A stretch of 64,000 nt of DNA from positions 3,072,001-3,136,000 of the forward strand of contig OY776562.1 in NCBI GenBank assembly GCA_963675785.1. Reading direction: 5' to 3'. The notes below the pieces were generated by a model. That model worked only from the letters and a program-made list of their open reading frames with translations, had not been told where the DNA came from and made no database searches. This DNA comes from Anaerolineae bacterium. GTDB lineage: Bacteria; Chloroflexota; Anaerolineae; UBA1429. Made by a program: the position numbers and the translations under genes. Shown here one piece after another: positions 1 to 64,000 of the stretch (the stretch's first letter is position 1; the number at the start of each line of letters is the position of its first letter).

Positions 1-846
1 AACAAGGAAAAAGGCCGTCTGTATCCCACGGATATAGGTAAGGTTGTGTGTGATGCGCTGGTTGAATCCTTTCCTCGCGAGATGGATTACGGCTATACCG
101 CCGCAATGGAAAATGAGTTGGACCAAGTGGCTGAGGGCAAGCAGAGTTATATCGAGATGCTCAATGCCTTCTGGGGACCATTTTCTGAGACATTAGCTTC
201 TGTTGGTAAGGGACTCAAAGAGGCGATCAGTTCGGCCCTATGGGAGGCCGAAACTGGCCGGGTGTATACAGAACAAATGTGTCCGCGCTGCGGCAAGCCG
301 CTTCAACCCAAGCGCAGCGCCCACGGACTCTTTTTGGGATGCAGCGGCTACCCGGAGTGTGACTATATGGTGGATATGTCTGACCCAAAACATCCCCATG
401 AAGTTCAGGATGAATATGCTACGGGTGAGGTTTGTGAGCTTTGCGGTGGACGAATGAAAATCATTCGTCGGGGGCAACAAGAATTTCTCGGTTGCGAGCA
501 TTACCCCAAATGCAAGAACACAAGACCTGTTGGGGGCTTTAGTCCAGAGATTCGGCTTCTAGCTGCGCAAACGCCTTGCCCAGAATGCGGCCATCAGCCT
601 TTGGAACCCAAGAGCGGACGCTATGGGGAGTATCTATTTTGCCCCTCTTGTAAAAAGAACATCTCGCCCCAAAAGCTGGGACAGGGGAAACAGGCAAAGC
701 AAGAGGTCGATTTGGCCTGTCCGCACTGTTCTGTCAGGCCCCTGGAATTTCACGAGGGTAGGTATGGGCCATACTATCACTGCCCGGCCTGCGGCAAGAA
801 TATCTCACAAAAAGCTATGCCACCTGCCGGACAGTCAGAAGTCTAG
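1..846 (+). CDS. topA: DNA topoisomerase I, C-terminal part (5' truncated by window) with repeated Cys4 zinc ribbons
   Basis: Frame open from base 1 (NKEKGRLYPTDIG...). DYGYTAAMENELDQVAEG matches the TopA core end, followed by CPxCG...GxFLGCSxYPxC zinc-ribbon repeats. Confidence 0.93.
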   Translation, partial: NKEKGRLYPTDIGKVVCDALVESFPREMDYGYTAAMENELDQVAEGKQSYIEMLNAFWGPFSETLASVGKGLKEAISSALWEAETGRVYTEQMCPRCGKPLQPKRSAHGLFLGCSGYPECDYMVDMSDPKHPHEVQDEYATGEVCELCGGRMKIIRRGQQEFLGCEHYPKCKNTRPVGGFSPEIRLLAAQTPCPECGHQPLEPKSGRYGEYLFCPSCKKNISPQKLGQGKQAKQEVDLACPHCSVRPLEFHEGRYGPYYHCPACGKNISQKAMPPAGQSEV

Positions 847-2228
847 AGACCGAGTTGCTGATGTATATAGGGCACGGCTTGTACCACGCGATCTTCGGGA
901 ATAACAAAAGAAACGCTATAGGCAGATGAGGCTTGCCCTAAAGAGATGACGGGTATCTCTAGCGCTGCAAGTGCTGCAAATGCTTTGGGGCCTACATGGC
1001 TATAGACACTATCGGGCATCCCTACAACCGAGACTGTGGCCACTTTTTGTTGAGAGGCGATGCTAGTAACGTGCCCCAGAGCAATTTCCTGCTCGAATTC
1101 GCGTTCTAGCGAATGAACGCTATGAACCTGATCTGATGAGCGAACGACGAGGTTCAGGCTTTGTTCTGAAAAGGATTGGGAGAACATCAACACATCGATG
1201 CTCCGATCGGCAAGGCAGCGTAGCGCCCTTGAGGCCATGTTGAGCGTCCAACCGCGACCATTGCCGTTGATGCCCAGCAGGACGAGGTCCTCGGTAGAGA
1301 TGATGGCCGGATACGCCTGACGGTTGGCATCTGGCGTTTTGCTGATGAGCGTCCCAGGGTCATGGGGTTCAAAGCTGCTCAGGATGCGAAATGGAATATC
1401 TGCCTTGGCCAACGGAGCGACAGTTTTGGGGTGCAATACACTGGCCCCAAAATAGGCCAGCTCTTCCGCTTCTTGATAGGAGAGACAACGTAGGATGTGG
1501 GCATCGGGTACCAGCCGCGGATCAGCTGTCAGAATGCCTTTGACATCCGTCCAAATCAACACCTCGTCGGCATCGAGGCTGGCACCAAGAATGGCCGCAG
1601 AATAGTCACTACCACCTCTGCCAAGAGTGGTGGTGATACCAGCTTCAGTTGCGCCAATAAAGCCAGTGACGACAGCTACATTCCCGCCGGCCACGATGGG
1701 CAGCAGCGTATCGCGTGCGAGCTGTCGGGTAATCTCCATATCAGGGATTGCCTCACCGAATTCATTATCTGTGCGAATGCATTGGGTAGCGCTAACGGCC
1801 TGTGCAGAGATGTTTCGCGAAGCAAGCACGGCTGCCAGAATGCAGGCTGACATGCGCTCTCCCAATGAAGCGACGGCATCACTTCCCCGTCGGGTCAACT
1901 CTCCGAGTGTTTCAATGCTCTCGCAAAGGCGACCGTATTCTACCAGGCGATCCTGAACGGCTTGAGTTACCTCAGCGGCATGTTGCTCTGAGATCAGGGT
2001 ATCGATGACCGCCATGTGCTTTTCTAGTAGCTCGTACTGGATTCGTTCCCACACTTTGTTGCCTTGTGCCGCATCACGGGCCCCTTTTAGCAGGGCATTC
2101 GTGGTGCCGCTCATGGCGGAGACCACCACAACGCGCTCTGGGTCCGGGTTGTTCTCTATGATATCGGCGGTTGCTGCAAAGCGCTCTGCAGAACCAACCG
2201 ACGTCCCCCCGAATTTATGTACAATCAT
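843..2228 (-). CDS. lysC: Aspartate kinase with C-terminal ACT domains
   Basis: HKFGGTSVG, VVSAMSGTTN, TTLGRGGSDYSA, WTDVKGILTADP motifs. Confidence 0.92.
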   Translation of the reverse strand: MIVHKFGGTSVGSAERFAATADIIENNPDPERVVVVSAMSGTTNALLKGARDAAQGNKVWERIQYELLEKHMAVIDTLISEQHAAEVTQAVQDRLVEYGRLCESIETLGELTRRGSDAVASLGERMSACILAAVLASRNISAQAVSATQCIRTDNEFGEAIPDMEITRQLARDTLLPIVAGGNVAVVTGFIGATEAGITTTLGRGGSDYSAAILGASLDADEVLIWTDVKGILTADPRLVPDAHILRCLSYQEAEELAYFGASVLHPKTVAPLAKADIPFRILSSFEPHDPGTLISKTPDANRQAYPAIISTEDLVLLGINGNGRGWTLNMASRALRCLADRSIDVLMFSQSFSEQSLNLVVRSSDQVHSVHSLEREFEQEIALGHVTSIASQQKVATVSVVGMPDSVYSHVGPKAFAALAALEIPVISLGQASSAYSVSFVIPEDRVVQAVPYIHQQLGL

Positions 2229-2237
2229 AATCTACTC

Positions 2238-3422
2238 CTAGATAGCCGTCAGGGCCTGCGCGATGTCGGCAATGAGATCTTTTGTCGCTTCGATACCGGC
2301 TGCGTAGCGAACGAGCTCGTCGGTGATACCCAAACACTGCCTTTCGTCTGCAGAAAGGCCAAAATGAGACATGAGTGCTGGCTGTTCGACGATGCTTTCT
2401 ACGCCGCCCAGGCTTGGTCCAATATAGGGGATTTGCAGCGCGTCGATAAAGCGTCTGGCACCAGCGGCATCTGTATCCAGTTCAAAGCTTACGACACCAC
2501 CAAAACCCGTCATGATTCTGGATGCCGTTTCATAATCGGGATGGGAAGTGAGACCTGGGTACCATACTTGCTTGATGTGATCATGCCCCTCAAGGAATTC
2601 GGCCAGAGCCTGCCCACTTTTGTTCTGGCGTTCGATCCTGAGCGCCAATGTTTTGAGACCACGCAGTAACAGAAAAGTGTTATGTGGATCAGGTATGGCC
2701 CCCATCATGGCTTGCAGTTCCCGTATCTGGTCGATGGTTTCTTTTTGGCCAATGACCACACCGGAGAGCAGGTCGTTGTGTCCGCCCAGATATTTGGTGG
2801 CGCTGTGAATAACCAAATCAATACCTAGGCTGATGGGCTGAATATTAAAGGGTGTGCCAAAGGTGGTATCAACGATGCTCAAAAGATTATGGGCATGCGC
2901 GATAGCAGTCAGCGCCTGGAGGTCAACCACACGCAAGAAAGGATTAGTAGGTGATTCCGTGAAAATGAGCTTGGTATTGGGGCGGATAGCTGCTTCCAGT
3001 GTTTGCGGCTCATCGATAGGGACGATGGTACATTCTATGCCCATGCGAGCAGCAAAAGTCTGGGAAAACTGACGTGTTCTCCGGTAGCAATCATCAGTAA
3101 CGATATAGTGATCACCGGCAGATAAAAAGGTGAGCAGCGTGCCGGTGATGGCGGCCATACCTGAAGCCAGTAAAAGGGCATCTTCAGCGCCTTCGAGTAT
3201 GGCCAGACGCTGTTCAGCCACACTTTGCGCAGGATTACCGTATCTACCATATTCGCCATGGGCCGGTTTGCGGCCTGCCTGTTTGTCTTCCATAAAGGCA
3301 ATCAAGTCGGCTGTATCAGTAAAGGCATAGGTTGAAGTTTGTACGATAGGCATTGACAGAGCGCCGTATGGCTTCTTTTTTTCCTCACCTGCATGAACGG
3401 TGAGCGTGTCCAGGTTATGCAT
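2238..3422 (-). CDS. metB: Cys/Met metabolism PLP enzyme (cystathionine gamma-synthase-like)
   Basis: YGRYGNP, ESPTNP, HSATKYLGGHND (PLP Lys), SLGGVES. Start moved to ATG 3422 behind GGAGG RBS. Lies under a SAM-I riboswitch. Confidence 0.8.
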   Translation of the reverse strand: MHNLDTLTVHAGEEKKKPYGALSMPIVQTSTYAFTDTADLIAFMEDKQAGRKPAHGEYGRYGNPAQSVAEQRLAILEGAEDALLLASGMAAITGTLLTFLSAGDHYIVTDDCYRRTRQFSQTFAARMGIECTIVPIDEPQTLEAAIRPNTKLIFTESPTNPFLRVVDLQALTAIAHAHNLLSIVDTTFGTPFNIQPISLGIDLVIHSATKYLGGHNDLLSGVVIGQKETIDQIRELQAMMGAIPDPHNTFLLLRGLKTLALRIERQNKSGQALAEFLEGHDHIKQVWYPGLTSHPDYETASRIMTGFGGVVSFELDTDAAGARRFIDALQIPYIGPSLGGVESIVEQPALMSHFGLSADERQCLGITDELVRYAAGIEATKDLIADIAQALTAI

Positions 3423-3435
3423 AGTGCCTCCCAAT

Positions 3436-3482
3436 AACAAAAAGGGCATCACAGCGCTTATCCAGTGCTGAGATGCCCTTTT
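3436..3482 (-). terminator. Second hairpin/U-tract in the met leader
   Basis: AAAAGGGCATC-T-CAGCACT-GGATA-AGCGCTG-T-GATGCCCTTTTTGTT on the minus strand. Confidence 0.7.
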
Positions 3483-3519
3483 AAACAAACAAACGGGCTC
3501 GCTCATAGAGGGGCCCGTT
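3483..3519 (-). terminator. SAM-I expression-platform terminator
   Basis: AACGGGCCCCTCTATGAGCGAGCCCGTT followed by TGTTTGTTT directly after the aptamer. Confidence 0.75.
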
Positions 3520-3530
3520 ATGGGTATGTC

Positions 3531-3641
3531 CTCTCATCTTCCAGTCGTAAAAACGACTGCCGGAATTGGCACCTTGGGTAACGGAACGTACAGGTTGCCG
3601 AGGCTTCACAGGGCCGGTCCCTCTGCCTCTCTGGATAAGAG
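3531..3641 (-). ncRNA. SAM-I (S-box) riboswitch
   Basis: Minus strand CTCTTATCCAGAGAGGCAGAGGGACCGGCCCTGTGAAGCCTCGGCAACC...GGTGCCAATTCC...GGAAGATGAGAG fits the SAM-I consensus and lies upstream of Met biosynthesis genes. Confidence 0.97.
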
Positions 3642-3665
3642 CAAGTAGCCTATTCAATTGAGTCG

Positions 3666-3694
3666 AGTCTATCATTAGGAGAATGTTCTGTCAA
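3666..3694 (-). promoter_or_regulatory. Sigma70 promoter of the met operon
   Basis: TTGACA-17 nt-TAGACT with extended -10 TG, about 25 nt upstream of the riboswitch. Confidence 0.75.
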
Positions 3695-3736
3695 GCACAG
3701 TGAAATCACAAGGACAATAGCTGCCCATGCCATAAT

Positions 3737-3807
3737 TTGACCTGTCAAATGTCTGTGGTATACTTGCTTCCTGCCTGACTTGACCATGTTGGGCGTCCGG
3801 TTATAAT
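3737..3807 (+). promoter_or_regulatory. Tandem sigma70 promoters of the tRNA-tuf operon
   Basis: TTGACC(3737)-16-TATACT(3759) with TGn, and TTGACC(3780)-16-TATAAT(3802). Confidence 0.6.
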
Positions 3808-3822
3808 GAGTGTTGGTAGCAT

Positions 3823-3895
3823 GCCGACGTAGCTCAATCGGCAGAGCAGCGGTTTTGTAAACCGCAGGTTGTGGGTTCAATTCCCCCCGTCGGCT
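3823..3895 (+). tRNA. tRNA-Thr(TGT)
   Basis: Cloverleaf GCCGACG...CGTCGGC, anticodon arm GCGGT-TT TGT AA-ACCGC, GGTTCAATTCC T-loop. Confidence 0.97.
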
Positions 3896-3956
3896 CTGGA
3901 ACCCATAGCGGTTCTACCAACTGCTGTCGGGCGTCTGGTTCAGGCGGCTAAAATGT

Positions 3957-4038
3957 GGGCAGGTACCCTAGCGGCCAAAGGGGACTGACTGTAAATCAGT
4001 TGGCTACGCCTTCGGAGGTTCGAATCCTTCCCTGCCCA
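3957..4038 (+). tRNA. tRNA-Tyr(GTA)
   Basis: GGGCAGG...CCTGCCC acceptor, anticodon CT GTA AA, long variable arm, GGTTCGAATCC. Confidence 0.97.
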
Positions 4039-4078
4039 CCTTTGTCTGTAGGCCATGTTTTGCAGTGGCCTGGCAGGT

Positions 4079-4154
4079 GCCCACGTAGCTCAGTCGGTAG
4101 AGCACGTTCTTGGTAAGAACGGGGTCACAGGTTCAAATCCCGTCGTGGGCTCCA
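4079..4154 (+). tRNA. tRNA-Thr(GGT)
   Basis: GCCCACG...CGTGGGC-TCCA, anticodon arm CGTTC-TT GGT AA-GAACG. Confidence 0.97.
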
Positions 4155-4216
4155 TTTTTTTGGGTTGAGGCGAATTAGATCCTCAAAGTGCTGGTTTTTA
4201 AGGAGGGTTCTCTAGG

Positions 4217-5419
4217 ATGGCGAAGCAGGTATTCGAGCGTACCAAGCCACACGTAAACATTGGTACGATTGGGCACGTAGACCATGGGAAGACATCACTG
4301 ACAGCGGCGATCACCAAAGTATTGGCGATGAAGGGTGATGCCAAGTTTCAAGCGTATGATCAAATCGACAACGCGCCGGAAGAAAAAGCGCGAGGACTGA
4401 CGATAGCGATTTCGCACGTTGAGTACGAGACAGACAATCGTCATTATGCGCACGTAGACTGCCCGGGTCACGCGGACTATATCAAGAACATGATTACGGG
4501 TGCGGCGCAGATGGACGGAGCGATTCTGGTAGTAAGTGCGCCAGACGGGCCGATGCCACAGACGCGGGAGCACATCTTGCTGGCGAGGCAGGTAGAAGTG
4601 CCGGCGATGGTGGTGTTCTTGAACAAGTGCGACATGATGGATGACGAAGAGTTGTTGGAACTGGTAGAGCTGGAGCTGCGCGAGCTGCTGACGGACTATG
4701 AGTTTCCTGGCGACGACATTCCTATCATTCGCGGGTCAGCGCTGGATGTATTGGAGTGCGAGTCGACAGATATCAACGATCCGATCTATGCGCCGATCTT
4801 GGAGCTGATGGATGCAGTAGACAGCTACATACCGACGCCGGTGCGAGAAGTCGATCGTCCGTTCCTGATGCCGATTGAGGACGTATTTGGGATCAAGGGA
4901 CGCGGCACGGTAGTGACGGGTCGAATTGATCGCGGCATGGTAAAGACTGGTGACACAGTCGAGATCGTGGGTTTGCGAGAAGACATACGTCAGACAGTAG
5001 TGACGGGTGTAGAGATGTTCCGCAAGACACTGCAGCAGGGGCAGGCAGGAGACAACGTAGGTTGTTTGCTGCGCGGCATAGATCGAGAGCAGGTAGAGCG
5101 CGGGCAGGTACTGGCAGCGCCCAAGTCGATCACACCGCATACGACGTTTCGTGGTGAAGTATACGTATTGAAGAAGGAAGAAGGCGGGCGTCACACGCCG
5201 TTCTTTGATGGATATCGTCCGCAGTTCTTTATTCGGACGATGGACGTAACGGGTGAAGTGCGGTTGGACGAAGGCGTAGAGATGGTAATGCCGGGGGACA
5301 ATGCGAACCTGACAGTAGAGTTGATCACGCCGGTGGCGCTGGAGATAGGCTCGCACTTTGCGATTCGAGAGGGCGGCCGCACAGTGGGTTCGGGCGTTCT
5401 CACCAAGATCATCGAGTAA
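4217..5419 (+). CDS. tuf: Elongation factor Tu
   Basis: [27 protein letters not shown] motifs; 400 aa. Confidence 0.99.
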
Positions 5420-5427
5420 GGTGAATC

Positions 5428-5592
5428 ATGGCCAAAAAGGCGAACCGTCTCGTGGTAACATTGGCCTGCACAGAGTGCAAGTCTAGGAACTATACGACTG
5501 AGAAGAACCGCAAGAACGATGCGGGTCGTATGGAATTGTTGAAATACTGCCCCAAGTGCCGTAAGCACACAGAGCACCGAGAGCAGCGTTAA
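5428..5592 (+). CDS. rpmG: 50S ribosomal protein L33 (Zn-binding, 54 aa; absent from the ORF track)
   Basis: Manual translation [54 protein letters not shown]; canonical position after tuf. Confidence 0.97.
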
Positions 5593-5622
5593 GTCGAGAT
5601 TCTGAGTATCGAGTCTCTTTGC

Positions 5623-5695
5623 AGGCGAGTAGCTCAATTGGCAGAGCAACGGTCTCCAAAACCGTAGGTTGCGGGTTCGATTCCTGCCTCGCCTG
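5623..5695 (+). tRNA. tRNA-Trp(CCA)
   Basis: AGGCGAG...CTCGCCT, anticodon arm ACGGT-CT CCA AA-ACCGT; between rpmG and secE. Confidence 0.97.
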
Positions 5696-5809
5696 CCTCT
5701 TAATCTATCGGCACCGTTCCTGCTTACGCTAATAGTAGGGTACGGTGTCTTGGTTTGCAGCAAGCTTCCCAGTCTTGCTGATTCGCGTTTAGGACCTGGG
5801 AGTAAGCCG

Positions 5810-6028
5810 ATGGCCAAGCAAGAAGCACAAAAAGTAAAAAAGCAGAATGCGATTGTGCGCTATTTCCGTGAAGTACGCGCCGAAGTTCGCAAGGTGGTCT
5901 GGCCAAGCTGGCAGACGGCTCGTAACCTTAGCTTGATTGTTTTTGGTGTTACTGCGGTGATGAGTGGTCTGTTGGGTGTTGCTGACTGGATCTTTACCAA
6001 AGTGTTTGCCTTGTTTATCCAGGGCTAA
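5810..6028 (+). CDS. secE: Preprotein translocase subunit SecE
   Basis: YFREVRAEVRKVVWPS plus one TM helix; ATG 5810 behind GGGAG. Confidence 0.95.
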   Translation: MAKQEAQKVKKQNAIVRYFREVRAEVRKVVWPSWQTARNLSLIVFGVTAVMSGLLGVADWIFTKVFALFIQG

Positions 6029-6059
6029 TTACTGGCTGTCTCTCAAGAGAGGATTCGTC

Positions 6060-6686
6060 ATGGCTGAAGAAGACCGTGACCTTAACGAGGCCCTCCAAGA
6101 GGAGGACTCGACAATCGAAGAGACTGAGGGTCAGGTCGACAAAGAGCCGTCGGTAGATACCTCTGGTTCAGAGTGGTATGTGATTCACAGCTACTCTGGA
6201 TATGAGAATAAGGTCCAGCGCAATCTTCAACAGCGCATTGAGACCATGGGTATGCAGGGCAAGATCTTTCGTGTTGTCGTACCCACAGAGGATCAAGTAG
6301 AGATGCGCGATGGCCAGCGCCGTACAATCAAGCGGCGCGTGTTTCCTGGCTATGTGCTGGTGCAGATGCTTCTTGATGAGGAATCGTGGTACGTTGTGCG
6401 CAATACCCCTGGTGTTACGGGCTTTGTTGGAAATGGCACAACACCACTCCCTCTTTCTGCAGAAGAGGCTGAGGCTATTCTTGGGCGAATGGATGCTGAA
6501 AAGCCTCGTATCAAGATTAGCTTCCGAGTTGGCGAGACGGTTCGTATCACTGAAGGGCCCTTTGCTGATTTTATGGCCGTGGTAGATGAGTTGTATCCGG
6601 ATCGCGGCAAGGTGCGTGTGTTGGTTTCGTTCTTTGGGCGCGAAACACCTGTGGAAATGGACTTTTTGCAGGTGGAGCGAATATAG
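6060..6686 (+). CDS. nusG: Transcription termination/antitermination factor NusG
   Basis: WYVIHSYSGYENKV, FPGYVLV, VRNTPGVTGFVG, KOW ending FGRETPVE. Confidence 0.98.
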   Translation: MAEEDRDLNEALQEEDSTIEETEGQVDKEPSVDTSGSEWYVIHSYSGYENKVQRNLQQRIETMGMQGKIFRVVVPTEDQVEMRDGQRRTIKRRVFPGYVLVQMLLDEESWYVVRNTPGVTGFVGNGTTPLPLSAEEAEAILGRMDAEKPRIKISFRVGETVRITEGPFADFMAVVDELYPDRGKVRVLVSFFGRETPVEMDFLQVERI

Positions 6687-6737
6687 TGGGCCGCTCTCCG
6701 GCTGAGCTGTCGGTCCAAAGGGAAGAGGTATCATAAG

Positions 6738-7163
6738 ATGGCGAAAAAAGTAGCTGCGATCATCAAGCTGCAAATTCCGGCCGGTAAGGCAAGCCCTGCA
6801 CCTCCTGTGGGCCCTGCTCTTGGCCAGCATGGCGTTAATATCATGCAGTTTGTCAAAGAGTATAATGCTCGCACAGCGAACGATGTGGGAACTATTATCC
6901 CTGTCGAAATCACGGTGTATGCTGATCGCTCTTTCAGTTTTGTCACCAAGACCCCCCCGGCGAAGGATCTGCTGCTCAAAGCAGCTGGTCTGCCCAAGGG
7001 TTCTGGTCGACCCAACACTGAAAAGGTGGGTAAGATCACGCGGGCCCAGGTTCGCGAGATTGCTCAGCTCAAAATGAAGGACCTCAACGCAGTCGATATC
7101 GAAGGCGCAATGCTGCAGATTGAAGGTAGCGCTCGTAGCGCCGGCATTATCGTCGAGGACTAG
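6738..7163 (+). CDS. rplK: 50S ribosomal protein L11
   Basis: [22 protein letters not shown]. Confidence 0.99.
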
Positions 7164-7173
7164 TTGTTAGCAT

Positions 7174-7203
7174 GTGGGAGGGCCCAGGGCCCGCGAATAC
7201 CAC
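7174..7203 (+). promoter_or_regulatory. Putative L1 autoregulatory mRNA site
   Basis: GTGG-GAG-GGCCCAGGGCCC-GCGAATA-CCAC: helix/asymmetric loop resembling the L1 site of 23S rRNA, directly before the rplA RBS. Confidence 0.65.
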
Positions 7204-7215
7204 AAGGAGAAAATA

Positions 7216-7920
7216 ATGGCCAAGCACGGTAAAAAGTACAATGCGGTCGCTCCTAAAGTCGACCGGCTCAAGAACTATGAACCTGCCGAGGCGGTTGCTT
7301 TGGTGAAAGAGTGCGCGTTTGCTCAATTCAACGAGTCTATTGATGTGCACATGAACACCAACATCGATCCTCGTCAGGCTGACCAGTTGATTCGCGGTAC
7401 GGTATCCCTTCCTGCTGGAACGGGCAAAGTAGTGCGCATCCTGGCCTTTTGTGAAGGTGATGCGGCTCGTATTGCTGAGGAAGCTGGTGCAGATTATGTC
7501 GGCATCGACGAGTATCTGCAAAAGATCCAGGACGGCTGGTTCGAGTTCGATGTCGTTATCGCTGTTCCGCAGGCGATGGGCAAGATCGGGCGCCTTGGTC
7601 GGGTTTTGGGCCCTCGTGGCTTGATGCCGACTCCCAAGGCTGGCACGGTTGTTCAAGAGGACAACATTGCGGATACGATTCAGCAGTTGCGTCAGGGTCG
7701 TGTAGAGTACCGTGTCGACCGCACTGGCAACCTGCATATCCCTGTAGGACGTTCTGCCTTTACTGAAGAGCAATTGATGGATAACCTCACTGCTGTGATG
7801 CGGGCAGTCGTTGCTGCTCGTCCTGCAAGTGTGAAGGGTAACTATATTAAGCGGCTCACGATCACCTCGACGATGGGCCCTGGTATTCGTATAGATATTG
7901 CCGCAGCTTCTGCTCTCTAA
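7216..7920 (+). CDS. rplA: 50S ribosomal protein L1
   Basis: MAKHGKKY..., LGRVLGPRGLMPTPKAGTV, STMGPGI; ATG 7216 behind AAGGAG. Confidence 0.98.
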   Translation: MAKHGKKYNAVAPKVDRLKNYEPAEAVALVKECAFAQFNESIDVHMNTNIDPRQADQLIRGTVSLPAGTGKVVRILAFCEGDAARIAEEAGADYVGIDEYLQKIQDGWFEFDVVIAVPQAMGKIGRLGRVLGPRGLMPTPKAGTVVQEDNIADTIQQLRQGRVEYRVDRTGNLHIPVGRSAFTEEQLMDNLTAVMRAVVAARPASVKGNYIKRLTITSTMGPGIRIDIAAASAL

Positions 7921-7957
7921 TAATCGATATTCTGAATTGGCCTTTTGGCCAAGAGTC

Positions 7958-8030
7958 TGTCGCTCTAGACAGCAGGTGCGCGTAATTCGCGCTTAAACGG
8001 TTCGCCGGCCCGCCGAAGCGTAAGACTAGA
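7958..8030 (+). promoter_or_regulatory. L10 leader (rplJL autoregulatory RNA)
   Basis: TAGACAGCAGGTGCGCG-TAATT-CGCGCTTAAA...CCCGCCGAAG resembles the L10_leader consensus; upstream of rplJ. Confidence 0.75.
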
Positions 8031-8102
8031 TACAGTTGAACTGTTTCTAGGTCTTTGCATCGGTGAGGTGCAAAGACCTTTTTCTTTTGGGAGGTGACGG
8101 AT

Positions 8103-8633
8103 TTGGCTATAACTCGTAGCAAGAAGCAAGAGTTGCTCGATTCTTATTCCGAGCGACTCGGGCGCGCAAGCGTGATGATCTGGACAGAGAACAAAGGTAT
8201 CTCTGTTCCCAGGATTCAGGCGTTGCGCAGCGAGCTTCGGCAGACGAGTGCGGAAGCAGTTGTCGTCAAGAATACCTTGATGAGGCTTGCCTTGGAAAAG
8301 GCAGGACTTCCGTACGATGAAGAGATGATGTCGGGTGCGTCCATTGTGACGTTTATTTATGATGACATCGCTCCGGCTGCCAAAGCAGTGTCCACTTTTG
8401 CTTCCAAAGCCGACAAGTTGGCTATCAAAGGTGGATTGGTGGATGGCAAACTCATCGGAGTGGACCAGGTTGATGAGTTGACCCGGCTGCCGTCTCGCGA
8501 GGAGCTTTTGTCTCGTGTGGTGGGTGGCATGCAGGCCCCGATCAGTGGTCTGGTTGGCACACTAGCCGCAGTTGTGCGCGGTGTGGTGAACGTGCTCGAT
8601 GCACGTCGCAAGCAGCTTGAAGAAGCTGCCTAA
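8103..8633 (+). CDS. rplJ: 50S ribosomal protein L10
   Basis: VVKNTL, LPSREELL; TTG start 8103 correctly spaced from GGAGGTG. Confidence 0.96.
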   Translation: MAITRSKKQELLDSYSERLGRASVMIWTENKGISVPRIQALRSELRQTSAEAVVVKNTLMRLALEKAGLPYDEEMMSGASIVTFIYDDIAPAAKAVSTFASKADKLAIKGGLVDGKLIGVDQVDELTRLPSREELLSRVVGGMQAPISGLVGTLAAVVRGVVNVLDARRKQLEEAA

Positions 8634-8684
8634 TTAATTTCAGCAGAAATTCCCAATTCAAGGGTAACAACACGGAGGATCACA

Positions 8685-9059
8685 GTGTCTAGAGAAGAGA
8701 TTATTGAAACCATCAGCAGCATGACCGTCCTTGAGCTCTCTGAGCTTGTCAAGGCTCTTGAGGAAAAGTTCGGCGTTAGCGCTGCTGCTCCGGTGGCTGT
8801 CGCTGCCGCTGCTGGCCCCGCTGCAGCTGTTGAAGAGGAAGAAGAGCAGACCGAGTTCACTGTCATGCTCACCGAAGTCGGCGATCAAAAGGTTCAGGTC
8901 ATCAAGGTTGTGCGTGAGCTGACTAGCCTGGGTCTTCGCGAAGCCAAGGCTGCTGTTGACGAGGCCCCTTCTGCAGTTCTTGAGAACGTGAACAAGGACG
9001 ACGCCGCTGCCGCCAAGGAAAAGCTCGAGGCCGTGGGCGCCAAGGTTACCATCAAGTAA
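8685..9059 (+). CDS. rplL: 50S ribosomal protein L7/L12
   Basis: [27 protein letters not shown]; GTG start behind GGAGG. Confidence 0.98.
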
Positions 9060-9067
9060 CTTGGTCG

Positions 9068-9104
9068 AAAAGGGGAACCGCTTAGCGGTTCCCCTTTTTT
9101 GTTT
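9068..9104 (+). terminator. Intrinsic terminator after rplL
   Basis: AAAAGGGGAACCGC-TTA-GCGGTTCCCCTTTTTT. Confidence 0.9.
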
Positions 9105-9117
9105 AGCATATAGATAA

Positions 9118-9145
9118 CAAAAAACTCGCCGCATGCGGCGAGTTT
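9118..9145 (-). terminator. Terminator of tRNA-Val
   Basis: AAACTCGCCGC-AT-GCGGCGAGTTT palindrome with a U-tract on the minus strand. Confidence 0.7.
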
Positions 9146-9151
9146 ATGCTG

Positions 9152-9225
9152 TGGGCAGGATAGGACTCGAACCTACGGCCTCCACGATGTCAACGTGGCG
9201 CTCTAACCAGCTGGGCTACCTGCCC
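9152..9225 (-). tRNA. tRNA-Val(GAC)
   Basis: Minus strand GGGCAGGTAGCCCAGCTGGTTAGAGCG CCACG-TT GAC AT-CGTGG ...GGTTCGAGTCC TATCCTGCCCA; TTGCAA-16-TATAAT promoter at 9237-9264. Confidence 0.96.
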
Positions 9226-9339
9226 CCACTGAGGCTATTATACGGGATTCCGGCTTCCTTGCAAGTTATGCACTGACGGGTTGCTTTTCGCTGAGACGGT
9301 GATATGCTCTGCCCAGTATTGGGCTCAAGGAGATTGATA

Positions 9340-11349
9340 ATGTCTGAGAAATGCGAACGCGAACCGCTTCAGCTTCCTGAATCGTGGGACCCTGAAGCCA
9401 AACTATGTGCCAACTATACCGAATACGGCACGTTTCACGAATCGCGGCAAGGGGCTTCTCTAGCCGAGGCTTTGGTGGCCAATGGCACTGCGCAGGATAT
9501 CGCTCTGGCCCACGAGGTGCTCGAAGCGACCCTGATTTGCCAAGAGATGGATCCACGCGATCCTCACTATGGCAATTTCTACTGGATGGCTGAGGATACG
9601 GTAGTATTTGACCTCAATGCCGTCGAGTTTTGCCTTGAACACCTGATCCCAATGATGATTGAACATCGCGCTAGGCTGCAGCCATCTATGCAGGCACGTG
9701 TGCTGGAAGCGATACGTTTGGGATTGGATGAGATTCGTCGTCTTGATGTTCTGGTCGCCTATACCAATATTACTGCTTTGGACATTCTGAACACGTGTTT
9801 GGGCGGAGAACTACTGGGCGATGTAGAGATTGCCCAACGTGGCTATGCCAAACTGCAAGAGTTTATTGCTTTCAATGACCAAGGTGGCATACCGGCCGAA
9901 TACAATAGCCCCACGTATACGCGCGTAGCTCTAAAGTCCATGATGGGGCTGATATCTCTGGCGAAAGACAGTGCCACGCGTACTCGGGCCCATGCCCAGT
10001 TGTTGCGCTTGGCCGTAAGCGCCGGACTGCATTTGCATGAGGGTACTGGCCGCTGGGCTGCGCCGCACAGCCGTGCCTATCAGCCCTCGGTGGAATGCCG
10101 CGAGGCGCCAGAAGTTGAGCTGTTCGATGCCTGGATTGAAAAGGGCGATTTGCCGGTATGGTGTCGCGCTCTGTGGCAGGGCAATTCAGTGCCTCACGAA
10201 ATCTGGGAGAGCGTGGATTCTCGTGTAGGTGTAGGCCTGTCGACTTGTATGGATAAGACCTTTGCCCTGGGTGTAGGTTCTTTGGGCGAGGGCGGCCAGG
10301 CGGATTCTTGCATGGTTCACTATAGGCGAGAAAAACCTTGTGATGGAGTCTTGTACACGCGCTATCTGATCAATGATAAATGGCTTGGTGACACCTACCA
10401 TCCCACAGACCGCACCAAGTCGAGAAACCTTGCCGACGAGGGGATGTTCTACGGTGTGCAGAGCACGAACAAAGCTTTGGGTTTGTATCGGCCCCAGCAT
10501 GTTTCTGAGTGTAGTAGTGCCAAGGTCGCGCTCATTTGGACGCGTATTGAGGGTATTGACGAGATACGGGTGAATGGTGAGCTGGTGACGGCGCTTCCTT
10601 ATAACGTTCCCGAAAATAGCGTGGTTGGAATCGCTGCTGGAGAGACATATATGGCAGTTCGCCCTCTGTCTTGCACGGCTATGGGTCGCGAGACACCCGT
10701 GCGCTTGGTCGATATCAAGGGCGATCTGGTGCTCGAGATGTACAACTACAAGGGAGAAAGCAAGCGCTTTTGGGAATTGGGTTGGCCCGGGGCATTTTTC
10801 AAAGGACACCCAACCTGCGGCTTTTATCTTGAGGTCGGCAATTCTTCAGATTGTGCTGATCTGGCGGCTTTCTGCGAAATTGTGGCCAGTGGGCACGTGA
10901 CAGACACTATCGATGAACCCTTCACCTATGCAGGCGATCGACCGCGTGTGCGCACACTCGCTTACGAGCGAGAGGGCAAATCTTTTGGCATGAAGGTGGA
11001 CGTGATGGCCTGGCAGCAACTTTCACGTTGGATTGGTGACACCGAGTTGGGTATGCCCATGTTGGAATCACCCTATGCCCGACAGAATCGAGAGGGCTAT
11101 GTAGCCGTAGCAGATGCATCGTTGACATGCGCTGCTGCGCCAGCTTGGCTAGCAGCATTCCCTGAAAAGGGCATCTGGGCGGCAGGTGTCCACAATCAAA
11201 CCCCTTGTGAATTGACGCTGGAAACATCAGTCGGCCGTGTTCATGTTGCCCAATTTGCCATGGGCACCATCGAATGGGTTGATGGACAGGTATCCATCAA
11301 CGCGCTCGTGGCTGAGGGTATCAAAGTCACAGGGGCCAATCTGGCTTAA
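9340..11349 (+). CDS. Large hypothetical protein (669 aa), possibly heparinase II/III-like alpha-toroid plus beta-sandwich
   Basis: Long ORF, AGGAG RBS before ATG 9340; helical N-half with YTN and EYNSPTY motifs, beta-rich C-half. Function uncertain. Confidence 0.6.
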   Translation: MSEKCEREPLQLPESWDPEAKLCANYTEYGTFHESRQGASLAEALVANGTAQDIALAHEVLEATLICQEMDPRDPHYGNFYWMAEDTVVFDLNAVEFCLEHLIPMMIEHRARLQPSMQARVLEAIRLGLDEIRRLDVLVAYTNITALDILNTCLGGELLGDVEIAQRGYAKLQEFIAFNDQGGIPAEYNSPTYTRVALKSMMGLISLAKDSATRTRAHAQLLRLAVSAGLHLHEGTGRWAAPHSRAYQPSVECREAPEVELFDAWIEKGDLPVWCRALWQGNSVPHEIWESVDSRVGVGLSTCMDKTFALGVGSLGEGGQADSCMVHYRREKPCDGVLYTRYLINDKWLGDTYHPTDRTKSRNLADEGMFYGVQSTNKALGLYRPQHVSECSSAKVALIWTRIEGIDEIRVNGELVTALPYNVPENSVVGIAAGETYMAVRPLSCTAMGRETPVRLVDIKGDLVLEMYNYKGESKRFWELGWPGAFFKGHPTCGFYLEVGNSSDCADLAAFCEIVASGHVTDTIDEPFTYAGDRPRVRTLAYEREGKSFGMKVDVMAWQQLSRWIGDTELGMPMLESPYARQNREGYVAVADASLTCAAAPAWLAAFPEKGIWAAGVHNQTPCELTLETSVGRVHVAQFAMGTIEWVDGQVSINALVAEGIKVTGANLA

Positions 11350-11400
11350 CAGGTAGGTACTTTGGGATATGCTTCACATACCCCTGGGGTGTTCCTCTTT

Positions 11401-11429
11401 TTGCAGTGCACTTGTGCGGGATGTATAAT
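11401..11429 (+). promoter_or_regulatory. Sigma70 promoter of the AOR-Hdr-Flx operon
   Basis: TTGCAG-17 nt-TATAAT, about 300 nt upstream of the AOR start. Confidence 0.7.
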
Positions 11430-11729
11430 CTCTGCTTAGAGGGGTTGAACCGTTAAAATACAAGAGTGGAGACCCAATCTCCGATATGGAACAAGTTTGT
11501 ACAGCTGGCTCTGGAGGGCTTCTGGCAAAGGCGCAGACCCTCAAAGTGTCGCATAGCTGTTCATCGCATATTGCGGCATCCGATTTTCTTGTGAGCTGTA
11601 CAGATACTTTGTTCCAAAAAGCACATTTGGCATTCATTCAAAATGGAATAGTACTATTCGAACGGACCATTGCGGACTGTACCAGGGAAAGCATGGTCCG
11701 TTCTGCATTTTTCAAGGGGGAAGATGCTC

Positions 11730-13607
11730 ATGTATTCCTATAGCGGCAGAGTTCTACATGTCGATGTTGGCACGCGTACTTCATGGGTGGAGCAGCTCGA
11801 TGAATCGCTCCTTAAAAAGCTGCTGGGAGGCGTGGGTTTGGCCACCTGGTTGGTTTACAAAAACACGCCCGCTGGTTGTGACCCGCTTGGCCCGGATAAC
11901 GCGCTCTGTTTTGCCTGTAGTGTGTTTGCTGGCACTACTATGCCGGTAGGCACCAAACATGCGGTGGCCAGCAAGTCACCCTTGACGGGTGTCATTGGCG
12001 ATTCGCTCTCTGGCAGCCACTTTTCTGAGGAGCTGCGCCGCGCCGGGTGGGATGGTATTGTCATCAAGGGGCAGGCGCCCGACTGGACCCTTTTGTTCAT
12101 TGATGATGACGATGTTCGCTTTCTCGAAGCTGGTGATTTGGTTGGCATGGGCTGTATGGGCACACAGCAGCGCGTGCGCGACTTGTTCGGCGATGAGAAC
12201 GTACGGGTGAGTTCCATCGGGCCGGCCGGCGAGAATTTGGTGCGTTTTGCTTCGATTGACAATGACGGCCGCCAAGTGGGTCGCACGGGCAATGGCACGG
12301 TGATGGGTAGCAAAAAGATCAAAGCCATTGCTTTGCGAGGCTCCAAGCCTGTCAGCGTGGCTGATCCCAAAGGTTTGCTGGCAGAGACCAAACGGCTCAT
12401 CCAAGTGGCACAAGGCCCGGGCACGTTCAAGTATCGTACGTTAGGTACCCCCGCCAACGTGCTGAATATGAACAAGATCGGCGTACTGCCCACACGAAAC
12501 TTTTCCGAGACGATTTTTGAACACGCCAACGAGATCAGTGGTGAATTCCTCCGCGACCATCTGTTGGTCAAAGAAGTGGCCTGTTCGGGCTGCCCTATCG
12601 CCTGTGAGCATTGGGCCGAGATCAAAGAGGGCCCCTACAAAGGCTCGATGATCGGTGTGGATTACGAACCCCTCTTCTCGCTGGGTTCCAACTGCGGCAT
12701 TGGCGATTTTGGCCCCATTGTGCACCTCATCGAAATGTGCGATGACCTGGGCATGGACGCCATGAGCGCCGGTGTGGTCATTAGTTGGGCTATGGAAGCT
12801 TTTGAACGGGGTGTATTTACTACCGAGGACACTGGCGGCTTGGAACTAAACTTTGGCAACGATGTGGCCGCCGTGGAAATTCTCAGACAAATTGCTTACC
12901 GTGAGGGATTGGGCGATCTATTGGCTGAGGGCGTCAAGCGCGCTTCAGAGCATACGGGCAAGGGCAGTGAGCACTATGCCATGCACATCAAGGGGCTAGA
13001 GATGCCTGGTTACGATGTGCGCAGCCTAAAGACCTTTGCCATGGGCCTGGCTGTGGGCACCCGCGGTGGCTGCCACAATCGCTCTCTGGCTTACGAGGCG
13101 GACATCAAGGGAGAGGTCGACCGTTTTACGGCGGATTCGAGCCGTGGCGCTATTGCCCGCGATAAAGAGAACTTTGCAGCCATCCTCGATTCGCTGGTTT
13201 TGTGCAAGTTCATCCGTAATGCCTTTGATGACTTTTACGAGGATGTGGCCCGCCTCTACAACATGGTCACAGGCCTTGATCTAACGGCGGCAGAGCTCAA
13301 GGCAGTAGGGGAGCGGGTTTGGAATCTGAAAAAGGCCTTTAACATTCGTGAGGGTTGGACGCGCGCTGACGACTGGCTGCCCGATCGTGTGCTCATGGAT
13401 CCGGTTCCTGATGGGCCATCCAAGGGCTCTTTTGTGACGGCGGACGAGCTCAATATGATGATCGATTCGTACTATGTGGCTCGTGGATGGACACCGGAAG
13501 GCTTGATCCCCCGCGAGAAACTGATTGAGTTGGGCCTTGGGGACATAGCCGACGACATTTGCCCAAGTTTGGTGGTAGCACCGGAACCTGCGGTCAAGGA
13601 GGCCTAG
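11730..13607 (+). CDS. aor: Aldehyde:ferredoxin oxidoreductase family (tungstopterin) catalytic subunit
   Basis: KSPLTG, SIGPAGENLVRFASI, GRTGNGTVMGSKKIKAI, CSGCPIAC, DDLGMDAMSAG, RGGCH. Confidence 0.95.
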   Translation: MYSYSGRVLHVDVGTRTSWVEQLDESLLKKLLGGVGLATWLVYKNTPAGCDPLGPDNALCFACSVFAGTTMPVGTKHAVASKSPLTGVIGDSLSGSHFSEELRRAGWDGIVIKGQAPDWTLLFIDDDDVRFLEAGDLVGMGCMGTQQRVRDLFGDENVRVSSIGPAGENLVRFASIDNDGRQVGRTGNGTVMGSKKIKAIALRGSKPVSVADPKGLLAETKRLIQVAQGPGTFKYRTLGTPANVLNMNKIGVLPTRNFSETIFEHANEISGEFLRDHLLVKEVACSGCPIACEHWAEIKEGPYKGSMIGVDYEPLFSLGSNCGIGDFGPIVHLIEMCDDLGMDAMSAGVVISWAMEAFERGVFTTEDTGGLELNFGNDVAAVEILRQIAYREGLGDLLAEGVKRASEHTGKGSEHYAMHIKGLEMPGYDVRSLKTFAMGLAVGTRGGCHNRSLAYEADIKGEVDRFTADSSRGAIARDKENFAAILDSLVLCKFIRNAFDDFYEDVARLYNMVTGLDLTAAELKAVGERVWNLKKAFNIREGWTRADDWLPDRVLMDPVPDGPSKGSFVTADELNMMIDSYYVARGWTPEGLIPREKLIELGLGDIADDICPSLVVAPEPAVKEA

Positions 13608-13609
13608 CC

Positions 13610-14125
13610 GTGGCAGTAACCCAGTATCAGCATATTATTTGTGACCCCGACAAGTGTATCGGCTGCAGGTTGTGTGAGTATGCTTGTTCAGCTACCAAGA
13701 CCAACGCTTTTGATGCGCCCATGTCACGCATTCGGGTGGTGCGCATTGAGCCCATTACCATGATTGCCATAAGCTGCCGGCTCTGTGCGGATGCTCCCTG
13801 CATTATCGCCTGCCCGCGGAACGCCTTGACGCGTTCTTCTGAGAACGGCACTATCATTGTGGATGTTGACAAGTGCGATGGTTGCGGGTGGTGCATTGAG
13901 GCCTGCGATTTCGGCGCCATGCTCCTCGACCCGGCTACAAAGACGGCGGCTGTGTGCGATTTGTGTGCCGATCAACCCGATGGCCCGCAGTGCGTGGCCT
14001 TTTGCCCCAAAGAAGCGCTGGTATTAGGCACGCCGGAGACGCTTCGCCAGCAGGCTCGGCGTGATGTGGTAAAGAAACTGTTTGATGAACTATCGACTGA
14101 TGGCCCACAGCAGGAGAAGCGATAG
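13610..14125 (+). CDS. 4Fe-4S dicluster electron-transfer subunit of AOR
   Basis: CIGCRLCEYAC, CRLCADAPCIIACP, CDGCGWCIEAC, CDLC...CVAFCP; GTG start behind AGGAGG. Confidence 0.9.
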   Translation: MAVTQYQHIICDPDKCIGCRLCEYACSATKTNAFDAPMSRIRVVRIEPITMIAISCRLCADAPCIIACPRNALTRSSENGTIIVDVDKCDGCGWCIEACDFGAMLLDPATKTAAVCDLCADQPDGPQCVAFCPKEALVLGTPETLRQQARRDVVKKLFDELSTDGPQQEKR

Positions 14126-14128
14126 CGA

Positions 14129-16588
14129 ATGGAAGAACAGATCCGAGTTGGGGTGTATGTTTGCAGTTGTGGTTCAAACATCGGAAGTGTGGTCGACCCC
14201 AAGGTGTTGGCCGAATACGCCAGCGCGTTGCCCGATGTGGTGCTCACCCGTGATAACCTGTACATGTGCGGTGAGCCGGGTCAGAAAATGGTGCAAAAGG
14301 ACATTGTCGAGCACAACCTGAATCGCGTGGTGATTGCGGCCTGCAGTGTGCGCATGCACGAGCCTACTTTTAGGGCTTGCGTGGCCAAGGCGGGGCTCAA
14401 CCCCTTCCTTATGGAGATGGCCAACATCCGCGAGCAGGACACCTGGGTGCACGGCCACGATCATGAGGGAGCCCTGGCCAAGGCCAAGGACCTGATTGCG
14501 GCGGCAGTGGCCAAGGTACGCTATGCCCACCCGCTGCAAACCATCACCGTGCCAGTAACCAAGGCCGCGCTCGTGGTGGGCGGCGGTGTTGCAGGTATTA
14601 GTTCGGCGCTAGACCTCGCCGATATGGGGATCAAGACCTATCTGTTGGAAAGGGAGCTGAGCATTGGCGGCAAGATGGCTCAGCTGAACAAGACCTTTCC
14701 AACGATGGATTGCTCCATTTGAATACTTGCACCAAAGATGGTTGACGCGGCGCGTCACCCCAACATTGAAATACTGAGCTATTCGGAACTACTACGACTT
14801 GACGGCTATATCGGCAATTTCCGCGCCGAGATCGTCCGCAAGCCGCGCTATGTCATTGCGTCCAACTGCACCGGCTGTGGCGAGTGTGCTGAGGCCTGCC
14901 CCATTGAGGTGCCCAACGCCTTTGATGTGGATATTGCCCCGCGCAAAGCCATAGATGTGCCCCATGCCCAGGCGGTGCCGCTCATCTATGCCATTGATAT
15001 GGATAACTGTATCCAGTGCTATCAATGTGTAACGGCCTGTGGCGAGCGTGATGCCATTGATTTCTCTCAGGAACCCGAAATCATCAATCTCGATGTCGGT
15101 GCCATTGTCACTGCTACGGGGTTTGACGTCTTTGATCCACAAGTGATTCCCGAATACGGCTATAGCCACTATCCCAACGTCATCACGGCGATGGAATTGG
15201 AACGACTAGCCAACTCGGCGGGGCCCACGATTGGTCGCCTGGTGCGCCCTTCGGACGGCAAACCACCCGAGAGCCTGGCGTTGGTTCTCTGCGTTGGCTC
15301 GCGTGACAAGCGCTATAACGAATATTGCTCGGGCTTTTGCTGCATGTATTCCATCAAGAACGCCATTCTGCTCAAACAAGCCAACCCCGAGATGGACATC
15401 ACCATCTTTTACATGGATATCCGTACGCCTTCTAAAGGATATGAAGAGTTTTACAATCGCGCCCGAGCTGCTGGCATTCGCTTTGTGCGCGGTCGGCCGG
15501 CTCAGATCACCGAAGATCCCACCACACATAACCTGTTTATTGAGGCCGAGGATCAGGAATTGGGCGAGGTCATTGAACTGGAGACCGAAATGGCCGTTTT
15601 AGCTTCGGCAGCCATTCCATCCGAAGGCACTGATGAGCTAGCTTCTCAACTGACCCTTTCGCGCAGCCCCAGTGGCTTTTTCATGGAGTATCACCCCAAG
15701 CTGCGTCCGGTCGATTCGCCCACGGATGGCATCTTTTTGGCGGGCGCGGCCCAAGGGCCCAAGGACATTCCCGCCAGTGTGGCTCAGGCCAGCGCTGCAG
15801 CCTCACGTGCAGCACGGGTACTTTCTTCAGCTACCTGGGAGATCGAGCCCATCATTGCCGAGGTTGACCCCAAGGTGTGCATCAGCGCCCAGGGCAAAAA
15901 GTGTGGCATTTGCGCTACGGCCTGTCCTTACGGTGCTATCATCGTTGAGCCTGGCCAACCTGCGGTAGTTACCCAAGCCAAATGTCATGGCTGTGGTGGC
16001 TGTGTGGCTGAATGCCCGCACAATGCCATCACCCAGCATCACTTTACCGATCCGCAATTGGCGGCAGAGTTGGAAGCACTGCTCGATGACAAACCAGAAG
16101 AGAAAATTCTGGTGTTCATGTGCAACTGGTGTAGCTATGGCGGTGCTGATAACGCCGGCAGCAGCCACTTTGAATACACTTCGGCTTCACGAGGCCTGCG
16201 GGTGATGTGTTCGGCGCGTATGGATCAGGACTTTATTCTGGAGGCTTTCCGCCGAGGCGCTGGCATGGTACTGGTTTCGGGTTGCCACCCGCAAGACTGC
16301 CACTATATCACTGGCCAGCAAGTAGCGGCCCAGCGTTTTGATCGTATTCCGCGTACACTGGAGCGCGCTGGCATCAACCCCGAGCGTTTCAGAGTGGAGT
16401 GGATTTCGGCGGCCGAGGGCGAAAAGTATGCCCGTGTGCTCAATGAGATGCAGGTCAAACTGGATTCGCTTGACCCCGAGGTGCTGCGGGAAGAGAATCG
16501 TACGGCTGAGCCTTCGTTAACCTCGCGGCTCAAGCGCTGGAAGTTGGTGCCCGAGATGGCCGCTATTCTAGAGGCGACCAAATCATGA
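14129..16588 (+). CDS. hdrA: Heterodisulfide reductase A-like flavoprotein fused to MvhD; selenoprotein (UGA 14720-14722 = Sec), 819 aa
   Basis: ORFs 14129-14722 and 14738-16588 are in the same frame, joined by TFPTMDCSI-TGA-ILAPKM at the HdrA DCxxC/U position. GGGVAG FAD motif, CVGSRD/CSGFCCMY, ferredoxin inserts, C-terminal MvhD (CNWCSY, VMCSAR, GCHPQDCHY). Confidence 0.92.
14740..14759 (+). promoter_or_regulatory. Bacterial SECIS-like hairpin
   Basis: GG-T(bulge)-TGACGC-GGC-GCGTCA-CC; G-rich loop begins 27 nt after the in-frame UGA. Confidence 0.75.
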
Positions 16589-17568
16589 TCAAATCGACCG
16601 CCTTTGATAAATCGTTTCCCAAAGAGGTGATGGCTGAGCCGGGCGGCGAGCAGTTGGTGGTTTGCTCGTCGTGCGGCACTTGCGCGGCGGCCTGTGTGGT
16701 GCGTCAGCAAAACCCTGAATACAACCCGCGGCGCATACTGCGTATGGCGGCGCTGGGGTTACGGGAGAAGGTACTTTCCTCCGAAGAGATTTGGCAATGC
16801 TCGGCTTGCGATGATTGTTATCCTCGCTGCCCCAAGGGTATCCATATCTCGGAAGTGATGGGTGCCATCCGGCAGATTGCCATTCGCGAGGGCTATACAC
16901 GGCCCGGCGCGACGGCCCAGGTGAACGTGAACCGCTGCGTGGCCTGTGGCATGTGTGCGGCGGCCTGCCCCTATGAAGCTATCAAACTGGAAGAAATCAT
17001 GATTCGCCGGTCACCCAAGCGAGTAGCCCAAGTAGACCCGAACCTTTGCGCGGGGTGTGGTATTTGCAACGCCGTGTGTCCCTCTGGCTCGATCTCGCTG
17101 GAGGGTTATACAGACCGTGAAGTACACGACGTGCTGTTGGAGGCCATGCCGCCCGATTGGTCGGGTCGGTTGCTGGTCATCATTTGCAATTGGAGCCTCC
17201 ACGCCGGTTCTGATATCACCTTTGCCGAAAACCCTCCCGAGGGTGTGCAGGTCATTCGTGTATCCTGTTCGGGACGAGTGACGCCCACCTTTGTGACTAC
17301 TGCTTTCGACCGTGGCGCTGAGGGCGTGTTAGTGGTGGGTTGCGACGAGGAAGAATGCCATTATCGTGAGGGCAGCCGCATCGCCAGCGGTCGGCTTCAG
17401 GTGTTGGGCTCACTGTTGGACATGATGGGCGTGGATGCCGCGCGCGTGCGCTTTACACGGCTTACCTCGCTGGACCGTGGCAAGTTGCCGACCATGGCGC
17501 AAGAGCAGCAAGCGCAACTGTCCGAATTAGGGCCGTTGGATTGGAAGGGTACCGGGGGGCGCTCATGA
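16585..17568 (+). CDS. HdrC-like + 2[4Fe-4S] ferredoxin + MvhD/FlxD-like fusion protein
   Basis: CSSCGTCAAAC and IWQCSACDDCYPRCP (HdrC), two CxxCxxCxxxCP motifs, then CNWS, VSCSGRV, GCDEEECHY (MvhD). Confidence 0.85.
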   Translation: MIKSTAFDKSFPKEVMAEPGGEQLVVCSSCGTCAAACVVRQQNPEYNPRRILRMAALGLREKVLSSEEIWQCSACDDCYPRCPKGIHISEVMGAIRQIAIREGYTRPGATAQVNVNRCVACGMCAAACPYEAIKLEEIMIRRSPKRVAQVDPNLCAGCGICNAVCPSGSISLEGYTDREVHDVLLEAMPPDWSGRLLVIICNWSLHAGSDITFAENPPEGVQVIRVSCSGRVTPTFVTTAFDRGAEGVLVVGCDEEECHYREGSRIASGRLQVLGSLLDMMGVDAARVRFTRLTSLDRGKLPTMAQEQQAQLSELGPLDWKGTGGRS

Positions 17569-18440
17569 GCGATCGTGGAAATCATCAGGATGCCATGCGC
17601 GCTGCCCAGACATTGGCTGAGATGCAACCCCTGCTGCGCGAAACGGCCCATCACTTGTTGAGCGAGGGACAGGTTCATGGTGTGTTGGGCTTTTGTGAGA
17701 CGGTCACGCCCGGTGTGGTGACGCCTTGTCTCCTTCGCCAACCCAGCGAATGCCAAAAGCTGGTGCTGAATACGGCTTGCTATCACAATCTGGCAGGCTA
17801 TTTGGTGGGCCCCGATGGTCTGCTCAAGGGCGCCCGTGCCGAGCGTAACGCGCCACTAGCTATCGTGGCTAGGCCAGGGGTATTGCGCACGCTGGTGGTG
17901 TTGCTGCAAGAGCAACAGATTGTGCGTGAGGACATTGTCGTGTTGGGCATTACCGACAACACGCCCATTGGCTTAAAGCCAGACGTGCTCTTGGGCGAAC
18001 TCGATCGCGATTTTGTGGGCGGCTCGCAACACGAGGAATTGATTGCTCGCCTGCAGGCCATGAGTACAGCGGAGCGAGCGGCTTGGTGGAACGCTCGCTT
18101 TGCCCAGTGTGTGCGCTGCTATGCCTGCCGACAGGTTTGCCCGCTCTGCTATTGCGAACAGTGTGTGGTGGATGAAAACCTGCCCCAGTGGATCGACAAG
18201 AGCGACTCGGTGGCCTCTAATCGCACCTTTTTGCTGGTGCGGGCCATGCACCTCATGGGGCGCTGCGTGAACTGTGGCGCTTGTGAGGCGGCCTGTCCCA
18301 TGCATTTGCCTTTGGGAGTGTTGACCACGTTGTTGGGCAAAGAGGTACAAACAACTCTGGCCTTTGTGCCGGGTTCGGATGGGACGCAGGCGCCGGCTGC
18401 TCTGGGCTGCCGCATTGTTGCTGGTCGCGGAGAGGAATAG
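17565..18440 (+). CDS. FlxC/FdhB-like 4Fe-4S protein
   Basis: CVRCYACRQVCPLCYCEQC and HLMGRCVNCGACEAACP; ATGA overlap with upstream stop. Confidence 0.8.
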   Translation: MSDRGNHQDAMRAAQTLAEMQPLLRETAHHLLSEGQVHGVLGFCETVTPGVVTPCLLRQPSECQKLVLNTACYHNLAGYLVGPDGLLKGARAERNAPLAIVARPGVLRTLVVLLQEQQIVREDIVVLGITDNTPIGLKPDVLLGELDRDFVGGSQHEELIARLQAMSTAERAAWWNARFAQCVRCYACRQVCPLCYCEQCVVDENLPQWIDKSDSVASNRTFLLVRAMHLMGRCVNCGACEAACPMHLPLGVLTTLLGKEVQTTLAFVPGSDGTQAPAALGCRIVAGRGEE

Positions 18441-18442
18441 CC

Positions 18443-19492
18443 ATGGCGAACAAAATGCTGCGTCTTGCCGATGTCCCTGCCTTGGTAGAGGCAATGTTGG
18501 CCGAGGCCATCGTCGTTGGGCCTTCGTTGAGCGAGCAGCTTTCTGATGAGGCGCCGGCGGCGCTCTATAACGAAATCCATGCGCCACACGACCTGTGGTT
18601 GGATTCTGGTCGCCCGGCCAAGAGCCTCAAAGAGTTCTTTTTCCCGCCACGAGAGGTATTGTTCACCTATCGCCTTAGCGAGACAGGCGTTGAGGTGACT
18701 GAGCCCGAGCTAGAGACCAGGCCGCGCATTGTCTTTGGCGCCCGTCCCTGCGATGCCGCCGCTTTGCCGGTGATGGATCAGGTGTTCGGTTGGGGTGAAC
18801 AAGATAACACCTATTTTTATCGGCGGGAGCATACTACCATTGTTACCGTGGCCTGTGATGCCCCTGAGAACACCTGCTTTTGCACCTCCTTGGGTGGCTC
18901 GCCCACGGGTACGGCTGGCGCTGATGTGCTGCTGACGCGCCTTGGCGATGTGTACCATGTGAGTGTCCTTTCGGACAAGGGTGCCCAACTGGTTGCTGCC
19001 TACCCTGATTATTTCAGGGAGGCGAGCCCAGCACTGGATCTGGCCCAAGAAGACACTGCGCGAGCGCTAGAAGAGCAAATCGTGCGCAAGATTGATCCTG
19101 CGCCCATTCGCGATATCGCCTTTGACGACCCGCTCTGGCAGGAGCTGACTCAGCAGTGTGTGGATTGCGGGGTGTGCACCTTCCTTTGCCCCACTTGCCA
19201 TTGTTTCGATATACAGGATGAGGGCAACGAGGCCGAGGGCCAACGTGTGCGCCTGTGGGATTCCTGCGCTTTTCGTGATTTCACGCGTATGACAGTAGCT
19301 CAGCCACGCCCAGAGCATTACCGGCGCTATCGACAGCGTATTATGCACAAGTTCCAATACTATCCCACCAATTTCGATGCCGCCTTGTGCGTGGGCTGTG
19401 GCCGTTGCGTGGCCTCTTGCCCGGCTGGGGTAGATATTACCGAGATCATCTCGCGGTTGGGCGCAAGCCTGGCAGCGCGTGAAGGAGAATAG
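18443..19492 (+). CDS. FlxB / AsrA / sulfhydrogenase-beta-like 4Fe-4S protein
   Basis: FGARPCD, CFCTS, CVDCGVCTFLCPTCHCF, RLWDSC, RQRIMHKF, CVGCGRCVASCP. Confidence 0.85.
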   Translation: MANKMLRLADVPALVEAMLAEAIVVGPSLSEQLSDEAPAALYNEIHAPHDLWLDSGRPAKSLKEFFFPPREVLFTYRLSETGVEVTEPELETRPRIVFGARPCDAAALPVMDQVFGWGEQDNTYFYRREHTTIVTVACDAPENTCFCTSLGGSPTGTAGADVLLTRLGDVYHVSVLSDKGAQLVAAYPDYFREASPALDLAQEDTARALEEQIVRKIDPAPIRDIAFDDPLWQELTQQCVDCGVCTFLCPTCHCFDIQDEGNEAEGQRVRLWDSCAFRDFTRMTVAQPRPEHYRRYRQRIMHKFQYYPTNFDAALCVGCGRCVASCPAGVDITEIISRLGASLAAREGE

Positions 19493-19501
19493 GCGCTCAT
19501 C

Positions 19502-20344
19502 ATGCACGATCATGGCACACTCACACCTACAGTGATGACGGTTCAGCGCATTGTCGAAGAGACGCCCGATGTCAAAACCTTTCGACTGGCTCCGGTGGAT
19601 GTTGCGGATGGTAGCTGGCGCCACGCTTTTGATTCGGGCCAGTTTGGCCTGTTCTCGGTGTTTGGCCAGGGTGAGGCGCCCTTTGGGCTGGCCAGCTCGC
19701 CAACCCAAGTAGGCTATATCGAATGCTCTATCAAACGCCAGGGCAAGGTCACCGATGCCTTTCATGCGCTGGCTGAGGGTGACCAGGTGGGTTATCGCGG
19801 TCCCTATGGTCGGGGGTTTCCCTATGATGAACTGGTGCGCAAGAATGTGGTCTTTGTGGGGGGTGGCATTGGCTTGGCGCCCTTGCGTTCTCTCATCTGG
19901 AATTGCCTCGACAATCGCGCCGATTTCGGTGATTTGATCGTGGTTTACGGCGCACGTAGCACTGGCGATCTGGTGTACAAGCGCGAACTTGATCAGTGGT
20001 TGGCTCGTTCCGATATGCAAACGGTGTTAACGGTTGACCCCGGTGGACAGGATGAAGCCTGGCGTGGGAATGTTGGCTTTGTGCCTGCCGTTCTTGAAGA
20101 GGTTGCGCCTACGGTCGAGAATACCTTGGTGGTGACTTGCGGGCCGCCCATTATGATCAAATTTGTGGTGCAATCGCTGCTCAAGCTGGGCTTTGCGCCC
20201 GAGCAGATTATCACCAGCCTGGAAATGAAAATGAAATGCGGCATCGGCAAGTGCGGCCGCTGCAACATTGGGCATTTGTACGTCTGCAAGGATGGTCCCG
20301 TGTTTAGCTATGCTGAACTCAAGGATCTGCCGGACGAGTATTAG
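19502..20344 (+). CDS. FlxA / AsrB-like FAD/NAD-binding oxidoreductase with [2Fe-2S]
   Basis: RGPYGRGF, GGGIGLAPLRS, CGPPIM, MKCGIGKCGRC...VCKDGPVF. Confidence 0.9.
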   Translation: MHDHGTLTPTVMTVQRIVEETPDVKTFRLAPVDVADGSWRHAFDSGQFGLFSVFGQGEAPFGLASSPTQVGYIECSIKRQGKVTDAFHALAEGDQVGYRGPYGRGFPYDELVRKNVVFVGGGIGLAPLRSLIWNCLDNRADFGDLIVVYGARSTGDLVYKRELDQWLARSDMQTVLTVDPGGQDEAWRGNVGFVPAVLEEVAPTVENTLVVTCGPPIMIKFVVQSLLKLGFAPEQIITSLEMKMKCGIGKCGRCNIGHLYVCKDGPVFSYAELKDLPDEY

Positions 20345-20365
20345 GCTGCTTGGAGAGGGATATCA

Positions 20366-21265
20366 ATGAGTCGAGGAACGACACTCAAAACGAGTAATGC
20401 GGCCTATACTGAATTGCTTCGTCCTATGATCACTCGCCGCTACAGTCTGATCATCGATCATGAGCTCTGTTGCGGCTGCGATACCTGCGAGATCGTCTGT
20501 CCGCGCAAAGCCATCTCGCTTTCAGCGGCGGTGGTCGAGAATGGGCATGTGGTCGTCAAGGCCCGGGTCGAGCTGGATGAAACCAAATGCAGTTTTTGTG
20601 GTGAGTGCGCTGCGATTTGCCCAACCTGCGCCTTTCGCCTTACAGTAAATGGCGAGCCAGAGAATCCAGTGCTCAAGGCCAGCGTGTGGCCGCTCTTTCG
20701 CAAGCGCGTCAGCATAGATCAGGGCATTCTCTCTGAACATCTCGATGTGGACTATATCGAGCTTTGCCCGTCGGGAGCTATCTCGGCGGATGTGGAATGT
20801 GATGCCTCGGGTACTGTGACGGCGGTCAGCGATGTGCAGATCGACCGGCAGAGCTGCTTCAACTGCACGCGCTGCATGTTCAAGGGGCCAGAGGGTGGTT
20901 TCACCATCGAAAAGCCTTATGAGGGGCGCATCTTTTTGAAGGCAACCTTATGCCCTGAAGGCTGCCAGGCTTGTTCAGAGGTTTGCCCCAGCCATGCGCT
21001 CTATCTCCGTGATGGCGTGGTGGCGTTGGAAGCGCAATTCTGTATTTACTGCAAGGCCTGCACGCGTGTTTGCCCGGCTGAGGGTGCGCTGGAGGTTCGC
21101 CGCACCGGCTATCGCCATATGCCCATCGAATCGGGGGCTTGGCGTGTGGCGCTGGAAAAGCTGGTAGATATTCAGGCTGTCAAGCGCGAGTTGGGCCAAA
21201 AGACGCAGCAAAAAAGGCGCCAGGCTGTGGCCCAGCGCTTGCTTGGTGAAATGAAAGAAGAATAG
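20366..21265 (+). CDS. Polyferredoxin (FwdF-like)
   Basis: CCGCDTCEIVCP, CSFCGECAAICP, CPEGCQACSEVCP, CIYCKACTRVCP repeats. Confidence 0.75.
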   Translation: MSRGTTLKTSNAAYTELLRPMITRRYSLIIDHELCCGCDTCEIVCPRKAISLSAAVVENGHVVVKARVELDETKCSFCGECAAICPTCAFRLTVNGEPENPVLKASVWPLFRKRVSIDQGILSEHLDVDYIELCPSGAISADVECDASGTVTAVSDVQIDRQSCFNCTRCMFKGPEGGFTIEKPYEGRIFLKATLCPEGCQACSEVCPSHALYLRDGVVALEAQFCIYCKACTRVCPAEGALEVRRTGYRHMPIESGAWRVALEKLVDIQAVKRELGQKTQQKRRQAVAQRLLGEMKEE

Positions 21266-21277
21266 AGGGCTGCTGAT

Positions 21278-22765
21278 TTGCCCAAGGCAAATGAACTCGT
21301 AAAAGCACTAGATTGCCAATTGCTGGATTGGCACGATCAGGATATTACGGGAGTGGTTTGCGATTCGCGCCAAGCGGCGCCAGGCGCTTTGTATGTAGCC
21401 TATGGCGGCGTGAGCGTGGATGGGCATACCTATGCTGCTGCTGCGCATCATGCCGGGGCAGTCGCTTTTGTGCTCGAGCACGACATGCCCGAACTGGTCG
21501 GCCAACCGCGAGCCATTGTGCGTAGCGGTCGTGAGGCCTTTGCCCTGCTACAGGCAGCCCTACATGGCTACCCGGGGCGCCACCTCAAAGTCATTGGTGT
21601 AACCGGCACGGACGGTAAGACGACGACCTCGCGCCTCATTGCCAGCATTTTGTCTGCTGCTGGCAAGCAGGTTGGCACAGTAGACACCGTGGGCGCAACT
21701 ATCGCCGGTAAGGAAACCCCCACTGGCTTTCACACCACAACTCCTGATGCCCCCGAACTGCAAGAGTATTTGGCGCAAATGGTGGTTGCTGGCGTCGAGT
21801 ATGCGGTCATCGAAACCACTTCGCACGGCCTGGCCCAGCACCGCGTTACCGGGTCGGAATACGATGTCGCCGTGATGACCAACATCACTCACGAGCATTT
21901 GGATTTTCACGGCACCTTTGAGAACTATCGCGACGCCAAGGCCATGCTCTTTCGCTCGCTTTCGACCTCGGCGCACAAAGAGGGTATTGCCAAAACGGCG
22001 GTGCTTAACCGCGACGATCCCTCGTACACCTATTTGGCGGCTTTTTCTGCAGAGCGGCAGTTTGCTTATGGCCTGGAACTGGGCGATGTGACTGCCTCGG
22101 ATATTCGTTGCGCAGTGGACGGGCTGGACTTTATCCTCAATCTGCCCGATGAGCAGATAGCCATTCATTCGCCGCTGGTGGGACGCTATAACATCAGCAA
22201 CATTCTGGCGGCAGCAACGGCTGCTTGGTCGTTGGAAATTCCTGGGGATGTTATTGCCAAGGGCGTGGCGGCGGTGGGGCATATCGAGGGGCGCTGGAAT
22301 GTGATCAATTGCGGCCAACCGTTTTCGGTAGTAGTGGATTTTGCCCACACGCCCAATGCGCTGCTTCAGGTCTTAACTACCGCCCGTGATCTCACCTCAG
22401 GGCGAGTTGCTGTGGTGTTTGGCTGCGCCGGTCTACGTGATAGGACCAAGCGCCCTGCCATGGGCAAGATAGCCAGCGATCTGGCCGATTTGGTGGTGCT
22501 GACAGCCGAGGACCCACGAACGGAATCCCTCGATGAGATCATCGAGCAGATTGCAGCCGGGTTTTCGAATCCTAACACCCTCTGCTGGCGCGAGCCCGAC
22601 AGGGCAAAAGCAATCGCCCGGGCCCTGGGATGGGCTAGACCGGGCGATCTTGTGATTGTGACAGGCAAAGGCCACGAACAATCGATGTGCTTTGGCACTG
22701 AGGAAACACCTTGGAGTGACAAAGAAACGGTCCTCAGCGCGCTTGCTTCATTGGGTTATTGCTAA
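21278..22765 (+). CDS. murE: UDP-MurNAc-L-Ala-D-Glu--meso-DAP ligase
   Basis: GVTGTDGKTT, TTPD, ETTSHGL, HEHLDFH, DFAHTP, EDPR, GKGHE. Confidence 0.93.
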   Translation: MPKANELVKALDCQLLDWHDQDITGVVCDSRQAAPGALYVAYGGVSVDGHTYAAAAHHAGAVAFVLEHDMPELVGQPRAIVRSGREAFALLQAALHGYPGRHLKVIGVTGTDGKTTTSRLIASILSAAGKQVGTVDTVGATIAGKETPTGFHTTTPDAPELQEYLAQMVVAGVEYAVIETTSHGLAQHRVTGSEYDVAVMTNITHEHLDFHGTFENYRDAKAMLFRSLSTSAHKEGIAKTAVLNRDDPSYTYLAAFSAERQFAYGLELGDVTASDIRCAVDGLDFILNLPDEQIAIHSPLVGRYNISNILAAATAAWSLEIPGDVIAKGVAAVGHIEGRWNVINCGQPFSVVVDFAHTPNALLQVLTTARDLTSGRVAVVFGCAGLRDRTKRPAMGKIASDLADLVVLTAEDPRTESLDEIIEQIAAGFSNPNTLCWREPDRAKAIARALGWARPGDLVIVTGKGHEQSMCFGTEETPWSDKETVLSALASLGYC

Positions 22766-23376
22766 CGCACCTTGCAGGTCAGCAGAATTTCCCCTTCATT
22801 GACGCGAACATCGGTCAACTCGAAAGCCGCCAGTTCGTCAGCCTCTTCCAGTGGAAGGTGGATGCCGTCTTCTGTAGAGATATCCTCTAGCGCCTCTTCG
22901 ATGGTCTTTTCTAGCAGCACATCTGTCAAGCTTCTGCTGCCCCCCTCTCCCACCTGAAGATCCTGGATCTGAAAATAAACCATACCATCCACAATCTGTG
23001 GCATTCCTTCAAGGGTCACTTGAATGGTAGCATCAACATCTTCAATGGCCACCTGGGCTATGAGGCGTATGAGATCAGGTTCCAGTTCGATTTGGCTTCC
23101 GGCTAGGGTGATGCCTTCGTAACTCTTGGCCAGATCCTGGGCATTTTGGATCACATAATCCTCGGTGACGCGTATGGTAAACACATCTCCCGATTCAAAG
23201 TTCTTATCATCCAGTTCCTCCAACTCCAATATTTGCTCTGGAGGAATCGTTGGACGTGGCGTTGGTGATGGCGTAGGCGTGGGTTCTGTTGGCTTGGAAA
23301 TACCCAGCAAACTACAACCGCTGATGACAATAACAAGACAGGCAAGAAGCAAAAATGTCGTCAAACGTCTAATCAT
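22762..23376 (-). CDS. Hypothetical lipoprotein
   Basis: Signal peptide with lipobox ISGC, Pro/Thr-rich linker, acidic domain. Confidence 0.7.
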   Translation of the reverse strand: MIRRLTTFLLLACLVIVISGCSLLGISKPTEPTPTPSPTPRPTIPPEQILELEELDDKNFESGDVFTIRVTEDYVIQNAQDLAKSYEGITLAGSQIELEPDLIRLIAQVAIEDVDATIQVTLEGMPQIVDGMVYFQIQDLQVGEGGSRSLTDVLLEKTIEEALEDISTEDGIHLPLEEADELAAFELTDVRVNEGEILLTCKVR

Positions 23377-23384
23377 GGGTTCCT

Positions 23385-24497
23385 CTACAAGAGTTGTTCG
23401 ATCTCTTTGATTTCAAGGCCAAAAGCATGGCCTACTGCAGGGTGGACGAGTTCTCCACCGATGACATTGATCCCTTTACGCAGGGCTGTATCGGTCTGTA
23501 TCGCCACTTTGTATCCTTTGTTGGCGATCGCTCGGGCGTATGGAAGTGTAGCATTTGCCAGAGCCATAGTAGCCGTGCGAGGCACAGCACCGGGGATATT
23601 GGGCACGGCATAGTGCAATACACCATCTACAGTATAGGTTGGATCTGAGTGTGAGGTCGGATGGATGGTCTCGATACATCCGCCCTGATCCACAGCAACG
23701 TCGATAACCACAGAACCAGGAGTCATCTGCGAGATCATATCCTGATCTACCAGAATCGGAGCCCGATCACCCGGAACCAGCACCGCTCCGATGAGTATCT
23801 CGGCTCGGCGTGTGGCCTCCATGATGTTGCGTCGGTTGGAGGCAATGGTCATGCGGCTGCCCGCAAGCACATGATCCAGATAACGCAATCGATCGATGTT
23901 GATATCGATAATGGTAACGCGTGCTCCCATGCCTAACGCGATTTGGGCAGCGTTGGTTCCCACCACGCCGCCGCCTACAATCACCACGCTGGCAGGGCGC
24001 ACACCGGGCACACCAGAGAGCAGAATGCCGCGACCGCCATTGTTCTTTTGCAGGTAATGAGCACCAATTTGGACGGCCATGCGGCCGGCAATTTCACTCA
24101 TGGGCGTGAGCAAAGGTAAACTGCCGTTGGCAAGCTGCACTGTCTCATAACCAATGCCGATCACTTTGCGGTCGAGCAAGGCATAAGTGAGTTCCTCGCA
24201 GGCGGCCAGATGCAAATAGGTAAAGAGGATTTGTCCCTCTTTGAGCAGCGCATACTCTGAAGGGAGGGGCTCTTTGACTTTGATGATCATCTCGGCTTGA
24301 TCAAATAGTTCCTTTGCCTTCTCGATGATCAAAGCGCCCGCCTCGACGTATTCGGCATCCACAAAGCCACTGCCCATGCCTGCGTTTCTTTCTAACAAGA
24401 CCTTGTGTCCGTCATGGACTAGTGTCTCGACGCCGCCCGGTGTCATGGCTACACGATACTCTTGATCCTTGATCTCGCGCGGAATGCCAATGATCAT
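23385..24497 (-). CDS. ald: Alanine dehydrogenase
   Basis: IGIPREIK..EYRV, FTYLHLAA, MSEIAGR, DVAVDQGGC, NIPGAVPRT. Confidence 0.97.
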   Translation of the reverse strand: MIIGIPREIKDQEYRVAMTPGGVETLVHDGHKVLLERNAGMGSGFVDAEYVEAGALIIEKAKELFDQAEMIIKVKEPLPSEYALLKEGQILFTYLHLAACEELTYALLDRKVIGIGYETVQLANGSLPLLTPMSEIAGRMAVQIGAHYLQKNNGGRGILLSGVPGVRPASVVIVGGGVVGTNAAQIALGMGARVTIIDINIDRLRYLDHVLAGSRMTIASNRRNIMEATRRAEILIGAVLVPGDRAPILVDQDMISQMTPGSVVIDVAVDQGGCIETIHPTSHSDPTYTVDGVLHYAVPNIPGAVPRTATMALANATLPYARAIANKGYKVAIQTDTALRKGINVIGGELVHPAVGHAFGLEIKEIEQLL

Positions 24498-24558
24498 TTT
24501 TTTTGCCTCTTGCTATCAATTGGACGGCGAGCAAAACGATGTCCGTCAGTCTAGGGTA

Positions 24559-26013
24559 TTAGAGCGCTGGCTGCTTCTTGTGCCAGTCAGTTGCCTTTTC
24601 GTAGGCGTCGGCCACACGCAGAATGGTCTCTTCTTGGAAGGCACCGCCCATGATTTGCAGGCCAATAGGTAGGCCGTTGTCAAAGCCGCAGGGAATCGAG
24701 ATGCCGCACACGCCGGCTAGGTTCAAGGATAGCGTAAAGATGTCCGAGAGGTACATCTCCAGTGGATCATCCATCTTTTCGCCGATGCGGAAGGCGACGT
24801 TAGGCGCAGTAGGCACCAGAATAGCATCGCACTGTTCTAGTGCTTGGTCGTAATCCTGCTTGATGAGCGTGCGTACCTTTTGTGCTTTGAGATAGTAAGC
24901 ATCGTAGTAACCGGTCGAGAGGGCATAGGTGCCTAACATGATACGCCGTTTGACCTCAGGCCCCAGGCCCTGTTCGCGCGTCTTGCGGAAGGTGTCCCAC
25001 ATTTCATTGATATCGGGAGCCGAAAAGCCGTAACGAATGCCATCATAACGGGCTAGGTTAGCCGAAGCCTCGGCAGGGGCCAGTAGATAGTATACGGGCA
25101 GCGCGTACTCGGTGTGCGGCATGGAGATATCGACGATTTCTGCACCTAGGTCTTTAAGGACACCCAGGGCATCACGCACAGCTGTTTCCACGACGGGGTT
25201 CATTCCCTCGACAAAATACTCGCGAGGCACGCCAAAGCGCATCCCCTCAACCTTGCCGCTCAAAGCTTGCTCGTAATTGGGCACGGGCCTGTCGATGGAG
25301 GTCGAGTCTTTGGGGTCATAACCGGCCATGGTGCCCAGCAGCAGGGCGGCGTCGCGCACATCTTTGGTGATAGCGCCGATTTGATCGAGCGAAGAGGCAA
25401 ATGCCACCAGCCCATAGCGCGAGATGCGCCCGTAGGTGGGTTTGATGCCCACCACGCCGCAATAAGAAGCGGGCTGACGGACGCTTCCGCCTGTATCGGT
25501 GCCCAATGCCCCCAGGCACTCGTTTGCGGCTACGGCAGCAGCGCTTCCGCCGCTGGAACCACCCGGCACATAGTCGGTATTCCAGGGGTTGTGGGTAACA
25601 AAATAGCCCGAGTTCTCTGTTGAAGAACCCATGGCAAACTCATCGGTGTTCGTCTTGCCCAGCATGACCATGCCGGCTTCTTCGAGTTTCTTTACGGCCG
25701 TACCCGTATAGGGCGGGATGAACCCCTCTAGAATGCGTGAACCACAGGTCGTTTGTACGCCCTCGGTGCAGAGCACATCCTTGATGGCCATAGGGATGCC
25801 CAAAAGAGGTGTTGATTCACCAGCAGCCAGGCGCTTGTCTGCCTCAGAGGCTTGTTCAAGTGCGCCTTCTTTGGTCAGGGTGATATAAGCCCTGATACGT
25901 GGATCGACCAAGTCGATACGATTTAGAACAGACTCGGTTAATTCAGTCGAAGTAATCTCACCAGCAGCGAGTAGCTCTCGCGCTTCATGGATGGTCAGTT
26001 CATAGAGTTCCAA
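24559..26013 (-). CDS. gatA: Asp/Glu-tRNA amidotransferase subunit A
   Basis: [44 protein letters not shown]. Confidence 0.97.
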
Positions 26014-26052
26014 CGTTCTTGCCTCCGTGCTATCAGCTTTTATGCTCGCAGC

Positions 26053-26352
26053 CTAATCATCCTGGTTATCAAAAATCGCCTTGACGCGCACATAATCCCC
26101 ATTGCGGTCAGGGGCATTAGCCAGGGCTTGATCCACGGAAAGGGATTCAGTAACCGTATCGGAGCGAGTGACATTGGATACTTTTATAACCTGAGCCGTT
26201 GGGGCAATGGCTGATGTATCGAGTTTGTTCAACCTCTCGGCGTACTCTAGAATGTCCGAAAGTTGCTCGGCAAATATCTCTGTCTCTTGTTCGTTAATAC
26301 CCAGTTTGGCCAGTTCAGCAATGTGAAGCACTTGCTCTCGACTCAGTTTCAC
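26053..26352 (-). CDS. gatC: Asp/Glu-tRNA amidotransferase subunit C
   Basis: GTG start MKLSREQVLHIAELAKL...LANAP; upstream of gatA. Confidence 0.93.
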   Translation of the reverse strand: MKLSREQVLHIAELAKLGINEQETEIFAEQLSDILEYAERLNKLDTSAIAPTAQVIKVSNVTRSDTVTESLSVDQALANAPDRNGDYVRVKAIFDNQDD

Positions 26353-26483
26353 AAAGGGCCTCCAATCCAACTTTTTAACGTAGGAATTATAGCATCCGAC
26401 TTGTAGTGAGCCAAGTATTCTTGGTTGCTGGGTGGTGGTCAGCGTGTATAATGTTTCGAGCGTTCTGATTGGGAGAATTGAAC

Positions 26484-27662
26484 ATGTCAAATAAACGTAC
26501 ATTGATAGGCTTGGCCATTGGTCATGGCGCTCATGACACTTGGTACGGCGTAGCACCCATTTTACTGGCGAGTCTTAGCGGCGAAATGGCTCTTTCCAAT
26601 GCTGCCATTGCCCAAATACTGTTACTCTATCAACTGCTTTCTTCCTTTACTCAGCCTTTCTTTGGGCGTTTGAGCGAAAAAATTGGCGGCCGCCCCCTGG
26701 CTGTCATCTCTATCATTTGGACGACTTGCATGTTTAGTATCGCCCTATTTGTAAATACCACTTGGGCACTGAGTCTCTGTATCTTTTTGGCTGGATTGGG
26801 TAGTGGAGCATTTCACCCGCAGGCTGCGGCCAACGCCACGGCGGCTGGGGGCCAACGCTACGGCGCTACGGCCATGTCACTTTTCTTCTTGGGAGGTACG
26901 GGCGGCTCGGCATTATTGGGTGCTGCCCTCGGTGGTTACCTCATTGAGAATTTTGGCCGCACCTCACTTCTGGTGATTTCTGCAACAACTATCTTGATTG
27001 CCCTCACGGTTGTGCGCTCGTCGACACCTCGCACTATGCCGGTATTGGCGGATGCCACCAAAGAGAACAAAATAGCATCTAAGGGCAAAGTTTTATGGAT
27101 TCCTGTAGCCCTACTGTTGTTGGTGATGGCCGTGCGCGGCTTGTCTCAAAACGCCATTACTACCTTTGTGCCCAAGTTCCAGGAGGATATGGGTGTTGCC
27201 GCTAGCGTCTATGGCTTGCTGATGTCCATGTACATGATTGCTAATGCATTGGGCGGCGTCCTAGGATCTTTCCTGGCGGATCGTCTCGATTTTCGGACCA
27301 TCCTAACGGGAGCCATTATAGGCAGCGGCCTGTTATTGTGGGGGTCTAATGTAACTACGGGCTTTGCCAGCCAGGCGTTGTTCGTCCTCTCAGGCTTTAT
27401 CATGGGGCCAGCGCATACGCTGTTGATTCGCACGGGTCAGCGCCGATTCCCCAGCAGCCTGGCTACTGCCTCCGGGTTTTTCATGGGCTTTACTTTTGTT
27501 ACCAGTGCGGGTGGAGCCTGGCTACTGGGCTTGTTGGCCGATCAGCGTTCGCTAAGTTTGGTCATGCAGATGTTGCCCTGGCTGATGCTCATCTCGGGCG
27601 TACTAGTCATTCCTGCCATCTGGGATATCAAGCCGAAATCTGCTCAAGCTGTTACCGAATGA
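26484..27662 (+). CDS. MFS transporter (Fsr-like)
   Basis: About 12 TM helices, QPFFGRLSE, GLGSGAFHP. Confidence 0.85.
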   Translation: MSNKRTLIGLAIGHGAHDTWYGVAPILLASLSGEMALSNAAIAQILLLYQLLSSFTQPFFGRLSEKIGGRPLAVISIIWTTCMFSIALFVNTTWALSLCIFLAGLGSGAFHPQAAANATAAGGQRYGATAMSLFFLGGTGGSALLGAALGGYLIENFGRTSLLVISATTILIALTVVRSSTPRTMPVLADATKENKIASKGKVLWIPVALLLLVMAVRGLSQNAITTFVPKFQEDMGVAASVYGLLMSMYMIANALGGVLGSFLADRLDFRTILTGAIIGSGLLLWGSNVTTGFASQALFVLSGFIMGPAHTLLIRTGQRRFPSSLATASGFFMGFTFVTSAGGAWLLGLLADQRSLSLVMQMLPWLMLISGVLVIPAIWDIKPKSAQAVTE

Positions 27663-27684
27663 GCGCATAATCGGGAGTGAAGAC

Positions 27685-28401
27685 ATGTTTATCAACCTGA
27701 CCGAACGCGTTGGCTATCTGACGCACAGCGAGGATACGGATCGTCCGACTCTTGGATACGTGCGAGGAGATCGGCACGTGCTTATGATTGATGCGGGCAA
27801 TTCTGCCGCTCATGTGCAGCTGTTCAACTCTGAATTGCAGAGCCGAGGATTGCCGCTTCCCGATATGGTAGCCTTGACTCACTGGCACTGGGACCACACG
27901 TTCGGCCTCGCTTTTGTTGATGCGGTTTCCTTCTCTTCACGCCTTACCAATGAGCAGCTTTCTAGCATGTTGAGCTGGACTTGGGATGACCCGTCCATGG
28001 ACGCACGTGTAGTCAGCGGCTGGGATTCAGCCTTCTGCAACGAAATGATTCGTGCCGAGTATCCGAATAGGGACGAGATCGTGATATCGACTGCCGACGT
28101 GGTGTTTGATGATCGTCTCACTCTCGATCTCGGCGGTGTTACTTGTGAGATGGCTCGCAAGCGCTGCCCGCACTCTGAGGACTCTGTATTGGTGCACGTC
28201 TGCAAAGAGGACGTGCTGTTTCTCGGCGATGCTCTCTGTGGCGATGGGCATGGTTGGATCAAGGATGGCCCGCAGAGAGAGCGTGAGCTTTTGGATGCGC
28301 TCAAGGCTCTCGAGTTCTCTCTGGCTGTCGTTGGCCATGCTGAGCATGCAACTAAAGCGGAACTGATTGCTGAGCTGGAGGAAGAGCTGGGTGAGCTTTG
28401 A
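27685..28401 (+). CDS. Metallo-beta-lactamase-fold hydrolase
   Basis: THWHWDH, HSEDS, FLGD, GH motifs. Confidence 0.85.
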   Translation: MFINLTERVGYLTHSEDTDRPTLGYVRGDRHVLMIDAGNSAAHVQLFNSELQSRGLPLPDMVALTHWHWDHTFGLAFVDAVSFSSRLTNEQLSSMLSWTWDDPSMDARVVSGWDSAFCNEMIRAEYPNRDEIVISTADVVFDDRLTLDLGGVTCEMARKRCPHSEDSVLVHVCKEDVLFLGDALCGDGHGWIKDGPQRERELLDALKALEFSLAVVGHAEHATKAELIAELEEELGEL

Positions 28402-28783
28402 CGAGCTGTTCCGGATCGCGGTTTCGACGCTGCATCCGCGCATTCTGTCTGATTCCGCAGACGCAGGTGGTGTAGCAGCCGCCCTCGAAACGGATTCTGG
28501 GCGGGTCTACACTGGCGTCTGCATCGATACGGCGTGTTCGCTAGGTTTCTGTGCCGAACATGCGGCGATCGCTGCTATGGTGACTGCTGGCGAGAACCGC
28601 ATCATCAAGATCGTTGCAGTGGGTAGTAACGGTGAGGTTATGCCGCCCTGTGGCCGCTGTCGTGAATTCATTGCCCAGGTGCACAAAGACAACATGAGTA
28701 CGCAGGTGATGGTTGCCCAAGGCGTAGTGGTTACCTTGCGTGAACTTTTACCCTTTTACTGGCGCGACACAGAGTTTTGCTAA
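28391..28783 (+). CDS. Cytidine deaminase family protein
   Basis: CAEHAAI and PPCGRCRE Zn motifs. Confidence 0.88.
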   Translation: MSFDELFRIAVSTLHPRILSDSADAGGVAAALETDSGRVYTGVCIDTACSLGFCAEHAAIAAMVTAGENRIIKIVAVGSNGEVMPPCGRCREFIAQVHKDNMSTQVMVAQGVVVTLRELLPFYWRDTEFC

Positions 28784-28793
28784 TAACTCTAAA

Positions 28794-28828
28794 CAAAAGG
28801 CTCGCCACATATGTGGCGAGCCTTTTTT
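28794..28828. terminator. Bidirectional terminator
   Basis: AAAAGGCTCGCCAC-ATAT-GTGGCGAGCCTTTT between convergent genes. Confidence 0.85.
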
Positions 28829-28840
28829 CTTGTCAGGTTC

Positions 28841-29860
28841 CTAGAGGTTGGCGATGATGGCATTAGCCATCTCAAAAGTGCCGACAGCAGTGGGATCATC
28901 GCGGTTAGATTTGAGGTCATAGGTGACGCTTTCGCCCTTGGCAATGACGGTTTCCACGGCACGTTCAATACGTTCAGCCGCATCCTTTTCCCCCAGCCAG
29001 TTCAGCATCAGTGCACCCGATCGGATGGTGGCTGTGGGGTTAACCTTGTTCATGCCGGTGTACTTGGGGGCTGAGCCGTGAACGGGCTCAAATACGGCAA
29101 TGCCATCGCCGATGTTGGCGCCAGGTGTCACACCCAGCCCGCCGACGAGGCCTGAGCAAAGGTCACTGATGATATCGCCAAACAGGTTGGGCAGCACTAA
29201 CACGTCGTATTCATGAGGCCGCTGCACCAGTTGCATACAAGCGTTATCCACAATACGGTCGTTAAAGGCAATATCGGGATATTCCGCGGCAACCTTTTGG
29301 GCTGTGCCCAGGAACAGGCCGTCGGTGAGTTTGAGAATGTTGGCCTTGTGGATAGCCGTCACTTGCTTGCGGCCGTTGTTACGTGCGTATTCAAAAGCAA
29401 AACGCACGATGCGCTCGCTAGCTTTGCGGGTGATGATGCGGATGGCCTCGGCGGCTTCGCCCGCAATAACCTCGTGCTCAATGCCGACATAGAGCCCTTC
29501 GGTGTTCTCGCGCACAATGACGAGATCAATGTCGTCATAGCGTGAGGCGACGCCGGGAATCGTCTTGGCAGGGCGCAGGTTGGCATAGAGGTCCAGCGCT
29601 TTACGCAAGGCTACGTTGACACTGCGAAAGCCCTTGCCCACTGGCGTGGTGACGGGGCCCTTGATGCCGACGCCGTTTTTGCGCACGGATTCGAGTACGT
29701 GATCGGGCAGGGGCGTGCCGTACTTGTCTATGACGGCCTCACCGGCTTCTTGGACATCCCAATCGATTTTGACTCCGGTGGCGTCGACGACGCGGCGCAT
29801 GGCATCGGATACTTCGGGCCCGATGCCGTCACCGGGGATAAGTGTTACTGTGTAACCCAT
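28841..29860 (-). CDS. icd: Isocitrate dehydrogenase (NAD-type, IDH/IPMDH family)
   Basis: [47 protein letters not shown]; adjacent to aconitase. Confidence 0.8.
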
Positions 29861-29879
29861 AGCAATATCTCCTCTTGTT

Positions 29880-31811
29880 CTATTCAGCAGCTTGTTGGCG
29901 GATATAGTTCAACAAACCGCCAGCCAGCATTGCTTCGACTTGACGCTCAGAGAGATCAAAAGTCACCGGAATGCGGATGCCCTTGGTCTCGTCGACCAGC
30001 ACCATATCCTCGCCCGCCATTAAACTCTCGCGGACATTGGTCAAACTCAAGGTGTCGCCCTGGTCAATCGTGTCATAATCGGTGGAATTGGCGAATACCA
30101 ACGGCAGAATCCCTGCGTTCACCAGGTTGGCTTTGTGAATGCGCGCGAAACTTTTGACGATGACGGCCTTGATGCCCAGATAGAGCGGCACCAGCGCAGC
30201 ATGTTCACGGCTAGAGCCCTGGCCATAGTTCTCGCCGCCCACAATGAATCCGCCGCCTGCTTGGCGAGCCCTTTCGGGAAAGGTGGGATCGATGCCTACA
30301 AAGACGAAATCGCTCATGGCCGGAATATTGGAGCGGAAAGGCAGCACCTTGGCACCAGCGGGCATGATGTGATCGGTAGTGATATTGTCGCCCGTCTTGA
30401 GCAACAGTTCGCCGCTGATCTCATCGGCTGGGCTTTCAGCTATCGGCAAGGGCTTGATGTTGGGGCCGCGCACGATCTCAACCTTGCTGCCATCTTTGAG
30501 TGGGGCGATGATCATGTTGTCATCGATCACAAAGGATTCTGGCATGTTGACGACGGGTGCTTTCCCCAGAGTGCGAGGATCGGTAATGTATCCTGTCAAG
30601 GCAGAGGCGGCGCAAACTTCAGCGCTGGCCAGGAAAAGCATGGCATCGGCTGTACCGCTACGTCCCTTGAAATTACGATTGAACGAACGCAGGCTGTTGC
30701 TGCCTGAAGCCGGGGCCAAGCCCATGCCAATGCAAGGGCCGCAACCAGGATCCATTACACGAGCGCCGGCTGCTACGAGATCGGCCAACGCGCCGCTTTG
30801 TGCAATCATGGTGAGGGCCTGCTTGCTGCCCGGGTTAATCGTCAGTGAAACGCTGGGAATAATAGTTTTACCCTTGAGAATAGCAGCGACCGTTTCTAGA
30901 TCAACGACCGAAGAGTTGGTGCAGCTACCAATACAAACCTGGGCGAGTTCAACGTCACCAAGTGTACTGGCTTCTGCCACATTATCGGGGCTGTGCGGGC
31001 AGGCCACCAACGGCACCAGACTGGAGAGGTCCAACTCGACGACTTGATCGTACTTGGCATCAGCATCTGCCGTGAGCTCGACCCAATCTTGTTCACGGCC
31101 TTGCGCCTTGAGGAAGGCTAGGGTGTTCTCATCACTGGGGAACACTGAGGAGGTAGCTCCCAGCTCGGCGCCCATGTTGGTAATAGAAGCGCGTTGAGGC
31201 ACGCTCAGCGTGGCCACGCCCGGTCCGCCGTACTCGACGACAAAGCCTACGCCGCCCTTGACGGAAAGGCGTTTGAGCAACTCCAGAATGACATCTTTAG
31301 CGGCCACCCAGGGGCTCAATTTACCGGTCAAGCGAACTAAAATGACTTTGGGCATGGGCACATAAAAGGGAGCGCCTGCCATAGCGATGGCCACATCCAA
31401 CCCGCCCGAACCTATGGCCAGGGCGCCTACGCCGCCGGCAGTGGGGGTGTGGCTATCAGAGCCGAGTTGGGTTTTGCCCGGTGCGGCAAAGCGCTCTAGA
31501 TGAACTTGATGGCAGATGCCGTTACCAGGGCGGGAAAAATAGATACCATAGCGGGCGGCCACGCTCTGCAAATAGCGATGGTCATCCATATTACGAAAAT
31601 CGGCTTGCAGCATGTTGTGATCGACATAACTTACTGATAGCTCAGTACGCACCTTGTCGAGTTGCATAGCCTCAAATTGCAGATAAGCCATGGTGCCAGT
31701 GGCGTCCTGGGTCAGCGTCTGGTCAATGCGGATGCCGATCTCTTGTCCGGGGATCATCTCTCCTGCGACAAGATGATTCTTGATAATCTTTTGGCAGATG
31801 TTGAGTCCCAT
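29880..31811 (-). CDS. acn: Aconitate hydratase (short, 643 aa type)
   Basis: [43 protein letters not shown]. Confidence 0.9.
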
Positions 31812-34300
31812 TATATTCCCTTTCCCGGTTCAAACTCTAGAGGGCGATCTAGCAGGTCTAGTGCCTGACAACCGTCTTCTTTCAAGCATAACGTCCATAT
31901 TTCGTGCGGACGTACAGGATGTGTCCATCTTTGGTTCATGTGTTCGGAGATGAGCACCAGCTCGGTTTCTAGGCCGGCAGTTTCTACACCACGCACAATA
32001 AGGTGCCCTTGCGCATCTTCTTTAATGACGCTGAGAACGATATTGTTGGGTTCACAGCGCAGTAGAGAGCCGCTGCTGGGCCAGGTGCCGGCTGCCTTAT
32101 TACCAGAATAGGGCAATAGCGGCTCATGTAGGGCATAATCGGCGCGATCAATAGCGCCGACCGCTGCAGAGCCGACGTGCGGCAGCAAGCGCAGGCGAAT
32201 CACCTGCTTCCCCTGGTCAGTATAGTGGTATTTTATGCCAGGGATAATTTGTCGTGGACGGTGGAAAGCATAGATGGGGCTGCGCAGCAAGCTGAGCCTG
32301 AATTCGCCGCCCAAGGCATCATAACCGTATGTACTGTCGTTGATAAAGGCGATGCCGGTGCCGGTGGCACTGTCTAGAACGTCCACCCAGGCTTGGCACG
32401 GTTCTTCTTCGCCATTGGCTTGGCGAAGTGTGGCACCATAGGGGGCTGAGGCATTTACCACTGGATTGCCTGCATTGATCGGGAAAGCCAGCTTGAGCAT
32501 TTTGAGTTGCTCATGCCAGTCGATGGCGATCTTGATGTCGATGTAAGGGCTGTTTTGGGCAAGCGTGTATTCCTGCGTAATGGCGGAATCTCCCCAAACG
32601 CTCTCAATGCGCACTGTCGAAGCTGCTGGGCCTCTGCTAATGAGCTGCGGCTTGGCCGTCAGTTCGAATTCGCCAATGACATCGCGGAAGGAAACGACAT
32701 CGTGGCTCCAGGTATCGCTGGGGTCATCGATGATGAGGGGAATAGCTCCACTCCCCGAAAGGAGCTCGGTGCCGGTTGCCTTGTCGGTAATGCTGGCTAG
32801 CCAGCCCTGTTCTCCGCCAAAAGTTAGCTTGAGGTACTCATTTTCAAGCGAGGCGGATGATTCAGGAGCCAAACCGACACGCTCGCCTTCGAGCTTTTCA
32901 ATCTCAACAGCGAGTGTCTTCCAGCCCAGAGCGGGCACCGTCACCACGGCCGAGATATGCACGATATAGCGATTGTCATCGAACTCAACGCCATCGATTT
33001 GTGCGGGAACGATGGTGCTAGATTCATCACGTACAATAACACCCGTAGGGACGATTGTTCCCTGACGATTCTGATGAAAACCACCCAGGCGTACATCAAG
33101 GTGTACGACCTCTTGCCGGTTCCAGGCTAGGGGGTTCCAGATGACAAAAGTATCCTCTTCTTGGGTAGGACTGACGCAGGCAGTAAGTGCGGCGAGGGAG
33201 CTGGTACGGATGCTATCGGCGATAGAATGTGTGGTGTCATAGCCAGCCCAAACGTCTTTATAAGCGCTTTCTATAGATGTCCCTGCAAGGATATCGTGAA
33301 ATTGGTTAAAGAGGACGGGTTCCCAGGCAGAATCAATCTGCTCTTGAACTGAATCCAGCCCACACAGTTTTTTAGCCAGGGTACCCAGACGCTCGGCCTG
33401 CATGAGTGCACGTTCGGCACGGCGGTTTTCTCGCTTGATACGTGCAAGGGCCGTATAGCAACCGCGCGAGTGATGTTGCAGTTCGTCGTGAACGACGGGC
33501 CAATTGCCTCCTGCCCGTTTGATCTCGGCAAAGAAACGATCCGGAGAGGAAAAGACTGGTTCAACTGGGCCGCCTTCGCCCATCAGCTCTACCAGATCAG
33601 CGACGTTAGCCTTGGTAGGGCCGCCGCCGTGGTTGCCTACACCGTAAAAGCAAATGACCATGGGTGCCTTATCGGTGACTGCTTGTGCTGCCAGGGCAAC
33701 GCGCTCGCGCATGTTTTCTTGCTCGGGACTGTTGTAGTGAAGGGGAGGCCGACAGGTGAGCACCCGACTGCCATCGGGCGATTCCCACCAGAACGGGCCA
33801 ATGGGCAGATCTTTTTCGTTTGGATCGGGCCTAAAAAAGAGATAGCTGTCCATCCCCGATAGCTGCAAAAGCTGCGGCAGTGTGCCAGCATGTCCAAAAG
33901 AATCGACGTTGTAACCCACGGTGGAGATTTGCCCAAAGTGATCTTGCAGATAGCGCTGGCCGTACAAAGCATGTCGCGCAAAAGCTTCGCCATGCGGGAT
34001 GTTGCAGTCGGGCTGGAGCCACCAACCGTTGACCAGCGACCATTTACCTGCCTTGACCGCTTCAACAATCGCCTGGAAAAGACAGGGATCGTCTTCCTGC
34101 GCCCATTTATAGGTTATAGAACCCCCGCTGGTAAAGACATAGGCATCATATTCACGAATGAGATCAATAGCGGTGTGATAGGTGGCGACGACTTCTTCTC
34201 TACCCTCCTGGCAGGGCCAAAGCCATACGGGATCGATATGGGCATTGCCGATCATGTGTACGCGCGTCTTGGCGGATTCGGTCATCAAGTGGCTCTCCAT
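31811..34300 (-). CDS. Glycoside hydrolase family 38 alpha-mannosidase
   Basis: NAHIDPVWLW, DSFGH, YGVGNHGGGPT, NQFHDILAGTSI. Confidence 0.92.
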   Translation of the reverse strand: MESHLMTESAKTRVHMIGNAHIDPVWLWPCQEGREEVVATYHTAIDLIREYDAYVFTSGGSITYKWAQEDDPCLFQAIVEAVKAGKWSLVNGWWLQPDCNIPHGEAFARHALYGQRYLQDHFGQISTVGYNVDSFGHAGTLPQLLQLSGMDSYLFFRPDPNEKDLPIGPFWWESPDGSRVLTCRPPLHYNSPEQENMRERVALAAQAVTDKAPMVICFYGVGNHGGGPTKANVADLVELMGEGGPVEPVFSSPDRFFAEIKRAGGNWPVVHDELQHHSRGCYTALARIKRENRRAERALMQAERLGTLAKKLCGLDSVQEQIDSAWEPVLFNQFHDILAGTSIESAYKDVWAGYDTTHSIADSIRTSSLAALTACVSPTQEEDTFVIWNPLAWNRQEVVHLDVRLGGFHQNRQGTIVPTGVIVRDESSTIVPAQIDGVEFDDNRYIVHISAVVTVPALGWKTLAVEIEKLEGERVGLAPESSASLENEYLKLTFGGEQGWLASITDKATGTELLSGSGAIPLIIDDPSDTWSHDVVSFRDVIGEFELTAKPQLISRGPAASTVRIESVWGDSAITQEYTLAQNSPYIDIKIAIDWHEQLKMLKLAFPINAGNPVVNASAPYGATLRQANGEEEPCQAWVDVLDSATGTGIAFINDSTYGYDALGGEFRLSLLRSPIYAFHRPRQIIPGIKYHYTDQGKQVIRLRLLPHVGSAAVGAIDRADYALHEPLLPYSGNKAAGTWPSSGSLLRCEPNNIVLSVIKEDAQGHLIVRGVETAGLETELVLISEHMNQRWTHPVRPHEIWTLCLKEDGCQALDLLDRPLEFEPGKGI

Positions 34301-34363
34301 TTTGCTAACACAAAAGGCCGAGTGGTGTACTCGACCTTGAGGATTCGCTCTTCACCGAGCGGT

Positions 34364-34660
34364 TCAGATGGTAATTTCGTGCTCTATAGAAGGTTCGTCT
34401 GGTTCAGGTGGTGCTCCAGATATGTAGTAGTTGATAAAAGCCTTGGTACCGCTGGCAACTGCTGCTAATGAGATGAGCAAATCTTGCATGCGGCTATCGG
34501 CTTCTTCTGGTGAGATCAGCACAAGCGCCAGAGCATCCTCGCGGTGCTCGACAAAGAGCGCTTTCCCGGTGCAGCGGCGCACGACCACGGCGACCCTTTT
34601 GATAAACAAAAGAGGAGCCAGAAGGCCAACGATAAAGCCGCCAACAAAAGATCGATCCAC
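34364..34660 (-). CDS. Small hypothetical membrane protein
   Basis: ORF tightly packed with neighbours; N-terminal hydrophobic helix. Confidence 0.55.
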   Translation of the reverse strand: MDRSFVGGFIVGLLAPLLFIKRVAVVVRRCTGKALFVEHREDALALVLISPEEADSRMQDLLISLAAVASGTKAFINYYISGAPPEPDEPSIEHEITI

Positions 34661-34664
34661 AAGG

Positions 34665-34856
34665 CTACTCCATCTTATCAGCGAGGCGTTTTACGATAAC
34701 GTCGACTGCTTCGTCGGGGGCCACTGTGCCTCCGCCAAGAAATTCGGGCAAAGGAATCTTGTTCATAAGCGCCAAGATAATGCCAGTGGCCGCCAAGAAG
34801 GCCAAGGTGCTGGTTCCAGCGGCGATCCCTGCCCAGAAACGCGATCGACGTAACAC
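34665..34856 (-). CDS. Small hypothetical membrane protein
   Basis: 63 aa with one TM helix; packed between co-oriented ORFs with 3-4 nt gaps. Confidence 0.5.
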   Translation of the reverse strand: MLRRSRFWAGIAAGTSTLAFLAATGIILALMNKIPLPEFLGGGTVAPDEAVDVIVKRLADKME

Positions 34857-34859
34857 GTT

Positions 34860-35213
34860 CTACTCCTCTAACCCTGCTGGGTGATCATCATCCCCATCAT
34901 TGCCCGATGAGAGCGGGCTGCCCTCTGTATTTCTGGTTAGGCTACCCACCAGCGTTGAGACACCAATGAGAATAAGAATGCCCGGCCAAAAGAGCCCGGT
35001 GTAGAAAAGGATAGCCAGGCCAACCAACCAAAAGAAAGACTGCCAACCATACCAACCTCGATCGGCGGCCAGGGCACCAGGTAAGCTCGAAGCGCCAATG
35101 ACCACTAGGATCCAGGGCCAAACGCTAACTGAATCAAACAGGAAGATGATTCCTAGGCCGATGAGGAATACGCCTCCGCTGATACCTGAGAAGGTTTTAG
35201 CTTTGTCATCCAT
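34860..35213 (-). CDS. Hypothetical membrane protein (LiaI/DUF5668-like W-P-x-I-L repeats)
   Basis: GGVFLIGLG...WPWILVVIG...FWPGILILIG; ATG behind GGAG. Confidence 0.65.
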   Translation of the reverse strand: MDDKAKTFSGISGGVFLIGLGIIFLFDSVSVWPWILVVIGASSLPGALAADRGWYGWQSFFWLVGLAILFYTGLFWPGILILIGVSTLVGSLTRNTEGSPLSSGNDGDDDHPAGLEE

Positions 35214-35337
35214 GCTCTCCCCACCTTTTGTAACGTGTGCGAATCTTAACACGAGCGATTATGCTGGTCAAGGGCGCGTATAAAGCTTGGATCTATAAAA
35301 GTGATATAATGCTCTAGATAAACAAAAGGAGCTAGCT

Positions 35338-36015
35338 TTGATCCCTATAGGTGATATCAACCCCAGACGACGTTTCCCCTGGGCTACTTTACTCGTGATT
35401 GTGGCCAATACGCTGATCTTTCTTTTGATGCAGTTGCTGCCCCCGAGTACACGGACGGGGATTTATTACACTGGGGGTATTATTCCTTATCACCTGACGG
35501 TATTAGGCGGTTGGAGTGCCTGGCTAACTATTCTCAGTAGCATGTTTTTGCACGGCGGATGGTCTCATCTCATCGGAAACATGATCTTCCTCTGGGTCTT
35601 TGGCGATAACATCGAAGACCGGTTTGGGCCTCTGGGTTTTCTCGCACTCTACCTTTTGAGTGGGGCCGTTGCTGGACTAACTCAAGTCGTTTTCAACCCA
35701 CTTTCCGAAGTGCCGATTATTGGCGCCAGTGGCGCTATTTCAGGCATTGCTGGGGCTTATTTGCTACTCTTCCCCAAAGCGCGCATCCGAGTTCTCTTTA
35801 CGGTGATCATCTTTTGGCGCGTTGTTGAAGTTCGGGCTGCGGCCTTTTTGATCATCTGGTTCTTGTGGCAGCTCATTCAAGGCGTAGTTAGTCTCAGTAC
35901 CACGTCGGGTGGGGGAGTGGCCTGGTTTGCGCATGTGGGTGGGTTTGCAACCGGCCTTATATTGGCCATATTATTCGGAGGTAGGCGCCGGCAGATACCC
36001 GAGTATGAGGTCTAG
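35338..36015 (+). CDS. Rhomboid intramembrane serine protease
   Basis: SMFLHGGWSHLIGNM, IGASGAISG, VAWFAHVGGF. Confidence 0.93.
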   Translation: MIPIGDINPRRRFPWATLLVIVANTLIFLLMQLLPPSTRTGIYYTGGIIPYHLTVLGGWSAWLTILSSMFLHGGWSHLIGNMIFLWVFGDNIEDRFGPLGFLALYLLSGAVAGLTQVVFNPLSEVPIIGASGAISGIAGAYLLLFPKARIRVLFTVIIFWRVVEVRAAAFLIIWFLWQLIQGVVSLSTTSGGGVAWFAHVGGFATGLILAILFGGRRRQIPEYEV

Positions 36016-36019
36016 TTAC

Positions 36020-36055
36020 AAAAAAGGGGGGGAGCAGATTGATCTGCCCCCCCTC
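36020..36055. terminator. Terminator between rhomboid and trpS
   Basis: AAAAAAGGGGGGG-A-GCAGAT-TG-ATCTGC-CCCCCCT. Confidence 0.7.
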
Positions 36056-36057
36056 TA

Positions 36058-37119
36058 CTATTCCTTCTCCGCGTCTTCGATGGTTTTGCGTGCCTTGCGC
36101 GAGATGCCATTCCATAGTGTGGTCAACCCCATGGCCTTGCGCATCTCTTTGATGGTGATATCTGCCTCTTCTGAGGTGCGCATGGTGCCCTCATAGATCA
36201 AGCGTTCCACCAGACCGTTCTGGCCAGCATAGTACTCGCGCCGCTCTCGGATAGGATCCAAGAAATTGTTGATGGCGACGACGAGTTTTTCTTTGACCTC
36301 GACATCTCCCACACGCCCCTCACGATAGCGTGCTTTGAGATCTTCAACCTCGGCCTTGTCGGGGTTAAAGACGTCGTGGTAAACAAAGACTGGGTTGCCC
36401 TCGACCGTTCCGGGGACGTCGGCGCTGATGCGGTTGGGGTCGGTGTACATGCTGAACACGCGTTTATGCACCATTTTGGCATCGTCGGATAGCATGATGG
36501 CATTGCCTAGGCTCTTGGACATCTTGGCCTGTCCATCTGTTCCTACCAATGTGGGGACGTCCCCCACCATGACCTCTGGGATGGGCAGTACATCGCCATA
36601 GAGATAATTGAATCGACGAGCGATCTCGCGTGTGATTTCGACATGGGCCACATTATCTTTGCCCACCGGCACGAGGTTGGCGCGAGGTGTGATGATATCA
36701 GCAGCCTGCAAAACTGGATATCCCACCAGGCCAAAGGGCAGAGTGTCTTCTTCAAAGTGGGCGGCTTTGGCCATTTCTTTGATGCTGGGCAGCCGCTGAA
36801 GCCTGGGCAGCGTTACCATCATTTCAAAGATCAGATTGATTTGATAGACGGCAGGAATGGCAGACTGCAAATAGATGGTGCTCTTTTCGGGATCGACGCC
36901 AACTGCTAGATAGTCGAGTACCATATCACGCACGTTTTTACCCAGCGTGGCAATATTTTCTTTTTCTGGCTTGGTTGTAAGGGTGTGCAGATCAGCCACG
37001 ATGAAAAAGCATTCATACTCATCTTGCAGGCGTACACGATTGGCCAAGCTTCCTACATAGTGTCCCAAGTGTAGCTTACCGGTCGGACGGTCTCCGGTAA
37101 GAATGCGTTTCCTCGTCAT
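36058..37119 (-). CDS. trpS: Tryptophanyl-tRNA synthetase
   Basis: [28 protein letters not shown]. Confidence 0.97.
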
Positions 37120-37133
37120 GGTTCCCTCCCTAT

Positions 37134-37378
37134 AACAAAAAACGTCTCGCCCCAAACTTCAGGGACGAGACGCAATGCTCGCGGTACCACCCCGTTTGAT
37201 TGCTCTATGCTAAAGAGCAACCCACTCGGCCAGCCAGTAACGCGACTGAGACGTCCGGTCATACTCTGTTCTGCCCGGCTGCTCATCGGCCCATTCACCC
37301 GGTACTCGCGGCTCCGTTCGCAGCACAGGGAGCTCTCTTACGCTGTTTGCCAGGCTACTATTCCGAATCAACGCATTG
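37134..37378 (-). ncRNA. T-box riboswitch (Trp specifier)
   Basis: Minus strand: stem I with AGAGA and GAA-TGG specifier (37291-37293), T-box GGGTGGTACCGCG, terminator CGTCTCGTCCC...GGGGCGAGACG-TTTTT; promoter TTGACA-17-TATCAT at 37384-37412. Confidence 0.95.
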
Positions 37379-37447
37379 GCAACATGATACACCCCACAGT
37401 AAAGGGTGTCAAAGTGCTGTCACAGCTGAGAGTGTTAACGTTTCGCC

Positions 37448-38719
37448 TTACAAGAGAGCAGTGGCGACTTTATTCACAGCTTCGATGGCCTGATCCGCAT
37501 CCTGCTCGCTATAGGTTTGATCCATCAGCATCATTACAGTGCGCCCCAGCAATTCAAGTGTCCGTGGGCATTCGGTGGGGCTGTAGCCTTGGATATCGCC
37601 CTTGTAAAACGGGTTCTTCCAGGGGGCGCGGCGTTCATCGGCTAATCCACTCATCATAAAAGGCCAGTTGCGGTAGATGTGTCGATCGGGAATGCTGTTA
37701 TCAAAAATCGTGCCGCAACCGATACCCTCGGCGTTCAAGGCGGCAGCGAAACGCCTGGATATTTCGGCATCTGGCAGCAGCATGCACAAGGAAATACCGC
37801 AATCTCCCCGGGGATCGGGGACGTGCTGCAGCTCAATGCCGTCTATGTTACTGATGCCGGCGATGATGCGGCTCTTGATGCTGCGAAAATGCTCAAGAAG
37901 CGGGTCTAGCCTGTCGCACTGAGCCAGAACGAGTGCGGCCGCAAGTTCAGAGATGCGATAGTTCTCTCCAGAGACGAGATCGGGATGTTCTTCTTGCCCT
38001 TTTGCATCTTTCCAAAAACGCATGGCGCAATCGTGCTGCATACGAGCTCGCAGGTAGAAACGGTCGTTATCAGTAACGACAAGACCACCCTCTCCTGCCG
38101 TGATGATCTTGTACTGTTGAAAACTGTAGCAGCCGACATCGCCAAAGGTGCCCAGAGCCTGGCCTGCAAAGGTGCCGCCGTTGGATTGGGCCACATCTTC
38201 GACAACGGACAAACCGTGGGCTTGCGCAATGGTCGTCACACGATCGATTTGGGCTGGTACACCACGCATGTGTACGGGAATCACCGCTTTGGTATGCGGC
38301 GTGATTTTTCTCTCGATATCGGCGGGGTCTATGTTGAGCGATTCGTCAATTTCGGCCAGGACAGGCACAGCCCCCGCGGCAATCACAGCTGCCGCAGTAG
38401 CAATATAGGTATATGCAGGGATGATGACCTCGTCGCCAGGGCCTGCATCGATGCCATAGAGCGCAGCAATGAGTGCAGAAGTGCCGCCATTTACGGCGAG
38501 GGCATATTTTGTGCCCAGGCGCTGGCAATACCATTGTTCAAGTGATTCTGCCTCAGAGGGCTGTTCCTTGGTGCCCAGGAAGCGAAAGAGACGCTTTTTG
38601 CAAAGAACGTTGAGAACAGCTTCCTGTTCTTTTTCATCAATCAATTCCGAGCCATGAAAACCCGATCTGAGTTTTTGTTCTCTTACCGGTTTGCCGCCAT
38701 CGATTGCTAATTTCCCCAT
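37448..38719 (-). CDS. DegT/DnrJ/EryC1/StrS PLP aminotransferase
   Basis: MGKLAIDGG, GTSAL, EDVAQS, SFQQYKIITAGEGG, NYR. Confidence 0.92.
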   Translation of the reverse strand: MGKLAIDGGKPVREQKLRSGFHGSELIDEKEQEAVLNVLCKKRLFRFLGTKEQPSEAESLEQWYCQRLGTKYALAVNGGTSALIAALYGIDAGPGDEVIIPAYTYIATAAAVIAAGAVPVLAEIDESLNIDPADIERKITPHTKAVIPVHMRGVPAQIDRVTTIAQAHGLSVVEDVAQSNGGTFAGQALGTFGDVGCYSFQQYKIITAGEGGLVVTDNDRFYLRARMQHDCAMRFWKDAKGQEEHPDLVSGENYRISELAAALVLAQCDRLDPLLEHFRSIKSRIIAGISNIDGIELQHVPDPRGDCGISLCMLLPDAEISRRFAAALNAEGIGCGTIFDNSIPDRHIYRNWPFMMSGLADERRAPWKNPFYKGDIQGYSPTECPRTLELLGRTVMMLMDQTYSEQDADQAIEAVNKVATALL

Positions 38720-38735
38720 GCGTGTTCCTCTTGGC

Positions 38736-39092
38736 TTAAAGTGCCATGATCGTATAATCGTCCGAGATGTAAGAGTCCATGCTTGCATGCCCGAACGCGC
38801 CAGACAGCAACGGCAACCCAAGTTCTGTTGCAGCGTCAATAGCGTCGGCGGCTCCAGCGCAAGCTTTACAAACGCCAGCAATTAGGTTCTCTTCCATTGC
38901 TTTGGCAAAGAAGGATGTCAGTTTATCGGATTTGTCGACAAAGCCAGGCAGCCAGGCAGGTGCAACGCCTTCCAAGATGACTGTGGCCTCTCCGCCGCGT
39001 GCGACGACATCTCGGGCAAAAAGAACCGCATGTTGCAGTTTGCAAGCGCTTTCAGGCCCGGCAAAGAGCACGACCAAGAGTTTGTTCGTCAT
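38736..39092 (-). CDS. DsrE-like protein
   Basis: 118 aa, ILEG and GVCKACA motifs typical of the DsrE/DsrF fold. Confidence 0.65.
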   Translation of the reverse strand: MTNKLLVVLFAGPESACKLQHAVLFARDVVARGGEATVILEGVAPAWLPGFVDKSDKLTSFFAKAMEENLIAGVCKACAGAADAIDAATELGLPLLSGAFGHASMDSYISDDYTIMAL

Positions 39093-39176
39093 ATTCCTAT
39101 CTCCTTTTGTATGCTGCTATTATAGATAGGTGTTTGTGTAGCAGGCAAGCCCCCTAGCCGTGAACGGAGATTCTGC

Positions 39177-39713
39177 ATGATGGATGTAACAAGAGTGGCA
39201 GTCGGCTCGATGAACAAGGCAAAGCTCAAGGCTGCACGTGATGTCGTTTTACAGATTTGGCCTGATTCAGTGTGTCGGGGTGTTTCTGTGGATTCGGGTA
39301 TTAGCGCTATGCCCATGTGTGATTTGGAAGCGCGTGAGGGCGCCATGAATCGCGCGATTGCTGCGAAAGATGCGCTTGTTGCCGACCTGGGCCTGGGCAT
39401 GGAGGGATCAGTCAGCGAAGAAGGCGGTGTAATGTACCTGACTGGTTGGGTCGCGGTAGCTTGTTCTAGCGGGCAGGTATCGTTGGCTAGCTGTGGCAGG
39501 CTGCCCTTACCCGAGAGTGTTGCCGAGCGGGTTCGCGCGGGAGAGGAATTGGGTCCCATCATCGACGAACTCTCGGGTCAGCAGCATAGCAGAGAAAGCC
39601 TCGGCGCTGTGGGCTTTTTGACCGATGGTCTTGTGCCGAGAGATATGATCTTTTCTGTGGCTCTTGCTTATGCGATGGCGCCCATCCGCCATCCAGAATT
39701 ATACGATGCTTAG
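39177..39713 (+). CDS. yjjX: Non-canonical purine NTP phosphatase (YjjX/DUF84)
   Basis: VAVGSMNKAK, VDSG, GAMNRA, GMEG, GEELG, GAVGFLT. Confidence 0.88.
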   Translation: MMDVTRVAVGSMNKAKLKAARDVVLQIWPDSVCRGVSVDSGISAMPMCDLEAREGAMNRAIAAKDALVADLGLGMEGSVSEEGGVMYLTGWVAVACSSGQVSLASCGRLPLPESVAERVRAGEELGPIIDELSGQQHSRESLGAVGFLTDGLVPRDMIFSVALAYAMAPIRHPELYDA

Positions 39714-41248
39714 GTTGTTCTGGTTTCAAGGTATCTTGGCAGAATAAGAGAGAATCGTGTTCCCTGCCCGGGGCTGCTTTGTACAGTCAAAGTGCCCTGC
39801 AAGGCTTCTGTCGTCATCTTGGCAATAACCAGCCCAAGGCCGGTTCCTCCAGGTTTTCCGGCTGTATAGTACTTTTCAAAAAGATGGGCGCTCTGCTCAG
39901 GGTTCATACCGCACCCTGTATCCTCTACGATGAACTCGATTTCTTTATCGTGCGCTGCGCACTCTAGTTTTATACTGCCTTCACTAGTAAACTTGATAGC
40001 GTTCGCCAGCAAATTCCCCAACACTAGCTCGATGTTTCTCATGTCGGAGAACATGTCGACGGGTTCTTCAGGGCATGCCAGGATGAGCGCGATGCCTTTG
40101 GATTGAGCCAGTGGCGTAAACCGCTCGGCAATCTGCTGGCAGAGCTGGCCCACATCCAAATTCTGGCAGTGAGGCTCAAACTTGCCCGCCTCAAGGCGAG
40201 CAGAATCGAGTAGATCATTCACCAGACGGCTTTCACGATCTACCTCGTGCTTGATGGTTTGAAGGCTGTCTTGGGGGACATTTGGAGGAAGATCCATCTC
40301 AAGCATACGGATGTGGAGCTTGATCGTAGCCAGCGGCGTGCGCAGTTCATGCGAGGCATAGGCAACAAAGTCGGATTGCATTTGCGCATATTGTGCTTGT
40401 TCGGTGGTATTTCGGGCAACCCATACCCGACACTCGGGTAATTTTACCGAGTTGATGCCGAGTACGCGATCCTGAAGTGTGACAAAGTGAGTTCCATCGC
40501 GTATGGGTTCTGTTTGCTCTGAGGGGAGGAGCCAGCTGGGAATAACGTCTCCAACTCGCGCTTGTAAAAGATTCTCAGCAGCCTCGTTGCAAAGGATGTA
40601 GCGGCCATCTTCTGACACGGCCACTGCATCTGACATATTGCGGAGCACGCTATCAAAGAGATTTCTCTCGTTTTCAAGCTCCCTCTGGTTAGCCGCCAAA
40701 CGGTCCATAAACTGCCAGAGAAGCAAAGCAACAAAAACTAGTTGGGGCAGTGCTAAAAAGACAGACTGCGGGATACCGCCGGGCATAAACAGCTCGATAT
40801 CAGAGTTATATCCCAATGTATTGGAGACAAGGATAGCGGCGTATCCAAGAACGGCTGCAAGTGTGAGAGGAAGAACTGCTCGCGGAGAGACGAGCCATCC
40901 GCCCATGATGATGGGCCACAAATAGGCAAAGGCGAATACCCAGCCTTCAGAACCGAGGACAAAGATCAGAACAGTATTGAGTGCAATCTCAAGCCCGAGT
41001 GCAAACACCGCTAAAAAACTGATATGGTTGTGGTTCCATAGATAGTAATAGATGCCGTTTACGGCCAAGTACAATGCGGCAATGTAGGTCAGGGGTAAGA
41101 GGTCTGTAAAAAGCCTGCGCCCGTCCAGCACTGCCAATATGATGGCAAAGATGATTGATACGAGCGTATGCCCAATGATAAAGACACGCCACTGTGCTAG
41201 TGACTCGGGTGTTTTTTTGGGGGAACTAGTCGTTTGAATGTCCGCCAC
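39710..41248 (-). CDS. Membrane sensor histidine kinase (TM-PAS-HisKA-HATPase)
   Basis: SHELRTPL H-box, NLLANAIKFT, DTGCGM, GTGLGL; start uncertain (GTG 41248 overlapping upstream gene). Confidence 0.88.
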   Translation of the reverse strand: MADIQTTSSPKKTPESLAQWRVFIIGHTLVSIIFAIILAVLDGRRLFTDLLPLTYIAALYLAVNGIYYYLWNHNHISFLAVFALGLEIALNTVLIFVLGSEGWVFAFAYLWPIIMGGWLVSPRAVLPLTLAAVLGYAAILVSNTLGYNSDIELFMPGGIPQSVFLALPQLVFVALLLWQFMDRLAANQRELENERNLFDSVLRNMSDAVAVSEDGRYILCNEAAENLLQARVGDVIPSWLLPSEQTEPIRDGTHFVTLQDRVLGINSVKLPECRVWVARNTTEQAQYAQMQSDFVAYASHELRTPLATIKLHIRMLEMDLPPNVPQDSLQTIKHEVDRESRLVNDLLDSARLEAGKFEPHCQNLDVGQLCQQIAERFTPLAQSKGIALILACPEEPVDMFSDMRNIELVLGNLLANAIKFTSEGSIKLECAAHDKEIEFIVEDTGCGMNPEQSAHLFEKYYTAGKPGGTGLGLVIAKMTTEALQGTLTVQSSPGQGTRFSLILPRYLETRTT

Positions 41249-42251
41249 TGTCGGGTATCCAGGCAACAAGAATAGTCGACTGAGGTGTTTGTCGAAGCTC
41301 AATGCGACCGCCGTGGGCGGTAATGATGGATTGCGCTGTGGCAATAGAGAGCGTCTCGGCATCATTTGCGCGTGCAGAAGCGGGCACAGTATGAACTTCG
41401 AACTCGATTCCTCCATCATCGGCGCGACGGGCATAAAGATGAGCAATGCTGTTGTCTGCTGCCAGCAAAACGGCATTCTCCAAAAGATTGCCAATGGCTT
41501 TACGCATAGCTTCTAGGTCGAGGTTGGCGGCAAGCAATCCTCCACAAGTCAGCTTGAACTTTATATTTCGTTCGGAGGCTACGCGGGCAGCACTTGCAGC
41601 AGCACTACGAATGATTGGGGCTATGCGCGCTGGTTGAATATGTACAGGAACAGCGTGGGGTGTCTCTGCAATTGACCAGGGCAGTTCGCGGATTTGTTGC
41701 TGCAGGCGCTTTGCGCTGTCTTTGACGGTTTCCATGGGTGCACAGTTGGCCTGAGGACAATTCGTTGAATTCAGTTCTTGAACGAGTAGTTCGGCTGGCA
41801 CCTGAAGCTCGCGAGACACCCGATCCAGCAGGCGGCTTTCTTCTTGAAGAAGCTTTTGGGTAGTATCCTGCTTGACCTGATCGACACGGTCGAGGATGAC
41901 ACCGATTCTGGCCTCCAGTTCTTCGGGGTCAAAAGGCTTGATAATATAGTCGTCAGCACCGTTCCTCAATCCCCGAAGGCGGTCGTTTAAATCACCTCTG
42001 GCCGTCAAAAAAAGAAAAGGAATGGTACCGTTATAGAGGTCTTCGATCCGTTTTTGCAGCTCAAAGCCATCCATCTCTTCCATCATGATGTCACTAATGA
42101 TCATATTGGGAGGAGATGAAACCACCATTTCTAGCGCTTTTGAACCGCTTGATGCGGCTTGTACATCATAACCAACGCGAGACAGGAATTGCTCTAGCGA
42201 GGATAGAAGCTCTGTTTCATCATCAACAATCAAGAGGGATCTATCTGACAT
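41226..42251 (-). CDS. Response regulator receiver fused to degenerate histidine-kinase domain
   Basis: IVDD, SDIMM, FLTA, GADDYIIKPF; C-terminal VSRELQVP / NLLENA without H-box His or G-boxes. Confidence 0.85.
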   Translation of the reverse strand: MSDRSLLIVDDETELLSSLEQFLSRVGYDVQAASSGSKALEMVVSSPPNMIISDIMMEEMDGFELQKRIEDLYNGTIPFLFLTARGDLNDRLRGLRNGADDYIIKPFDPEELEARIGVILDRVDQVKQDTTQKLLQEESRLLDRVSRELQVPAELLVQELNSTNCPQANCAPMETVKDSAKRLQQQIRELPWSIAETPHAVPVHIQPARIAPIIRSAAASAARVASERNIKFKLTCGGLLAANLDLEAMRKAIGNLLENAVLLAADNSIAHLYARRADDGGIEFEVHTVPASARANDAETLSIATAQSIITAHGGRIELRQTPQSTILVAWIPDSGGHSND

Positions 42252-42320
42252 TTCTTGCCCCACTTTTTATTCTCTCTATAGGATAGTCGAGAGAATGGGC
42301 CAAGAGATAAAACCGGCATA

Positions 42321-42354
42321 AATCAGCCGGCTGTTGATGACAGCCGGCTTGATT
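42321..42354 (-). terminator. Hairpin terminator after galT
   Basis: AGCCGGCTGT-TGATG-ACAGCCGGCT inverted repeat. Confidence 0.6.
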
Positions 42355-42356
42355 TG

Positions 42357-43397
42357 TTAGGCAAAACGCTTGCTGGGCAGAGACCGAAGGCGTTCAGCCG
42401 CTGATTCTGCTGTGATATCACGCTGGGCATTGGCTAGCATTTCGTACCCCACCATGAATTTTTTTACCGTGGCCGATCGCAAAAGGGGTGGAAAAAAGTG
42501 CCAGTGCAGATGCCATTCGTCGTGCGCCTGGCCATCAGTCGGTTTTTGGTGAATGCCCATGGTATAAGGAAATGATACCTCAAAGAGATTGTCATAGCGG
42601 ACCGTTAGTTGCTTGAGAATATCGGCCAACGCCTCTTTTTCTTCAGACGTTAGTTCAGAGAGGCAAGTAATGTGCCTCTTGGGGAGTACCATGGCCTCAA
42701 AAGGCCATATTGCCCAAAAGGGAACAACCGCCAGAAAGGCATCGTTCTGGCAGATGATGCGCTCTCGTTTCTCTAGCTCAAGTTTGGCATAGTCGCACAG
42801 CAGGCAGTGCCCTTTTTCGTGTAGATAGGCGAGTTGTGAGGCTTGCTCGGTGGCGGATTCCTGAGGAAGGTTTTCGTTGGCCCAGATCTGTCCATGGGGA
42901 TGTGGGTTGCTGCAGCCCATGATGGCCCCTTTGTTTTCGAAAATCTGGACATAGTTAATAAAGTTCAACGCACCCAGCTCTTTGTATTGGGCCGTCCATA
43001 GGTCAATGACATGCTGGATGGCGTCGGTCGACATTTCAGCCATTGTCAGGCCGTGGTCGGGGTTGTAACAGATAACCCGGCAGAGGCCGCGTTCGCTTTT
43101 AGCAATGAGCAAATCGCCATCGTTCAATTCGCCGCTGGGAACATCAGGCAAAAGGGCCATAAAATCATTATCAAAGACATAGGTTTCGGTGTACTGGGGA
43201 TTCTGCAAGCCGCTGGTGCGCGTATTTCCTGGACACAGATAGCAAGTCGGATCATATGAGGGTCGTTTTTCAAGGGGCGTTTTTTCGACTTGGCCTAGCC
43301 AGGGGCGTTTGGTTCTATGAGGAGAAACAAGGATCCATTCTCTGCTCAGGGGGTTGTACCGCCTGTGTGGATGATCCGACATATTGAATGTGCTCAT
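42357..43397 (-). CDS. galT: Galactose-1-phosphate uridylyltransferase
   Basis: [44 protein letters not shown]. Confidence 0.97.
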
Positions 43398-43469
43398 CAA
43401 GCTCCTTTTGAGAATGATCTACAGCCTTGACCTGTTCGTTTCTTGTGAATAAAATCCCCATACTTGAAT

Positions 43470-44093
43470 GTGAGGATGCTTGTGCTCTGCCCTAGCTGCA
43501 AAAAGCCCGTTCCGGGCGGTCAGTCCTGTTCGACGTGCCATTGCGCTGTACCAGAAAGAGAGACTTTTTCTGGTCAGGGTGGCCGTTATCTTGCCATTCT
43601 GGTTCTGATTGCAGCTGGAATGGCCGTGGTTTTCGTTATCCTCGATACATGGTCTTCTCTGCAGTGGGCCCATAGCTTGGAATGGCACTGGATCGCTGCT
43701 CTTATGGTCGCTCAGCCCGTTATCATTGGATTCTATTATTGGACTGTTCTGCGTAATGAAGAGATTACGATCACAGATGAGTATATCTATCGCCGTTCCC
43801 ACTGGGGAAACGAAAAAATCCTCTGGCGCGACTTGACCGAGTTCAAGGAGCTATCTGTATTGCCGCGAGACAGTTTGATCGGGCGCGTTTCATGGCTCAG
43901 CCGTTTTTTCCCTCGACGGAAAGGCATCGACTATTCCCCTTATACCCGATACGAGCTCGTTGCTGTAGAACCATCAGGTCGTAAGATGCGCATGTGCATC
44001 GAAGCCAGTACTATAGATGATGTCAATTGGCTGCTAGAGCTCATTCGCTACAAAGACTCTGAACGTAATCTCGCTGCTTTAGTGAAAGAGTAG
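43470..44093 (+). CDS. Hypothetical membrane protein (N-terminal zinc ribbon, 2 TM, bPH-like domain)
   Basis: CPSC...CSTC, two hydrophobic helices, EEITITDEYIY; start uncertain. Confidence 0.6.
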   Translation: MRMLVLCPSCKKPVPGGQSCSTCHCAVPERETFSGQGGRYLAILVLIAAGMAVVFVILDTWSSLQWAHSLEWHWIAALMVAQPVIIGFYYWTVLRNEEITITDEYIYRRSHWGNEKILWRDLTEFKELSVLPRDSLIGRVSWLSRFFPRRKGIDYSPYTRYELVAVEPSGRKMRMCIEASTIDDVNWLLELIRYKDSERNLAALVKE

Positions 44094-44096
44094 CTT

Positions 44097-45707
44097 TTAC
44101 AAATCCCACTGGTTACTTTTAGCTAATGATGTTGGCAGGCTAACGGGCCAGAATGCCCCACTTGCCCAGTAGCCACCCTGCACCAAGGTAAGTCCCTCTT
44201 CACCCTCCCAGACATCTGCTTCAACCAACCGCTGCTCGCCCGGATCTAAAAGCCCCACAGGCTCTGAGTTAACCGGAAAGTAGCTGGTACCTTCTGCATC
44301 CAAGGCCCACATGTTCAGACGAGATAGAGACGCTGGTTTGTCCCCCATGTTTTGAACCAATAAGTAGACTTTGAGCCCTTCTAGCGAAGGGCAAACAGAG
44401 ACTTGTTGTATCTTGATCGAGGGGCCTGTTACATGTAGGTTTTGTTCTATACGTGCCAAGGTAAACTCGTTTCCTTCCTTCACAAAGCCAATTCTGGTTA
44501 TTATCCAATCACCGGCTGCTCGTGTAGCCGATTGAATAACGACTGTTGCAGGTACGAGCTGGCCAAACTCTAGTGTAAGACTCGTTTCTGTTTTGGCAAT
44601 CCAGGCCGTATTACTGGGAGACACTCCGCTTAGCAGAACTTGGTCCAGTTCGATTGTTTCACTGGTTTGGTTGTACAACCAGATCTGCGCTGTCAGTTCT
44701 TCCCCCAACGAACAGGTGGAAAGATTGCTGATGCCCACAAAGGTAATCGGTGATTCACCGATGGCAAATCCTTCCATAATCGGCATATCGATAGATCCCT
44801 GACTGGTTACTGCGGTGACCTCTGCGATAGTCCAGTAGCCCACCTCATCGGGCATCAATGTCAGGGGCATAGCGGCTTCTCCGTTGGCCGGAATGAACTT
44901 GTTGCAGAATATCGTTCTGCTGTGATGTATGCCAGTTGGCGATACCAGATCGACATAAAGCTTTGTGATCTCGGTATCGTAGGCTGTGGTGTTTTTGATG
45001 GACAACTCGGCTTGCAAATACTGCCCCAACGCTTTTTCAGTGGTTGCGCAAGTGAATGAATCACAATATAAACCGATTCCCGGTGTTTCGTTGGGGATTA
45101 CCGCATCGGTAGCATAGTTGGTAAGGGCCTGCTCCATAAGCCAGGGAATGTCGGTGCGTTGTGGACATACGAGTTGATCGCCTTGAACAGCCAGGATTTC
45201 AAAGTGCAAGTGGGTTAGTGCAACACCAGAATGCCCTACATAGCCTATGAGTTGGCCCTGTTCGACAAAGACCGAGCCGGTTTGCTCATCGCGCAAGTGC
45301 GCCAGACGAATAACCCACTCATCTCCAACAGTTAGGTCAATATAGTTTCCCAGTGTGGTTTCTAATGAGCGATCATCTCGCAAAAAGGTAGCTTGCCCCG
45401 ATGCGGGGGCAAAGAGCGGCGTGCCTTCGGGCAAGCTAAAGTCAAAGGCCAAGCCGCTGGCTTTGTCGTTCTCCCAATGATCTTCGGGCTCCCAGGTGAC
45501 AATGGCCGAGATGCCACTTGGCCAGGGCAAGATCCAATTTGCTGGATCGCATTCCTGGACGACAGTAGTCTCCAATCCCGCTACATTAGCCGACAGGGGC
45601 AGTGCCAGCGACATGATGAGACAAACTGAGATGAACAGCACACTCTTTTTTACATCAGACACGTTTCTTTTATCCTTGATAATGGTACGAGTATAACATA
45701 CGGCCAA
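44097..45707 (-). CDS. Secreted M23-family peptidase with Ig-like C-terminal domains
   Basis: Signal peptide, AFDF, GNYIDL, LAHL, THLHFE; start uncertain. Confidence 0.75.
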   Translation of the reverse strand: MAVCYTRTIIKDKRNVSDVKKSVLFISVCLIMSLALPLSANVAGLETTVVQECDPANWILPWPSGISAIVTWEPEDHWENDKASGLAFDFSLPEGTPLFAPASGQATFLRDDRSLETTLGNYIDLTVGDEWVIRLAHLRDEQTGSVFVEQGQLIGYVGHSGVALTHLHFEILAVQGDQLVCPQRTDIPWLMEQALTNYATDAVIPNETPGIGLYCDSFTCATTEKALGQYLQAELSIKNTTAYDTEITKLYVDLVSPTGIHHSRTIFCNKFIPANGEAAMPLTLMPDEVGYWTIAEVTAVTSQGSIDMPIMEGFAIGESPITFVGISNLSTCSLGEELTAQIWLYNQTSETIELDQVLLSGVSPSNTAWIAKTETSLTLEFGQLVPATVVIQSATRAAGDWIITRIGFVKEGNEFTLARIEQNLHVTGPSIKIQQVSVCPSLEGLKVYLLVQNMGDKPASLSRLNMWALDAEGTSYFPVNSEPVGLLDPGEQRLVEADVWEGEEGLTLVQGGYWASGAFWPVSLPTSLAKSNQWDL

Positions 45708-45746
45708 GAGCGGACCAATTTTTAAACTGCATCGGCTTCTGATTCG

Positions 45747-45775
45747 TTGACACTCCCATCTGGCTGCCTTATGAT
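45747..45775 (+). promoter_or_regulatory. Sigma70 promoter
   Basis: TTGACA-17 nt-TATGAT upstream of the PDO operon. Confidence 0.7.
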
Positions 45776-45855
45776 AAAAAAGAGCACTGGTAAGCTCACT
45801 TGTCTCTTGAGCAAGTCAAAGTTTTATATTCTAGCCTGGTTTATGGAGGTGAAAT

Positions 45856-46551
45856 ATGACATTGTTAAGCGATAAAGATGCTACAACGCTCAAAGAGCTT
45901 TTTAAAAACATGCGAGATCCCGTTCGTCTGGTTTTCTTTTCACAGACTTTTGCTTGCCAGTACTGCAAAGAAACCAAGATGATTCTTCAAGAAGTTGCTG
46001 ATCTGTCCGAGAATATTACGATTGAAGAGTACAATCTCGTTACGGATGCCGAAGCGGCCAAGGCGTATGGCATTGAAATGATTCCGGCTATAGCCGTTAT
46101 TGGCAACAAAGACTATGGAATTCGCTTTTTGGGCATTCCTTCGGGATACGAATTCACTTCGCTGGTCGAAGATATCATGGATGTTTCCAAAGGGGAGGCC
46201 AAACTCGAAAAGGAGACTCTCGACTTTTGTGCGAACCTCGATCAGGATGTCGATATCAAGGTATTTATCACGCCTACTTGCCCCTATTGTCCGGCGGCAG
46301 TGCGCATGGCACATACTATGGCCATAGCCAGTGACCATATCCGTGGGGCGATGGTCGAATCGATCGAGTTTCCCCAACTGGCTAACAAGTACAAGGTCAT
46401 GGGCGTGCCTCGTATTATCATCAATGATGACGTGGCAGTAGAGGGTGCAGTGCCGGAAGCACTGCTTGTTGCACGTATCAAGCAGGCAGTGGGGCTCCTT
46501 TCAGAGGATCAAGTCGACGCTCTGTTCGAAAAGGAATTTGGCTCGGCATGA
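45856..46551 (+). CDS. Protein disulfide oxidoreductase (two thioredoxin folds, AhpF-NTD/PDO-like)
   Basis: CQYC and CPYC, GIPSGYEF, VMGVP. Confidence 0.88.
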   Translation: MTLLSDKDATTLKELFKNMRDPVRLVFFSQTFACQYCKETKMILQEVADLSENITIEEYNLVTDAEAAKAYGIEMIPAIAVIGNKDYGIRFLGIPSGYEFTSLVEDIMDVSKGEAKLEKETLDFCANLDQDVDIKVFITPTCPYCPAAVRMAHTMAIASDHIRGAMVESIEFPQLANKYKVMGVPRIIINDDVAVEGAVPEALLVARIKQAVGLLSEDQVDALFEKEFGSA

Positions 46552-47477
46552 TGAAAGACAAGCCTGTGATGAAAATCAGTTGTTGTTGGCTATACGCCAT
46601 TTCGACGTATGGCTATCCCGTTGCAATAGATGCGATACCAGAGGCTTTTCAAAAGATGGCCGATCTGGGATTTCGCTATGTCGAGCTTGAGGGGGCTTCA
46701 GAGGGAGGCAATCTTTTGGAGCTCTCTGAACGGCGTGCTGAGATCAAGACAGTGGCTGATGAACTCGGGCTCACAGTGGTCAATTTCTGTCCCGTCATCC
46801 CTGAGATTGTCAGTCTGGATGCCACTGTGCGCGAAAAGGGCTATGCGCTCTTTGATGTGGCCCTGGACTTGGCACAGTATTTTGGCTGTTCAACCATCCA
46901 GATCGATAGCTATACGCCCGCCCTCGAGTTCATTGGCGACCAACCCTACAAAGAGATGTTGGATTATGGCCTTGATTTTCGGGTCAAAGTCGATCCGCTG
47001 TTTTCGTGGGATGAGCAATGGGCCGTGTTGGTGGAGACGTTCAAGCATTGTGCCGAGCGCGCCAGGGCTTTTGGATTGCCTTTTTGCCTGGAACCACGTG
47101 TGGGCGAGATTATCAGCAACACCGATGCACTGCTTCGGCTGATGGATTTCGTCGATGACGATAATTTTGGAGCTGTGCTCGATACGGCCCACCAGCATGC
47201 GCAAAAAGAAATACTTCCTTTGAGCGTTGAAAAGCTGGGTGAGCGCATCATGTATCTGCACGTCGCTGATAACGACGGGCGTGTCAATGAGCACAAAGCG
47301 CTGGGCGAGGGAACGGTGGATTGGGATGGCGTGTTCTCTGCGCTGGCCAAGTATAATTTCGGTGGCTATGTGGCTATCGATATTGGCCGACTGCCAGATA
47401 TGGATGCAGCCATGCGCCGATCTCTAGAGTATCTGAGCCGGTTGTTGGGGCGGCTTGGGATTGCCTATGAGCTCTAG
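46548..47477 (+). CDS. Sugar phosphate isomerase/epimerase (TIM barrel)
   Basis: LEP, LDTAH, YLHVADNDG..H..LGEG.VDW. Confidence 0.85.
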   Translation: MMKDKPVMKISCCWLYAISTYGYPVAIDAIPEAFQKMADLGFRYVELEGASEGGNLLELSERRAEIKTVADELGLTVVNFCPVIPEIVSLDATVREKGYALFDVALDLAQYFGCSTIQIDSYTPALEFIGDQPYKEMLDYGLDFRVKVDPLFSWDEQWAVLVETFKHCAERARAFGLPFCLEPRVGEIISNTDALLRLMDFVDDDNFGAVLDTAHQHAQKEILPLSVEKLGERIMYLHVADNDGRVNEHKALGEGTVDWDGVFSALAKYNFGGYVAIDIGRLPDMDAAMRRSLEYLSRLLGRLGIAYEL

Positions 47478-48690
47478 ATTGGCAAATGAGACCTGGGCTA
47501 TCGTCAATGCTCGGGTTTATACGCCCAATCGCCTTGTTGCTCCCGATGGAGTGTTACTCATAAGGCAGGGCAAAATACTGGCTGTTGGGAGGGCGCAAGA
47601 GTGCGCCATTCCTGAGCATGCCGTAACCTACGATATGCGTGGTGCAATTGTCTGCCCCGGCTATGTGGATGTTCATGTCCACGGTGGCGCCGGGGCAGAT
47701 TGTACAGATGGCTCTGTTGAAGCGGTTAGAGCCATGGCTGCCCATTTATTGACCAAAGGTACGACTTCTTTTCTGCCAACGACTATGAGCGCTCCCTATG
47801 ATGCGCTTTGGCAGGCGTTCGACGCCATCTCTGAAGTTGCTGTGCGTCGTGGCGCAGCAGAATCGCGAGTGTTGGGCATTCACATGGAAGGCCCCATGTT
47901 CAGCCCTGCCCAGGCTGGAGCTCAAAACCCCGCCGTATTGCGTATGCCCACCCGCGGCGAGCTAGAGCGTTTGATTTCGTATGTTCCCCTCTTGAAACGG
48001 GTTGATCTGGCCCCTGAATTAGATGGCGCCCTCGATGTGGTTTCCTATCTTGCAGAGGCGGGCGTATTGGTGGCTGGCGCCCATTCGGATGCTTTGTACT
48101 TTCAGGTATGCCAGGCTATGGACGCCGGACTTTTGCATACTACGCATTTGTGGAGTGCCATGTCGACTGTGCGGCGCATTGGCCCCCAGCGTTATTCGGG
48201 CATGGTAGAGGCGTCTCTGGTTGAGGATGGATTGACTACCGAGATCATCGCTGATGGCTATCATCTACCTTCTTCGCTGATGAAACTGGCTTTCAAGTGC
48301 AAGGGATCTGAAAAACTCTGTGTGGTGAGCGACGCTATCCGTGCTGCCGGTATGCCTCCTGGCGTATACGATCTTGGTGGCATGGACGCCCTGGTAGAAT
48401 CTAATGCCGGTGTAGCCATGACAGTAGATAAAAAAGCTTTTGCCGGGTCAATTAGCAGCATATCTGAGTGCGTGCAGCATTTGGTCAATGGCGTGGGTTT
48501 TGCCCTGGGGGATGTGTTGCGCATGGCTACTTTGACACCTGCCCGTATACATGGTCTTGACGATACCGCTGGCTTGTTGGCCCCCGGACGTGTAGCCGAT
48601 TTCCTGGTGCTAGAGCCGGCAACACTAGAGCCCCGGGCCGTGTTTTTGGATGGCGTACTGGTGCATGGTGATGCAAGGCTATGGGACTAG
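47467..48690 (+). CDS. nagA: N-acetylglucosamine-6-phosphate deacetylase
   Basis: PGYVDVHVHG, HMEGP, APE, AHSDA, THLWSAM, IADGYH, SDA. Confidence 0.88.
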   Translation: MSSRLANETWAIVNARVYTPNRLVAPDGVLLIRQGKILAVGRAQECAIPEHAVTYDMRGAIVCPGYVDVHVHGGAGADCTDGSVEAVRAMAAHLLTKGTTSFLPTTMSAPYDALWQAFDAISEVAVRRGAAESRVLGIHMEGPMFSPAQAGAQNPAVLRMPTRGELERLISYVPLLKRVDLAPELDGALDVVSYLAEAGVLVAGAHSDALYFQVCQAMDAGLLHTTHLWSAMSTVRRIGPQRYSGMVEASLVEDGLTTEIIADGYHLPSSLMKLAFKCKGSEKLCVVSDAIRAAGMPPGVYDLGGMDALVESNAGVAMTVDKKAFAGSISSISECVQHLVNGVGFALGDVLRMATLTPARIHGLDDTAGLLAPGRVADFLVLEPATLEPRAVFLDGVLVHGDARLWD

Positions 48691-49523
48691 TTTACCGCCT
48701 CGAAGATTATGCCAGCTACCATGCAGTGGTTGGTTCGGCTACCTATATCGATGTGAGCCGGCGTACCGATCCGGCGCGTATTCCCTTCGTGTGGGATAGG
48801 CTCAAAGATATCCTCGCAGCCTATGGTGCCCCTTGGGTGATCCAAATCTGGACCAAAGATCCTCACGGTGCCGCTCTGCTTGGCAAAACTGTCATTCAAG
48901 AAATGCTAGCCCAAGGGACGACTATCACTGCTCAGATTACAGCAACTGGCTTGGCGGGATCGGTCTGGGAACCGCGAGTGCCGTGTGATATTTCTTCTGG
49001 ATTGGACGGGTTAGCCGAATTGATCGGTGGCTATGAGCACATATGCTGGCGCTATGACCCCATCATTCCTTCGGCACACACTTTGACGGCATTTTCGAGC
49101 TTGGCGGAACGCATGGCTGCGCAAGGCATTCACCGTGGTGTGCTCAACTTTATTGCTCCTCCCGGACGCTATGTCCGTGTAGACCGCCGCATGACGCAGG
49201 TTCTGCCGGCTTGGCCCACTCTAGGGCAAGGTAATGAGGCGGAACAGGCGCGTATTGCCCGCGAGATCGTTGCTGTCGCGAGTGACCTGGGCATCGAGAT
49301 GGGTTGTTGTGCTGAATCAAGCGCGCTTTCGAGTCAGGTGCCGGGCTTGCGTGCTGCTTCCTGTGGCGATTACGCCTGGTTTGCGCAGCTTGCCCAAACG
49401 TATCCATCTCAAAACACCTATCAAGGCAGTCGTAAGGGCTGCGGTTGCTTACACTATTTTGATGTGGGTAGCTATGGTATGCGCAATCGGTGCTTCGGCT
49501 GCCTCTATTGTTATGCAGGATAA
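48681..49523 (+). CDS. DUF1848-family protein
   Basis: DVSRRTDP, WTKDP, WRYDPII, R.GCGC, C.FGCLYCYA. Confidence 0.75.
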   Translation: MGLVYRLEDYASYHAVVGSATYIDVSRRTDPARIPFVWDRLKDILAAYGAPWVIQIWTKDPHGAALLGKTVIQEMLAQGTTITAQITATGLAGSVWEPRVPCDISSGLDGLAELIGGYEHICWRYDPIIPSAHTLTAFSSLAERMAAQGIHRGVLNFIAPPGRYVRVDRRMTQVLPAWPTLGQGNEAEQARIAREIVAVASDLGIEMGCCAESSALSSQVPGLRAASCGDYAWFAQLAQTYPSQNTYQGSRKGCGCLHYFDVGSYGMRNRCFGCLYCYAG

Positions 49524-49601
49524 ATCGGGAAAAGATTTGGGAATACCCCTGTGCCTGCTATAATGGTTATGTCGTGCGCCATTCAAGCTTAGGAGCTGAC
49601 T

Positions 49602-52160
49602 ATGTTGCGCCCCCATCGCGTATATAATGTTGTCCCGTCTTTGCCGGCGTCGCTAGCTGCGCTGGAACCTCTTTCACGAAACCTATGGTGGTCATGGAAT
49701 CCCGACGCAATTGAGCTGTTCTTGCGACTGGATCGAGACCTCTGGGAACAATATAGACATAACCCCATTCGCTTGCTGGGAGCCGTCCGCCAGGAGAGAC
49801 TGGAGCATCTGGCTCAAGATGATGGCTTTATCGCTCATCTCGAGCGGGTTTGGGCTGCTTTTCAAGCGTATGTGGATAACAAAGATACATGGTATGCGAA
49901 CCATTGTCGCTCAGAAAATCTCTCGGTCGCCTATTTTTCCGCCGAGTTTGGCATTACGGAATGTGTTCCCAATTATTCGGGCGGACTTGGCATTCTTTCA
50001 GGAGACCACCTCAAATCGGCCAGTGACCTTGGCCTACCTCTGGTAGGCGTTGGCTTACTCTATCAACAAGGATACTTTCGCCAATATCTCAATGTAGATG
50101 GCTGGCAGCAAGAGTCCTATCCCATCAACGATTTCTATACCATGCCTATGTCACTTGTTCAGGGTGAGGACGGCGTACCTATTCATATCCAGGTCGATTA
50201 CCCCGGCAGAGCGGTGACAGCGCAGGTGTGGCTGGTCGAGGTTGGCCGAATCTCGCTTTACTTGTTGGATACCAACATCTCCGAGAACTCTGCCGATGAC
50301 CGCGGCATCACCAGTCAGCTCTATGGCGGCTATGATGATATGCGCATCCAGCAGGAGATTATGCTGGGTATTGGTGGAATACGCACGCTTTGGGCCATGG
50401 GGATGGAGCCGAATGTCTTTCATATGAACGAAGGTCATTCATCTTTCCTGGCACTAGAGCGAGTGCGGCGGCTGATCCAGGAAAAGGGGCTGGATTTCGA
50501 GGCAGCTCGACTTGCTACACGCGCCGGCAATGTGTTTACCACACACACACCTGTTCCGGCCGGTATTGACCTATTCCCTCCCAATATGATGGATCAGTAC
50601 TTTTCGTATTATTGGTCACAACTCGGTCTTGACCGCCAAGCGTTCCTGTATCTTGGACAGCGAGGCAACACGGGTGGCGACCGATTCTCTATGGCGGTGT
50701 TAGCGCTAGAGCTGGCCGACCACGTCAATGGCGTGAGCAAAATACACAGCCAGGTAGCGCGCGATATGTGGAAGGTGCTATGGCCGCAGACGCCCAAGCG
50801 CGAAGTGTCCATTAGCGCCATTACCAACGGCGTTCATGCTCCGAGTTGGGTTTCTCATGATATGGGCGATCTGTATCTGCGCTATCTTGGCCCGGGCTGG
50901 CGTGAACGTCCTTGGGACAAGTCGGTCTGGTTGAGGGTTGATTCCATTCCTGATGCCGAGCTGTGGCGAACCCATGAGCGGCGGCGTGAGCGGTTAGTTT
51001 CAACAGCGCGTGGGCGCTTGGTGGATCAACTGGTTAGCAAAGGGGCTTCTACGCAAGAAATTGGCGATGCGCGAGATGCTTTGGATCCCGAAGTGCTGAC
51101 CATTGGCTTTGCGCGGCGTTTTGCCACATACAAGCGGGCAACGTTGCTGTTCCGTGATCCAGAACGGCTTGCTCGCATTCTCAATGATCCTGAAAGACCC
51201 GTGCAGATTATCTTTGCGGGCAAGGCCCATCCGCATGATAACCCCGGCAAGGAACTCATCCGCCAGATTGTGCACTATTCGCGACAGCCCGAGTTTCAAG
51301 GACATGTGGTTTTTATTGAAAATTATGACATGAACCTGGCCCGCTATTTGTTGCAGGGTGTCGATATCTGGTTGAATACACCACGAAGTGGCCTGGAAGC
51401 TAGCGGCACCAGTGGTATGAAGGCTGCTATGAATGGTGCTTTGAATTGCAGCGCCTATGATGGCTGGTGGTGCGAGGGGTATTCTAACGGCGCAGGCTGG
51501 AGCATTGGGCGTGGTGAAAAGTATGATGATCCCAACTATGGTGATGAAGTTGAGGCGCGCGCGTTGTACGACATTCTAGAAAAGGATGTTGTGCCGCGAT
51601 TCTATAGCCGTGGGCACGACGGGCTGCCCCATAATTGGATTTCGATGATGAAGAGCTCGATTGGCTCGATTGCGCCCCAGTTCTCTTCCCATCGAATGGT
51701 GGAACAGTACTGCAGTGAGATGTACGAGCCAGCTTTTGAGAGGCATCACCAACTGGTCGAGAATGACTATCAAGTGGTCAAGGAATTGGCCTCTTGGGTG
51801 GGCAAGATCAAGGCACATTGGGGCGAACTGAGCGTGGTATCTGTCGAATCTTCCGCGGATGATAGCATGTCGGTGGGTGAAGACATTGAGATCAAGACAA
51901 CAATACGTCTTGGTGCTTTGGACCCCAAGGATATTCAGGTTCTTGTCTACCATGGCATTGTGGATGAAACTGGCACTTTGGGCGATTATGAGATCGCCGA
52001 TATGGATGGCGTGTGCGAGGTGGATGGAAGTCAGTGTGCCTATCGCGGCACTATATCCAATCACCATAGTGGAAGGCACGGTTATACTGTGTGCCTCAGG
52101 CCGCACCACCCCGAATATGGCGAGGTTTCATTGCCAGGCTACGTTTTGTGGTCTGATTAG
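49602..52160 (+). CDS. glgP: Alpha-glucan (glycogen) phosphorylase
   Basis: YSGGLGILSGDH, NEGH, ARRFATYKR, EASGTSGMKA. Confidence 0.96.
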   Translation: MLRPHRVYNVVPSLPASLAALEPLSRNLWWSWNPDAIELFLRLDRDLWEQYRHNPIRLLGAVRQERLEHLAQDDGFIAHLERVWAAFQAYVDNKDTWYANHCRSENLSVAYFSAEFGITECVPNYSGGLGILSGDHLKSASDLGLPLVGVGLLYQQGYFRQYLNVDGWQQESYPINDFYTMPMSLVQGEDGVPIHIQVDYPGRAVTAQVWLVEVGRISLYLLDTNISENSADDRGITSQLYGGYDDMRIQQEIMLGIGGIRTLWAMGMEPNVFHMNEGHSSFLALERVRRLIQEKGLDFEAARLATRAGNVFTTHTPVPAGIDLFPPNMMDQYFSYYWSQLGLDRQAFLYLGQRGNTGGDRFSMAVLALELADHVNGVSKIHSQVARDMWKVLWPQTPKREVSISAITNGVHAPSWVSHDMGDLYLRYLGPGWRERPWDKSVWLRVDSIPDAELWRTHERRRERLVSTARGRLVDQLVSKGASTQEIGDARDALDPEVLTIGFARRFATYKRATLLFRDPERLARILNDPERPVQIIFAGKAHPHDNPGKELIRQIVHYSRQPEFQGHVVFIENYDMNLARYLLQGVDIWLNTPRSGLEASGTSGMKAAMNGALNCSAYDGWWCEGYSNGAGWSIGRGEKYDDPNYGDEVEARALYDILEKDVVPRFYSRGHDGLPHNWISMMKSSIGSIAPQFSSHRMVEQYCSEMYEPAFERHHQLVENDYQVVKELASWVGKIKAHWGELSVVSVESSADDSMSVGEDIEIKTTIRLGALDPKDIQVLVYHGIVDETGTLGDYEIADMDGVCEVDGSQCAYRGTISNHHSGRHGYTVCLRPHHPEYGEVSLPGYVLWSD

Positions 52161-52172
52161 ATTTCCGAATAG

Positions 52173-52276
52173 CTCTCCGAGTTATGTGGCCTGAGGCCAA
52201 TCCTTTGGGCGGGTATGGCGCATAACCGATGGGTGCGGGTGGAAACGCCCGCGCCTCCCGTGTTTGGAAAGGGGAG
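52173..52276 (+). ncRNA. Moco-family riboswitch lacking P3 (Tuco-type)
   Basis: CTCTCCGAG-TTATGTG..CCTGAGG..TATGG-CGCATAA-CCGAT-GGGTGCGGGT GGAAAC GCCCGCGCC-TCCCGTGTTTGGAAAGGGGAG fits the Moco RNA consensus (CCU.AGG/UAUGG, GAAA loop, CCUCCCG.UUUGGAAAGG). Confidence 0.9.
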
Positions 52277-52294
52277 ACGTTTTCCTGCTCGTTC

Positions 52295-52333
52295 AGCGAG
52301 TAGGCGTCTTCTTGCGCCTGCTCGCTTTTTGTT
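52295..52333 (+). terminator. Riboswitch expression-platform terminator
   Basis: AGCGAGTAGGCG-TCTTCTTG-CGCCTGCTCGCT-TTTTGTT just before the RBS. Confidence 0.8.
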
Positions 52334-52351
52334 GTGTAGAGGACAGTAAAA

Positions 52352-53710
52352 TTGACGGAAGAAAAACGTTACTATTTTACCACGCGGGACTTGCTTATTA
52401 TGGCCGCCATGGCTGGCCTGGGTGGTGTGGCTAGTACGGCAATCAATGCGCTTGGTGATGTGATGCAGGCAGCCTTGGGTTTTGCTGGCACTACGCAGTG
52501 GGCCGCCGGTCTTCACACAATCTTTTTGCTTCTTGTTGTGGGGCTGGTTCGTAAAGGCGGTGCAGCTACATTGGCCGGATTGCTCAAGGGGGCCGTTGAG
52601 CTGCTCAGTGGCAACACCCACGGCATTATTATTCTATTGGTTGATTTAGCAGCTGGATTGATCATCGATTTGGTTTTTGCCCTGGTACAGCAGCGCCAAA
52701 GCCTATTGGTTTATATACTGGCTGGTGCATTTTCGGCGGCCAGTAACGTCATTGTTTTTCAATTGTTTGCTCTGGCGCCGGAAGATGTCCTTGCAGCTGT
52801 CTGGCTGGTGGCCCTGGTTGCAGCGGTTTCGGGCGCACTGCTAGGCGGTTGGGTTGCATGGTTGCTGCTGGGTGTGCTTCACAAGAATGGTCTGGTTCGA
52901 GAGGAGCCGGTGCGTACCATGCGCGGCTGGCGCTATGCTGTGTTTCTAGGCGTTTTTGCGCTGATTCTCATTGGCGGGAGCTGGACCATGGTGGAATCCT
53001 TGGCTGGGCCGCCGGTGATCGATATTCGTGTGGATGGCGAGGTGGTCTACCAATTTTCGCCCGATGACGACAACCTACCTCTCATTGTCGAAGATGTCGA
53101 ACTGAACGGCATCAAACGTAGTGTAAGCGGCTATAAATTGGCCGAGGTCATTGCTTTGGCTGTCAGTGGTACGGAATATGGCTCGGCGCTAATCTCTGCC
53201 ACGGATGGCTATTCCTTTTTCATTACTGATCGCGAGATTGAGGAAAACACAGAGCTGCTGTTGGCAGTGAGCGGCGAGGGTGAGGACACCAGTTACGAGA
53301 TCGTCGGTGCCGAGAACTCGAAAGCCTGGGTGCGTAACGTAGCTACCATTGATCTGGCCGAACAAACGCTCATCGAGGTGTCGGGCTTGATTGGTCTGCC
53401 CTCACCCTACAATCCCGCTGACTGGCAATACGAGATGGACAGTGCCTATCTGGATGTGGGGTATGGCGAGCAAAAATACCAGGGAACTATTGCCGCCGAT
53501 GTGCTGACAGCCTGGGAACCTTCAACAGGCGCAGAATCGGCCGTATTTTACAGTGCGGATGAACAGGTTGAACTAAGCCTGGAAGAGATTGCCACGGATC
53601 GCAGCTTGCGCATTTGGTCGGTCAATGCTGCTGGTGGAACCAGTTTTGCTCTGGCCACTGAAGGTGGCGAGATATTGTTGACCGACGTCGAACGTATCGA
53701 GGTCAAATGA
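52352..53710 (+). CDS. ECF transporter S component (YkoE-like) fused to two extracytoplasmic molybdopterin-oxidoreductase-like domains
   Basis: N-terminal ~185 aa hydrophobic (FTTRDLLIMA...VRKGGAATL), extra TM, then repeats G.kL..v...SATDGYS...WVRNV..I and YQG....vL...LTDVERIEV. Confidence 0.8.
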   Translation: MTEEKRYYFTTRDLLIMAAMAGLGGVASTAINALGDVMQAALGFAGTTQWAAGLHTIFLLLVVGLVRKGGAATLAGLLKGAVELLSGNTHGIIILLVDLAAGLIIDLVFALVQQRQSLLVYILAGAFSAASNVIVFQLFALAPEDVLAAVWLVALVAAVSGALLGGWVAWLLLGVLHKNGLVREEPVRTMRGWRYAVFLGVFALILIGGSWTMVESLAGPPVIDIRVDGEVVYQFSPDDDNLPLIVEDVELNGIKRSVSGYKLAEVIALAVSGTEYGSALISATDGYSFFITDREIEENTELLLAVSGEGEDTSYEIVGAENSKAWVRNVATIDLAEQTLIEVSGLIGLPSPYNPADWQYEMDSAYLDVGYGEQKYQGTIAADVLTAWEPSTGAESAVFYSADEQVELSLEEIATDRSLRIWSVNAAGGTSFALATEGGEILLTDVERIEVK

Positions 53711-53713
53711 ACT

Positions 53714-55162
53714 GTGTCTGAGCCGATGGTGCGCATCGACCAGCTCTCTTTTCGCTATGCAGCTGGTGAAACGCTGGCCCTCGATCATGTTTCGCTGGCG
53801 GTCGACAAGGGCGAGTTTGTGGTGTTGACCGGACCAAGCGGCTGCGGCAAGTCGACGTTGGCACTAGCCATGGGCGGTTACCTGGCGCATCAATTCAAAG
53901 GAGAGTTCGAGGGCACTGTTGAGGTGGCCGACGTCGATACGCTCCGAGAGCCGCTTTATCAGGTGGCGGACGTGGTCGGTTTGGTGCAGCAGAACCCGGA
54001 GGATCAGTTTTGCACCTTGCGGGTGGACGATGAGGTGGCCTTTGGTCCAGAGAATCGTTGTGTAGAGCCACTGATGATTCGCCAACTTGAGCAGAATTCG
54101 TTGATGAGGGCTCAAGCTCAGCATCTTGAGGGTCGTCTGCTGGATTCGCTCTCTGGCGGTGAAAAGCAACGGGTGGCTCTGGCGTCTATGCTGGCTGGCA
54201 CGCCGCAATTGTTGATTTTGGACGAGCCCACATCCAGCCTCGACCCTCAGGCTACACAGGATGTGTTGGCAGTATTGGATAATCTTCGTCGCGAGCGTGG
54301 CCTGACTCTGATCGTCATCGAACACAAATTGGATGCCCTGATGCGCTTTAATCCGCGTATTGTGCGTATGGCCCAGGGGCACATCGAACAAGATCATTCT
54401 GTTTTTCAGCCAACTGTACCCGTAGTTCATGCACCCTCAATGGCAGGTAAGGTTGCTGTGGCACTAGAGGGCGTCTCCGTCACTCTAGAAGATCATCACG
54501 CACTCGATAACGTAACTGTAGATTTTCACTCTGGCCAGTTGACTGCTCTGATGGGAGCCAATGGTGCTGGCAAGACCACACTCTTGCGGGTCATCCGCGG
54601 TTTACAGCCTGTGCGGAGAGGTTGTGTTTGTGTGTTAGGTCAGGATGTTGCCAAGGATACTGTGTCAGCTCTAGCCGGGCGCGTGGGGTTTATGTTTCAG
54701 AATCCCGATCACCAGTTGCTAAGCGATACGGTGCAAGGTGACATGGCTTTTGGTCTATCTGCCCAGCAGGTCACCCAAGATGCACTTTATCATCAGCAAT
54801 TGCTTGAATTGGCTGGTCTTTGGGAGCTGCGCAATAGACACCCCTTTTCTCTGAGCTATGGGCAAAAGAGGCGTCTGAATCTGTCTTCACTGTTGGCGCA
54901 AAAACCGCAGATCATTCTGGTTGACGAACCGCTCATTGGGCAGGACCCTAACAACGCCCAGTATGTCATGGGGGTGCTCAGGGCCGCTGCGGATGAAGGC
55001 GTTTGTGTGATCGCGGCACTTCATGCCCCGGGGATGGTTCAGCGCTTTGCAGACAGGGTTGTGTTTTTGGCTCAGGGGCGTATCGATATCGATGCGGCAC
55101 CGGATGCTGCCTTTGCCGCATTGTCTTCCTCCGGGCGCAAAGCTTTTGCAGGTATGTTATGA
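53714..55162 (+). CDS. ECF transporter tandem ATPase (A-A' fusion)
   Basis: GPSGCGKST / LSGGEKQR / DEPT and GANGAGKTT / LSYGQKRR / DEP; QNP Q-loops. Confidence 0.92.
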   Translation: MSEPMVRIDQLSFRYAAGETLALDHVSLAVDKGEFVVLTGPSGCGKSTLALAMGGYLAHQFKGEFEGTVEVADVDTLREPLYQVADVVGLVQQNPEDQFCTLRVDDEVAFGPENRCVEPLMIRQLEQNSLMRAQAQHLEGRLLDSLSGGEKQRVALASMLAGTPQLLILDEPTSSLDPQATQDVLAVLDNLRRERGLTLIVIEHKLDALMRFNPRIVRMAQGHIEQDHSVFQPTVPVVHAPSMAGKVAVALEGVSVTLEDHHALDNVTVDFHSGQLTALMGANGAGKTTLLRVIRGLQPVRRGCVCVLGQDVAKDTVSALAGRVGFMFQNPDHQLLSDTVQGDMAFGLSAQQVTQDALYHQQLLELAGLWELRNRHPFSLSYGQKRRLNLSSLLAQKPQIILVDEPLIGQDPNNAQYVMGVLRAAADEGVCVIAALHAPGMVQRFADRVVFLAQGRIDIDAAPDAAFAALSSSGRKAFAGML

Positions 55163-55911
55163 CAGCCAGCATGAGCCGTCTCGGAGTGGTTGGGCGCATT
55201 CATCCCTTACCCAAATTTGCCTGGCTCCTGGCTGTTTCGGTGGCCGTGTTTGTGGTGGGCCAACCGGTGGTTATTTGGGCCATCGTCCTAGGGCTCGTAC
55301 TGGTGGGTTATCCTTATCTGGTCGGTAGGTCGCGTGCGTTCCGCCTGACTATATTCTCTACGTTGGGACTTTTTCTGCTGCAGGCGCTATTTTACCACCA
55401 GGGACGGGTGCTGTTCGATCTGTGGCCGGGAGAGGCGCAATGGTCGGTGACAGTAGACGGTCTGCTACGCGGACTGCGTGTATCGGGTCGCTTTCTCGCC
55501 ATTATACTGGCCAGCCAGGTGTTTGTAGGGTCGACAGACTCTAGCGAACTGGCCTACAGCCTGATGCAGGCTGGCGTTCCCTATCGATTTGGCTTTGCGC
55601 TTGTCTCAGCCCTGCGTATGACGCCTATGTTTCGCAGTGAGGGTCGTACAGTGTACGAAGCTCAACTTTGCCGAGGCGTGGCGCTGGATCGCGGTGGCTT
55701 GCGTGGCCTTTTGGTTAGGCTGCAGCGCTTTTTGTTGCCGCTGGTGGTATCTGCTCTCAGAAGGGTCGATAGCCTGTCCATCTCGATGGAAGGCCGACAC
55801 TTTGGGCGTTATCGAACCCGAACCTTTGCACAACCTTTGCATCACCACCGCAGAGACTACGCGGTCTGGGGGTTATTGATTTTTTTCATCGCCATCATCG
55901 TCGTCCTGTAG
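55159..55911 (+). CDS. ecfT: ECF transporter transmembrane component T
   Basis: HPLPK, ALRM.P, EAQLCRG, SMEGRHF coupling-helix motifs; ATGA overlap. Confidence 0.9.
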   Translation: MTASMSRLGVVGRIHPLPKFAWLLAVSVAVFVVGQPVVIWAIVLGLVLVGYPYLVGRSRAFRLTIFSTLGLFLLQALFYHQGRVLFDLWPGEAQWSVTVDGLLRGLRVSGRFLAIILASQVFVGSTDSSELAYSLMQAGVPYRFGFALVSALRMTPMFRSEGRTVYEAQLCRGVALDRGGLRGLLVRLQRFLLPLVVSALRRVDSLSISMEGRHFGRYRTRTFAQPLHHHRRDYAVWGLLIFFIAIIVVL

Positions 55912-55921
55912 GTGGGCCAAT

Positions 55922-57844
55922 ATGTGGAACGAGTTTCTGTACAGTATCGCGACCTATCCCTACCTCTATGCACTGTTCACTGGCGTTATGCTCCTGTGGA
56001 TCACTGTAGGGCTACACGCCCTACGTCGTGTGCGGCAGGCGCCTGACGAGCGACCACGCCTCACCTTCAAAAAATTTGGCGCTGCATTCCAAGAAGCGTT
56101 GGTTCAACGGCGCATCTGGCGGAGGCCTCTGGCCGGTGCGATGCACCTCTGCCTGTTTGCCGCAGGGGTGCTCATTCTGGTGGCCTATATTATGACTCAC
56201 CATGTTGCCCCTCGTGGCGAGGCTTGGCAGGCCAGCCGCACTGCACATTTCATTGCTGATTTGGGCGTAATGCTAGGTTTTGTTGGACATATGCTGGCGG
56301 GCTGGCGACGTTTTATTCGCAAAGAGACCTCTCGCGCCTTTAGCGATGTGCTGTTGTGGGGCTTGGGCTTTGTGTTCATCATCGCCTATGGCCTGGCTAA
56401 TGCGTTACAGGTGGCCATCACCGATCCAAATTGGCAGCGTGCGGCCTTTTTGAGCCGCCCGATAGCTGGGCTTTTCTCAGGCATGGCGACTCTTACACTG
56501 CGCTCACTTTACGGGTTAGTTTGGGCTCTTGTCCACGGCTCTTTGTTCGTAGGCGTTTTGCTGGTACCCCTGACCAAGTGGCGCCACGTTTTGGCAATCG
56601 TAGTCAACCTTGCGCATGCGGACGATCTTCCGCCAGCAGTAGCTGTCTCCGAGGATCTGAATGGTGATGGGCCCTTTGGTCTGGGGCGAACGGATCAGCT
56701 CAGCAAGAAGCAACTCTACGAAACCTGGGCTTGCGTTCGTTGTGGGCGTTGTAGCACGGTCTGTCCGGCAACGATGACTGGCAAGATGCTTGATCCGCTC
56801 AAACTGATAGAGGCCGAGCTGGAAGCCCCAAGGATGGCCAGCTTACCCGACTTTATCGATCAGGAGGCACTTTGGCAGTGCAGCATGTGCCTGGCCTGCG
56901 CGGATGTATGCCCTGCGGATATTGCCCCCTGGCGCCATTTACTGGATATGCGTCGCGAGCGCGTGCTGGAGGCGGCCGAGTTTCCCCAAGAGCTTCAAGG
57001 CGTTTTTCGCGGCATAGAGCGGCGCGGCAACCCGTGGGGCACGGCTACCAACAAGAGCGAAATCGCTCGTGAAGCAGGTGTGCGCCTATTATCCAAAGGC
57101 GATTCTTGCGATGTGTTGCTGTGGATGGGCTGTATGGTGGCGGTGGACCCACTGGCACAGCAGGCCTGGCGGGCTATGGCGCAGTTGTTGGCAGCGGCCG
57201 ACGTCGATGTGGCTTGCCTGGGCGATGCCGAGCCCTGCTGCGGCGATGCAGCACGCCGTCTAGGCAATGAGTACATCTGGCAGCAACAGGTGGAGACCGT
57301 GAGTGATGCCATGCATGATATTCATGTGGGACGGGTTGTCTCAGTTTGCCCACATTGCGCTAACACTTTGGGCAACGAGTATCCGCAGGGACTTTGGCAG
57401 GGCGTGTCTCACGCTCTTGAAGAATTGAGCTGTCTGGCCCAGGAGGGGCGTATCGTCCCCGAGGCACATCAGGTCAAGCCCTGTCGTGTGGTTTACCATG
57501 ATCCTTGCTATTTGGCGCGCGGCCTTGACGTCATTGATTCTGTGCGCCGACTGCTTGTTGCCACGCCAGGTTGCGAACTAGTCGAGCCTGCGCACAAGGG
57601 CAAGGATGTGTGGTGTTGCGGTGCGGGCGGCGGCCAGATGTGGCTTCAAGAGGATGACGGTGCGGCTTTGGGCCAGTCACTCTTTGATGAACTGGCCAAT
57701 ACCAAGGCCGAACTAATACTCTCTGCATGTCCTTATTGTGATACGACACTGCAATCTGAGTTTGGCAATACGAACGATGTAAGTGATGTGGTGATTTTTA
57801 TCGCCAATCGATGGCGTGCTAGTGACAGGAGTGATCAAGGGTGA
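55922..57844 (+). CDS. Membrane Fe-S oxidoreductase (NarI-like TM + 2[4Fe-4S] + two CCG domains; HdrD/HdrF/FadF-like)
   Basis: TM His residues (AMHL, LVHG, KWRH), CVRCGRCSTVCP, CSMCLACADVCP, CCGD, CPHC, YHDPCYL, CCGAGGG, ACPYC. Confidence 0.88.
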   Translation: MWNEFLYSIATYPYLYALFTGVMLLWITVGLHALRRVRQAPDERPRLTFKKFGAAFQEALVQRRIWRRPLAGAMHLCLFAAGVLILVAYIMTHHVAPRGEAWQASRTAHFIADLGVMLGFVGHMLAGWRRFIRKETSRAFSDVLLWGLGFVFIIAYGLANALQVAITDPNWQRAAFLSRPIAGLFSGMATLTLRSLYGLVWALVHGSLFVGVLLVPLTKWRHVLAIVVNLAHADDLPPAVAVSEDLNGDGPFGLGRTDQLSKKQLYETWACVRCGRCSTVCPATMTGKMLDPLKLIEAELEAPRMASLPDFIDQEALWQCSMCLACADVCPADIAPWRHLLDMRRERVLEAAEFPQELQGVFRGIERRGNPWGTATNKSEIAREAGVRLLSKGDSCDVLLWMGCMVAVDPLAQQAWRAMAQLLAAADVDVACLGDAEPCCGDAARRLGNEYIWQQQVETVSDAMHDIHVGRVVSVCPHCANTLGNEYPQGLWQGVSHALEELSCLAQEGRIVPEAHQVKPCRVVYHDPCYLARGLDVIDSVRRLLVATPGCELVEPAHKGKDVWCCGAGGGQMWLQEDDGAALGQSLFDELANTKAELILSACPYCDTTLQSEFGNTNDVSDVVIFIANRWRASDRSDQG

Positions 57845-58689
57845 GCAAGCGATGGACGTGGCTCCTCGTCGGGGCCATTGGTGTTGTAATCGGTATCGGT
57901 TTGGCCAGCTGGAAGACCTTTCCCATCGAGGATATGATTGCACGAACTACTTGCGCTGAATGTCATGATGTGCACGGGGCTCTCGAAATTGCCCAAGTTC
58001 CAGCTCAGAGCCAGGTCTGGATCTTGGGCGATGTGCCGGAATCCACTTATTTCTTTGTAAATGATCTTTTTCCTCTTGCAGACGAGACGGAGGGTACGAG
58101 TATTTCACTCATCGACTTGTTGGCCGATTATGGGGTGACGGATTGGGAAAAGGTCTCAATTGAATCCCTCGATGGCGGACTGGTAACGCTGGAGCGCCAG
58201 TATGTCACGGAGAATTCCCTTCTTGTGCCCTATGTCGATGGCATTCGCTTCAAGGATGTCAATCTGCACGAATCCACCTGGCTCAAGGGTGTACGCTTTA
58301 TCACTGTACAGGGCAGCGAGACGCCCCTGCTTCTCGGAGATACGCAGACTTCGTTAGGGCGTTTGCTGATGGGTGATCGCACAGCCGTTATAGCCGAAGC
58401 CAGTGATGCGCTATATTCCAGTCCTGTGGACGGACAGATTTACCAGGGTAACTATGCGCACATTTACACTGGCGCGTCGCTTGTTTCACTGTTGACGGCT
58501 TACCCAGAGGCAACTACTTTTGCCTGCACCAGCCAGGATAGCGAGACGGTATCATACACACGTGAGGAACTACAAGAGGCTGTCATTGCGCCGGTATCTG
58601 GTTTGCCTTCGCTGGTGCTGCCGCAGTATGGTCAGGGGAGCTGGGTCATTGGGATTGAGAGCATTGTGCCAGAGGATGGGGAGAGTTGA
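57841..58689 (+). CDS. Membrane-anchored protein with single CxxCH and two molybdopterin-oxidoreductase-like domains
   Basis: N-terminal TM, CAECH, SLIDLL..ESLDG...WLKGVRFI and YTGASL...SQD...WVIGIESI. Confidence 0.65.
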   Translation: MSKRWTWLLVGAIGVVIGIGLASWKTFPIEDMIARTTCAECHDVHGALEIAQVPAQSQVWILGDVPESTYFFVNDLFPLADETEGTSISLIDLLADYGVTDWEKVSIESLDGGLVTLERQYVTENSLLVPYVDGIRFKDVNLHESTWLKGVRFITVQGSETPLLLGDTQTSLGRLLMGDRTAVIAEASDALYSSPVDGQIYQGNYAHIYTGASLVSLLTAYPEATTFACTSQDSETVSYTREELQEAVIAPVSGLPSLVLPQYGQGSWVIGIESIVPEDGES

Positions 58690-58690
58690 T

Positions 58691-59824
58691 ATGTTGCGAG
58701 TGAAGAGATTGGGGGCATTGCCAAGTGCGCTACTGGCGATAGCCCTAGTTGCGGGTTGTTCGCCCAGGTGGGAGATTGGACTGACCATTGATGGGGATGT
58801 ACGTTCACCGCTTACTGGCCAGCAATGGAGCACGGCACTAGAAAGTTATCCGGATGAATGCGTTGAAGATAGTGTTCCCCTGGAACGGCTTTTATCCATG
58901 GCTTCTGTTCCGGCGGTAGAGTCAGTAAGCGTAGACGACCAATCATGGTATTGGGCCGATGTGTATGACGATGCCTGGGTAGAAAAGGGCGGTACGCTGG
59001 TCATCGCTGGTGAAAGCATAGAGACAAAAGATATTAGCATCGTTTTGCCGACACTTGATGCTTCGGTAACAGTTGAGCTGATAGATATTGCTCCCACAAT
59101 TGCTGGCGCGTTGGGAGTTCGTTCGCCGGAGGATACTGAGGGCCGTGCTGTAGCAGCTTTTGACGCCGAACATGTCGTCCATATTTTTTTGGATGGCTTT
59201 GGCTATGAGAACTATCAATCGGTTGTAGGTACGCGCACTACATCCTTTCTAGACAGCCTGGGCGCTCCGCGTATTGCCCGAACAGTTTACCCTAGTGCGA
59301 CCAAGGCCTCGACGGCCGCGATGATTACCGGCGCTTCGCCCACGGTGAATGGTGTTTCTTCTGGTGAACTGCGCACCACCGAAAGCGAGACGATCTTTCA
59401 GGTTCTGACTGAGGCAGGGCTTTCTAGTGTGGCCGTGGAAGGTTCATCTTTGGCTTTCAATCTGGTCTCGACAGAGATCATTGTCTCGGGTGACCGCGAC
59501 GATGACGGCTATTCGGACGACAATACTTATGAGAATGCCCTCGAAGTGATGAACGAGGGATTGCCCGATTTCCTCTGGGTGCATTTTCATGGAATCGACG
59601 ATGCTGGGCACACGTACGGTCCGTTAGCTGACGAGACGCTGGCTATGATGACACGCGTGGATGGCTATGTTTCTGATATCGTACAGCGATTACCCGAGGG
59701 AACTCTGGTGATCATTTGCGCCGATCATGGAATGCACGATGTGGTAGAAGATGGCCGTCTGGGGAACCACGGTTCCCTCTTGTCTCAGGATATGTATATT
59801 CCCTTCTGGACGATTCAACTCTGA
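58691..59824 (+). CDS. Alkaline-phosphatase-superfamily (NPP-like) lipoprotein
   Basis: Lipobox VAGC, FLDGFG, YPSATKAS (Thr nucleophile), DDAGH, ADHG, GNHG. Confidence 0.82.
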   Translation: MLRVKRLGALPSALLAIALVAGCSPRWEIGLTIDGDVRSPLTGQQWSTALESYPDECVEDSVPLERLLSMASVPAVESVSVDDQSWYWADVYDDAWVEKGGTLVIAGESIETKDISIVLPTLDASVTVELIDIAPTIAGALGVRSPEDTEGRAVAAFDAEHVVHIFLDGFGYENYQSVVGTRTTSFLDSLGAPRIARTVYPSATKASTAAMITGASPTVNGVSSGELRTTESETIFQVLTEAGLSSVAVEGSSLAFNLVSTEIIVSGDRDDDGYSDDNTYENALEVMNEGLPDFLWVHFHGIDDAGHTYGPLADETLAMMTRVDGYVSDIVQRLPEGTLVIICADHGMHDVVEDGRLGNHGSLLSQDMYIPFWTIQL

Positions 59825-59832
59825 GTATAATG

Positions 59833-59876
59833 AAAGGGCGGGGAAGAGATTGGCCTCTTCCCCGCCCTTTTTTTTA
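59833..59876. terminator. Bidirectional terminator between the two riboswitch-led units
   Basis: AAAGGGCGGGGAAGAG-ATTGGC-CTCTTCCCCGCCCTTT-TTTTT. Confidence 0.88.
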
Positions 59877-60353
59877 TTCGACGACTTCGATACTCGTGAG
59901 TTTGTATAGCCAGCCATCGGCTGGTAGGTTGGGTATTACAACGCGAATAGGGGCGGTCTTGGTGTCGTCAGTGGTATAGACGCCATCCCTCTTCAAAGCG
60001 ATGATAGCCTGATCAAGATCCGAGATATTGACCTCCTTGGCATAGCCATCAGAGGCGGTGAGCAAGAGGCTGACGGCATTTTCACTCATGCCGGCTTCTT
60101 CCAAAATAGCCATCAGGTCGGGGCCTTCCCATGTGTTGGTCTCATTTTCGCCTTGCGACTTGCGCATGAGGACATTTTCGAGCACTACCTGATCCCGCTC
60201 AGTGAGATCCTGGTATGAGAGCGTAAGAGGCGTTTCTACGGCTCCAGTGATTTCTAGGTTCCAATCAACTTTGGGGGCACCATTACCGCAGCCTGTGGCA
60301 ACCAGCATGACGATGACAATAGCAACTACCATGGTAAGCGAGCGTTTTCTCAT
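59874..60353 (-). CDS. Lipoprotein with a single molybdopterin-oxidoreductase-like domain
   Basis: Lipobox ATGC, WNLEITGAV, WEGPDL, TASDGY, PIRVVIP, WLYKLTSIEV; ATG 60353 behind AAAGGA. Confidence 0.82.
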   Translation of the reverse strand: MRKRSLTMVVAIVIVMLVATGCGNGAPKVDWNLEITGAVETPLTLSYQDLTERDQVVLENVLMRKSQGENETNTWEGPDLMAILEEAGMSENAVSLLLTASDGYAKEVNISDLDQAIIALKRDGVYTTDDTKTAPIRVVIPNLPADGWLYKLTSIEVVE

Positions 60354-60447
60354 TTTGATCCTTTCGATATAGGAAGAATGCTCGCTCATGTCCGCCGTCG
60401 TGTTTGTACACAACAACACACAGCACGATTTTCGTGCTGCGATTGCG

Positions 60448-60575
60448 GTTCTCCTTTCCAAACACGGGCGGCATGAGCGTTTCCACTCAGACCGTTCGCC
60501 GGGCAATTGTGGTTGCCTGGCTGCGATCGCAGACCCTAGAGTTTTCTGTTCCGTAGGCCGTGCGATTCGGAGAAC
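60448..60575 (-). ncRNA. Moco-family riboswitch with P3 (Moco-type)
   Basis: Minus strand GTTCTCCGAA-TCGCA..CCTACGG..TAGG..TGCGA-[P3]-TGAGT GGAAAC GCTCA-TGCCGCCCGTGTTTGGAAAGGAGAAC; P1 GTTCTCC/GGAGAAC. Confidence 0.85.
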
Positions 60576-60593
60576 AGTCTATTCACTAGGGCT

Positions 60594-60622
60594 ATTCTAA
60601 ACCATGGATTCTGTCTCGGCAA
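60594..60622 (-). promoter_or_regulatory. Sigma70 promoter upstream of the second Moco riboswitch
   Basis: TTGCCG-17 nt-TAGAAT, about 18 nt before P1. Confidence 0.6.
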
Positions 60623-60708
60623 CTTGGATTGCCATCTGGCGAACGGTGACGTAAGATAAACGAGCTATTTGGTTGACCGGGTCGCGTTATGTTTGCTTGA
60701 GGTGAAAA

Positions 60709-61473
60709 ATGATTTTGGATAAATTCAATCTGACGGGCAAGGTTGCTCTCGTTACGGGGGCAAGTCGGGGTTTGGGCCAGGGGATGGCCGTAGGATTGGC
60801 TGAAGCTGGCGCCGATGTGGTTGGTGTTGCGCGTAGTTCGTGCGACGAAACAGCCAAGCAGATCGAGGCACTGGGCAGACGTTTTCTACACATCCCTTTT
60901 GATTTGGCCTTGGCCAGTGTCCTAGATTTGAATGGCCTTGTTGACCAGGTTGTAGATGAGATGGGGGCTCTCAATATTTTGGTGAACGCCGCCGGCGTAA
61001 CAGCGCGTCATCCTTCGCTAGAATACCCTGAGGATGACTGGGACTTTGTGATGCAAGTCAACCTCAAAGCCTTGATGTTTCTTTCACAGGCAGCGGCCCG
61101 ACATTTCGTCAAGATCGGCGGTGGCAAGATCGTCAATGTAGCCTCGGCCTTGTCATTTCAAGGGGGGTATCTGGTGCCTTCTTATGCGGCCTCCAAGCAT
61201 GGTGTAGCGGGTGTTACCAAGGCTTTGGCCAACGAATTTGCTTCGATGAACATCAACGTGAATGCTATTGCTCCGGGCTATATGTTGACGGATATGACAG
61301 CACCGATTGAGGCTGACCCTGTGCGGAATCCCCAGATTATGGTGCGCATTCCAGCGGGTCGCTGGGGCTCGCCCGAAGATCTCAAAGGTGCAGTAGTTTA
61401 CCTTGCTTCGGATGCATCTGCCTATTGCCACGGCTCTACACTGGTAGTGGATGGCGCCTGGCTGAATCGCTAG
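60709..61473 (+). CDS. kduD: 2-dehydro-3-deoxy-D-gluconate 5-dehydrogenase (SDR)
   Basis: TGASRGLG, LSFQGG..VPSYAASK, NAIAPGY, RIPAGRWG, VDGAWL. Confidence 0.85.
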   Translation: MILDKFNLTGKVALVTGASRGLGQGMAVGLAEAGADVVGVARSSCDETAKQIEALGRRFLHIPFDLALASVLDLNGLVDQVVDEMGALNILVNAAGVTARHPSLEYPEDDWDFVMQVNLKALMFLSQAAARHFVKIGGGKIVNVASALSFQGGYLVPSYAASKHGVAGVTKALANEFASMNINVNAIAPGYMLTDMTAPIEADPVRNPQIMVRIPAGRWGSPEDLKGAVVYLASDASAYCHGSTLVVDGAWLNR

Positions 61474-61546
61474 TTTTCCACACGGGCCTGTTCGTTTGCT
61501 GCGTGCAGGCTCGTCTTTTTTAATTCTTGTAAATGCAGGGAGGAAT

Positions 61547-62839
61547 ATGGCAATCCGCAAGGGGGGGCGGAACCCGGAAAAACGCAATATAGCGCTTTCA
61601 GCCATCAATCAGTTTTTCGTTGAAGCGGGCATGACGGTCAGTGATGCCAGCATGGTGCTTTCCCTTTACCTTCGAGCCCTTGGCGGCTCCAATTTCCTTA
61701 TCGGACTCTTACCCTCACTTCGTTTCTTTGGTTGGCTTGTACCGCAATTCGTGATAGCAGGAACGCTAGAGCGCAAACGGCGTATGATGCCTACCATTCG
61801 TTTGCTTGAGGCTGTGCGCTTTACCTCTCTTTTTGCCGTCGCAGGCTTGACACTCGCTTGGGCAGATTCGAGACCCCGCCTGTTGATCTCTGTCTTTCTC
61901 GTTTTGTATATGGCAACGCGCGTGGCGGCGGGTTGTTCAGCGGTGGGACGGACCGAGATCATGGGACATATCGTTCCTCCGGACAAGCGCTCCTCACTTA
62001 TTTCGCTGAGGATGTTTGCTGGTGGCGTGGCTGGCTTTTTGAGCGGGTTCATCGTCAGCGCCTTACTGGATCCGAACCTAATCGATTTTCCTCAAAACTA
62101 TGCCATCCTCATTGGCCTCGCTGGCCTGTGCTTTGGTATTGCTGTACTCATCCTTGGTTTTGTCGATGAGCCAGAAAGAGAGCCCAAATGCGATGGTCTT
62201 TCACTTTTTGATCAGCTTCGTGCTGGGCCAGGTGTCATTCGCAAGGATAAACGATTCCGCAGGTATCTATTTGTTCGCCTGGGGGCTACTGGGTTTCAGA
62301 TCGCTTCTCCCTTTTATATCCTTTATGCTACCGAAGTTTTGGGTGCGCCCGATCTGATTGCCGGGGCCTATATCTCGATCCGAACTGCGTCTCGTGTCCT
62401 TTCGACACTTGGCTGGGGACGGTATTGCGAGCGGCACGGCGGTATGCGCTCGATGCGCTATGGCTTGGCTTTGGGCGGCTTGGCCTTGACGATTGTGACT
62501 TGTTTCCCATTCCTGGCCAACGCTTTTTGGTCCCAGGGAATTCCGACTTATGCGGCCTGGCTTTTCGGGATAGCATTTGTTGTTGAAGGAATGGCACTTG
62601 CTGCTCAGCAGGTGGGGAGTAATTCATATCTCTATCAAGTTGCGCCGGATGACCAAATTCCGACTTATTTTGGCCTTGCCAATACAGTCATGGGGCCGTT
62701 CTACTTTTTGCCAGCACTGGCTGGCGCATTACTTGGTATTGTTGGCTATCAAGCCATCTTTGCTTCGGCAGCGGTGTTCCTTTTCGGTGGCTCAGCAATG
62801 ACTTTTGTTCCAAGTTCTCAGACAAAGAAAAAGGGGTGA
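61547..62839 (+). CDS. MFS transporter
   Basis: About 12 TM helices; ATG behind GGAGG. Confidence 0.8.
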   Translation: MAIRKGGRNPEKRNIALSAINQFFVEAGMTVSDASMVLSLYLRALGGSNFLIGLLPSLRFFGWLVPQFVIAGTLERKRRMMPTIRLLEAVRFTSLFAVAGLTLAWADSRPRLLISVFLVLYMATRVAAGCSAVGRTEIMGHIVPPDKRSSLISLRMFAGGVAGFLSGFIVSALLDPNLIDFPQNYAILIGLAGLCFGIAVLILGFVDEPEREPKCDGLSLFDQLRAGPGVIRKDKRFRRYLFVRLGATGFQIASPFYILYATEVLGAPDLIAGAYISIRTASRVLSTLGWGRYCERHGGMRSMRYGLALGGLALTIVTCFPFLANAFWSQGIPTYAAWLFGIAFVVEGMALAAQQVGSNSYLYQVAPDDQIPTYFGLANTVMGPFYFLPALAGALLGIVGYQAIFASAAVFLFGGSAMTFVPSSQTKKKG

Positions 62840-62858
62840 GCTATTTGCTCACCCCTTT
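62828..62858. terminator. Bidirectional terminator
   Basis: AAAAAGGGGTGAGC-TATTT-GCTCACCCCTTT. Confidence 0.8.
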
Positions 62859-62870
62859 AGGATCAACTGA

Positions 62871-63302
62871 TCAGTACCAACCGCTGTAGCGAGAAAAGTG
62901 CTCCGAGAAAAATTCGCCAACTTCTCCATTATTGTCGAGATCATAAGTCGGGATGGCGATCAGACCCGAATCGCTGTGATAGTAGACGGTCTCTGCACTA
63001 CGAAAGTCCATGATGACGTCTTCGCTGAAGCGATAATCGGGATAAAACTCTACAGAGAATTCACCATTGCCCTTGACGGTGACACGCTCAATGATGATAC
63101 CGCCATTTGGCAGGGCTCCTGAGGGAACCGTCACGGCAAAGCCGTTGACGTTCAGGGTGTAGGCGCGAGAACTGTGGGGCCAGACGATCATCAAACCCCA
63201 GGCAGTCCCTCTTGAGCCTGCCGAGGCCGCAAAAGGTGCAGCCAGCATAACGACGACCAAAAGTGTAAGAACGATTCTGCTGAACTTGTTATTGCGAAGC
63301 AT
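62871..63302 (-). CDS. Secreted hypothetical protein
   Basis: Signal peptide (ASA), GGAGG RBS, ends HFSRYSGWY. Confidence 0.65.
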   Translation of the reverse strand: MLRNNKFSRIVLTLLVVVMLAAPFAASAGSRGTAWGLMIVWPHSSRAYTLNVNGFAVTVPSGALPNGGIIIERVTVKGNGEFSVEFYPDYRFSEDVIMDFRSAETVYYHSDSGLIAIPTYDLDNNGEVGEFFSEHFSRYSGWY

Positions 63303-63437
63303 CTGGACCCTCCGTGTTTTGCTACCCCAATGTGCGGGAATAATTGCTTATTTGATTCATCCCCATGATACTCGCAGACATGTAGGCGAGAATAAAGGAA
63401 CAGTAAACCAAGAGTTAAAATAGCGTCAGGTCTTTGC

Positions 63438-64000
63438 TTACTTTTTGATACTTGTTTCCATGCTGCGAACGGTCAAGTAGGCAAGGAGGATCAAGAGGAG
63501 GGTAGCCCCAACAGCCAGGATATAGAGGTATGTTTGGTTCGTAGAAACGACCGAGGATTCGAATGTGAGCTTTTCACCCCAGGCCAGCAACTCTGAGGTG
63601 CTTTGGTCGGGCAGATCGACGTAAAATCGCCAATAGCTTGACGTCTGCGCCGTTTGCCAAGCGGATTTCTCGTCTGCCAGAACCGCAGCCAGTAATTGTG
63701 CTTCGGCTGTGGCGCTTGCAGAGGAGATGTTCTCTGTTTTAACCTCAATTTCTCGCCATTCAGCATAGTTTGTGGCTATTTCCCATGCTTCTGCCAACGC
63801 TACCGTGCTGATCTCCTCAGTAAATCCAAAAGAGGAGAGCAACCCCTGCTCCGTTGAAAAAGTCATGGCGCTTTCTGTAGGAAAGGCTGTTGTTAACGTT
63901 TGAACAATCAAAGTGGTGGGGACGGGCATCTTTGCCAGAGCCCTTTGGTTCAGTTCGGCGAGCTCATCAATGGAAGCATATGTCTCTGTCACAGTCATGA
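63438..64000 (-). CDS. Hypothetical protein with C-terminal membrane anchor (5' probably truncated)
   Basis: ORF runs to the window edge; C-terminal hydrophobic helix plus basic tail. Confidence 0.6.
   Translation of the reverse strand, partial: MTVTETYASIDELAELNQRALAKMPVPTTLIVQTLTTAFPTESAMTFSTEQGLLSSFGFTEEISTVALAEAWEIATNYAEWREIEVKTENISSASATAEAQLLAAVLADEKSAWQTAQTSSYWRFYVDLPDQSTSELLAWGEKLTFESSVVSTNQTYLYILAVGATLLLILLAYLTVRSMETSIKK

Follow-up and report, generated by a model that had tools for sequence, protein, structure and literature searches.

In the window (the whole 64,000-nucleotide stretch of DNA analyzed), positions 52173 to 60575 hold a tight six-gene operon, g1 to g6, with -4 to +10 nucleotides between neighbors, and a convergent lipoprotein gene, g7, the whole flanked by two Moco/Wco riboswitches. 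Aptamer 1 (52163 to 52290, + strand) heads the operon and aptamer 2 (60436 to 60584, - strand) heads g7. In an Infernal covariance-model search (cmscan against Rfam), they matched RF01055 with 73.0 bits (E = 1e-15) and 60.0 bits (E = 6.7e-12), respectively, both above the gathering score of 36. Aptamer 1 is P3-less ("Tuco-type"): it covers the full model (1 to 135) except for the P3 hairpin, which the printed alignment shows as a deletion. No insert was present at the P3 position of aptamer 2 in the riboswitch alignment or in 13 other copies aligned with aptamer 1. A passage of PMC2408646 correlates P3-less Moco RNAs with tungsten-cofactor metabolism. The expression platform directly behind aptamer 1 is an intrinsic-terminator-like hairpin (52295 to 52326, + strand), a 13-bp stem with 8 GC pairs followed by TTTTTGTTG; a competing 9-bp hairpin (52284 to 52304) overlaps it, and the RNA fold of 52160 to 52350 has a z of -4.9. 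Another terminator-like hairpin (60419 to 60441, - strand; 10-bp stem, then TGTTGTTGTG) lies at the 3' end of aptamer 2, and the operon and g7 converge on a shared hairpin terminator (59832 to 59871; 17-bp stem, 10 GC pairs, followed on the + strand by a T run). Judging from its sequence, the locus is predicted to be controlled by these P3-less Moco-family riboswitches. The two RNAs, the operon, the convergent lipoprotein gene, and the common terminator were thus all found where a preliminary description of this DNA had placed them. The genome contains only three Moco-family RNAs, the third of which precedes two more g7-like lipoproteins.

The first three genes encode a complete ECF transporter. 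g1 (52352 to 53710, + strand) specifies a YkoE-like S component with six transmembrane helices (PF09819, E = 4e-16, residues 12 to 129), extended by a tail of ∼240 amino acids that adds a seventh transmembrane helix (192 to 216) and two outside PruR/SUOX-like domains (∼218 to 338 and 339 to 452). In an AF2 model (pLDDT 84.3), the S domain matched the ECF S component 5edl (Foldseek E = 1.5e-6, TMt 0.73) and the tail, which has no conserved Cys, matched YedY, SorA, and PruR 7kom (TMt 0.68). g2 (53714 to 55162, + strand) encodes a fused double ECF ATPase, EcfA-EcfA' (two ABC_tran domains, E = 1e-52; 330.8 bits with the ECF ATPase model TIGR04520, cutoff 315), and overlaps by 4 nucleotides the start of g3 (55159 to 55911, + strand), which encodes EcfT, the transmembrane coupling component of the CbiQ family (PF02361, E = 1.8e-22). 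The closest known transporter is YkoEDC (ThiUVW) of Bacillus subtilis, an HMP/thiamine ECF transporter with the S component structure 5EDL. Each of the two systems has its own operon, which specifies a PF09819 S component, EcfT, and a fused double ATPase and is placed under a cofactor riboswitch. The locus differs in having a Moco/Wco rather than a TPP riboswitch, a seventh helix and two outside domains in its S component, three conserved accessory surface proteins, and a presumed metal-dithiolene pterin substrate. The fusion of an S component to PruR/SUOX-like domains occurs in hundreds of proteins, and JGI labels many g1 homologues "thiamin/hydroxymethylpyrimidine transport" and, for the tail, [quoted passage not shown].

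g7 (59874 to 60353, - strand) encodes a small lipoprotein with one cysteine-less PruR/SUOX-like domain (PF00174 Oxidored_molyb, E = 2.3e-14; AF2 pLDDT 88.5). Foldseek matched its model to SorA 2blf (E = 1.9e-9), YedY, PruR 7kom (E = 4.6e-8, TMt 0.72), and the neopterin-containing 7rkb. SUOX-family proteins bind the cofactor as plain Mo-MPT, and their Moco domains (SorA 2blf, YedY/MsrP 1xdq and 1xdy, SoxC 2xts, sulfite oxidase 1sox) share with g7 the fold and the PF00174 match (E = 1e-9 to 1e-5, TMq ∼0.7). However, g7 has ∼130 amino acids against 170 to 250 in those domains and lacks the dimerization and catalytic add-ons as well as the Mo-ligating Cys, whose position in SorA is Leu/Met in the g7 family alignment. 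On the grounds of its small size and of the missing Cys and catalytic add-ons, g7 is not an SUOX-family enzyme.

PruR from Agrobacterium tumefaciens and other Proteobacteria (7kou, 7kos, 7kom, 7kp2, 7rkb; Foldseek TMt 0.67 to 0.72 with g7) is likewise small, secreted, possibly lipidated, and made up almost wholly of the SUOX-type fold without the Mo-ligating Cys. Both proteins conserve a Tyr and a C-terminal Trp, which in PruR sandwich the pterin ring, as described in part of PMC11194511; the same part describes PruR as signaling to DcpA, a c-di-GMP enzyme, as binding non-Moco pterins, and as carrying a PW motif on a truncated hairpin. In contrast, the g7 family has a longer conserved hairpin (LMxKSxGED) and D-G-Y in place of N-x-Y, and g7 belongs to a Chloroflexota ECF operon under Moco riboswitches. 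D102-G103-Y104, R137, and W148 are invariant in the family. Comparison with the g7 family by hhalign gave 98.2% and 95.7% for domains A and B of the g1 tail and 94.1% and 97.1% for the two domains of g5; g7 and these four domains are mutually homologous. All five keep the D-G-Y and Trp positions without the Mo-ligating Cys. The models of g7 and g1 identify the outside domains as cysteine-less SUOX/PruR-type folds and predicted pterin binders, consistent with the surface "capture" domains proposed earlier.

g5 (57841 to 58689, + strand) encodes a membrane-anchored outside protein in which Pfam and NCBIfam searches found no match; homologue alignment and hhalign revealed a CxxCH..HG (heme c) motif and the two PruR/SUOX-like domains. 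All 25 aligned homologues share C38, C41, H42, H45, and G46, and most of them have a second CxxCH; a Cytochrom_C_asm gene is present in the genome. g6 (58691 to 59824, + strand; true start, the ATG at 58691) encodes a lipoprotein with an N-terminal domain and an NPP domain of the alkaline-phosphatase superfamily (PF01663 Phosphodiest, E = 2.8e-18). Conservation among 40 homologues reaches 95% or more at its lipobox C23 and at D168, T204, D303, D304, H307, D345, H346, N359, and H360. g4 (55922 to 57844, + strand) encodes a membrane-anchored HdrD/GlpC-like iron-sulfur protein built from an N-terminal transmembrane region, two [4Fe-4S] clusters, and two CCG domains (PF02754 twice, E = 3e-26; Fer4_8, E = 4e-9). 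Membrane CCG modules of the DsrMK/HdrED type have the same build and a periplasmic cytochrome c partner (DsrMKJOP), and the g4 gene overlaps the heme c gene g5. Unlike those modules, g4 lacks a sulfur-metabolism context, its best NCBIfam matches (TfrB, LdhH, and GlpC) are all far under cutoff, and only the nearest relatives carry it.

Of 78 assessable related loci, 71 have a P3-less Moco RNA ahead of the S gene (median distance 82 nucleotides, at most 527), an outcome in favor of the preliminary description, which had asked whether such S components consistently follow Moco RNAs. At eight loci scanned against all of Rfam, RF01055 was the only riboswitch match, with neither a TPP nor a B12 riboswitch. 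The conserved cassette consists of the S component, double ATPase, EcfT, heme protein, NPP protein, and lipoprotein. Among 43 full-length related loci, g5 is kept in 41, g6 in 36, and a g7-like gene in 40. The preliminary description needs amendment on two points. It counted the CCG oxidoreductase as part of the system; g4 is present here but in only 5 of the 43 loci, and it is an accessory of a subclade outside the core cassette. The convergent lipoprotein gene does stand under a second Moco RNA here, but elsewhere it usually belongs to that same operon, at its end (on the operon strand in 34 of 41). The S family and g7-like domains also occur in other architectures, adjacent but unfused (L109) or as multidomain repeats (L110).

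The window's genome is a single contig of 3,217,757 bp (completeness, 94.84%). Profile searches of it gave no match for MoaC, MoaE, Mob_synth_C (the C-domain of MoaA), or MoeA_N; MogA/MoaB is also absent, the sole MoCF_biosynth domain belonging to CinA. ModA/WtpA and TupA were not found, PF13531 and PF12849 yielding only PstS and one weak orphan. A closed genome of the same family (G075) has a MoaB-MoeA-MoeA-MoaA-MoaC-MOSC and TupA-like ABC cluster, whose ORFs gave nothing in the window's genome by tblastn beyond generic radical-SAM and ABC matches. Three intact genes for AOR, a tungstopterin enzyme family, are retained (three AFOR_N matches), and the one at 11670 to 13607 (+ strand; AFOR_N, E = 2e-68; AFOR_C, E = 2e-128) is a likely client of imported cofactor. 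Also retained are a DmsA/DmsB-like pair, a Cys-bearing small SUOX lipoprotein, and a MobA-like guanylyltransferase, whose substrate in the pathway is finished Mo-MPT. Hence, this closed genome lacks both the pathway and the oxyanion transporters while keeping cofactor enzymes, in line with the earlier proposal that the locus serves Moco/Wco-using enzymes in an organism without its own synthesis.

We then considered 301 genomes of the class, 20 with the S gene and 281 without. MoaC is missing in 10 of the 20 carriers and in 23 of the 281 noncarriers (odds ratio, 11; P = 6e-6, kinship ignored), and the MoaC-less carriers are spread over eight families; the S component is thus commoner in moaC-less genomes, as had been anticipated. 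AORs are present in all 20 carriers. In seven of them, MoaC, MoaE, and MoeA_N are all missing, and each of these has 3 to 14 AOR matches. MoaE absence is a weak marker, since MoaE was undetectable in 34 of 101 class genomes.

Together, these results suggest, with a probability of about 0.65, a role for the locus in salvage: it would specify a dedicated ECF importer of group I (YkoEDC-like) that takes up a molybdopterin-type cofactor from outside the cell. On this reading, the cargo would be Mo/W-molybdopterin, or at least molybdopterin, for use by the AORs and the remaining Mo/W enzymes of a bacterium unable to make it. Because the genome also lacks MoeA, MogA, and TupABC, the cargo is most likely already metal loaded in this organism. 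The cysteine-less PruR/SUOX-like domains of g7, g5, and the S component would hold the pterin part of the cofactor at the cell surface, and the NPP lipoprotein g6 may cleave dinucleotide forms (MGD/MCD) to the MPT form; we infer both this trimming and the identity of the transported species as the pterin cofactor. The heme c of g5, joined in the subclade by the HdrD-like g4, may hold the ligand, which is sensitive to oxygen and redox conditions, in its reduced state. The fused g1 domains would pass the ligand to the S component, with EcfAA'T driving import. Imported cofactor may then bind the riboswitches and shut the system down, an OFF logic expected by analogy.

Cofactor-salvage ECF systems under their own riboswitch are well known (ThiT/TPP, RibU/FMN, CbrT/B12, QueT/preQ1, FolT/THF). 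Like the locus as we read it, they pair a finished-cofactor importer with repression by a sensing RNA, often in auxotrophs; the locus adds surface capture, heme c, and a phosphodiesterase. Algal and plant Moco carrier/binding proteins and dietary Moco uptake in C. elegans illustrate that nonenzyme proteins hold Moco and that it passes between organisms. However, these carriers are eukaryotic and of unrelated fold, and we know of no membrane Moco transporter in those systems. The "coenzyme uptake" categories in the relevant part of the survey PMC3766115 have no Moco member, and the literature searched contained no prior description of ready-made Moco/Wco import by such a bacterial route. If the salvage reading is true, a bacterium without Moco/Wco synthesis genes obtains the finished cofactor from its surroundings.

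Several observations speak against salvage. Because free Moco is very labile, the existence of an extracellular pool cannot be taken for granted, and assembly of W-bis-MPT for AOR without MoeA is a difficulty. The system is not confined to auxotrophs, as 10 of the 20 carriers retain MoaC. Conversely, the S homologue is absent from 10 AOR-bearing MoaC-less genomes, three of them 96 to 99% complete with one AOR each. Finally, the riboswitch was undetectable in 6 of the 78 loci and 3.45 kb away in one, and none of six metagenome loci whose S homologues are unfused or distant had RF01055.

The cargo could instead be a simple pterin of the neopterin/monapterin type, with only an indirect riboswitch link, which we regard as improbable though the strongest of the alternatives. 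PruR proteins, the closest small structural relatives, bind non-Moco pterins and, like the g7 family, lack the Mo-ligating Cys; their truncated cleft is reported in part of PMC11194511 to be too short for Moco. However, the g7 family keeps the LMxKSxGED hairpin where PruR has its shortened PW loop, and it would remain unexplained why the system goes together with MoaC loss and the presence of AORs. Moreover, simple pterins are made from GTP by a separate pathway and are not molybdopterin precursors (same part of PMC11194511), so they could neither satisfy a Moco-family riboswitch nor serve three AORs without moa/moe genes.

Somewhat less probable is an extracytoplasmic redox enzyme system composed of g4, g5, and g7 (compare SorAB and MsrPQ), which the ECF genes would merely accompany. 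The SUOX fold with heme c does resemble a sulfite:cytochrome c oxidoreductase, g4 a DsrMK/HdrED-like module, and genes for Moco-using enzymes also lie behind Moco RNAs (in a passage of PMC2408646, and here at L117). Yet the Mo-ligating Cys is missing from all five domains, g4 is missing from 38 of the 43 full loci, hundreds of proteins carry these domains as part of the S component itself, and the Sec/lipoprotein signals would demand the cofactor outside a cell whose genome cannot make it.

Uptake of the metal only, as tungstate/molybdate or a chelate in the manner of ModABC, TupABC, or WtpABC, appears slightly more doubtful still. Oxyanion transporters are commonly found behind Moco RNAs (a passage of PMC2408646), as are ModA/ModB-type genes in two exception genomes (at L114 and L115), and the window's genome, with no recognizable ModA, WtpA, or TupA, would need a metal route if the pterin were made inside. 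Against this, metal alone would be useless to this genome and six other carriers, because they lack MoaC, MoaE, and MoeA_N, and the outside domains have a pterin-binding rather than an oxyanion-binding PBP fold. Nor do we know of an ECF S component that transports oxyanions.

Synthesis genes hidden on unassembled DNA, such as a plasmid, or too divergent to detect, beside an ordinary thiamine/HMP-type importer placed by chance behind Moco-like RNAs, would fit the completeness below 100%, the YkoE family of the S domain, and the JGI thiamin label, but this is very unlikely given five independent domain families absent from a single-contig genome, a relative's whole cluster without tblastn match, recurrence in six other carriers of other families, no TPP riboswitch at any of the eight loci scanned, and the molybdopterin-dependent YedYZ name that the same label adds for the tail. 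Three genomes that have AORs but neither MoaC nor the ECF system (G121, G185, and G182) also point toward salvage of a molybdopterin-type cofactor: each has a BtuF/FecCD-type importer behind its Moco riboswitch instead.

A preliminary description of this DNA had placed two Moco-family RNAs around a tight six-gene operon (g1 to g6, 52352-59824, + strand) and a convergent lipoprotein gene (g7, 59874-60353, - strand). We scanned the whole window with Rfam covariance models and found exactly two copies of the Moco/Wco riboswitch family RF01055, both of which exceeded the gathering score of 36 and covered model positions 1-135. Aptamer 1 heads the operon (52163-52290, + strand, 73.0 bits) and aptamer 2 heads g7 (60436-60584, - strand, 60.0 bits). 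The P3 hairpin is deleted in the cmscan alignment of aptamer 1, and none of 14 aligned RF01055 copies (0/14) has an insert at the P3 position. A passage in Regulski et al. 2008 (PMC2408646) describes a subclass of Moco RNAs that lack P3 and correlate with tungsten-cofactor metabolism; by the absence of P3, both aptamers are members of this subclass. A 13-bp terminator-like hairpin lies immediately 3' of aptamer 1 and is overlapped by a competing hairpin, a 10-bp hairpin follows aptamer 2, and a 17-bp hairpin separates the convergent g6 and g7. The riboswitch would act as an OFF switch at the g1-g6 locus. The same scan of the window also returned a SAM riboswitch (95.5 bits), a T-box leader (115.2 bits) and five tRNA genes, which together occupy 3531-3641, 37158-37380, 3823-5695 and 9152-9225.

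Profile matches agreed with the gene types initially listed, and all parts of the locus were recovered at their initial positions, the sole correction being the start of g6 (ATG at 58691). Neighbouring genes in the operon are spaced by -4 to +10 nt. The first, g1, encodes an ECF S component (PF09819, E 4e-16) with a tail of ~240 aa, g2 a double ECF ATPase with two ABC_tran domains (TIGR04520, 330.8 bits against a cut-off of 315), and g3 an EcfT protein of the CbiQ family (PF02361, E 1.8e-22). Next come g4, whose product is a membrane protein combining two CCG domains with a 4Fe-4S dicluster, g5, which has a CxxCH motif and no family match, and g6, whose lipoprotein product contains a type I phosphodiesterase/NPP domain (PF01663, E 2.8e-18). 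On the opposite strand, g7 encodes a 159-aa lipoprotein with an Oxidored_molyb domain (PF00174, E 2.3e-14). The first three genes combine a known S family with EcfT and two EcfA domains in one operon, which are the gene criteria of a group I ECF transporter. By gene content, g1-g3 is thus an ECF transporter of group I (dedicated module), with predicted transport activity.

In the AF2 model of g1 (pLDDT 84.3), six helices match the ECF S component 5edl (TMt 0.73). After this S domain come a seventh transmembrane helix (192-216) and two beta domains that match YedY, SorA and PruR. Since S components have both termini in the cytoplasm, the seventh helix would place the tail outside the cell. The g7 model (25 homologues, pLDDT 88.5) gave Foldseek matches to the sulfite dehydrogenase SorA (E 1.9e-9), to YedY (E 1e-8) and also to SoxC, and it matched PruR over nearly its full length (7kom, E 4.6e-8, TMt 0.72; also 7kos, 7kp2 and 7rkb, the last being a PruR structure solved with neopterin). 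Profile comparison showed that the g7 family is homologous to both g1 tail domains (98.2% and 95.7%) and to the two domains of g5 (94.1% and 97.1%); the N-domain of g6 reached 39% probability against the g7 profile.

The g7 protein therefore shares the Moco-domain fold of the SUOX-family molybdoenzymes. These enzymes have a conserved Mo-ligating Cys, whereas the domains of g7, of the g1 tail and of g5 do not. The corresponding Cys of SorA aligns with Leu/Met in g7, no Cys besides that of the lipobox (an invariant Cys22 in the lipoprotein signal) is conserved in 25 sequences of the g7 family, none is conserved in 22 sequences of the g1 tail, and the only conserved cysteines of g5 are those of CxxCH. 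To our knowledge, SUOX is the one fold that holds plain Mo-MPT, and its PruR version holds free pterins. PruR resembles g7 in being a small secreted SUOX-like fold devoid of the Mo cysteine. A published account of PruR (PMC11194511) notes, in an excerpt, that this cysteine is missing and that the pterin ring is stacked between a Tyr and a Trp. The invariants of the g7 family are D102-G103-Y104, an Arg and the C-terminal W148, and in a comparison by sequence order they follow that of N102/Y104/W160 of PruR. The two proteins differ in that PruR has a PW motif in place of the Cys, whereas the g7 hairpin reads LMxKSxGED, and in that the PruR operon contains a DcpA-type sensor, whereas the neighbours of g7 are ECF transporter genes.

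Two further proteins of the locus have conserved motifs. In g5, CxxCH..HG is invariant in 25/25 sequences and follows an N-terminal hydrophobic helix, and most homologues have a second CxxCH. With its CxxCH on the outer side and one Cytochrom_C_asm (cytochrome c assembly) gene for maturation in the window's own genome (G000), g5 is a predicted c-type cytochrome. Across 40 homologues of g6, conservation is 95% or higher at D168, T204, D303, D304, H307, D345, H346, N359 and H360, and the lipobox is retained; we take the conserved Asp, Thr and His to be the NPP metal site and nucleophile.

Relatives of the fused S protein number at least 596 in the protein collection; among 120 relatives listed, a majority combine PF09819 with PF00174, and those that are named come from Chloroflexi/Anaerolineae. 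A species-level genome collection yielded 131 stretches encoding an S relative, and we kept 80 loci, all from Chloroflexota MAGs mostly labelled Anaerolineae. Eight of them were scanned with all Rfam families: RF01055 lay upstream on the S-gene strand in 8/8, within ~300 nt in seven and 3.45 kb away in one, and the only other match was a single tRNA. A covariance model built from 14 RF01055 copies was then run on all 80 loci and gave 84 matches. Two loci begin at a contig end; in 71 of the 78 with room upstream, a match lay at most 527 nt from the S gene (median 82 nt), one locus had a match 3.45 kb away and six had none. Twelve further RNA matches lay downstream, mostly preceding convergent g7-like genes. 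The expectation that these S components consistently follow Moco RNAs was thus borne out in Chloroflexota.

To define the cassette, we counted genes in the 43 loci that extend at least 7.5 kb past the S start. EcfA and EcfT pair with the S gene throughout (g2 in 43/43, g3 in 43/43), g5 is present in 41/43, a g7-like gene in 40/43 (on the operon strand in 34/41), g6 in 36/43 and g4 in 5/43. These counts define a core of S-AA'-T-haem protein-NPP-lipoprotein, to which only the nearest relatives add the g4 CCG protein. The haem, NPP and lipoprotein components originally assigned to the system are hence conserved, whereas its membrane CCG oxidoreductase is not. Beyond Chloroflexota, RF01055 was found at 0/6 metagenome loci with S homologues. 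Unfused S homologues of 242-245 aa exist, one of them labelled Phycisphaerae, and the short non-Chloroflexota matches are mostly contig-end fragments. Only two of the six metagenome loci combine an S gene and g7-like domains, differently arranged and without a Moco RNA: at one, a g7-like gene immediately precedes an unfused S gene (L109:302-1647), and the other encodes one ORF of five g7-like domains, a second of two, and an S component to which a single such domain is fused (L110:4031-9077).

We then analyzed the cofactor biosynthesis genes of G000, a single contig of 3.22 Mb with a completeness of 94.84. MoaC, MoaE, the MoaA C-domain and MoeA_N gave no match in G000 in searches that were positive in 11/14 control genomes, and the only MoCF_biosynth domain is that of CinA. 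G000 has no recognisable tungstate or molybdate transporter: binding proteins of the ModA/WtpA and TupA types were not found, the matches being tandem PstS proteins of a pst-phoU operon and one weak orphan. As an independent comparison, G075, a closed genome from the same family, contains a compact cluster with MoaB/MogA, two MoeA, MoaA, MoaC and MOSC followed by a TupA-like ABC system (L103:5836-13458). By tblastn, the ORFs of this region found in G000 only the general similarity of radical-SAM proteins and of ABC ATPases; G000 is syntenic over the left flank (2105051-2110100) and is missing the whole block.

G000 nevertheless retains enzymes that depend on a W- or Mo-pterin. It has three intact aldehyde:ferredoxin oxidoreductase (AOR) genes, one of them inside the window, and a DmsA/DmsB-like pair with a cytoplasmic DmsA-like protein of 702 aa (L094:2965-5591, - strand). 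A 213-aa SUOX-family lipoprotein (PF00174, E 1.8e-31), encoded downstream of a recJ-like gene without a riboswitch (L104:5751-6392, or G000:C1:1011750-1012391), has kept its Cys (..LVCPG..) and is probably a genuine SUOX enzyme of small size acting outside the cytoplasm; it would be another client of the cofactor. An orphan MobA-like guanylyltransferase of 213 aa adjoins mreB (L096:1372-2013, - strand), and its best NCBIfam matches are all MobA models, though below their cut-offs. Because MobA acts on finished Mo-MPT, a salvage route would leave behind just such a MobA, with the pathway upstream of it gone. Just three Moco RNAs occur in G000, and the third (73.9 bits) lies in front of two small tandem lipoproteins (L008:2664-3889, or G000:C1:851663-852888) that match the g7-type HMM (E 5e-27 and 2e-30) and have no Pfam match at E 1e-3, so every Moco RNA of G000 would control either the ECF system or Cys-less pterin-fold surface proteins. 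Genes for a GFO/IDH/MocA oxidoreductase and sugar-phosphate-isomerase-like proteins lie 3' of these lipoproteins.

To evaluate the link with pathway loss more broadly, we used a class sample of 301 evenly drawn genomes, of which 20 have an S gene (carriers) and 268 have MoaC. MoaC is missing in 10/20 carriers versus 23/281 non-carriers (odds ratio 11, Fisher p = 6e-6, with kin that are not independent), as anticipated for S components of an importer; 13 of the MoaC-negative genomes were inferred from gaps in the handle numbering. The ten carriers without MoaC span eight families, and in the window's own family both carriers are without MoaC and the nine other genomes all have it. Against a simple rule, 10 carriers retain MoaC. 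Two debatable carriers were kept: G069, which has the full pathway and only an S fragment with two stop codons (TAG), and G263, in which S, MoaC and MoeA are all in pieces, possibly from assembly indels. Without these two, 10/18 lack MoaC. AORs are present in 20/20 carriers, with 3-20 matches each. MoeA_N is missing in 8/20 and MoaE in 17/20, and seven carriers lack MoaC, MoaE and MoeA_N together while having 3, 3, 8, 10, 6, 14 and 7 AOR matches. We dropped MoaE as a marker of pathway loss, since it is not Pfam-detectable in 34/101 class genomes, most of which have MoaC; the gap reflects either a divergent MPT synthase or many genomes whose pathway ends at cPMP.

Ten AOR-bearing genomes without MoaC have no S homologue even at E 1e-3, and Moco RNAs were found in 7/10 of them. 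In G121, G185 and G182 (loci L111, L112 and L113), the RNA precedes a Peripla_BP_2 lipoprotein, followed by a FecCD permease in L113, where the locus extends far enough. Transporters of the BtuF/FecCD class carry siderophores, haem and B12, and this ABC importer may be a second, unrelated candidate importer of the same cofactor. In two others, ModA/ModB-type or permease genes lie behind the RNA; these oxyanion-transporter cases are probably fragmented genomes (81-91% complete) with unassembled moa genes. In the last two, the RNA precedes a TAT molybdoenzyme and an ATPase fragment with a g7-like domain, respectively.

ECF S components import micronutrients, and a cofactor riboswitch in front of an importer reports its cargo or the product thereof. 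As G000 has no synthesis of cPMP, MPT or metal-MPT, yet has W/Mo-pterin enzymes and RNAs predicted to sense the cofactor, the simplest account is that the cofactor enters from outside at the level of MPT or later. Most likely it would enter already metal-loaded, via the only transporter under the sensing RNA. Every in silico test that we ran backed the cofactor-importer interpretation of the preliminary description, and we give a probability of roughly 65% to the locus being an importer of a molybdopterin-level cofactor. We hold the detailed mechanism less confidently: the NPP protein g6 would cut MGD/MCD to MPT, and the haem c of g5, with g4, would hold the ligand reduced.

Other explanations accommodate parts of these data. 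Proteins of the g4, g5 and g7 types could form a redox enzyme outside the cell, in keeping with the SUOX fold and the CxxCH motif; the cargo could be a simple pterin, such as PruR binds; biosynthesis could be hidden in G000; or the metal only could be transported, in a genome devoid of a recognisable oxyanion transporter. None of the four accounts jointly for the lost pathway, the retained AORs and the missing catalytic Cys. A role in export was rejected, since G000 has nothing to export.

The locus encodes a transporter of the known ECF kind; new are its candidate cargo class, its fused architecture and its accessory proteins. In the textbook view, every user of a Mo/W cofactor must make its own because the free cofactor is so unstable. 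The literature searched, with incomplete coverage, yielded no description of a bacterial Moco/molybdopterin importer or of an ECF system under a Moco riboswitch. A Moco uptake category is absent from the consulted portion of a 2013 riboswitch-regulon survey (PMC3766115), and an excerpt of a 2026 review states that how pterins cross membranes is unknown (PMC13259868).

Import of the cofactor, if true, would establish Moco/Wco auxotrophy and cross-feeding in bacteria, explain genomes with many AORs but no pathway, and extend the pterin-binding fold of PruR from signalling to nutrient capture. It would also give metabolic modellers a marker of cofactor dependency, help the cultivation of Anaerolineae, yield natural modules for cofactor binding and a transporter with which Moco might be handled or delivered, and could inform dietary Moco uptake in animals. 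More speculatively, and with the odds rather against this full picture, anaerobic Chloroflexota might use finished W/Mo-pterin as a vitamin. Cys-less SUOX/PruR domains on a lipoprotein, a haem-c protein and the transporter, together with an ecto-pyrophosphatase converting MGD/MCD to MPT, would strip, trim and protect metal-loaded MPT shed by neighbouring cells for import by the ECF system; in other lineages, a non-homologous BtuF/FecCD importer behind the same type of riboswitch would take its place. Lineages with as many as 14 AOR genes could thereby have lost the whole moa/moe pathway and tungstate uptake repeatedly, and Moco/Wco would be a traded public good in anoxic communities.

The surroundings of the AOR gene in the window have features of their own. 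A 681-aa ORF (9304-11349) immediately upstream of it has no Pfam family at E 1e-5. After the AOR gene, the region 13559-17568 encodes a Fer4_11 protein, a short FAD-oxidoreductase-like ORF and two FlpD (MvhD-like)/ferredoxin-domain proteins, an arrangement that suggests a multi-subunit, possibly electron-bifurcating AOR complex.

Follow-up and report, generated by a model that had tools for sequence, protein, structure and literature searches.

A locus in an Anaerolineae bacterium probably encoding a riboswitch-controlled ECF importer for salvage of the tungsten/molybdenum pyranopterin cofactor

Analysis of a 64,000-nucleotide stretch of the genome of an Anaerolineae bacterium (contig OY776562.1, positions 3,072,001 to 3,136,000; hereafter the window) pointed to a locus that probably constitutes a riboswitch-controlled ECF importer salvaging the tungsten/molybdenum pyranopterin cofactor (Tuco/Moco), for which we infer both ligand binding and transport. 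Likely helpers in this salvage are domains at the cell surface that capture the cofactor, a lipoprotein of the NPP phosphodiesterase type, and a haem protein (Table 1). No published description of such an ECF cofactor-scavenging operon was found in the literature, and the operon points to a so far undescribed route for scavenging the pterin cofactor from outside the cell.

Table 1. Features of the locus, with coordinates in the window.
Feature	Coordinates	Strand	Evidence
Moco/Tuco riboswitch aptamer 1 (RF01055), P3-lacking variant	52163-52290	+	73 bits (gathering score 36), E 2e-16
Expression platform of aptamer 1	52284-52326	+	Terminator scan
S component	52352-53710	+	PF09819 E 4e-16; 235-aa tail
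Fused double ECF ATPase (EcfA-EcfA')	53714-55162	+	PF00005 twice; ECF_ATPase_1 330.8 bits
ECF T component (CbiQ family)	55156-55911	+	PF02361 E 1.9e-22
Membrane-anchored HdrD/TfrB-like Fe-S protein	55922-57844	+	PF02754 CCG E 3e-26; Fer4 families; TfrB 133 bits
Signal-anchored c-type haem protein with two divergent SUOX-fold domains	57841-58689	+	CAECH motif; hhalign
Lipoprotein with NPP-type (alkaline-phosphatase superfamily) domain	58691-59824	+	PF01663 E 2.8e-18; model pLDDT 93.2
Small lipoprotein consisting of one SUOX-fold domain	59874-60353	-	PF00174 Oxidored_molyb 53.8 bits
Moco/Tuco riboswitch aptamer 2 (RF01055), P3-like stem	60436-60584	-	60 bits, E 1.4e-12

The S component has 31 homologues in the protein database, and 104 related loci were found in species genomes. 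Where the downstream sequence sufficed for a comparison (45 loci), the A and T genes were always syntenic (45/45 each), as were mostly the genes for the haem protein (41/45), the NPP lipoprotein (37/45), and the small lipoprotein (42/45). The HdrD/TfrB-like protein, with a hydrophobic N-terminal part followed by two 4Fe-4S and two CCG elements, was encoded in just 5 of 80 related loci and is accessory and lineage-specific.

In the S component, a YkoE-like core (aa 8-185) is followed by a seventh helix (aa 192-216) and then, on the extracytoplasmic side, by two SUOX/PruR-fold domains, S_d1 (aa 220-336) and S_d2 (aa 337-452), encoded at about 53003-53707; in the AlphaFold model of the protein (pLDDT 84.5) the tail likewise forms two tandem SUOX-fold domains. 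The core matched the YkoE-type S component 5EDL both by structure (Z 20.3) and in a separate comparison (E 1.6e-14), against Z 8.8 for 5X3X (CbiMQO). S_d1 matched the PruR pterin-binding protein 7KOM (Z 13.2, rmsd 3.0, 114 aligned residues) and was also close to the PruR structures 7KOS and 7RKB (with neopterin), and S_d2 matched SorA 2C9X (Z 12.4, 115 aligned) and YedY 1XDY (Z 10.9).

Three exported proteins together contain five homologous SUOX/PruR-fold domains without the Mo-ligand cysteine: the S tail and the haem-c protein have two each, and the small lipoprotein has one. Plain pairwise BLAST detected almost no similarity among them. Alignments of the single domains, assembled from 80 related loci and compared profile against profile, connected S_d1 with S_d2 (98.7%, E 1.9e-16), the lipoprotein with S_d1 (99.7%, E 3.4e-26) and S_d2 (94.5%, E 7.4e-8), and, with hhalign, the lipoprotein with the first (90.8%, E 1.2e-6) and second (96.6%, E 5.2e-10) domains of the haem protein. 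The five copies are therefore true homologues rather than chance resemblances, which bears out the repeated SUOX-type domains that the first-pass annotation had noticed in these three proteins. Its assignment to the fold of PF00174 and MsrP (YedY) was likewise upheld, by the YedY match of S_d2 and by the PF00174 score of the small lipoprotein (E 2.3e-14; 53.8 bits against a cut-off of 24). The profile of the latter further matched SorA (2e-8), YedY (4.8e-5), and PruR (2.7e-4), and its signature includes an M-x-K-S-x-G-E-D loop, D-G-Y, G-P-I-R, and W148.

The S protein contains no cysteine at all and the small lipoprotein only the lipobox Cys22, in agreement with the annotated Cys-free state of the S tail and the lipoprotein domain; the haem protein has two haem cysteines and Cys229. 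An HMM alignment with Thermus sulfite oxidase put the Mo-ligand Cys of that enzyme ('VLQC') next to M63-R64-K65 of the lipoprotein, the loop that had been proposed to stand in place of the Mo-ligating Cys. Among 48 aligned lipoproteins, one from the window and the other 47 from related loci, this position was K in 44 and C in one, the latter probably a mis-hit, and 26 of the 48 had one Cys elsewhere (R-L-V-C-P). Inspection of the N-termini of the three window proteins revealed no RR pair, consistent with the suggested Sec-type rather than Tat export. The SUOX/PruR fold, the missing Mo-ligand Cys, the YkoE-type S core, and the counterparts of the PruR pterin-stacking residues (below) support, at the level of sequence and models, the earlier idea that an enzyme fold, here attached to an ECF S component, may have taken on the role of a non-catalytic cofactor receptor outside the cytoplasm. 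The riboswitches and the absent matches for Moco synthesis, both described below, were context that the first-pass annotation had missed, and both strengthen the receptor reading.

The haem protein, for which no curated family was matched, has one CAECH motif (aa 38-42) and an invariant H45; CxxCH was present in all 47 homologues, 36 of which had two motifs. Haem combined with a SUOX fold is also, according to the fold matches, the make-up of SorAB-type and sulfite-oxidase enzymes, and together with the constant CxxCH this would fit a surface redox enzyme of haem c and cofactor-loaded SUOX (cf. SorAB/MsrPQ) next to which the ECF transporter, functionally unrelated, is merely co-located. Such an arrangement is very improbable, as two of the domains sit in the S component's own polypeptide, all five are without the Mo-ligand Cys, and the A and T genes were syntenic in every locus compared. 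In the NPP lipoprotein, an N-terminal domain (aa about 24-140) precedes the phosphodiesterase domain (aa about 155-377), the model of which matched ENPP7, PafA, and Xac NPP at Z 20.4; D168, T204, D303, D304, H307, D345, and H346 are invariant.

The D-G-Y ... W pattern that had been described as shared by the domains was retained in part. In S_d1, D-G-Y was found in 77/77 sequences and W326 in 72/77, and the whole motif occurred in 48/48 lipoproteins; it was lost in S_d2, and the haem-protein domains kept D-G and W with the Tyr gone. PruR stacks its pterin by a Tyr and a Trp (PMC11194511), and S_d1 and the lipoprotein have invariant motif-level counterparts of this pair. Its partial loss in S_d2 and the haem-protein domains counts against the salvage reading. 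The pocket of PruR is truncated, and its authors consider that Moco probably cannot fit (PMC11194511, PMC13259868); S_d1 is as short, which also counts against salvage of Moco.

Each of the two transcription units in the window is headed by one RF01055 riboswitch. Aptamer 1 lies 62 nt upstream of the S gene, and its P3 stem is deleted in the alignment. Its expression platform (fold energy -25.5 kcal/mol, z -5.1) contains a terminator hairpin of 13 bp (52295-52326) with TTTTTGTTG after it, and an alternative 9-bp hairpin (52284-52304) overlaps the terminator; the switch presumably turns off on ligand binding. Aptamer 2 lies upstream of the small-lipoprotein gene; on its flanks, promoter and terminator scans marked a promoter-like site (60622-60594(-)) and a terminator-like hairpin (60441-60419(-)). 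The genome holds only three RF01055 copies, each upstream of genes for the SUOX/PruR-type domain family, the third preceding two small Cys-less lipoproteins (lipoprotein HMM E 1.4e-11 and 2.8e-10), and all genes of the system within the genome lie downstream of such aptamers. Of 24 related loci examined, 22 had a riboswitch ahead of the S gene; the other two gave none even at E 0.1 and count against the salvage reading. P3 was missing in nine of ten printed riboswitch alignments as well as in the window copy; the P3-lacking variant has been correlated with tungsten-cofactor metabolism (Regulski et al., 2008, PMC2408646).

The window's genome is a single contig of 3.22 Mb with an estimated completeness of 94.8%. 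Pfam/NCBIfam searches of its six-frame translations gave no match for MoaC, MoeA (MoeA_N), MoaA-C (Mob_synth_C), MoaE, or ModA, and a single match for MoCF_biosynth, in a 411-aa ORF that we take to be CinA-like. The genome encodes three AOR-type tungstoenzymes, one DMSO-reductase-family enzyme of 702 aa (PF00384 163 bits, PF01568 99 bits), a MobA-like protein (102-151 bits, under the curated cut-offs), and, elsewhere, a Cys-bearing, apparently Sec-type SUOX lipoprotein (PF00174 109 bits). Judged from these searches, the organism appears to be an auxotroph for the Mo/W pterin cofactor, without the searched synthesis or metal-insertion families yet with dependent enzymes. ECF systems for metals exist (CbiMNQO, NikMNQO), and an ECF-type tungstate or molybdate importer whose surface domains have the metal oxyanion as their ligand instead of a pterin would suit the lack of a ModA match. 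RF01055 also often controls molybdate and tungstate transporters (PMC2408646). For a genome without MPT synthesis and MoeA, however, the oxyanion alone would be useless; moreover, the S core is YkoE-like and not CbiM/NikM-like, the conserved residues are the pterin stackers of PruR, and an NPP phosphodiesterase would have no role in oxyanion uptake. We give oxyanion import very little credence.

A survey covered 401 Anaerolineae genomes, with the S-tail in 30 and MoaC not found in 42. MoaC was not found in 15 of the 30 S-tail-positive vs. 27 of the 371 negative genomes (odds ratio 12.7, Fisher p 8e-9, uncorrected for phylogeny; the genomes are related and the counts thus overstate independence). 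MoaC and MoeA_N were both not found in 11/30 and 8/371, respectively; all 11 double-negative carriers, spread over five families and seven genera, had AOR genes (3-13 each), vs. one of the eight double-negative non-carriers. In the window's own family, the five genomes with the system are exactly the five without MoaC, the other 17 having it. One genome (G049) combined 8 Molydop_binding and 13 AOR matches with no MoaC or MoeA_N found. Counting against the salvage reading, a Molydop_binding search of two carriers from the window's family (G223 and G352) was negative in both. Another genome (G163) also counts against it, having AOR genes, no MoaC/MoeA_N match, and no S-tail detected. Since MoaC is present in 15 of the 30 carriers, the system is not confined to auxotrophs.

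It seems unlikely that the ligand is instead a smaller or earlier pterin (neopterin/monapterin-type, cPMP, or metal-free MPT), or that extracellular pterin is sensed as by PruR. S_d1 is indeed nearest PruR in fold and size, and the PruR pocket is reported to lack the length that Moco needs. MoeA_N was moreover kept by four of the 15 MoaC-negative carriers (one a partial match only), and these could insert metal into a metal-free pterin taken up from outside. In the window's genome and the ten other double-negative carriers, however, cPMP or metal-free MPT could not be matured for lack of a MoaC or MoeA_N match (the MoaE search covered the window's genome only), yet these genomes hold AOR genes. 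The controlling RNA is of the Moco/Tuco class and not of a THF or other pterin class, and Pfam scans of all seven genes revealed no DcpA-like GGDEF/EAL partner in the operon. Still less probable is an ECF module that sends the cofactor outward or within the envelope, loading Sec-exported surface proteins. The Cys-bearing SUOX lipoprotein would need extracellular cofactor, the haem-c and HdrD-like proteins suggest redox chemistry at the surface, and the 15 MoaC-positive carriers can make the cofactor; ECF-dependent extracytosolic cofactor trafficking moreover has a precedent in Listeria RibU-EetB-FmnA, the FAD supplier for extracytosolic flavinylation (PMC9973259). The eleven double-negative carriers, however, would have nothing to export, importers that are shut down in replete cells usually have this arrangement of a terminator behind a cofactor-sensing riboswitch, and the capture domains are without the Cys of functional enzymes.

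For salvage of Tuco/Moco, the following sequence of events can be proposed. The RF01055 aptamers would switch the genes off once intracellular cofactor suffices. Outside the membrane, the Cys-less SUOX/PruR-fold domains of the small lipoprotein, the S tail, and two additional small lipoproteins encoded elsewhere may reversibly catch free or released cofactor. Its pterin would stack between the conserved Tyr and Trp, and the covalent Mo-S(Cys) bond by which enzymes hold the cofactor fast would be missing. The NPP-type phosphodiesterase lipoprotein would trim MGD/MCD dinucleotides to the mononucleotide-free cofactor, and the haem-c protein, possibly fed by the HdrD-like membrane Fe-S protein in the window's lineage, could keep the oxygen-labile dithiolene/pterin reduced or re-reduce it. 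The S tail would then pass the ligand to the YkoE-like S component for import by the dedicated EcfAA'T module. Inside the cell, MobA may supply the DMSO-reductase-family enzyme by turning part of the cofactor into its guanine dinucleotide form, and the AORs would use the imported cofactor directly. Against salvage of the whole cofactor stands that the closest solved relative of the capture domains is PruR, which S_d1 equals in its short length and whose members bind small pterins.

The locus consists of a close-packed operon on the plus strand and one convergent gene, and families were assigned to the genes with Pfam and NCBIfam. Related loci were collected by a scan of species genomes, in which 159 stretches matched and 104 encoded a relative; the best 80 of these 104 were kept, all of them from Chloroflexota and mostly from Anaerolineae. 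Synteny was counted over these best 80, many of which are incomplete, and over the 45 loci whose sequence continues for 5.5 kb or more past the S gene (loci with room). By these counts, operon synteny is conserved. Immediately 5′ of the riboswitch lies an 852-aa ORF (49602-52160, plus strand), which, judged by eye, is glycogen/alpha-glucan phosphorylase-like and has the same position in 7 of the 80 loci, the nearest relatives. Within or near the cluster, 10 of the 80 loci (L034, L008, L013, L017, L020, L041 and four others) encode a protein of 127 aa that belongs to no known family and has a duplicated L-P-C...C-Q-L-G motif. In L034 it lies between riboswitch and S gene (4160-4540, plus strand), and the genome containing the window (G000) encodes a 38%-identical homologue away from the operon (G000:C1:728804-729157).

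Features of the locus, the evidence for their assignment and their occurrence at related loci
Feature	Position	Strand	Evidence	Best 80 of 104 loci	Loci with room
AOR-family aldehyde:ferredoxin oxidoreductase	12405-13538	+	PF01314 431 bits, 651-aa frame		
Moco/Tuco aptamer 1	52163-52290	+	Rfam, 73 bits; 62 nt before S gene start codon		
ECF S component with long tail	52352-53710	+	PF09819, E 4e-16	80/80	45/45
Fused double ECF ATPase	53714-55162	+	two ABC domains, ECF_ATPase_1 330.8 bits	76/80	45/45
T component	55156-55911	+	CbiQ, PF02361, E 1.9e-22	58/80	45/45
Membrane HdrD/TfrB-like Fe-S protein	55922-57844	+	CCG and 4Fe-4S domains	5/80	5/45
Signal-anchored haem protein, one CxxCH	57841-58689	+	CAECH at aa 38-42	47/80	41/45
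Lipoprotein with type-I phosphodiesterase (NPP) domain	58691-59824	+	PF01663	39/80	37/45
Small lipoprotein	59874-60353	-	PF00174 Oxidored_molyb	50/80	42/45
Moco/Tuco aptamer 2	60436-60584	-	Rfam, 60 bits; 83 nt before small lipoprotein start codon		

The regulatory RNA is of the Moco/Tuco class (RF01055). Both aptamers lie in 5′ leaders, exceed the gathering score of 36 bits, cover model positions 1-135 of 135 and have a terminator-like hairpin downstream; minimum-free-energy folding of the whole leader gave a long-range alternative fold. Among 24 of the best 80 loci, chosen by available upstream sequence and size, 22 have RF01055 upstream of their S gene; in L029 and L049, a threshold as loose as E 0.1 still gave none. 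The P3 stem is absent from aptamer 1 and from 9 of the 10 alignments listed for relatives. RNAs lacking P3 track tungsten-cofactor metabolism, according to Regulski et al. 2008 (PMC2408646). A whole-genome search showed that G000 holds just three RF01055 copies. Downstream of the third, a copy with P3, lie genes for two small lipoproteins in tandem, both from the same Cys-less domain family (G000:C1:851663-852888; locus L084) and recognised by the lipoprotein HMM at E 1.4e-11 and 2.8e-10 and by Pfam alone at E 0.0049. Seven of the eight domain copies in G000 sit behind its three riboswitches. The tandem lipoproteins read A-S-D-G-Y ... S-S-A-W-A-K. At two loci, a divergent cobalamin riboswitch was seen just upstream of the Moco-riboswitch/ECF operon (L022:1435-1583(-) and L009:1-101(-)).

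The transporter has the ECF architecture of group I, with dedicated S, A, A′ and T components. EcfA/A′ and EcfT adjoin the S gene in one operon, and both are present in all 45 loci with room. An AlphaFold model of the S protein (30 sequences, pLDDT 84.5) was used for structure searches, in which the core (residues 8-185) proved YkoE-like (5EDL, Z 20.3, rmsd 2.6, 176 aligned) and also matched FolT, ThiT, PanT, RibU and BioY (Z 9-12). The core also matched YkoE by sequence profile (E 1.6e-14). Among PDB sequences, the S-protein profile found YkoE alone, over the core only, and no match to the tail. In the model, a Lys/Arg-rich loop is followed by a seventh helix (residues 192-216). By its core the transporter belongs to the group-I ECF vitamin-importer class, with predicted import of what would be a new cargo through a new receptor architecture.

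The first-pass annotation had proposed that domains of the sulfite-oxidase (SUOX) type recur five times at this locus, twice in the S tail (S_d1 and S_d2), twice in the haem protein and once in the small lipoprotein. Compared pairwise by BLAST, the four exported proteins matched one another only weakly (best E ~2e-4); the method was too insensitive, so profiles were used in its place. Pfam, run on the five isolated domains, gave a weak PF00174 match for S_d2 alone (E 0.062), and none for the two haem-protein domains or the N-terminal domain of the NPP lipoprotein; the small lipoprotein, at 53.8 bits, clears the cut-off of 24. The four isolated domains other than the lipoprotein fall below that cut-off, yet hhalign joined them. 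With domain alignments cut from the best 80 of 104 loci, it gave 98.7% for S_d1 against S_d2 and, against the lipoprotein family, 99.7% and 94.5% for the tail domains and 90.8% and 96.6% for the haem-protein domains. In the S model, S_d1 (residues 220-336) matched PruR best (7KOM, Z 13.2, 114 of 134 aligned; 7KOU, Z 12.7; 7RKB, Z 12.5; PruR range Z 12.1-13.2), and S_d2 (residues 337-452) matched SorA (Z 12.4) and YedY (Z 10.9) best; apart from this last value, the tail domains matched SorA, sulfite oxidase and YedY at Z 12-13 overall. Among solved structures, the lipoprotein profile found SorA (2e-8), a Thermus sulfite oxidase (5e-7), SoxC, YedY (4.8e-5) and PruR (E 2.7e-4 and 6.5e-4). The S fusion is itself a conserved family: the protein database contains 31 homologues, and about half of them are already annotated with PF00174. 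Given the conserved fusion, the model structure and the profile alignments, the five copies are real.

The motif said to be shared by these copies held in part: the D-G-Y...W signature is invariant solely in S_d1 and the lipoprotein, is lost from S_d2, and is reduced to D-G and W, without the Tyr, in the haem-protein domains. The proposed lack of Cys was borne out. The S protein has no Cys, the small lipoprotein has its lipobox Cys only, and when the window protein is aligned with 47 homologues, Lys takes the place of the Mo-ligating Cys in 44 of the 48 rows. The five domains have the fold common to SUOX-family enzymes (YedY/MsrP 1XDQ, SorA 2BLF/2C9X, sulfite oxidase 1SOX; PF00174), with G-P-(I/L)-R and W as conserved motifs. 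They differ from these enzymes in the absence of the Mo-ligating Cys, in their size (115-135 aa, without the dimerisation domain) and in their export, for which inspection by eye found lipoprotein or signal-anchor N-termini and no twin-arginine motif, as the first-pass annotation had described. Homologues of the small lipoprotein that are 2-4x longer were seen at L015:14606-16390(-) and L048:4538-6394(-), and frames of ~280-330 aa, counted from the first start codon, at about 12 loci; their length suggests arrays of capture domains within one protein.

All 47 homologues of the haem protein carry at least one CxxCH, 36 of them carry two, and all five loci with the HdrD-like gene have the one-haem form. 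In the window protein the motif lies behind an N-terminal hydrophobic anchor, as in an exported c-type cytochrome with predicted haem attachment. The protein matched no NCBIfam family, and ESM Atlas gave unnamed Chloroflexota clusters only. The model of the NPP lipoprotein (pLDDT 93.2) resembles ENPP7, PafA and Xanthomonas (Xac) NPP (Z 20.4) and ENPP1, ENPP4 and ENPP6 (Z 18.6-19.3), in line with its PF01663 score of 67.1 bits against a cut-off of 23. In 35 sequences D168, T204, D303, D304, H307, D345 and H346 are invariant; these probably correspond to the NPP motifs (T nucleophile, D-x-x-G-H, D-H-G-M). Surface nucleotide pyrophosphatases process dinucleotide cofactors so that they can be imported; in Haemophilus, for instance, NAD is converted to NMN/NR ahead of PnuC. 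The window lipoprotein is like them in its NPP/ENPP-type domain (Z ~20), its invariant putative metal-site and Thr residues and its place beside an importer; it differs in its N-terminal domain and in its putative substrate, presumably MGD or MCD. A sixth SUOX-like copy was sought in that N-terminal domain and found no support, hhalign giving at most 6% against all five domains; in a wide structural search with the lipoprotein, the matches were filled by the AP-superfamily domain.

The first-pass annotation had seen the Cys-less domains as a non-catalytic cofactor receptor. Fold, Cys loss, riboswitch and phyletic context support this proposal and extend it: the best-supported reading of the system is a cofactor salvage importer for Tuco/Moco, with the logic of riboswitch-controlled vitamin uptake. 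G000 is a closed genome, a single contig of 3.22 Mb with an estimated completeness of 94.8%, from which the putative auxotrophy can be judged directly. Family searches in it gave no match to MoaC, MoeA_N, the MoaA C-terminal domain, MoaE or ModA; the sole MoCF_biosynth match is a 411-aa ORF, which is presumably CinA-like. The genome has three AOR-family tungstoenzyme genes, a cytoplasmic enzyme of the DMSO-reductase family (702 aa; dmsA_ynfE 512 bits, PF01568 99 bits) and a MobA-like protein (102-151 bits, under curated cut-offs). The window contains one of the AOR genes, at a distance of 39 kb upstream from the operon. The cargo in G000 must be at least metal-loaded MPT, since MoaE and MoeA_N were not found there; cPMP as cargo in G000 was ruled out on the same ground. 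G000 also encodes a Cys-bearing SUOX lipoprotein (G000:C1:1011750-1012391; locus L083), which keeps the Cys (L-V-C-P-G) and the canonical H-G-F-P-L-R...K-W-V-K-W motif behind an N-terminus of lipoprotein rather than twin-arginine type. If this protein is active, its cofactor would have to be loaded outside the membrane.

Across the class, missing biosynthesis genes are linked to retained consumer enzymes in genomes carrying the S-tail. Among 401 class genomes of at least 90% completeness (343 also with at most 5% contamination), 30 carried the S-tail and 42 gave no MoaC match. MoaC was not found in 15 of the 30 carriers and in 27 of the 371 other genomes (odds ratio 12.7, Fisher p 8e-9, uncorrected for phylogeny). 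MoeA_N, for which the figures cover MoaC-negative genomes only, was likewise not found in 11 of these carriers and 8 of the tail-less genomes; AOR genes were present in all 11 of the former (3-13 each) and in one of the 8 latter (G163). The window's own family contains five carriers, which are exactly its five MoaC-less genomes, and the other 17 have MoaC; AOR genes occurred in 41 of 41 family genomes sampled. Genome G049 (92% complete, 30 contigs) had 8 Molydop_binding and 13 AOR matches with neither MoaC nor MoeA_N.

Against salvage, MoaC is present in half of the carriers, MoeA_N occurs in four MoaC-negative carriers (one match partial), and G163 has AOR without the pathway and without a detected tail; in addition, genomes G223 and G352 gave no Molydop_binding match. 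The 11 double-negative carriers represent 5 families and 7 genera only, which counts against their independence. Whole genera without a PF01967 MoaC match that keep MoeA_N and have no S-tail were also seen, namely g60 (G048, G145, G170, G249), g44 (G070, G133, G184, G224) and g88 (G099, G239, G301); their MoaC may be non-orthologous or very divergent, or they may have another supply route.

For the salvage importer in its full form, we lean modestly towards the view that Tuco/Moco auxotrophs take up the cofactor intact and metal-loaded by way of a dedicated ECF transporter, whose S component has receptors derived from an enzyme pocket, while a surface phosphodiesterase trims the cofactor and a haem module protects it. 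In this scheme, the surface domains would hold the pterin reversibly, with the conserved Tyr and Trp on either side of it, in the way that PruR holds neopterin, and the NPP enzyme would strip GMP or CMP off dinucleotide forms. The haem protein would protect or re-reduce the labile cofactor, and in this lineage could be fed by the HdrD-like protein. The S core would then receive the cofactor from the tail, so that it can be imported, and MobA would remake the dinucleotide form in the cytoplasm.

The biosynthesis of Moco and Tuco follows a long conserved pathway, both are extremely sensitive to oxygen, and the pyranopterin cofactor is usually held to be too labile for exchange. The textbook view, to our knowledge, is that each prokaryote using Mo or W enzymes makes its own cofactor. 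If the salvage reading is true, Moco/Tuco would be a "vitamin" shared within anaerobic communities, and a new cross-feeding dependency would arise where Anaerolineae abound, such as in sludge and subsurface sediments. It would account for genomes with many AOR genes and no MPT pathway, correct metabolic reconstructions in which such genomes count as having no functional W/Mo enzymes, and offer tools to deliver Moco, of use in Moco-deficiency research. We know of no soluble receptor being normally required by ECF S components to bind their substrate; if salvage is true, this would be the first one with receptor domains built in. Our literature search found no described bacterial transporter for Moco/Tuco or any unconjugated pterin, and no paper on an ECF transporter for Moco, Tuco or pterins. 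How pterins cross membranes is unknown, as stated in the accessible text of a 2026 review (PMC13259868). In the portions available, a 2013 riboswitch-regulon survey (Sun et al., PMC3766115) has coenzyme-uptake categories without a Moco transporter, and the Moco riboswitch paper (PMC2408646) lists molybdate transporters, biosynthesis genes and Moco-using enzymes only.

Among known proteins, PruR (Agrobacterium, Vibrio and Klebsiella; 7KOU/7KOS, 7KOM, 7KP2, 7RKB) has a SUOX fold that is minimal and lacks the Mo-ligand Cys; it is exported and non-catalytic, as the window domains are predicted to be. In PruR, Tyr and Trp sandwich the pterin, neopterin being bound, according to excerpts of its description (PMC11194511). 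The pterin residues of A. tumefaciens PruR are Y104, W160 and N102; by motif order, the first two would correspond to D-G-Y and the C-terminal W, invariant in S_d1 and the lipoprotein, and the H-bonding Asn to an Asp. The main caveat for salvage is that a PruR-like pocket may be too short for Moco: that of PruR is truncated and thought too short for it, in the accessible parts of two sources (PMC11194511, PMC13259868). PruR has Pro-Trp at the former Cys position, whereas the lipoprotein has a conserved M-x-K-S-x-G-E-D loop, which is longer. PruR partners with the c-di-GMP enzyme DcpA and signals; the window domains, in contrast, are fused or linked to a transporter, and Pfam found no GGDEF/EAL gene among the seven operon genes. 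PruR ligands belong to the folate branch and PruR is proteobacterial, whereas this Chloroflexota system is tied to Moco/Tuco through the riboswitch and the phyletic pattern.

The closest transporter is YkoEDC, the group-I ECF importer for thiamine/HMP of Bacillus subtilis, which is under TPP riboswitch control. The S core shares fold and family with YkoE, and both systems have a fused double ATPase and their own T component and, like other cofactor importers, are controlled by a riboswitch. The window system differs in that its S component adds the seventh helix and an extracytoplasmic tail of 235 aa that comprises two SUOX-fold domains, its riboswitch is Moco/Tuco rather than TPP, and its operon adds surface accessories, namely the haem-c protein, the NPP lipoprotein and the capture lipoprotein. 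In Listeria, RibU-EetB-FmnA serves flavin uptake and extracytosolic FAD trafficking, and the accessible part of its description (PMC9973259) likewise ties an ECF transporter to extracytosolic cofactor-binding redox proteins; the cofactor and the direction are different there, and fused receptor domains are absent. The logic of a cofactor-sensing leader coupled to an uptake system is that of riboswitch-controlled salvage of B12, thiamine, riboflavin, queuosine and folate, which the available portion of the regulon survey (PMC3766115) describes in auxotrophs and prototrophs.

Follow-up and report, generated by a model that had tools for sequence, protein, structure and literature searches.

The locus described here raises the question of what is controlled, and by which ligand, when two riboswitches of one cofactor class lie 8 kb apart within one functional unit, one of them ahead of an ECF importer operon and the other ahead of a single lipoprotein gene. 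The window, meaning the whole analysed stretch of 64,000 nucleotides from contig OY776562.1 of an Anaerolineae bacterium, contains the following RNA elements, designated RS1 and RS2.

60436..60584, minus strand: RS2, a P3-containing Moco RNA motif aptamer (RF01055; Rfam cmscan 60.0 bits, gathering threshold 36)
60496..60526 (about), minus strand: P3 hairpin of RS2, 8 bp with one A/C mismatch and a 6-nt loop (folding and relatives)
52163..52290, plus strand: RS1, a P3-less Moco RNA motif aptamer followed by a strong terminator (Rfam cmscan 73.0 bits)

RS2 truly belongs to the Moco/Tuco riboswitch class, and to its P3-containing type. Its match has an E value of 6.7e-12 when the whole window is scanned and of 4.7e-14 in a local scan, where positions 1-135 of the 135 in the model are covered and a 19-nt insertion falls in the P3 hairpin. 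The original prediction of a second, P3-containing Moco-type riboswitch in the locus is thus confirmed, both by a score well above the gathering threshold and by a real P3 hairpin, and the core motifs that it named occur where it placed them: CUCCGA (60572-60567), CCUACGG (60557-60551), GGAAAC (60484-60479) and CCCGUGUUUGGAAAGG (60468-60453). The limits given at the time, 60448-60575, are slightly narrower than the Rfam match. The covariance check that had been proposed was carried out with RNAalifold on 13 related leaders, all from the ECF/lipoprotein gene cluster; P1, P2, P4 and P5 were kept, and 18 of their 32 pairs are changed on both sides with pairing retained. The GAAA tetraloop on P4 is present, and the receptor-like bases of P2 read CCUACG...UAGGG where CCUAAG...UAUGG is usual. 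A Chloroflexus-1 sRNA match over 60360-60467 (15.9 bits against a gathering threshold of 181.5) was dismissed as chance.

The extra stem that had been claimed at the P3 position folds at -12.0 kcal/mol, compared with -3.8 +/- 2.1 kcal/mol for shuffled sequences, only one of 200 of which reached the same value. Hairpins unrelated in sequence occupy this position in all ten P3-containing relatives, and RS1 aligns to RF01055 with the P3 columns deleted. The P3-containing/P3-less pair is a genuine and recurring arrangement and a new element of the locus.

It had been supposed that the P3-containing RNA responds to molybdenum and the P3-less RNA to tungsten, but comparison across the 22 class genomes in which P3 was typed does not establish this assignment. 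Leaders of orthologous ECF operons are P3-less in 13 of 17 cases and P3-containing in the other 4; the pair is reversed in one genome (G098), and in two more (G218 and G289) it is absent, both units being P3-less. The same counts favour a different view, in which both riboswitch types sense the same ligand or ligands and P3 is a variation in architecture by which folding, affinity or kinetics are tuned. We consider this nearly an even prospect; it opposes the molybdenum-versus-tungsten reading of the pair and leaves the salvage model developed below untouched. It gains further from P3-less RNAs upstream of xanthine-dehydrogenase-family genes (three loci) and a P3-containing RNA upstream of an AOR gene (one locus) in the same genomes, and from seven genomes in which lipoproteins and ECF genes share one common leader. 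Where the units are split, however, the combination of a P3-less ECF leader with a P3-containing lipoprotein leader recurs in five genomes from three families, and AOR genes usually have P3-less RNAs as leaders (four AOR and four ferredoxin-partner loci by Pfam, four more by coordinates), in agreement with what Regulski et al. 2008 (PMC2408646) report. The two types also differ beyond the hairpin: P3-containing RNAs share AACGG at the base of P4 together with GCC(C/G)CCC, whereas P3-less RNAs mostly have (U/C)AGGG and GCCUCCC, which gives them the look of two tuned cores. P3 status thus appears to fit enzyme type only loosely in this clade, and the P3 rule in its simple form does not hold cleanly among the related genomes. 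Whether P3 decides between Moco and Tuco is a question left open in 2008, and RS1 and RS2 provide matched natural sequences for swaps, in a host apparently unable to make or interconvert the ligands.

The elements that connect RS2 with its gene are listed next.

60594..60622, minus strand: promoter-like sequence just 5' of RS2, -35 TTGCCG, 17-nt spacer, -10 TAGAAT (consensus scan, 9/12 matches)
60406..60441, minus strand: terminator-like hairpin of 10 bp (60441-60419) with a G-interrupted U-rich tail (hairpin scan and folds)
60335..60405, minus strand: putative translation-initiation region with alternative pairings (MFE folds only)
59874..60353, minus strand: gene for a 159-aa lipoprotein (P0001) with a Cys-less SUOX/PruR-like fold (PF00174 53.8 bits, lipobox, AF2, Foldseek)
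59832..59871, unstranded: 17-bp G+C-rich hairpin with T-runs on both sides, a bidirectional terminator between the convergent lipoprotein gene and ECF operon (hairpin scan)

That RS2 controls one lipoprotein, as had been proposed, holds for the gene order: a single gene follows the leader (ATG at 60353, stop at 59874) and is closed off by the 17-bp hairpin. The promoter of its own that had been ascribed to RS2 is matched by the promoter-like sequence at 60622-60594, but such sites are not above chance by number (2 found, 1.1 +/- 1.1 expected). The tail of the RS2 terminator is poor. Clear stems followed by UUUUU terminate the orthologous lipoprotein leaders of four genomes (G064, G017, G255 and G176). 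The example of the E. coli moaA leader suggests that RS2 is an OFF switch. In MFE folds, the 3' half of the aptamer (60477-60458) has a possible pairing partner in segment 60405-60383, and 60390-60382 can pair with 60343-60335, enclosing the anti-SD-like UUCUUCCU (60375-60368), the SD AAGGA (60363-60359) and the AUG (60353). Such folds suggest that without ligand the 3' half of the aptamer would pair with the downstream leader, while bound ligand would stabilise P1 and leave the downstream leader free to form both the terminator-like hairpin and the helix that buries the SD and start codon. A classical antiterminator was sought in RS2 and none was clear; across successive transcript lengths the MFE folds allow aptamer and terminator hairpin to coexist. 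In the sole run on record as RNA among 20, one 185-nt metatranscriptome contig lies within the lipoprotein ORF (59964-60143, three differences), and the RS2 leader is not covered. Three further sequencing runs contain the stretch on long contigs, and the source DNA may be part of them.

The gene product is a Sec-exported lipoprotein that has the sulfite oxidase cofactor-binding fold minus its metal-ligand cysteine. The signal, read from the sequence, consists of a basic and hydrophobic N-terminus followed by ...A-T-G-C, and all 31 aligned homologs share the lipobox residue Cys22, with no other cysteine conserved. The match to PF00174, the Moco domain of SUOX enzymes, passes the Pfam cut-off. 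In the AF2 model (pLDDT 85.6) two 10-residue strands (55-64 and 70-79) form a long hairpin, and Foldseek relates the model to SorA (E 7e-9), YedY, nitrate reductase and PruR (7kom, TM 0.75 by target), while a profile search of the PDB gives SorA at 1e-7 and PruR at 7.7e-6. In size and shape the protein is closest to the pterin-binding PruR. The Mo-ligand cysteine is absent from all 31 aligned homologs; its former position corresponds to K65/S66 when compared by eye with the genome's own Cys-bearing SUOX paralog, and lies in a hairpin tip with the invariant pattern M-x-x-S-x-G-E (M63, S66, G68 and E69). Invariant in the same alignment are D102-G103-Y104, R137 and W148. A paralog of 136 aa (hhalign probability 98.8%) stands under the third Moco RNA of the genome.

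Such a protein might instead be a surface oxidoreductase that holds Moco through a non-cysteine ligand, the riboswitch only matching its expression to cofactor supply. The Pfam cut-off reached and the long beta-hairpin, kept with its invariant tip where SUOX enzymes have cysteine, speak for this, as does the occurrence of P3-containing Moco RNAs ahead of genes for Moco-using enzymes, reported by Regulski et al. (PMC2408646). The absence of a cysteine ligand throughout the family, a mature length of only about 137 residues with no redox partner domain, a tight co-occurrence with ECF genes and a location in their operon all argue against it. Cofactor-loaded periplasmic Moco enzymes are exported by the Tat route, and the signal here is of the Sec lipoprotein type with no twin-arginine motif. 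An enzymatic role is therefore very improbable.

Capture of a ligand for import is the role suggested by the neighbourhood, in which the lipoprotein gene lies between the ECF operon (52352-59824) and a gene for a KduD-type dehydrogenase. The operon comprises the following genes.

52352..53710, plus strand: ECF S component (PF09819, 59.7 bits) fused to an extracytoplasmic domain of about 240 aa with a SUOX/PruR-like fold (Pfam, AF2, Foldseek)
53714..55162, plus strand: fused double ECF ATPase A-A' (TIGR04520 330.8 bits, cut-off 315)
55003..55911, plus strand: ECF T component (CbiQ), true start probably 3' of 55003 (PF02361 79.6 bits)
55922..57844, plus strand: membrane Fe-S protein with Fer4 and two CCG domains, in 2 of 12 related loci only (domain searches)
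57841..58689, plus strand: membrane-anchored protein of 282 aa that has a CxxCH motif and matches no family, kept in 10 of 12 related loci
58691..59824, plus strand: lipoprotein with a type I phosphodiesterase/nucleotide pyrophosphatase domain (PF01663 66.4 bits), kept in 9 of 12 related loci

The S, A/A' and T genes are encoded together, in an order conserved in all 12 informative loci. The lipobox of the pyrophosphatase lipoprotein was read from the translation as LVAGC. For the ectodomain of the S component (C-terminal 241 aa, residues 212-452) the AF2 model has a pLDDT of 87.1, and Foldseek matches it with SorA, YedY and PruR (7kom, TM 0.68 by target). The lipoprotein probably serves as an accessory outer-face receptor of the adjacent YkoEDC-type importer, a reading that is well supported by comparison. 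In each of the 12 loci that are long enough to tell, a homolog adjoins S-AA'-T; in seven it follows the ECF genes on their strand, and in five it is convergent. In a class sample of 301 Anaerolineae genomes (19 ECF-positive, 282 ECF-negative), strong lipoprotein profile matches (E <= 1e-30) occur in 23: all 19 that encode the long S component, plus 4 of the 282 that do not. RF01055 aptamers lie upstream of 16 of 18 orthologous S genes and also on the split lipoprotein units. The tie between the lipoprotein and the riboswitch-controlled ECF module that had been suggested is thus borne out by synteny, co-occurrence and a common extracytoplasmic fold. Sequence comparison of these proteins is weak: BLASTP of the lipoprotein against the S component and against the 282-aa protein gave nothing significant, and profile comparison gave probabilities of 9% for the S component, 24% for the pyrophosphatase lipoprotein and, for the 282-aa protein against the lipoprotein family, 50%; for the S ectodomain it is the structure model that shows the fold relation. 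A complex prediction with the S ectodomain and the mature lipoprotein scored 0.00 and gave no answer.

What the importer might carry is indicated by the rest of the genome, a single contig of 3.22 Mb that is 94.8% complete. A profile search for MoaC, MoeA_N, the MoaA C-domain and MoaE found no match in the host genome, with controls matched in 11 of 14 reference genomes. The sole MoCF_biosynth match of the host is CinA. Cofactor-related proteins are encoded all the same: three AFOR_N (AOR, tungsten-type) genes, a DMSO/selenate-reductase-family protein and a MobA-like tailoring protein of 213 aa, the last two below their curated NCBIfam cut-offs. Given these enzymes and the four synthesis and metal-insertion markers that were not found, the host would need import, and the locus is read as one for the salvage of ready-made Moco/Tuco or molybdopterin and not for metal capture. 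Of the molybdenum capture originally attributed to the lipoprotein, the capture function stands; its ligand is more likely a pterin cofactor than molybdate, in view of the PruR/SUOX Moco-domain fold and the missing markers.

The wider class shows a similar pattern, although the genomes of related organisms do not count as independent samples and the relatives are for the most part incomplete metagenome bins. A MoaC match is missing from 10 of the 19 ECF-positive genomes and from 23 of the 282 ECF-negative ones; within the family of the host, ECF genes occur in just the two genomes that lack MoaC and in none of the nine that have it. All ten ECF-positive, MoaC-negative genomes carry 3-14 AOR genes, and seven of them also lack MoeA_N matches. 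Nine genomes have AOR genes but neither MoaC nor MoeA_N, and seven of these carry the cluster; the other two (G094 and G185), in which no ECF genes were seen, are fragmented assemblies. In G255 and G064 the two Moco RNAs of the cluster are the only ones in the genome. Three ECF-positive, MoaC-negative genomes keep MoeA_N, which fits import of a metal-free pterin better than that of the finished cofactor. A point against salvage is the reported instability of Moco that is not bound to protein (PMC9026282).

MoaC is matched in nine of the ECF-positive genomes (seven full, two partial), so the system is not confined to auxotrophs. The same nine genomes count in favour of another substrate: the cluster and its lipoproteins could import molybdate and/or tungstate, the SUOX-fold domains binding an oxyanion and not a pterin cofactor. 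Transporters of both oxyanions are commonly controlled by Moco-class riboswitches according to Regulski et al. (PMC2408646), and no ModA-type binding protein was found in the host genome, where the SBP_bac_11 (PF13531) matches are PstS. Against oxyanion import, MoaC and MoeA_N are missing from the host and from six other ECF-positive genomes, and the MoaA C-domain and MoaE are also missing from the host, so that metal alone could not be used there; the known ligands of the fold, moreover, are Moco and free pterins. ECF importers of YkoEDC-like architecture are known for vitamins and their precursors. For these reasons we judge oxyanion import unlikely.

Salvage of the cofactor or its pterin remains the preferred explanation, and taken as a whole (an RS2 switch, a receptor lipoprotein and ECF import of ready-made cofactor, in a host without detected synthesis) we hold it to be probable, with considerable room for doubt. 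The lipoprotein would act as an accessory receptor for an importer whose S subunit has the same fold fused on its outside and whose operon stands under its own P3-less riboswitch. Together with the pyrophosphatase lipoprotein and the haem-motif protein, the cluster would capture, trim and import the Mo/W cofactor or metal-free molybdopterin from the surroundings, and the cofactor pool of the cell would shut the system off through the riboswitches. A more elaborate version is also conceivable, though unlikely, in which the bacterium makes neither Moco nor Tuco and imports both. The P3-less leader would meter the Tuco pool and set the level of a shared ECF pump, whose fused domains handle Tuco, and P3-containing leaders would meter the Moco pool and set the level of detachable PruR-like lipoproteins that capture Moco and pass it to the same pump. 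If true, the locus would be a natural two-channel design of sensors and receptors for keeping two almost identical cofactors apart.

A literature search of titles and abstracts found no description of a bacterial Moco/Tuco importer or of an ECF operon under a Moco riboswitch. According to reviews, Moco has to be made de novo, and uptake is known from a nematode only (PMC9026282). If bacteria import it through a riboswitch-controlled system with pterin-fold receptors, that view would fall for a whole group of environmental anaerobes. Such import would also explain how organisms rich in AOR genes live although no cofactor pathway can be detected in them, and would suggest that members of sludge and sediment communities cross-feed cofactor.

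Among known systems, RS2 resembles the Moco RNA motif RF01055, described from the E. coli moaA leader (Regulski et al. 2008, PMC2408646), in its full-length match above the gathering threshold, its P1, P2, P4 and P5 helices, GAAA tetraloop and conserved core, and its place in the P3 subclass. Its genome also holds a second, P3-less copy, like several organisms in Table 1 of PMC2408646, where the occurrence of both RNA types in one organism was already reported. The P2 tetraloop-receptor bases (CCUACG...UAGGG) depart from the RF01055 consensus. RS2 differs in its target: the gene behind it serves neither Moco synthesis nor molybdate/tungstate ABC transport and encodes no Moco enzyme, but a Cys-less SUOX-fold lipoprotein that belongs to an ECF cluster, and no cofactor pathway was detected in the genome.

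PruR, a periplasmic protein of Agrobacterium tumefaciens and other Proteobacteria (PDB 7kou, 7kos, 7kom, 7kp2, 7rkb), is described in PMC11194511 as stacking its pterin between a tyrosine and a tryptophan, with the metal-ligand cysteine missing, a Pro-Trp motif at the former cysteine position and a truncated hairpin. Both proteins are small and secreted, consist of almost only the SUOX fold, lack the Mo-ligand cysteine and conserve the tyrosine of (N/D)-x-Y and a C-terminal tryptophan, matched by motif and position only; sequence likeness is weak, as the profile E value indicates. On the strength of size, fold and cysteine loss the lipoprotein might likewise be a signalling receptor for excreted pterins that feeds no transporter. 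We give this very little credence: it has the invariant M-x-x-S-x-G-E tip in place of the Pro-Trp motif, its long hairpin appears to be retained, and no DcpA-type GGDEF-EAL partner is encoded beside its gene, whereas PruR sits in such an operon. PruR acts in c-di-GMP signalling; the lipoprotein is lipid-anchored, under a Moco-class riboswitch, embedded in ECF operons and linked to an importer, as a salvage receptor would be.

The importer itself is of the YkoEDC type, the dedicated (group I) ECF transporters exemplified by the HMP/thiamine system of B. subtilis under a TPP riboswitch. With these it shares a PF09819 S component, a fused double ATPase and a CbiQ-type T component, all encoded in a single operon that a cofactor riboswitch precedes. 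ECF importers normally function without external binding proteins. Unlike them, its S component has about 240 extra extracytoplasmic residues with a SUOX/PruR-like fold, and the cluster adds separate lipoprotein receptors, a surface pyrophosphatase-type lipoprotein and a CxxCH protein. Reliance on ready-made cofactor from outside has its likeness in the dietary Moco uptake of C. elegans and H. contortus (PMC9026282). Those are animals, and no transporter is known for their uptake; the present locus would be a bacterial, genetically defined and riboswitch-controlled importer.

Scanning the whole window with covariance models gave two matches to the molybdenum-cofactor (Moco) riboswitch family RF01055. 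They precede two transcription units that converge on each other, one encoding an energy-coupling factor (ECF) transporter and the other a small lipoprotein (P0001), arranged as follows.

52163-52290, plus strand: RS1, the aptamer without a P3 helix
52352-59824, plus strand: the RS1 operon, encoding a 452-aa ECF S component (PF09819), a fused double ATPase, a T component of the CbiQ type, a membrane Fe-S protein, a CxxCH-motif protein of 282 aa, and a lipoprotein that bears a nucleotide pyrophosphatase/phosphodiesterase domain
60353-59874, minus strand: the 159-aa lipoprotein gene, the single gene behind RS2
60436-60584, minus strand: RS2, the P3-containing (P3+) aptamer

RS1 scores 73.0 bits (E 1e-15) and RS2 60.0 bits (gathering score 36; E 6.7e-12); scanned alone, RS2 gives an E value of 4.7e-14 and covers model positions 1-135. 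The P3 hairpin of RS2 holds a 19-nt insertion relative to the model. Folding of the insert gives a hairpin of 8 bp with a single mismatch and -12.0 kcal/mol, an energy reached by one of 200 shuffled inserts (-3.8 +/- 2.1 kcal/mol), and in RS1 the P3 columns are deleted. RS2 is a further member of the known RF01055 family; the original prediction of a second, P3-containing Moco-type riboswitch held, and the core motifs named for it lie where they had been placed. In an RNAalifold consensus of 13 leaders of this gene cluster P1, P2, P4 and P5 are recovered, with compensatory changes at 18 of 32 consensus pairs. Control of one lipoprotein is likewise upheld, the single open reading frame being followed by a 17-bp hairpin at which the convergent ECF operon ends too. 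The promoter claimed for RS2 fared less well: 10 nt separate the aptamer from a preceding promoter-like -35/-10 pair, but this pair is only a hint, because the scan found two such sites against 1.1 expected by chance. The same intergenic region holds a divergent promoter-like site (60629-60657, plus strand) and a KduD-type short-chain dehydrogenase gene (60709-61473, plus strand), for which no tie to the cofactor system was seen. Ordinary annotations of the window include a T-box leader (37158-37380, minus strand, 115 bits), a SAM-I riboswitch (3531-3641, minus strand, 95.5 bits) and five tRNA genes (3823-5695 and 9152-9225).

For the E. coli leader, Regulski et al. demonstrated that Moco represses (PMC2408646). 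Clear terminators stand behind RS1 and behind the orthologous lipoprotein leaders of four sampled Anaerolineae genomes (G064, G017, G255 and G176); RS2 carries a 10-bp hairpin (60441-60419) whose tail is interrupted by G. When successive transcript lengths were folded, the predicted minimum-energy fold of the transcript to 60419 was the Rfam-like aptamer. Once 60405-60383 is transcribed, this segment is predicted to pair with the 3′ half of the aptamer (60477-60458), breaking P1, P4 and P5. With the aptamer intact, 60390-60382 could pair with 60343-60335, in a helix that would enclose an anti-Shine-Dalgarno-like run, the Shine-Dalgarno sequence and the AUG. We propose that RS2 is an OFF switch that would act chiefly at translation, perhaps with partial termination.

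The original prediction also offered RS1 and RS2 as a test case for discrimination between Moco and the tungsten cofactor (Tuco). Among ECF leaders, 13 of 17 are P3-less and four are P3+. Both leaders could be typed in eight split clusters, those with two units, and five of these, from three families (the host, G064, G017, G255 and G176), combine a P3-less ECF leader with a P3+ lipoprotein leader. Both units are P3-less in two (G218, typed from sequence, and G289, from length only) and the types are reversed in one, G098. The reversed pair (G098:C557:4722-4919 and 16202-16323; L010, L114) has a P3+ ECF operon and a P3-less lipoprotein unit, and its P3+ leader contains a large P2 insertion built of a direct repeat. 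Since P3+ and P3-less RNAs differ also at the P4 base and the adjoining C-run, the two types would fit two tuned cores.

A survey of RF01055 across 22 related genomes, which took in 40 loci outside the clusters, bears on the same question; P3 was typed by eye, the gene assigned was the first sizeable downstream open reading frame, chosen by script and named by Pfam, one partial match and four under the cut-off were left out, and four AOR-adjacent matches were judged from coordinates only. P3-less leaders precede genes of the tungsten-type AOR family (four loci) and their ferredoxin partners (four loci), as well as MoaA (three loci), xanthine-dehydrogenase-family genes (three loci), ABC permeases, Peripla_BP_2 fusions and others. 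Of the seven P3+ leaders, two stand before proteins of the sulfite oxidase (SUOX) fold and one each before a MogA-like gene, an ABC permease, an AOR gene, an NTPase and an unnamed open reading frame. With such mixed genes behind both types, the P3 rule of 2008 holds only loosely in these genomes. True discrimination of Moco and Tuco by the RS1/RS2 pair is rather unlikely, and the tuning of one signal by both RNAs has a little under an even chance.

Two further arrangements were seen in the survey. A compact Moco RNA variant of ~112 nt, in which a GCAA, GUAA or AGAU loop replaces GAAA (core CCUCCGA...GCAAAGGAGG), is repeatedly found immediately before AOR genes and the genes of their 4Fe-4S partners (L095-L097, L101-L104, L111; G293:C5:42574-42686, G176:C10:25896-26007, G176:C43:11665-11775 and G098:C445:5222-5333). 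At L080 (G134:C1:340538-343200) an NAD-type aldehyde dehydrogenase (PF00171), the cofactor-independent counterpart of AOR, has a P3-less Moco RNA 310 nt upstream; if its link to the RNA is real, its regulation may run in the opposite direction.

The long S component is found in 19 of 301 class genomes, the host counted, and RF01055 lies upstream of its gene in 16 of 18 orthologous loci; of the other two, one is at a contig end and one has its leader further upstream. A model of its last 241 residues, built with 14 orthologs (pLDDT 87.1), matches SorA, YedY and the pterin-binding protein PruR (7kom, TM 0.68 by target), and therefore the transporter itself would display a SUOX/PruR-like fold outside the cell. 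Fourteen ECF loci were extended, of which two end at a contig edge, and in all 12 informative loci a homolog of the 159-aa lipoprotein stands beside the ECF genes (co-directional behind them in seven, convergent in five). The pyrophosphatase lipoprotein is present in nine, the CxxCH protein in ten and the Fe-S protein in two of these 12. Strong matches to the lipoprotein-family profile (E <= 1e-30) occur in 23 of 301 genomes, namely all 19 with the long S component (ECF-positive) and four others. The host has a third RF01055 copy (G000:C1:851663-851798; L004 2663-2798; 73.9 bits), P3+ with a 5-bp P3, which controls a 136-aa lipoprotein (L004 2824-3234) paralogous to the 159-aa one (hhalign probability 98.8%, E 4.4e-17), so that all three Moco RNAs of the host would serve the same system. 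Given the synteny, the co-occurrence, the shared outside fold and this paralog, the predicted feeding of the ECF module by the lipoprotein is well supported by sequence comparison.

Salvage of a cofactor usually shows in a genome as enzymes that use the cofactor plus a late tailoring step, with the early pathway missing. The host genome forms one 3.22-Mb contig, with completeness estimated at 94.8%, in which family searches left MoaC, MoeA_N, the MoaA C-domain and MoaE all unmatched; each search found matches in 11 of 14 control genomes. The one MoCF_biosynth match is a CinA protein, and the SBP_bac_11 matches are tandem PstS. Encoded nevertheless are three AOR-family proteins, a DMSO/selenate-reductase-family protein, an exported Cys-bearing SUOX lipoprotein and a MobA-like guanylyltransferase, for which MobA models supply all the best matches, yet under their cut-offs. 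One AOR gene, with the AFOR_N domain, lies at 11670-13607 (plus strand) and two are elsewhere; in contrast to related genomes, no riboswitch precedes them. The SUOX lipoprotein (L005 1264-1905; G000:C1:1011750-1012391; 213 aa, Sec-type) keeps the ligand-position cysteine (VLVCPG) and has no Tat signal, and in a genome without Moco synthesis it would therefore need loading outside the cell.

Across the class, sampled mostly as incomplete bins and with relatives that do not count as independent, 33 of 301 genomes gave no MoaC match (13 assigned by elimination), comprising 10 of 19 ECF-positive genomes and 23 of 282 others. In the host's own family, the two MoaC-less genomes are the two with the ECF module, and nine have MoaC without it. 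All ten ECF-positive, MoaC-negative genomes have 3 to 14 AOR genes; MoeA_N is absent from seven and kept in three. Nine of the 33 have AOR but neither MoaC nor MoeA_N, with the cluster in seven, and three lack all of these markers, none with a cluster. Against salvage stand MoaC matches in nine ECF-positive genomes (seven full, two partial). Import of a molybdopterin-type cofactor is, with moderate confidence, the best reading of the cluster; the imported species may be finished Moco or Tuco or, in MoeA-keeping genomes, metal-free molybdopterin. Dinucleotide forms could be trimmed by the surface pyrophosphatase before uptake and rebuilt by MobA inside the cell, as we infer. Large proteins with a Peripla_BP_2 domain follow Moco RNAs at L081, L086, L087, L089 and L090 (G178, G028 and G069), two of the five with an Oxidored_molyb match, and may represent an additional, ABC-type path for this ligand.

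P0001 is 159 residues long, and its signal peptide runs up to a lipobox cysteine. At 53.8 bits it passes the Pfam threshold for the Moco-binding domain of SUOX enzymes. A search of a large protein collection gave 44 relatives among 88 candidates, all of about 160 aa and several named from Anaerolineae; 31 were aligned, and 13 were left out because their coverage was lower, their length odd or their contigs very short. In this alignment the lipobox cysteine is the sole invariant cysteine, and D102-G103-Y104, R137, W148 and a hairpin tip (M63-x-x-S66-x-G68-E69) are also invariant. The AlphaFold model from the same alignment has high confidence (pLDDT 85.6). In structure it comes closest to SorA, SoxC, YedY and nitrate reductase and, among proteins of its own size, to PruR proteins (7kom, TM 0.75 by target). 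A profile search of PDB sequences gave SorA (1e-7) and PruR 7kos (7.7e-6). Periplasmic Moco enzymes are exported folded and cofactor-loaded by the Tat pathway; no twin-arginine motif is present in the P0001 sequence, and its ligand would therefore be met only outside the cell.

Among the titles and abstracts of open papers and preprints searched, no bacterial Moco/Tuco importer or ECF operon behind a Moco riboswitch was found, and a 2021 review names C. elegans as the one organism known to take up Moco (PMC9026282). What is new here is a genuine, recurring pair of P3+ and P3-less RNAs inside one ECF cluster, the placement of the lipoproteins near PruR, the lack of matches to four Moco-pathway markers in a genome that has AOR, DMSO-reductase-family and MobA-like genes, and the co-occurrence counts. 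In size and shape the lipoprotein is closest to PruR, which is described as secreted, of SUOX fold and lacking the cysteine that binds molybdenum, and in which the pterin is stacked between a Tyr and a Trp (PMC11194511). The lipoprotein resembles it in its Cys-less SUOX fold and in a Tyr and a Trp, matched by motif only, but lacks the Pro-Trp motif and a DcpA partner and, unlike PruR, seemingly keeps the long hairpin; we place it on a branch of its own among SUOX-fold binding proteins that lack the cysteine, rather than as a PruR ortholog.
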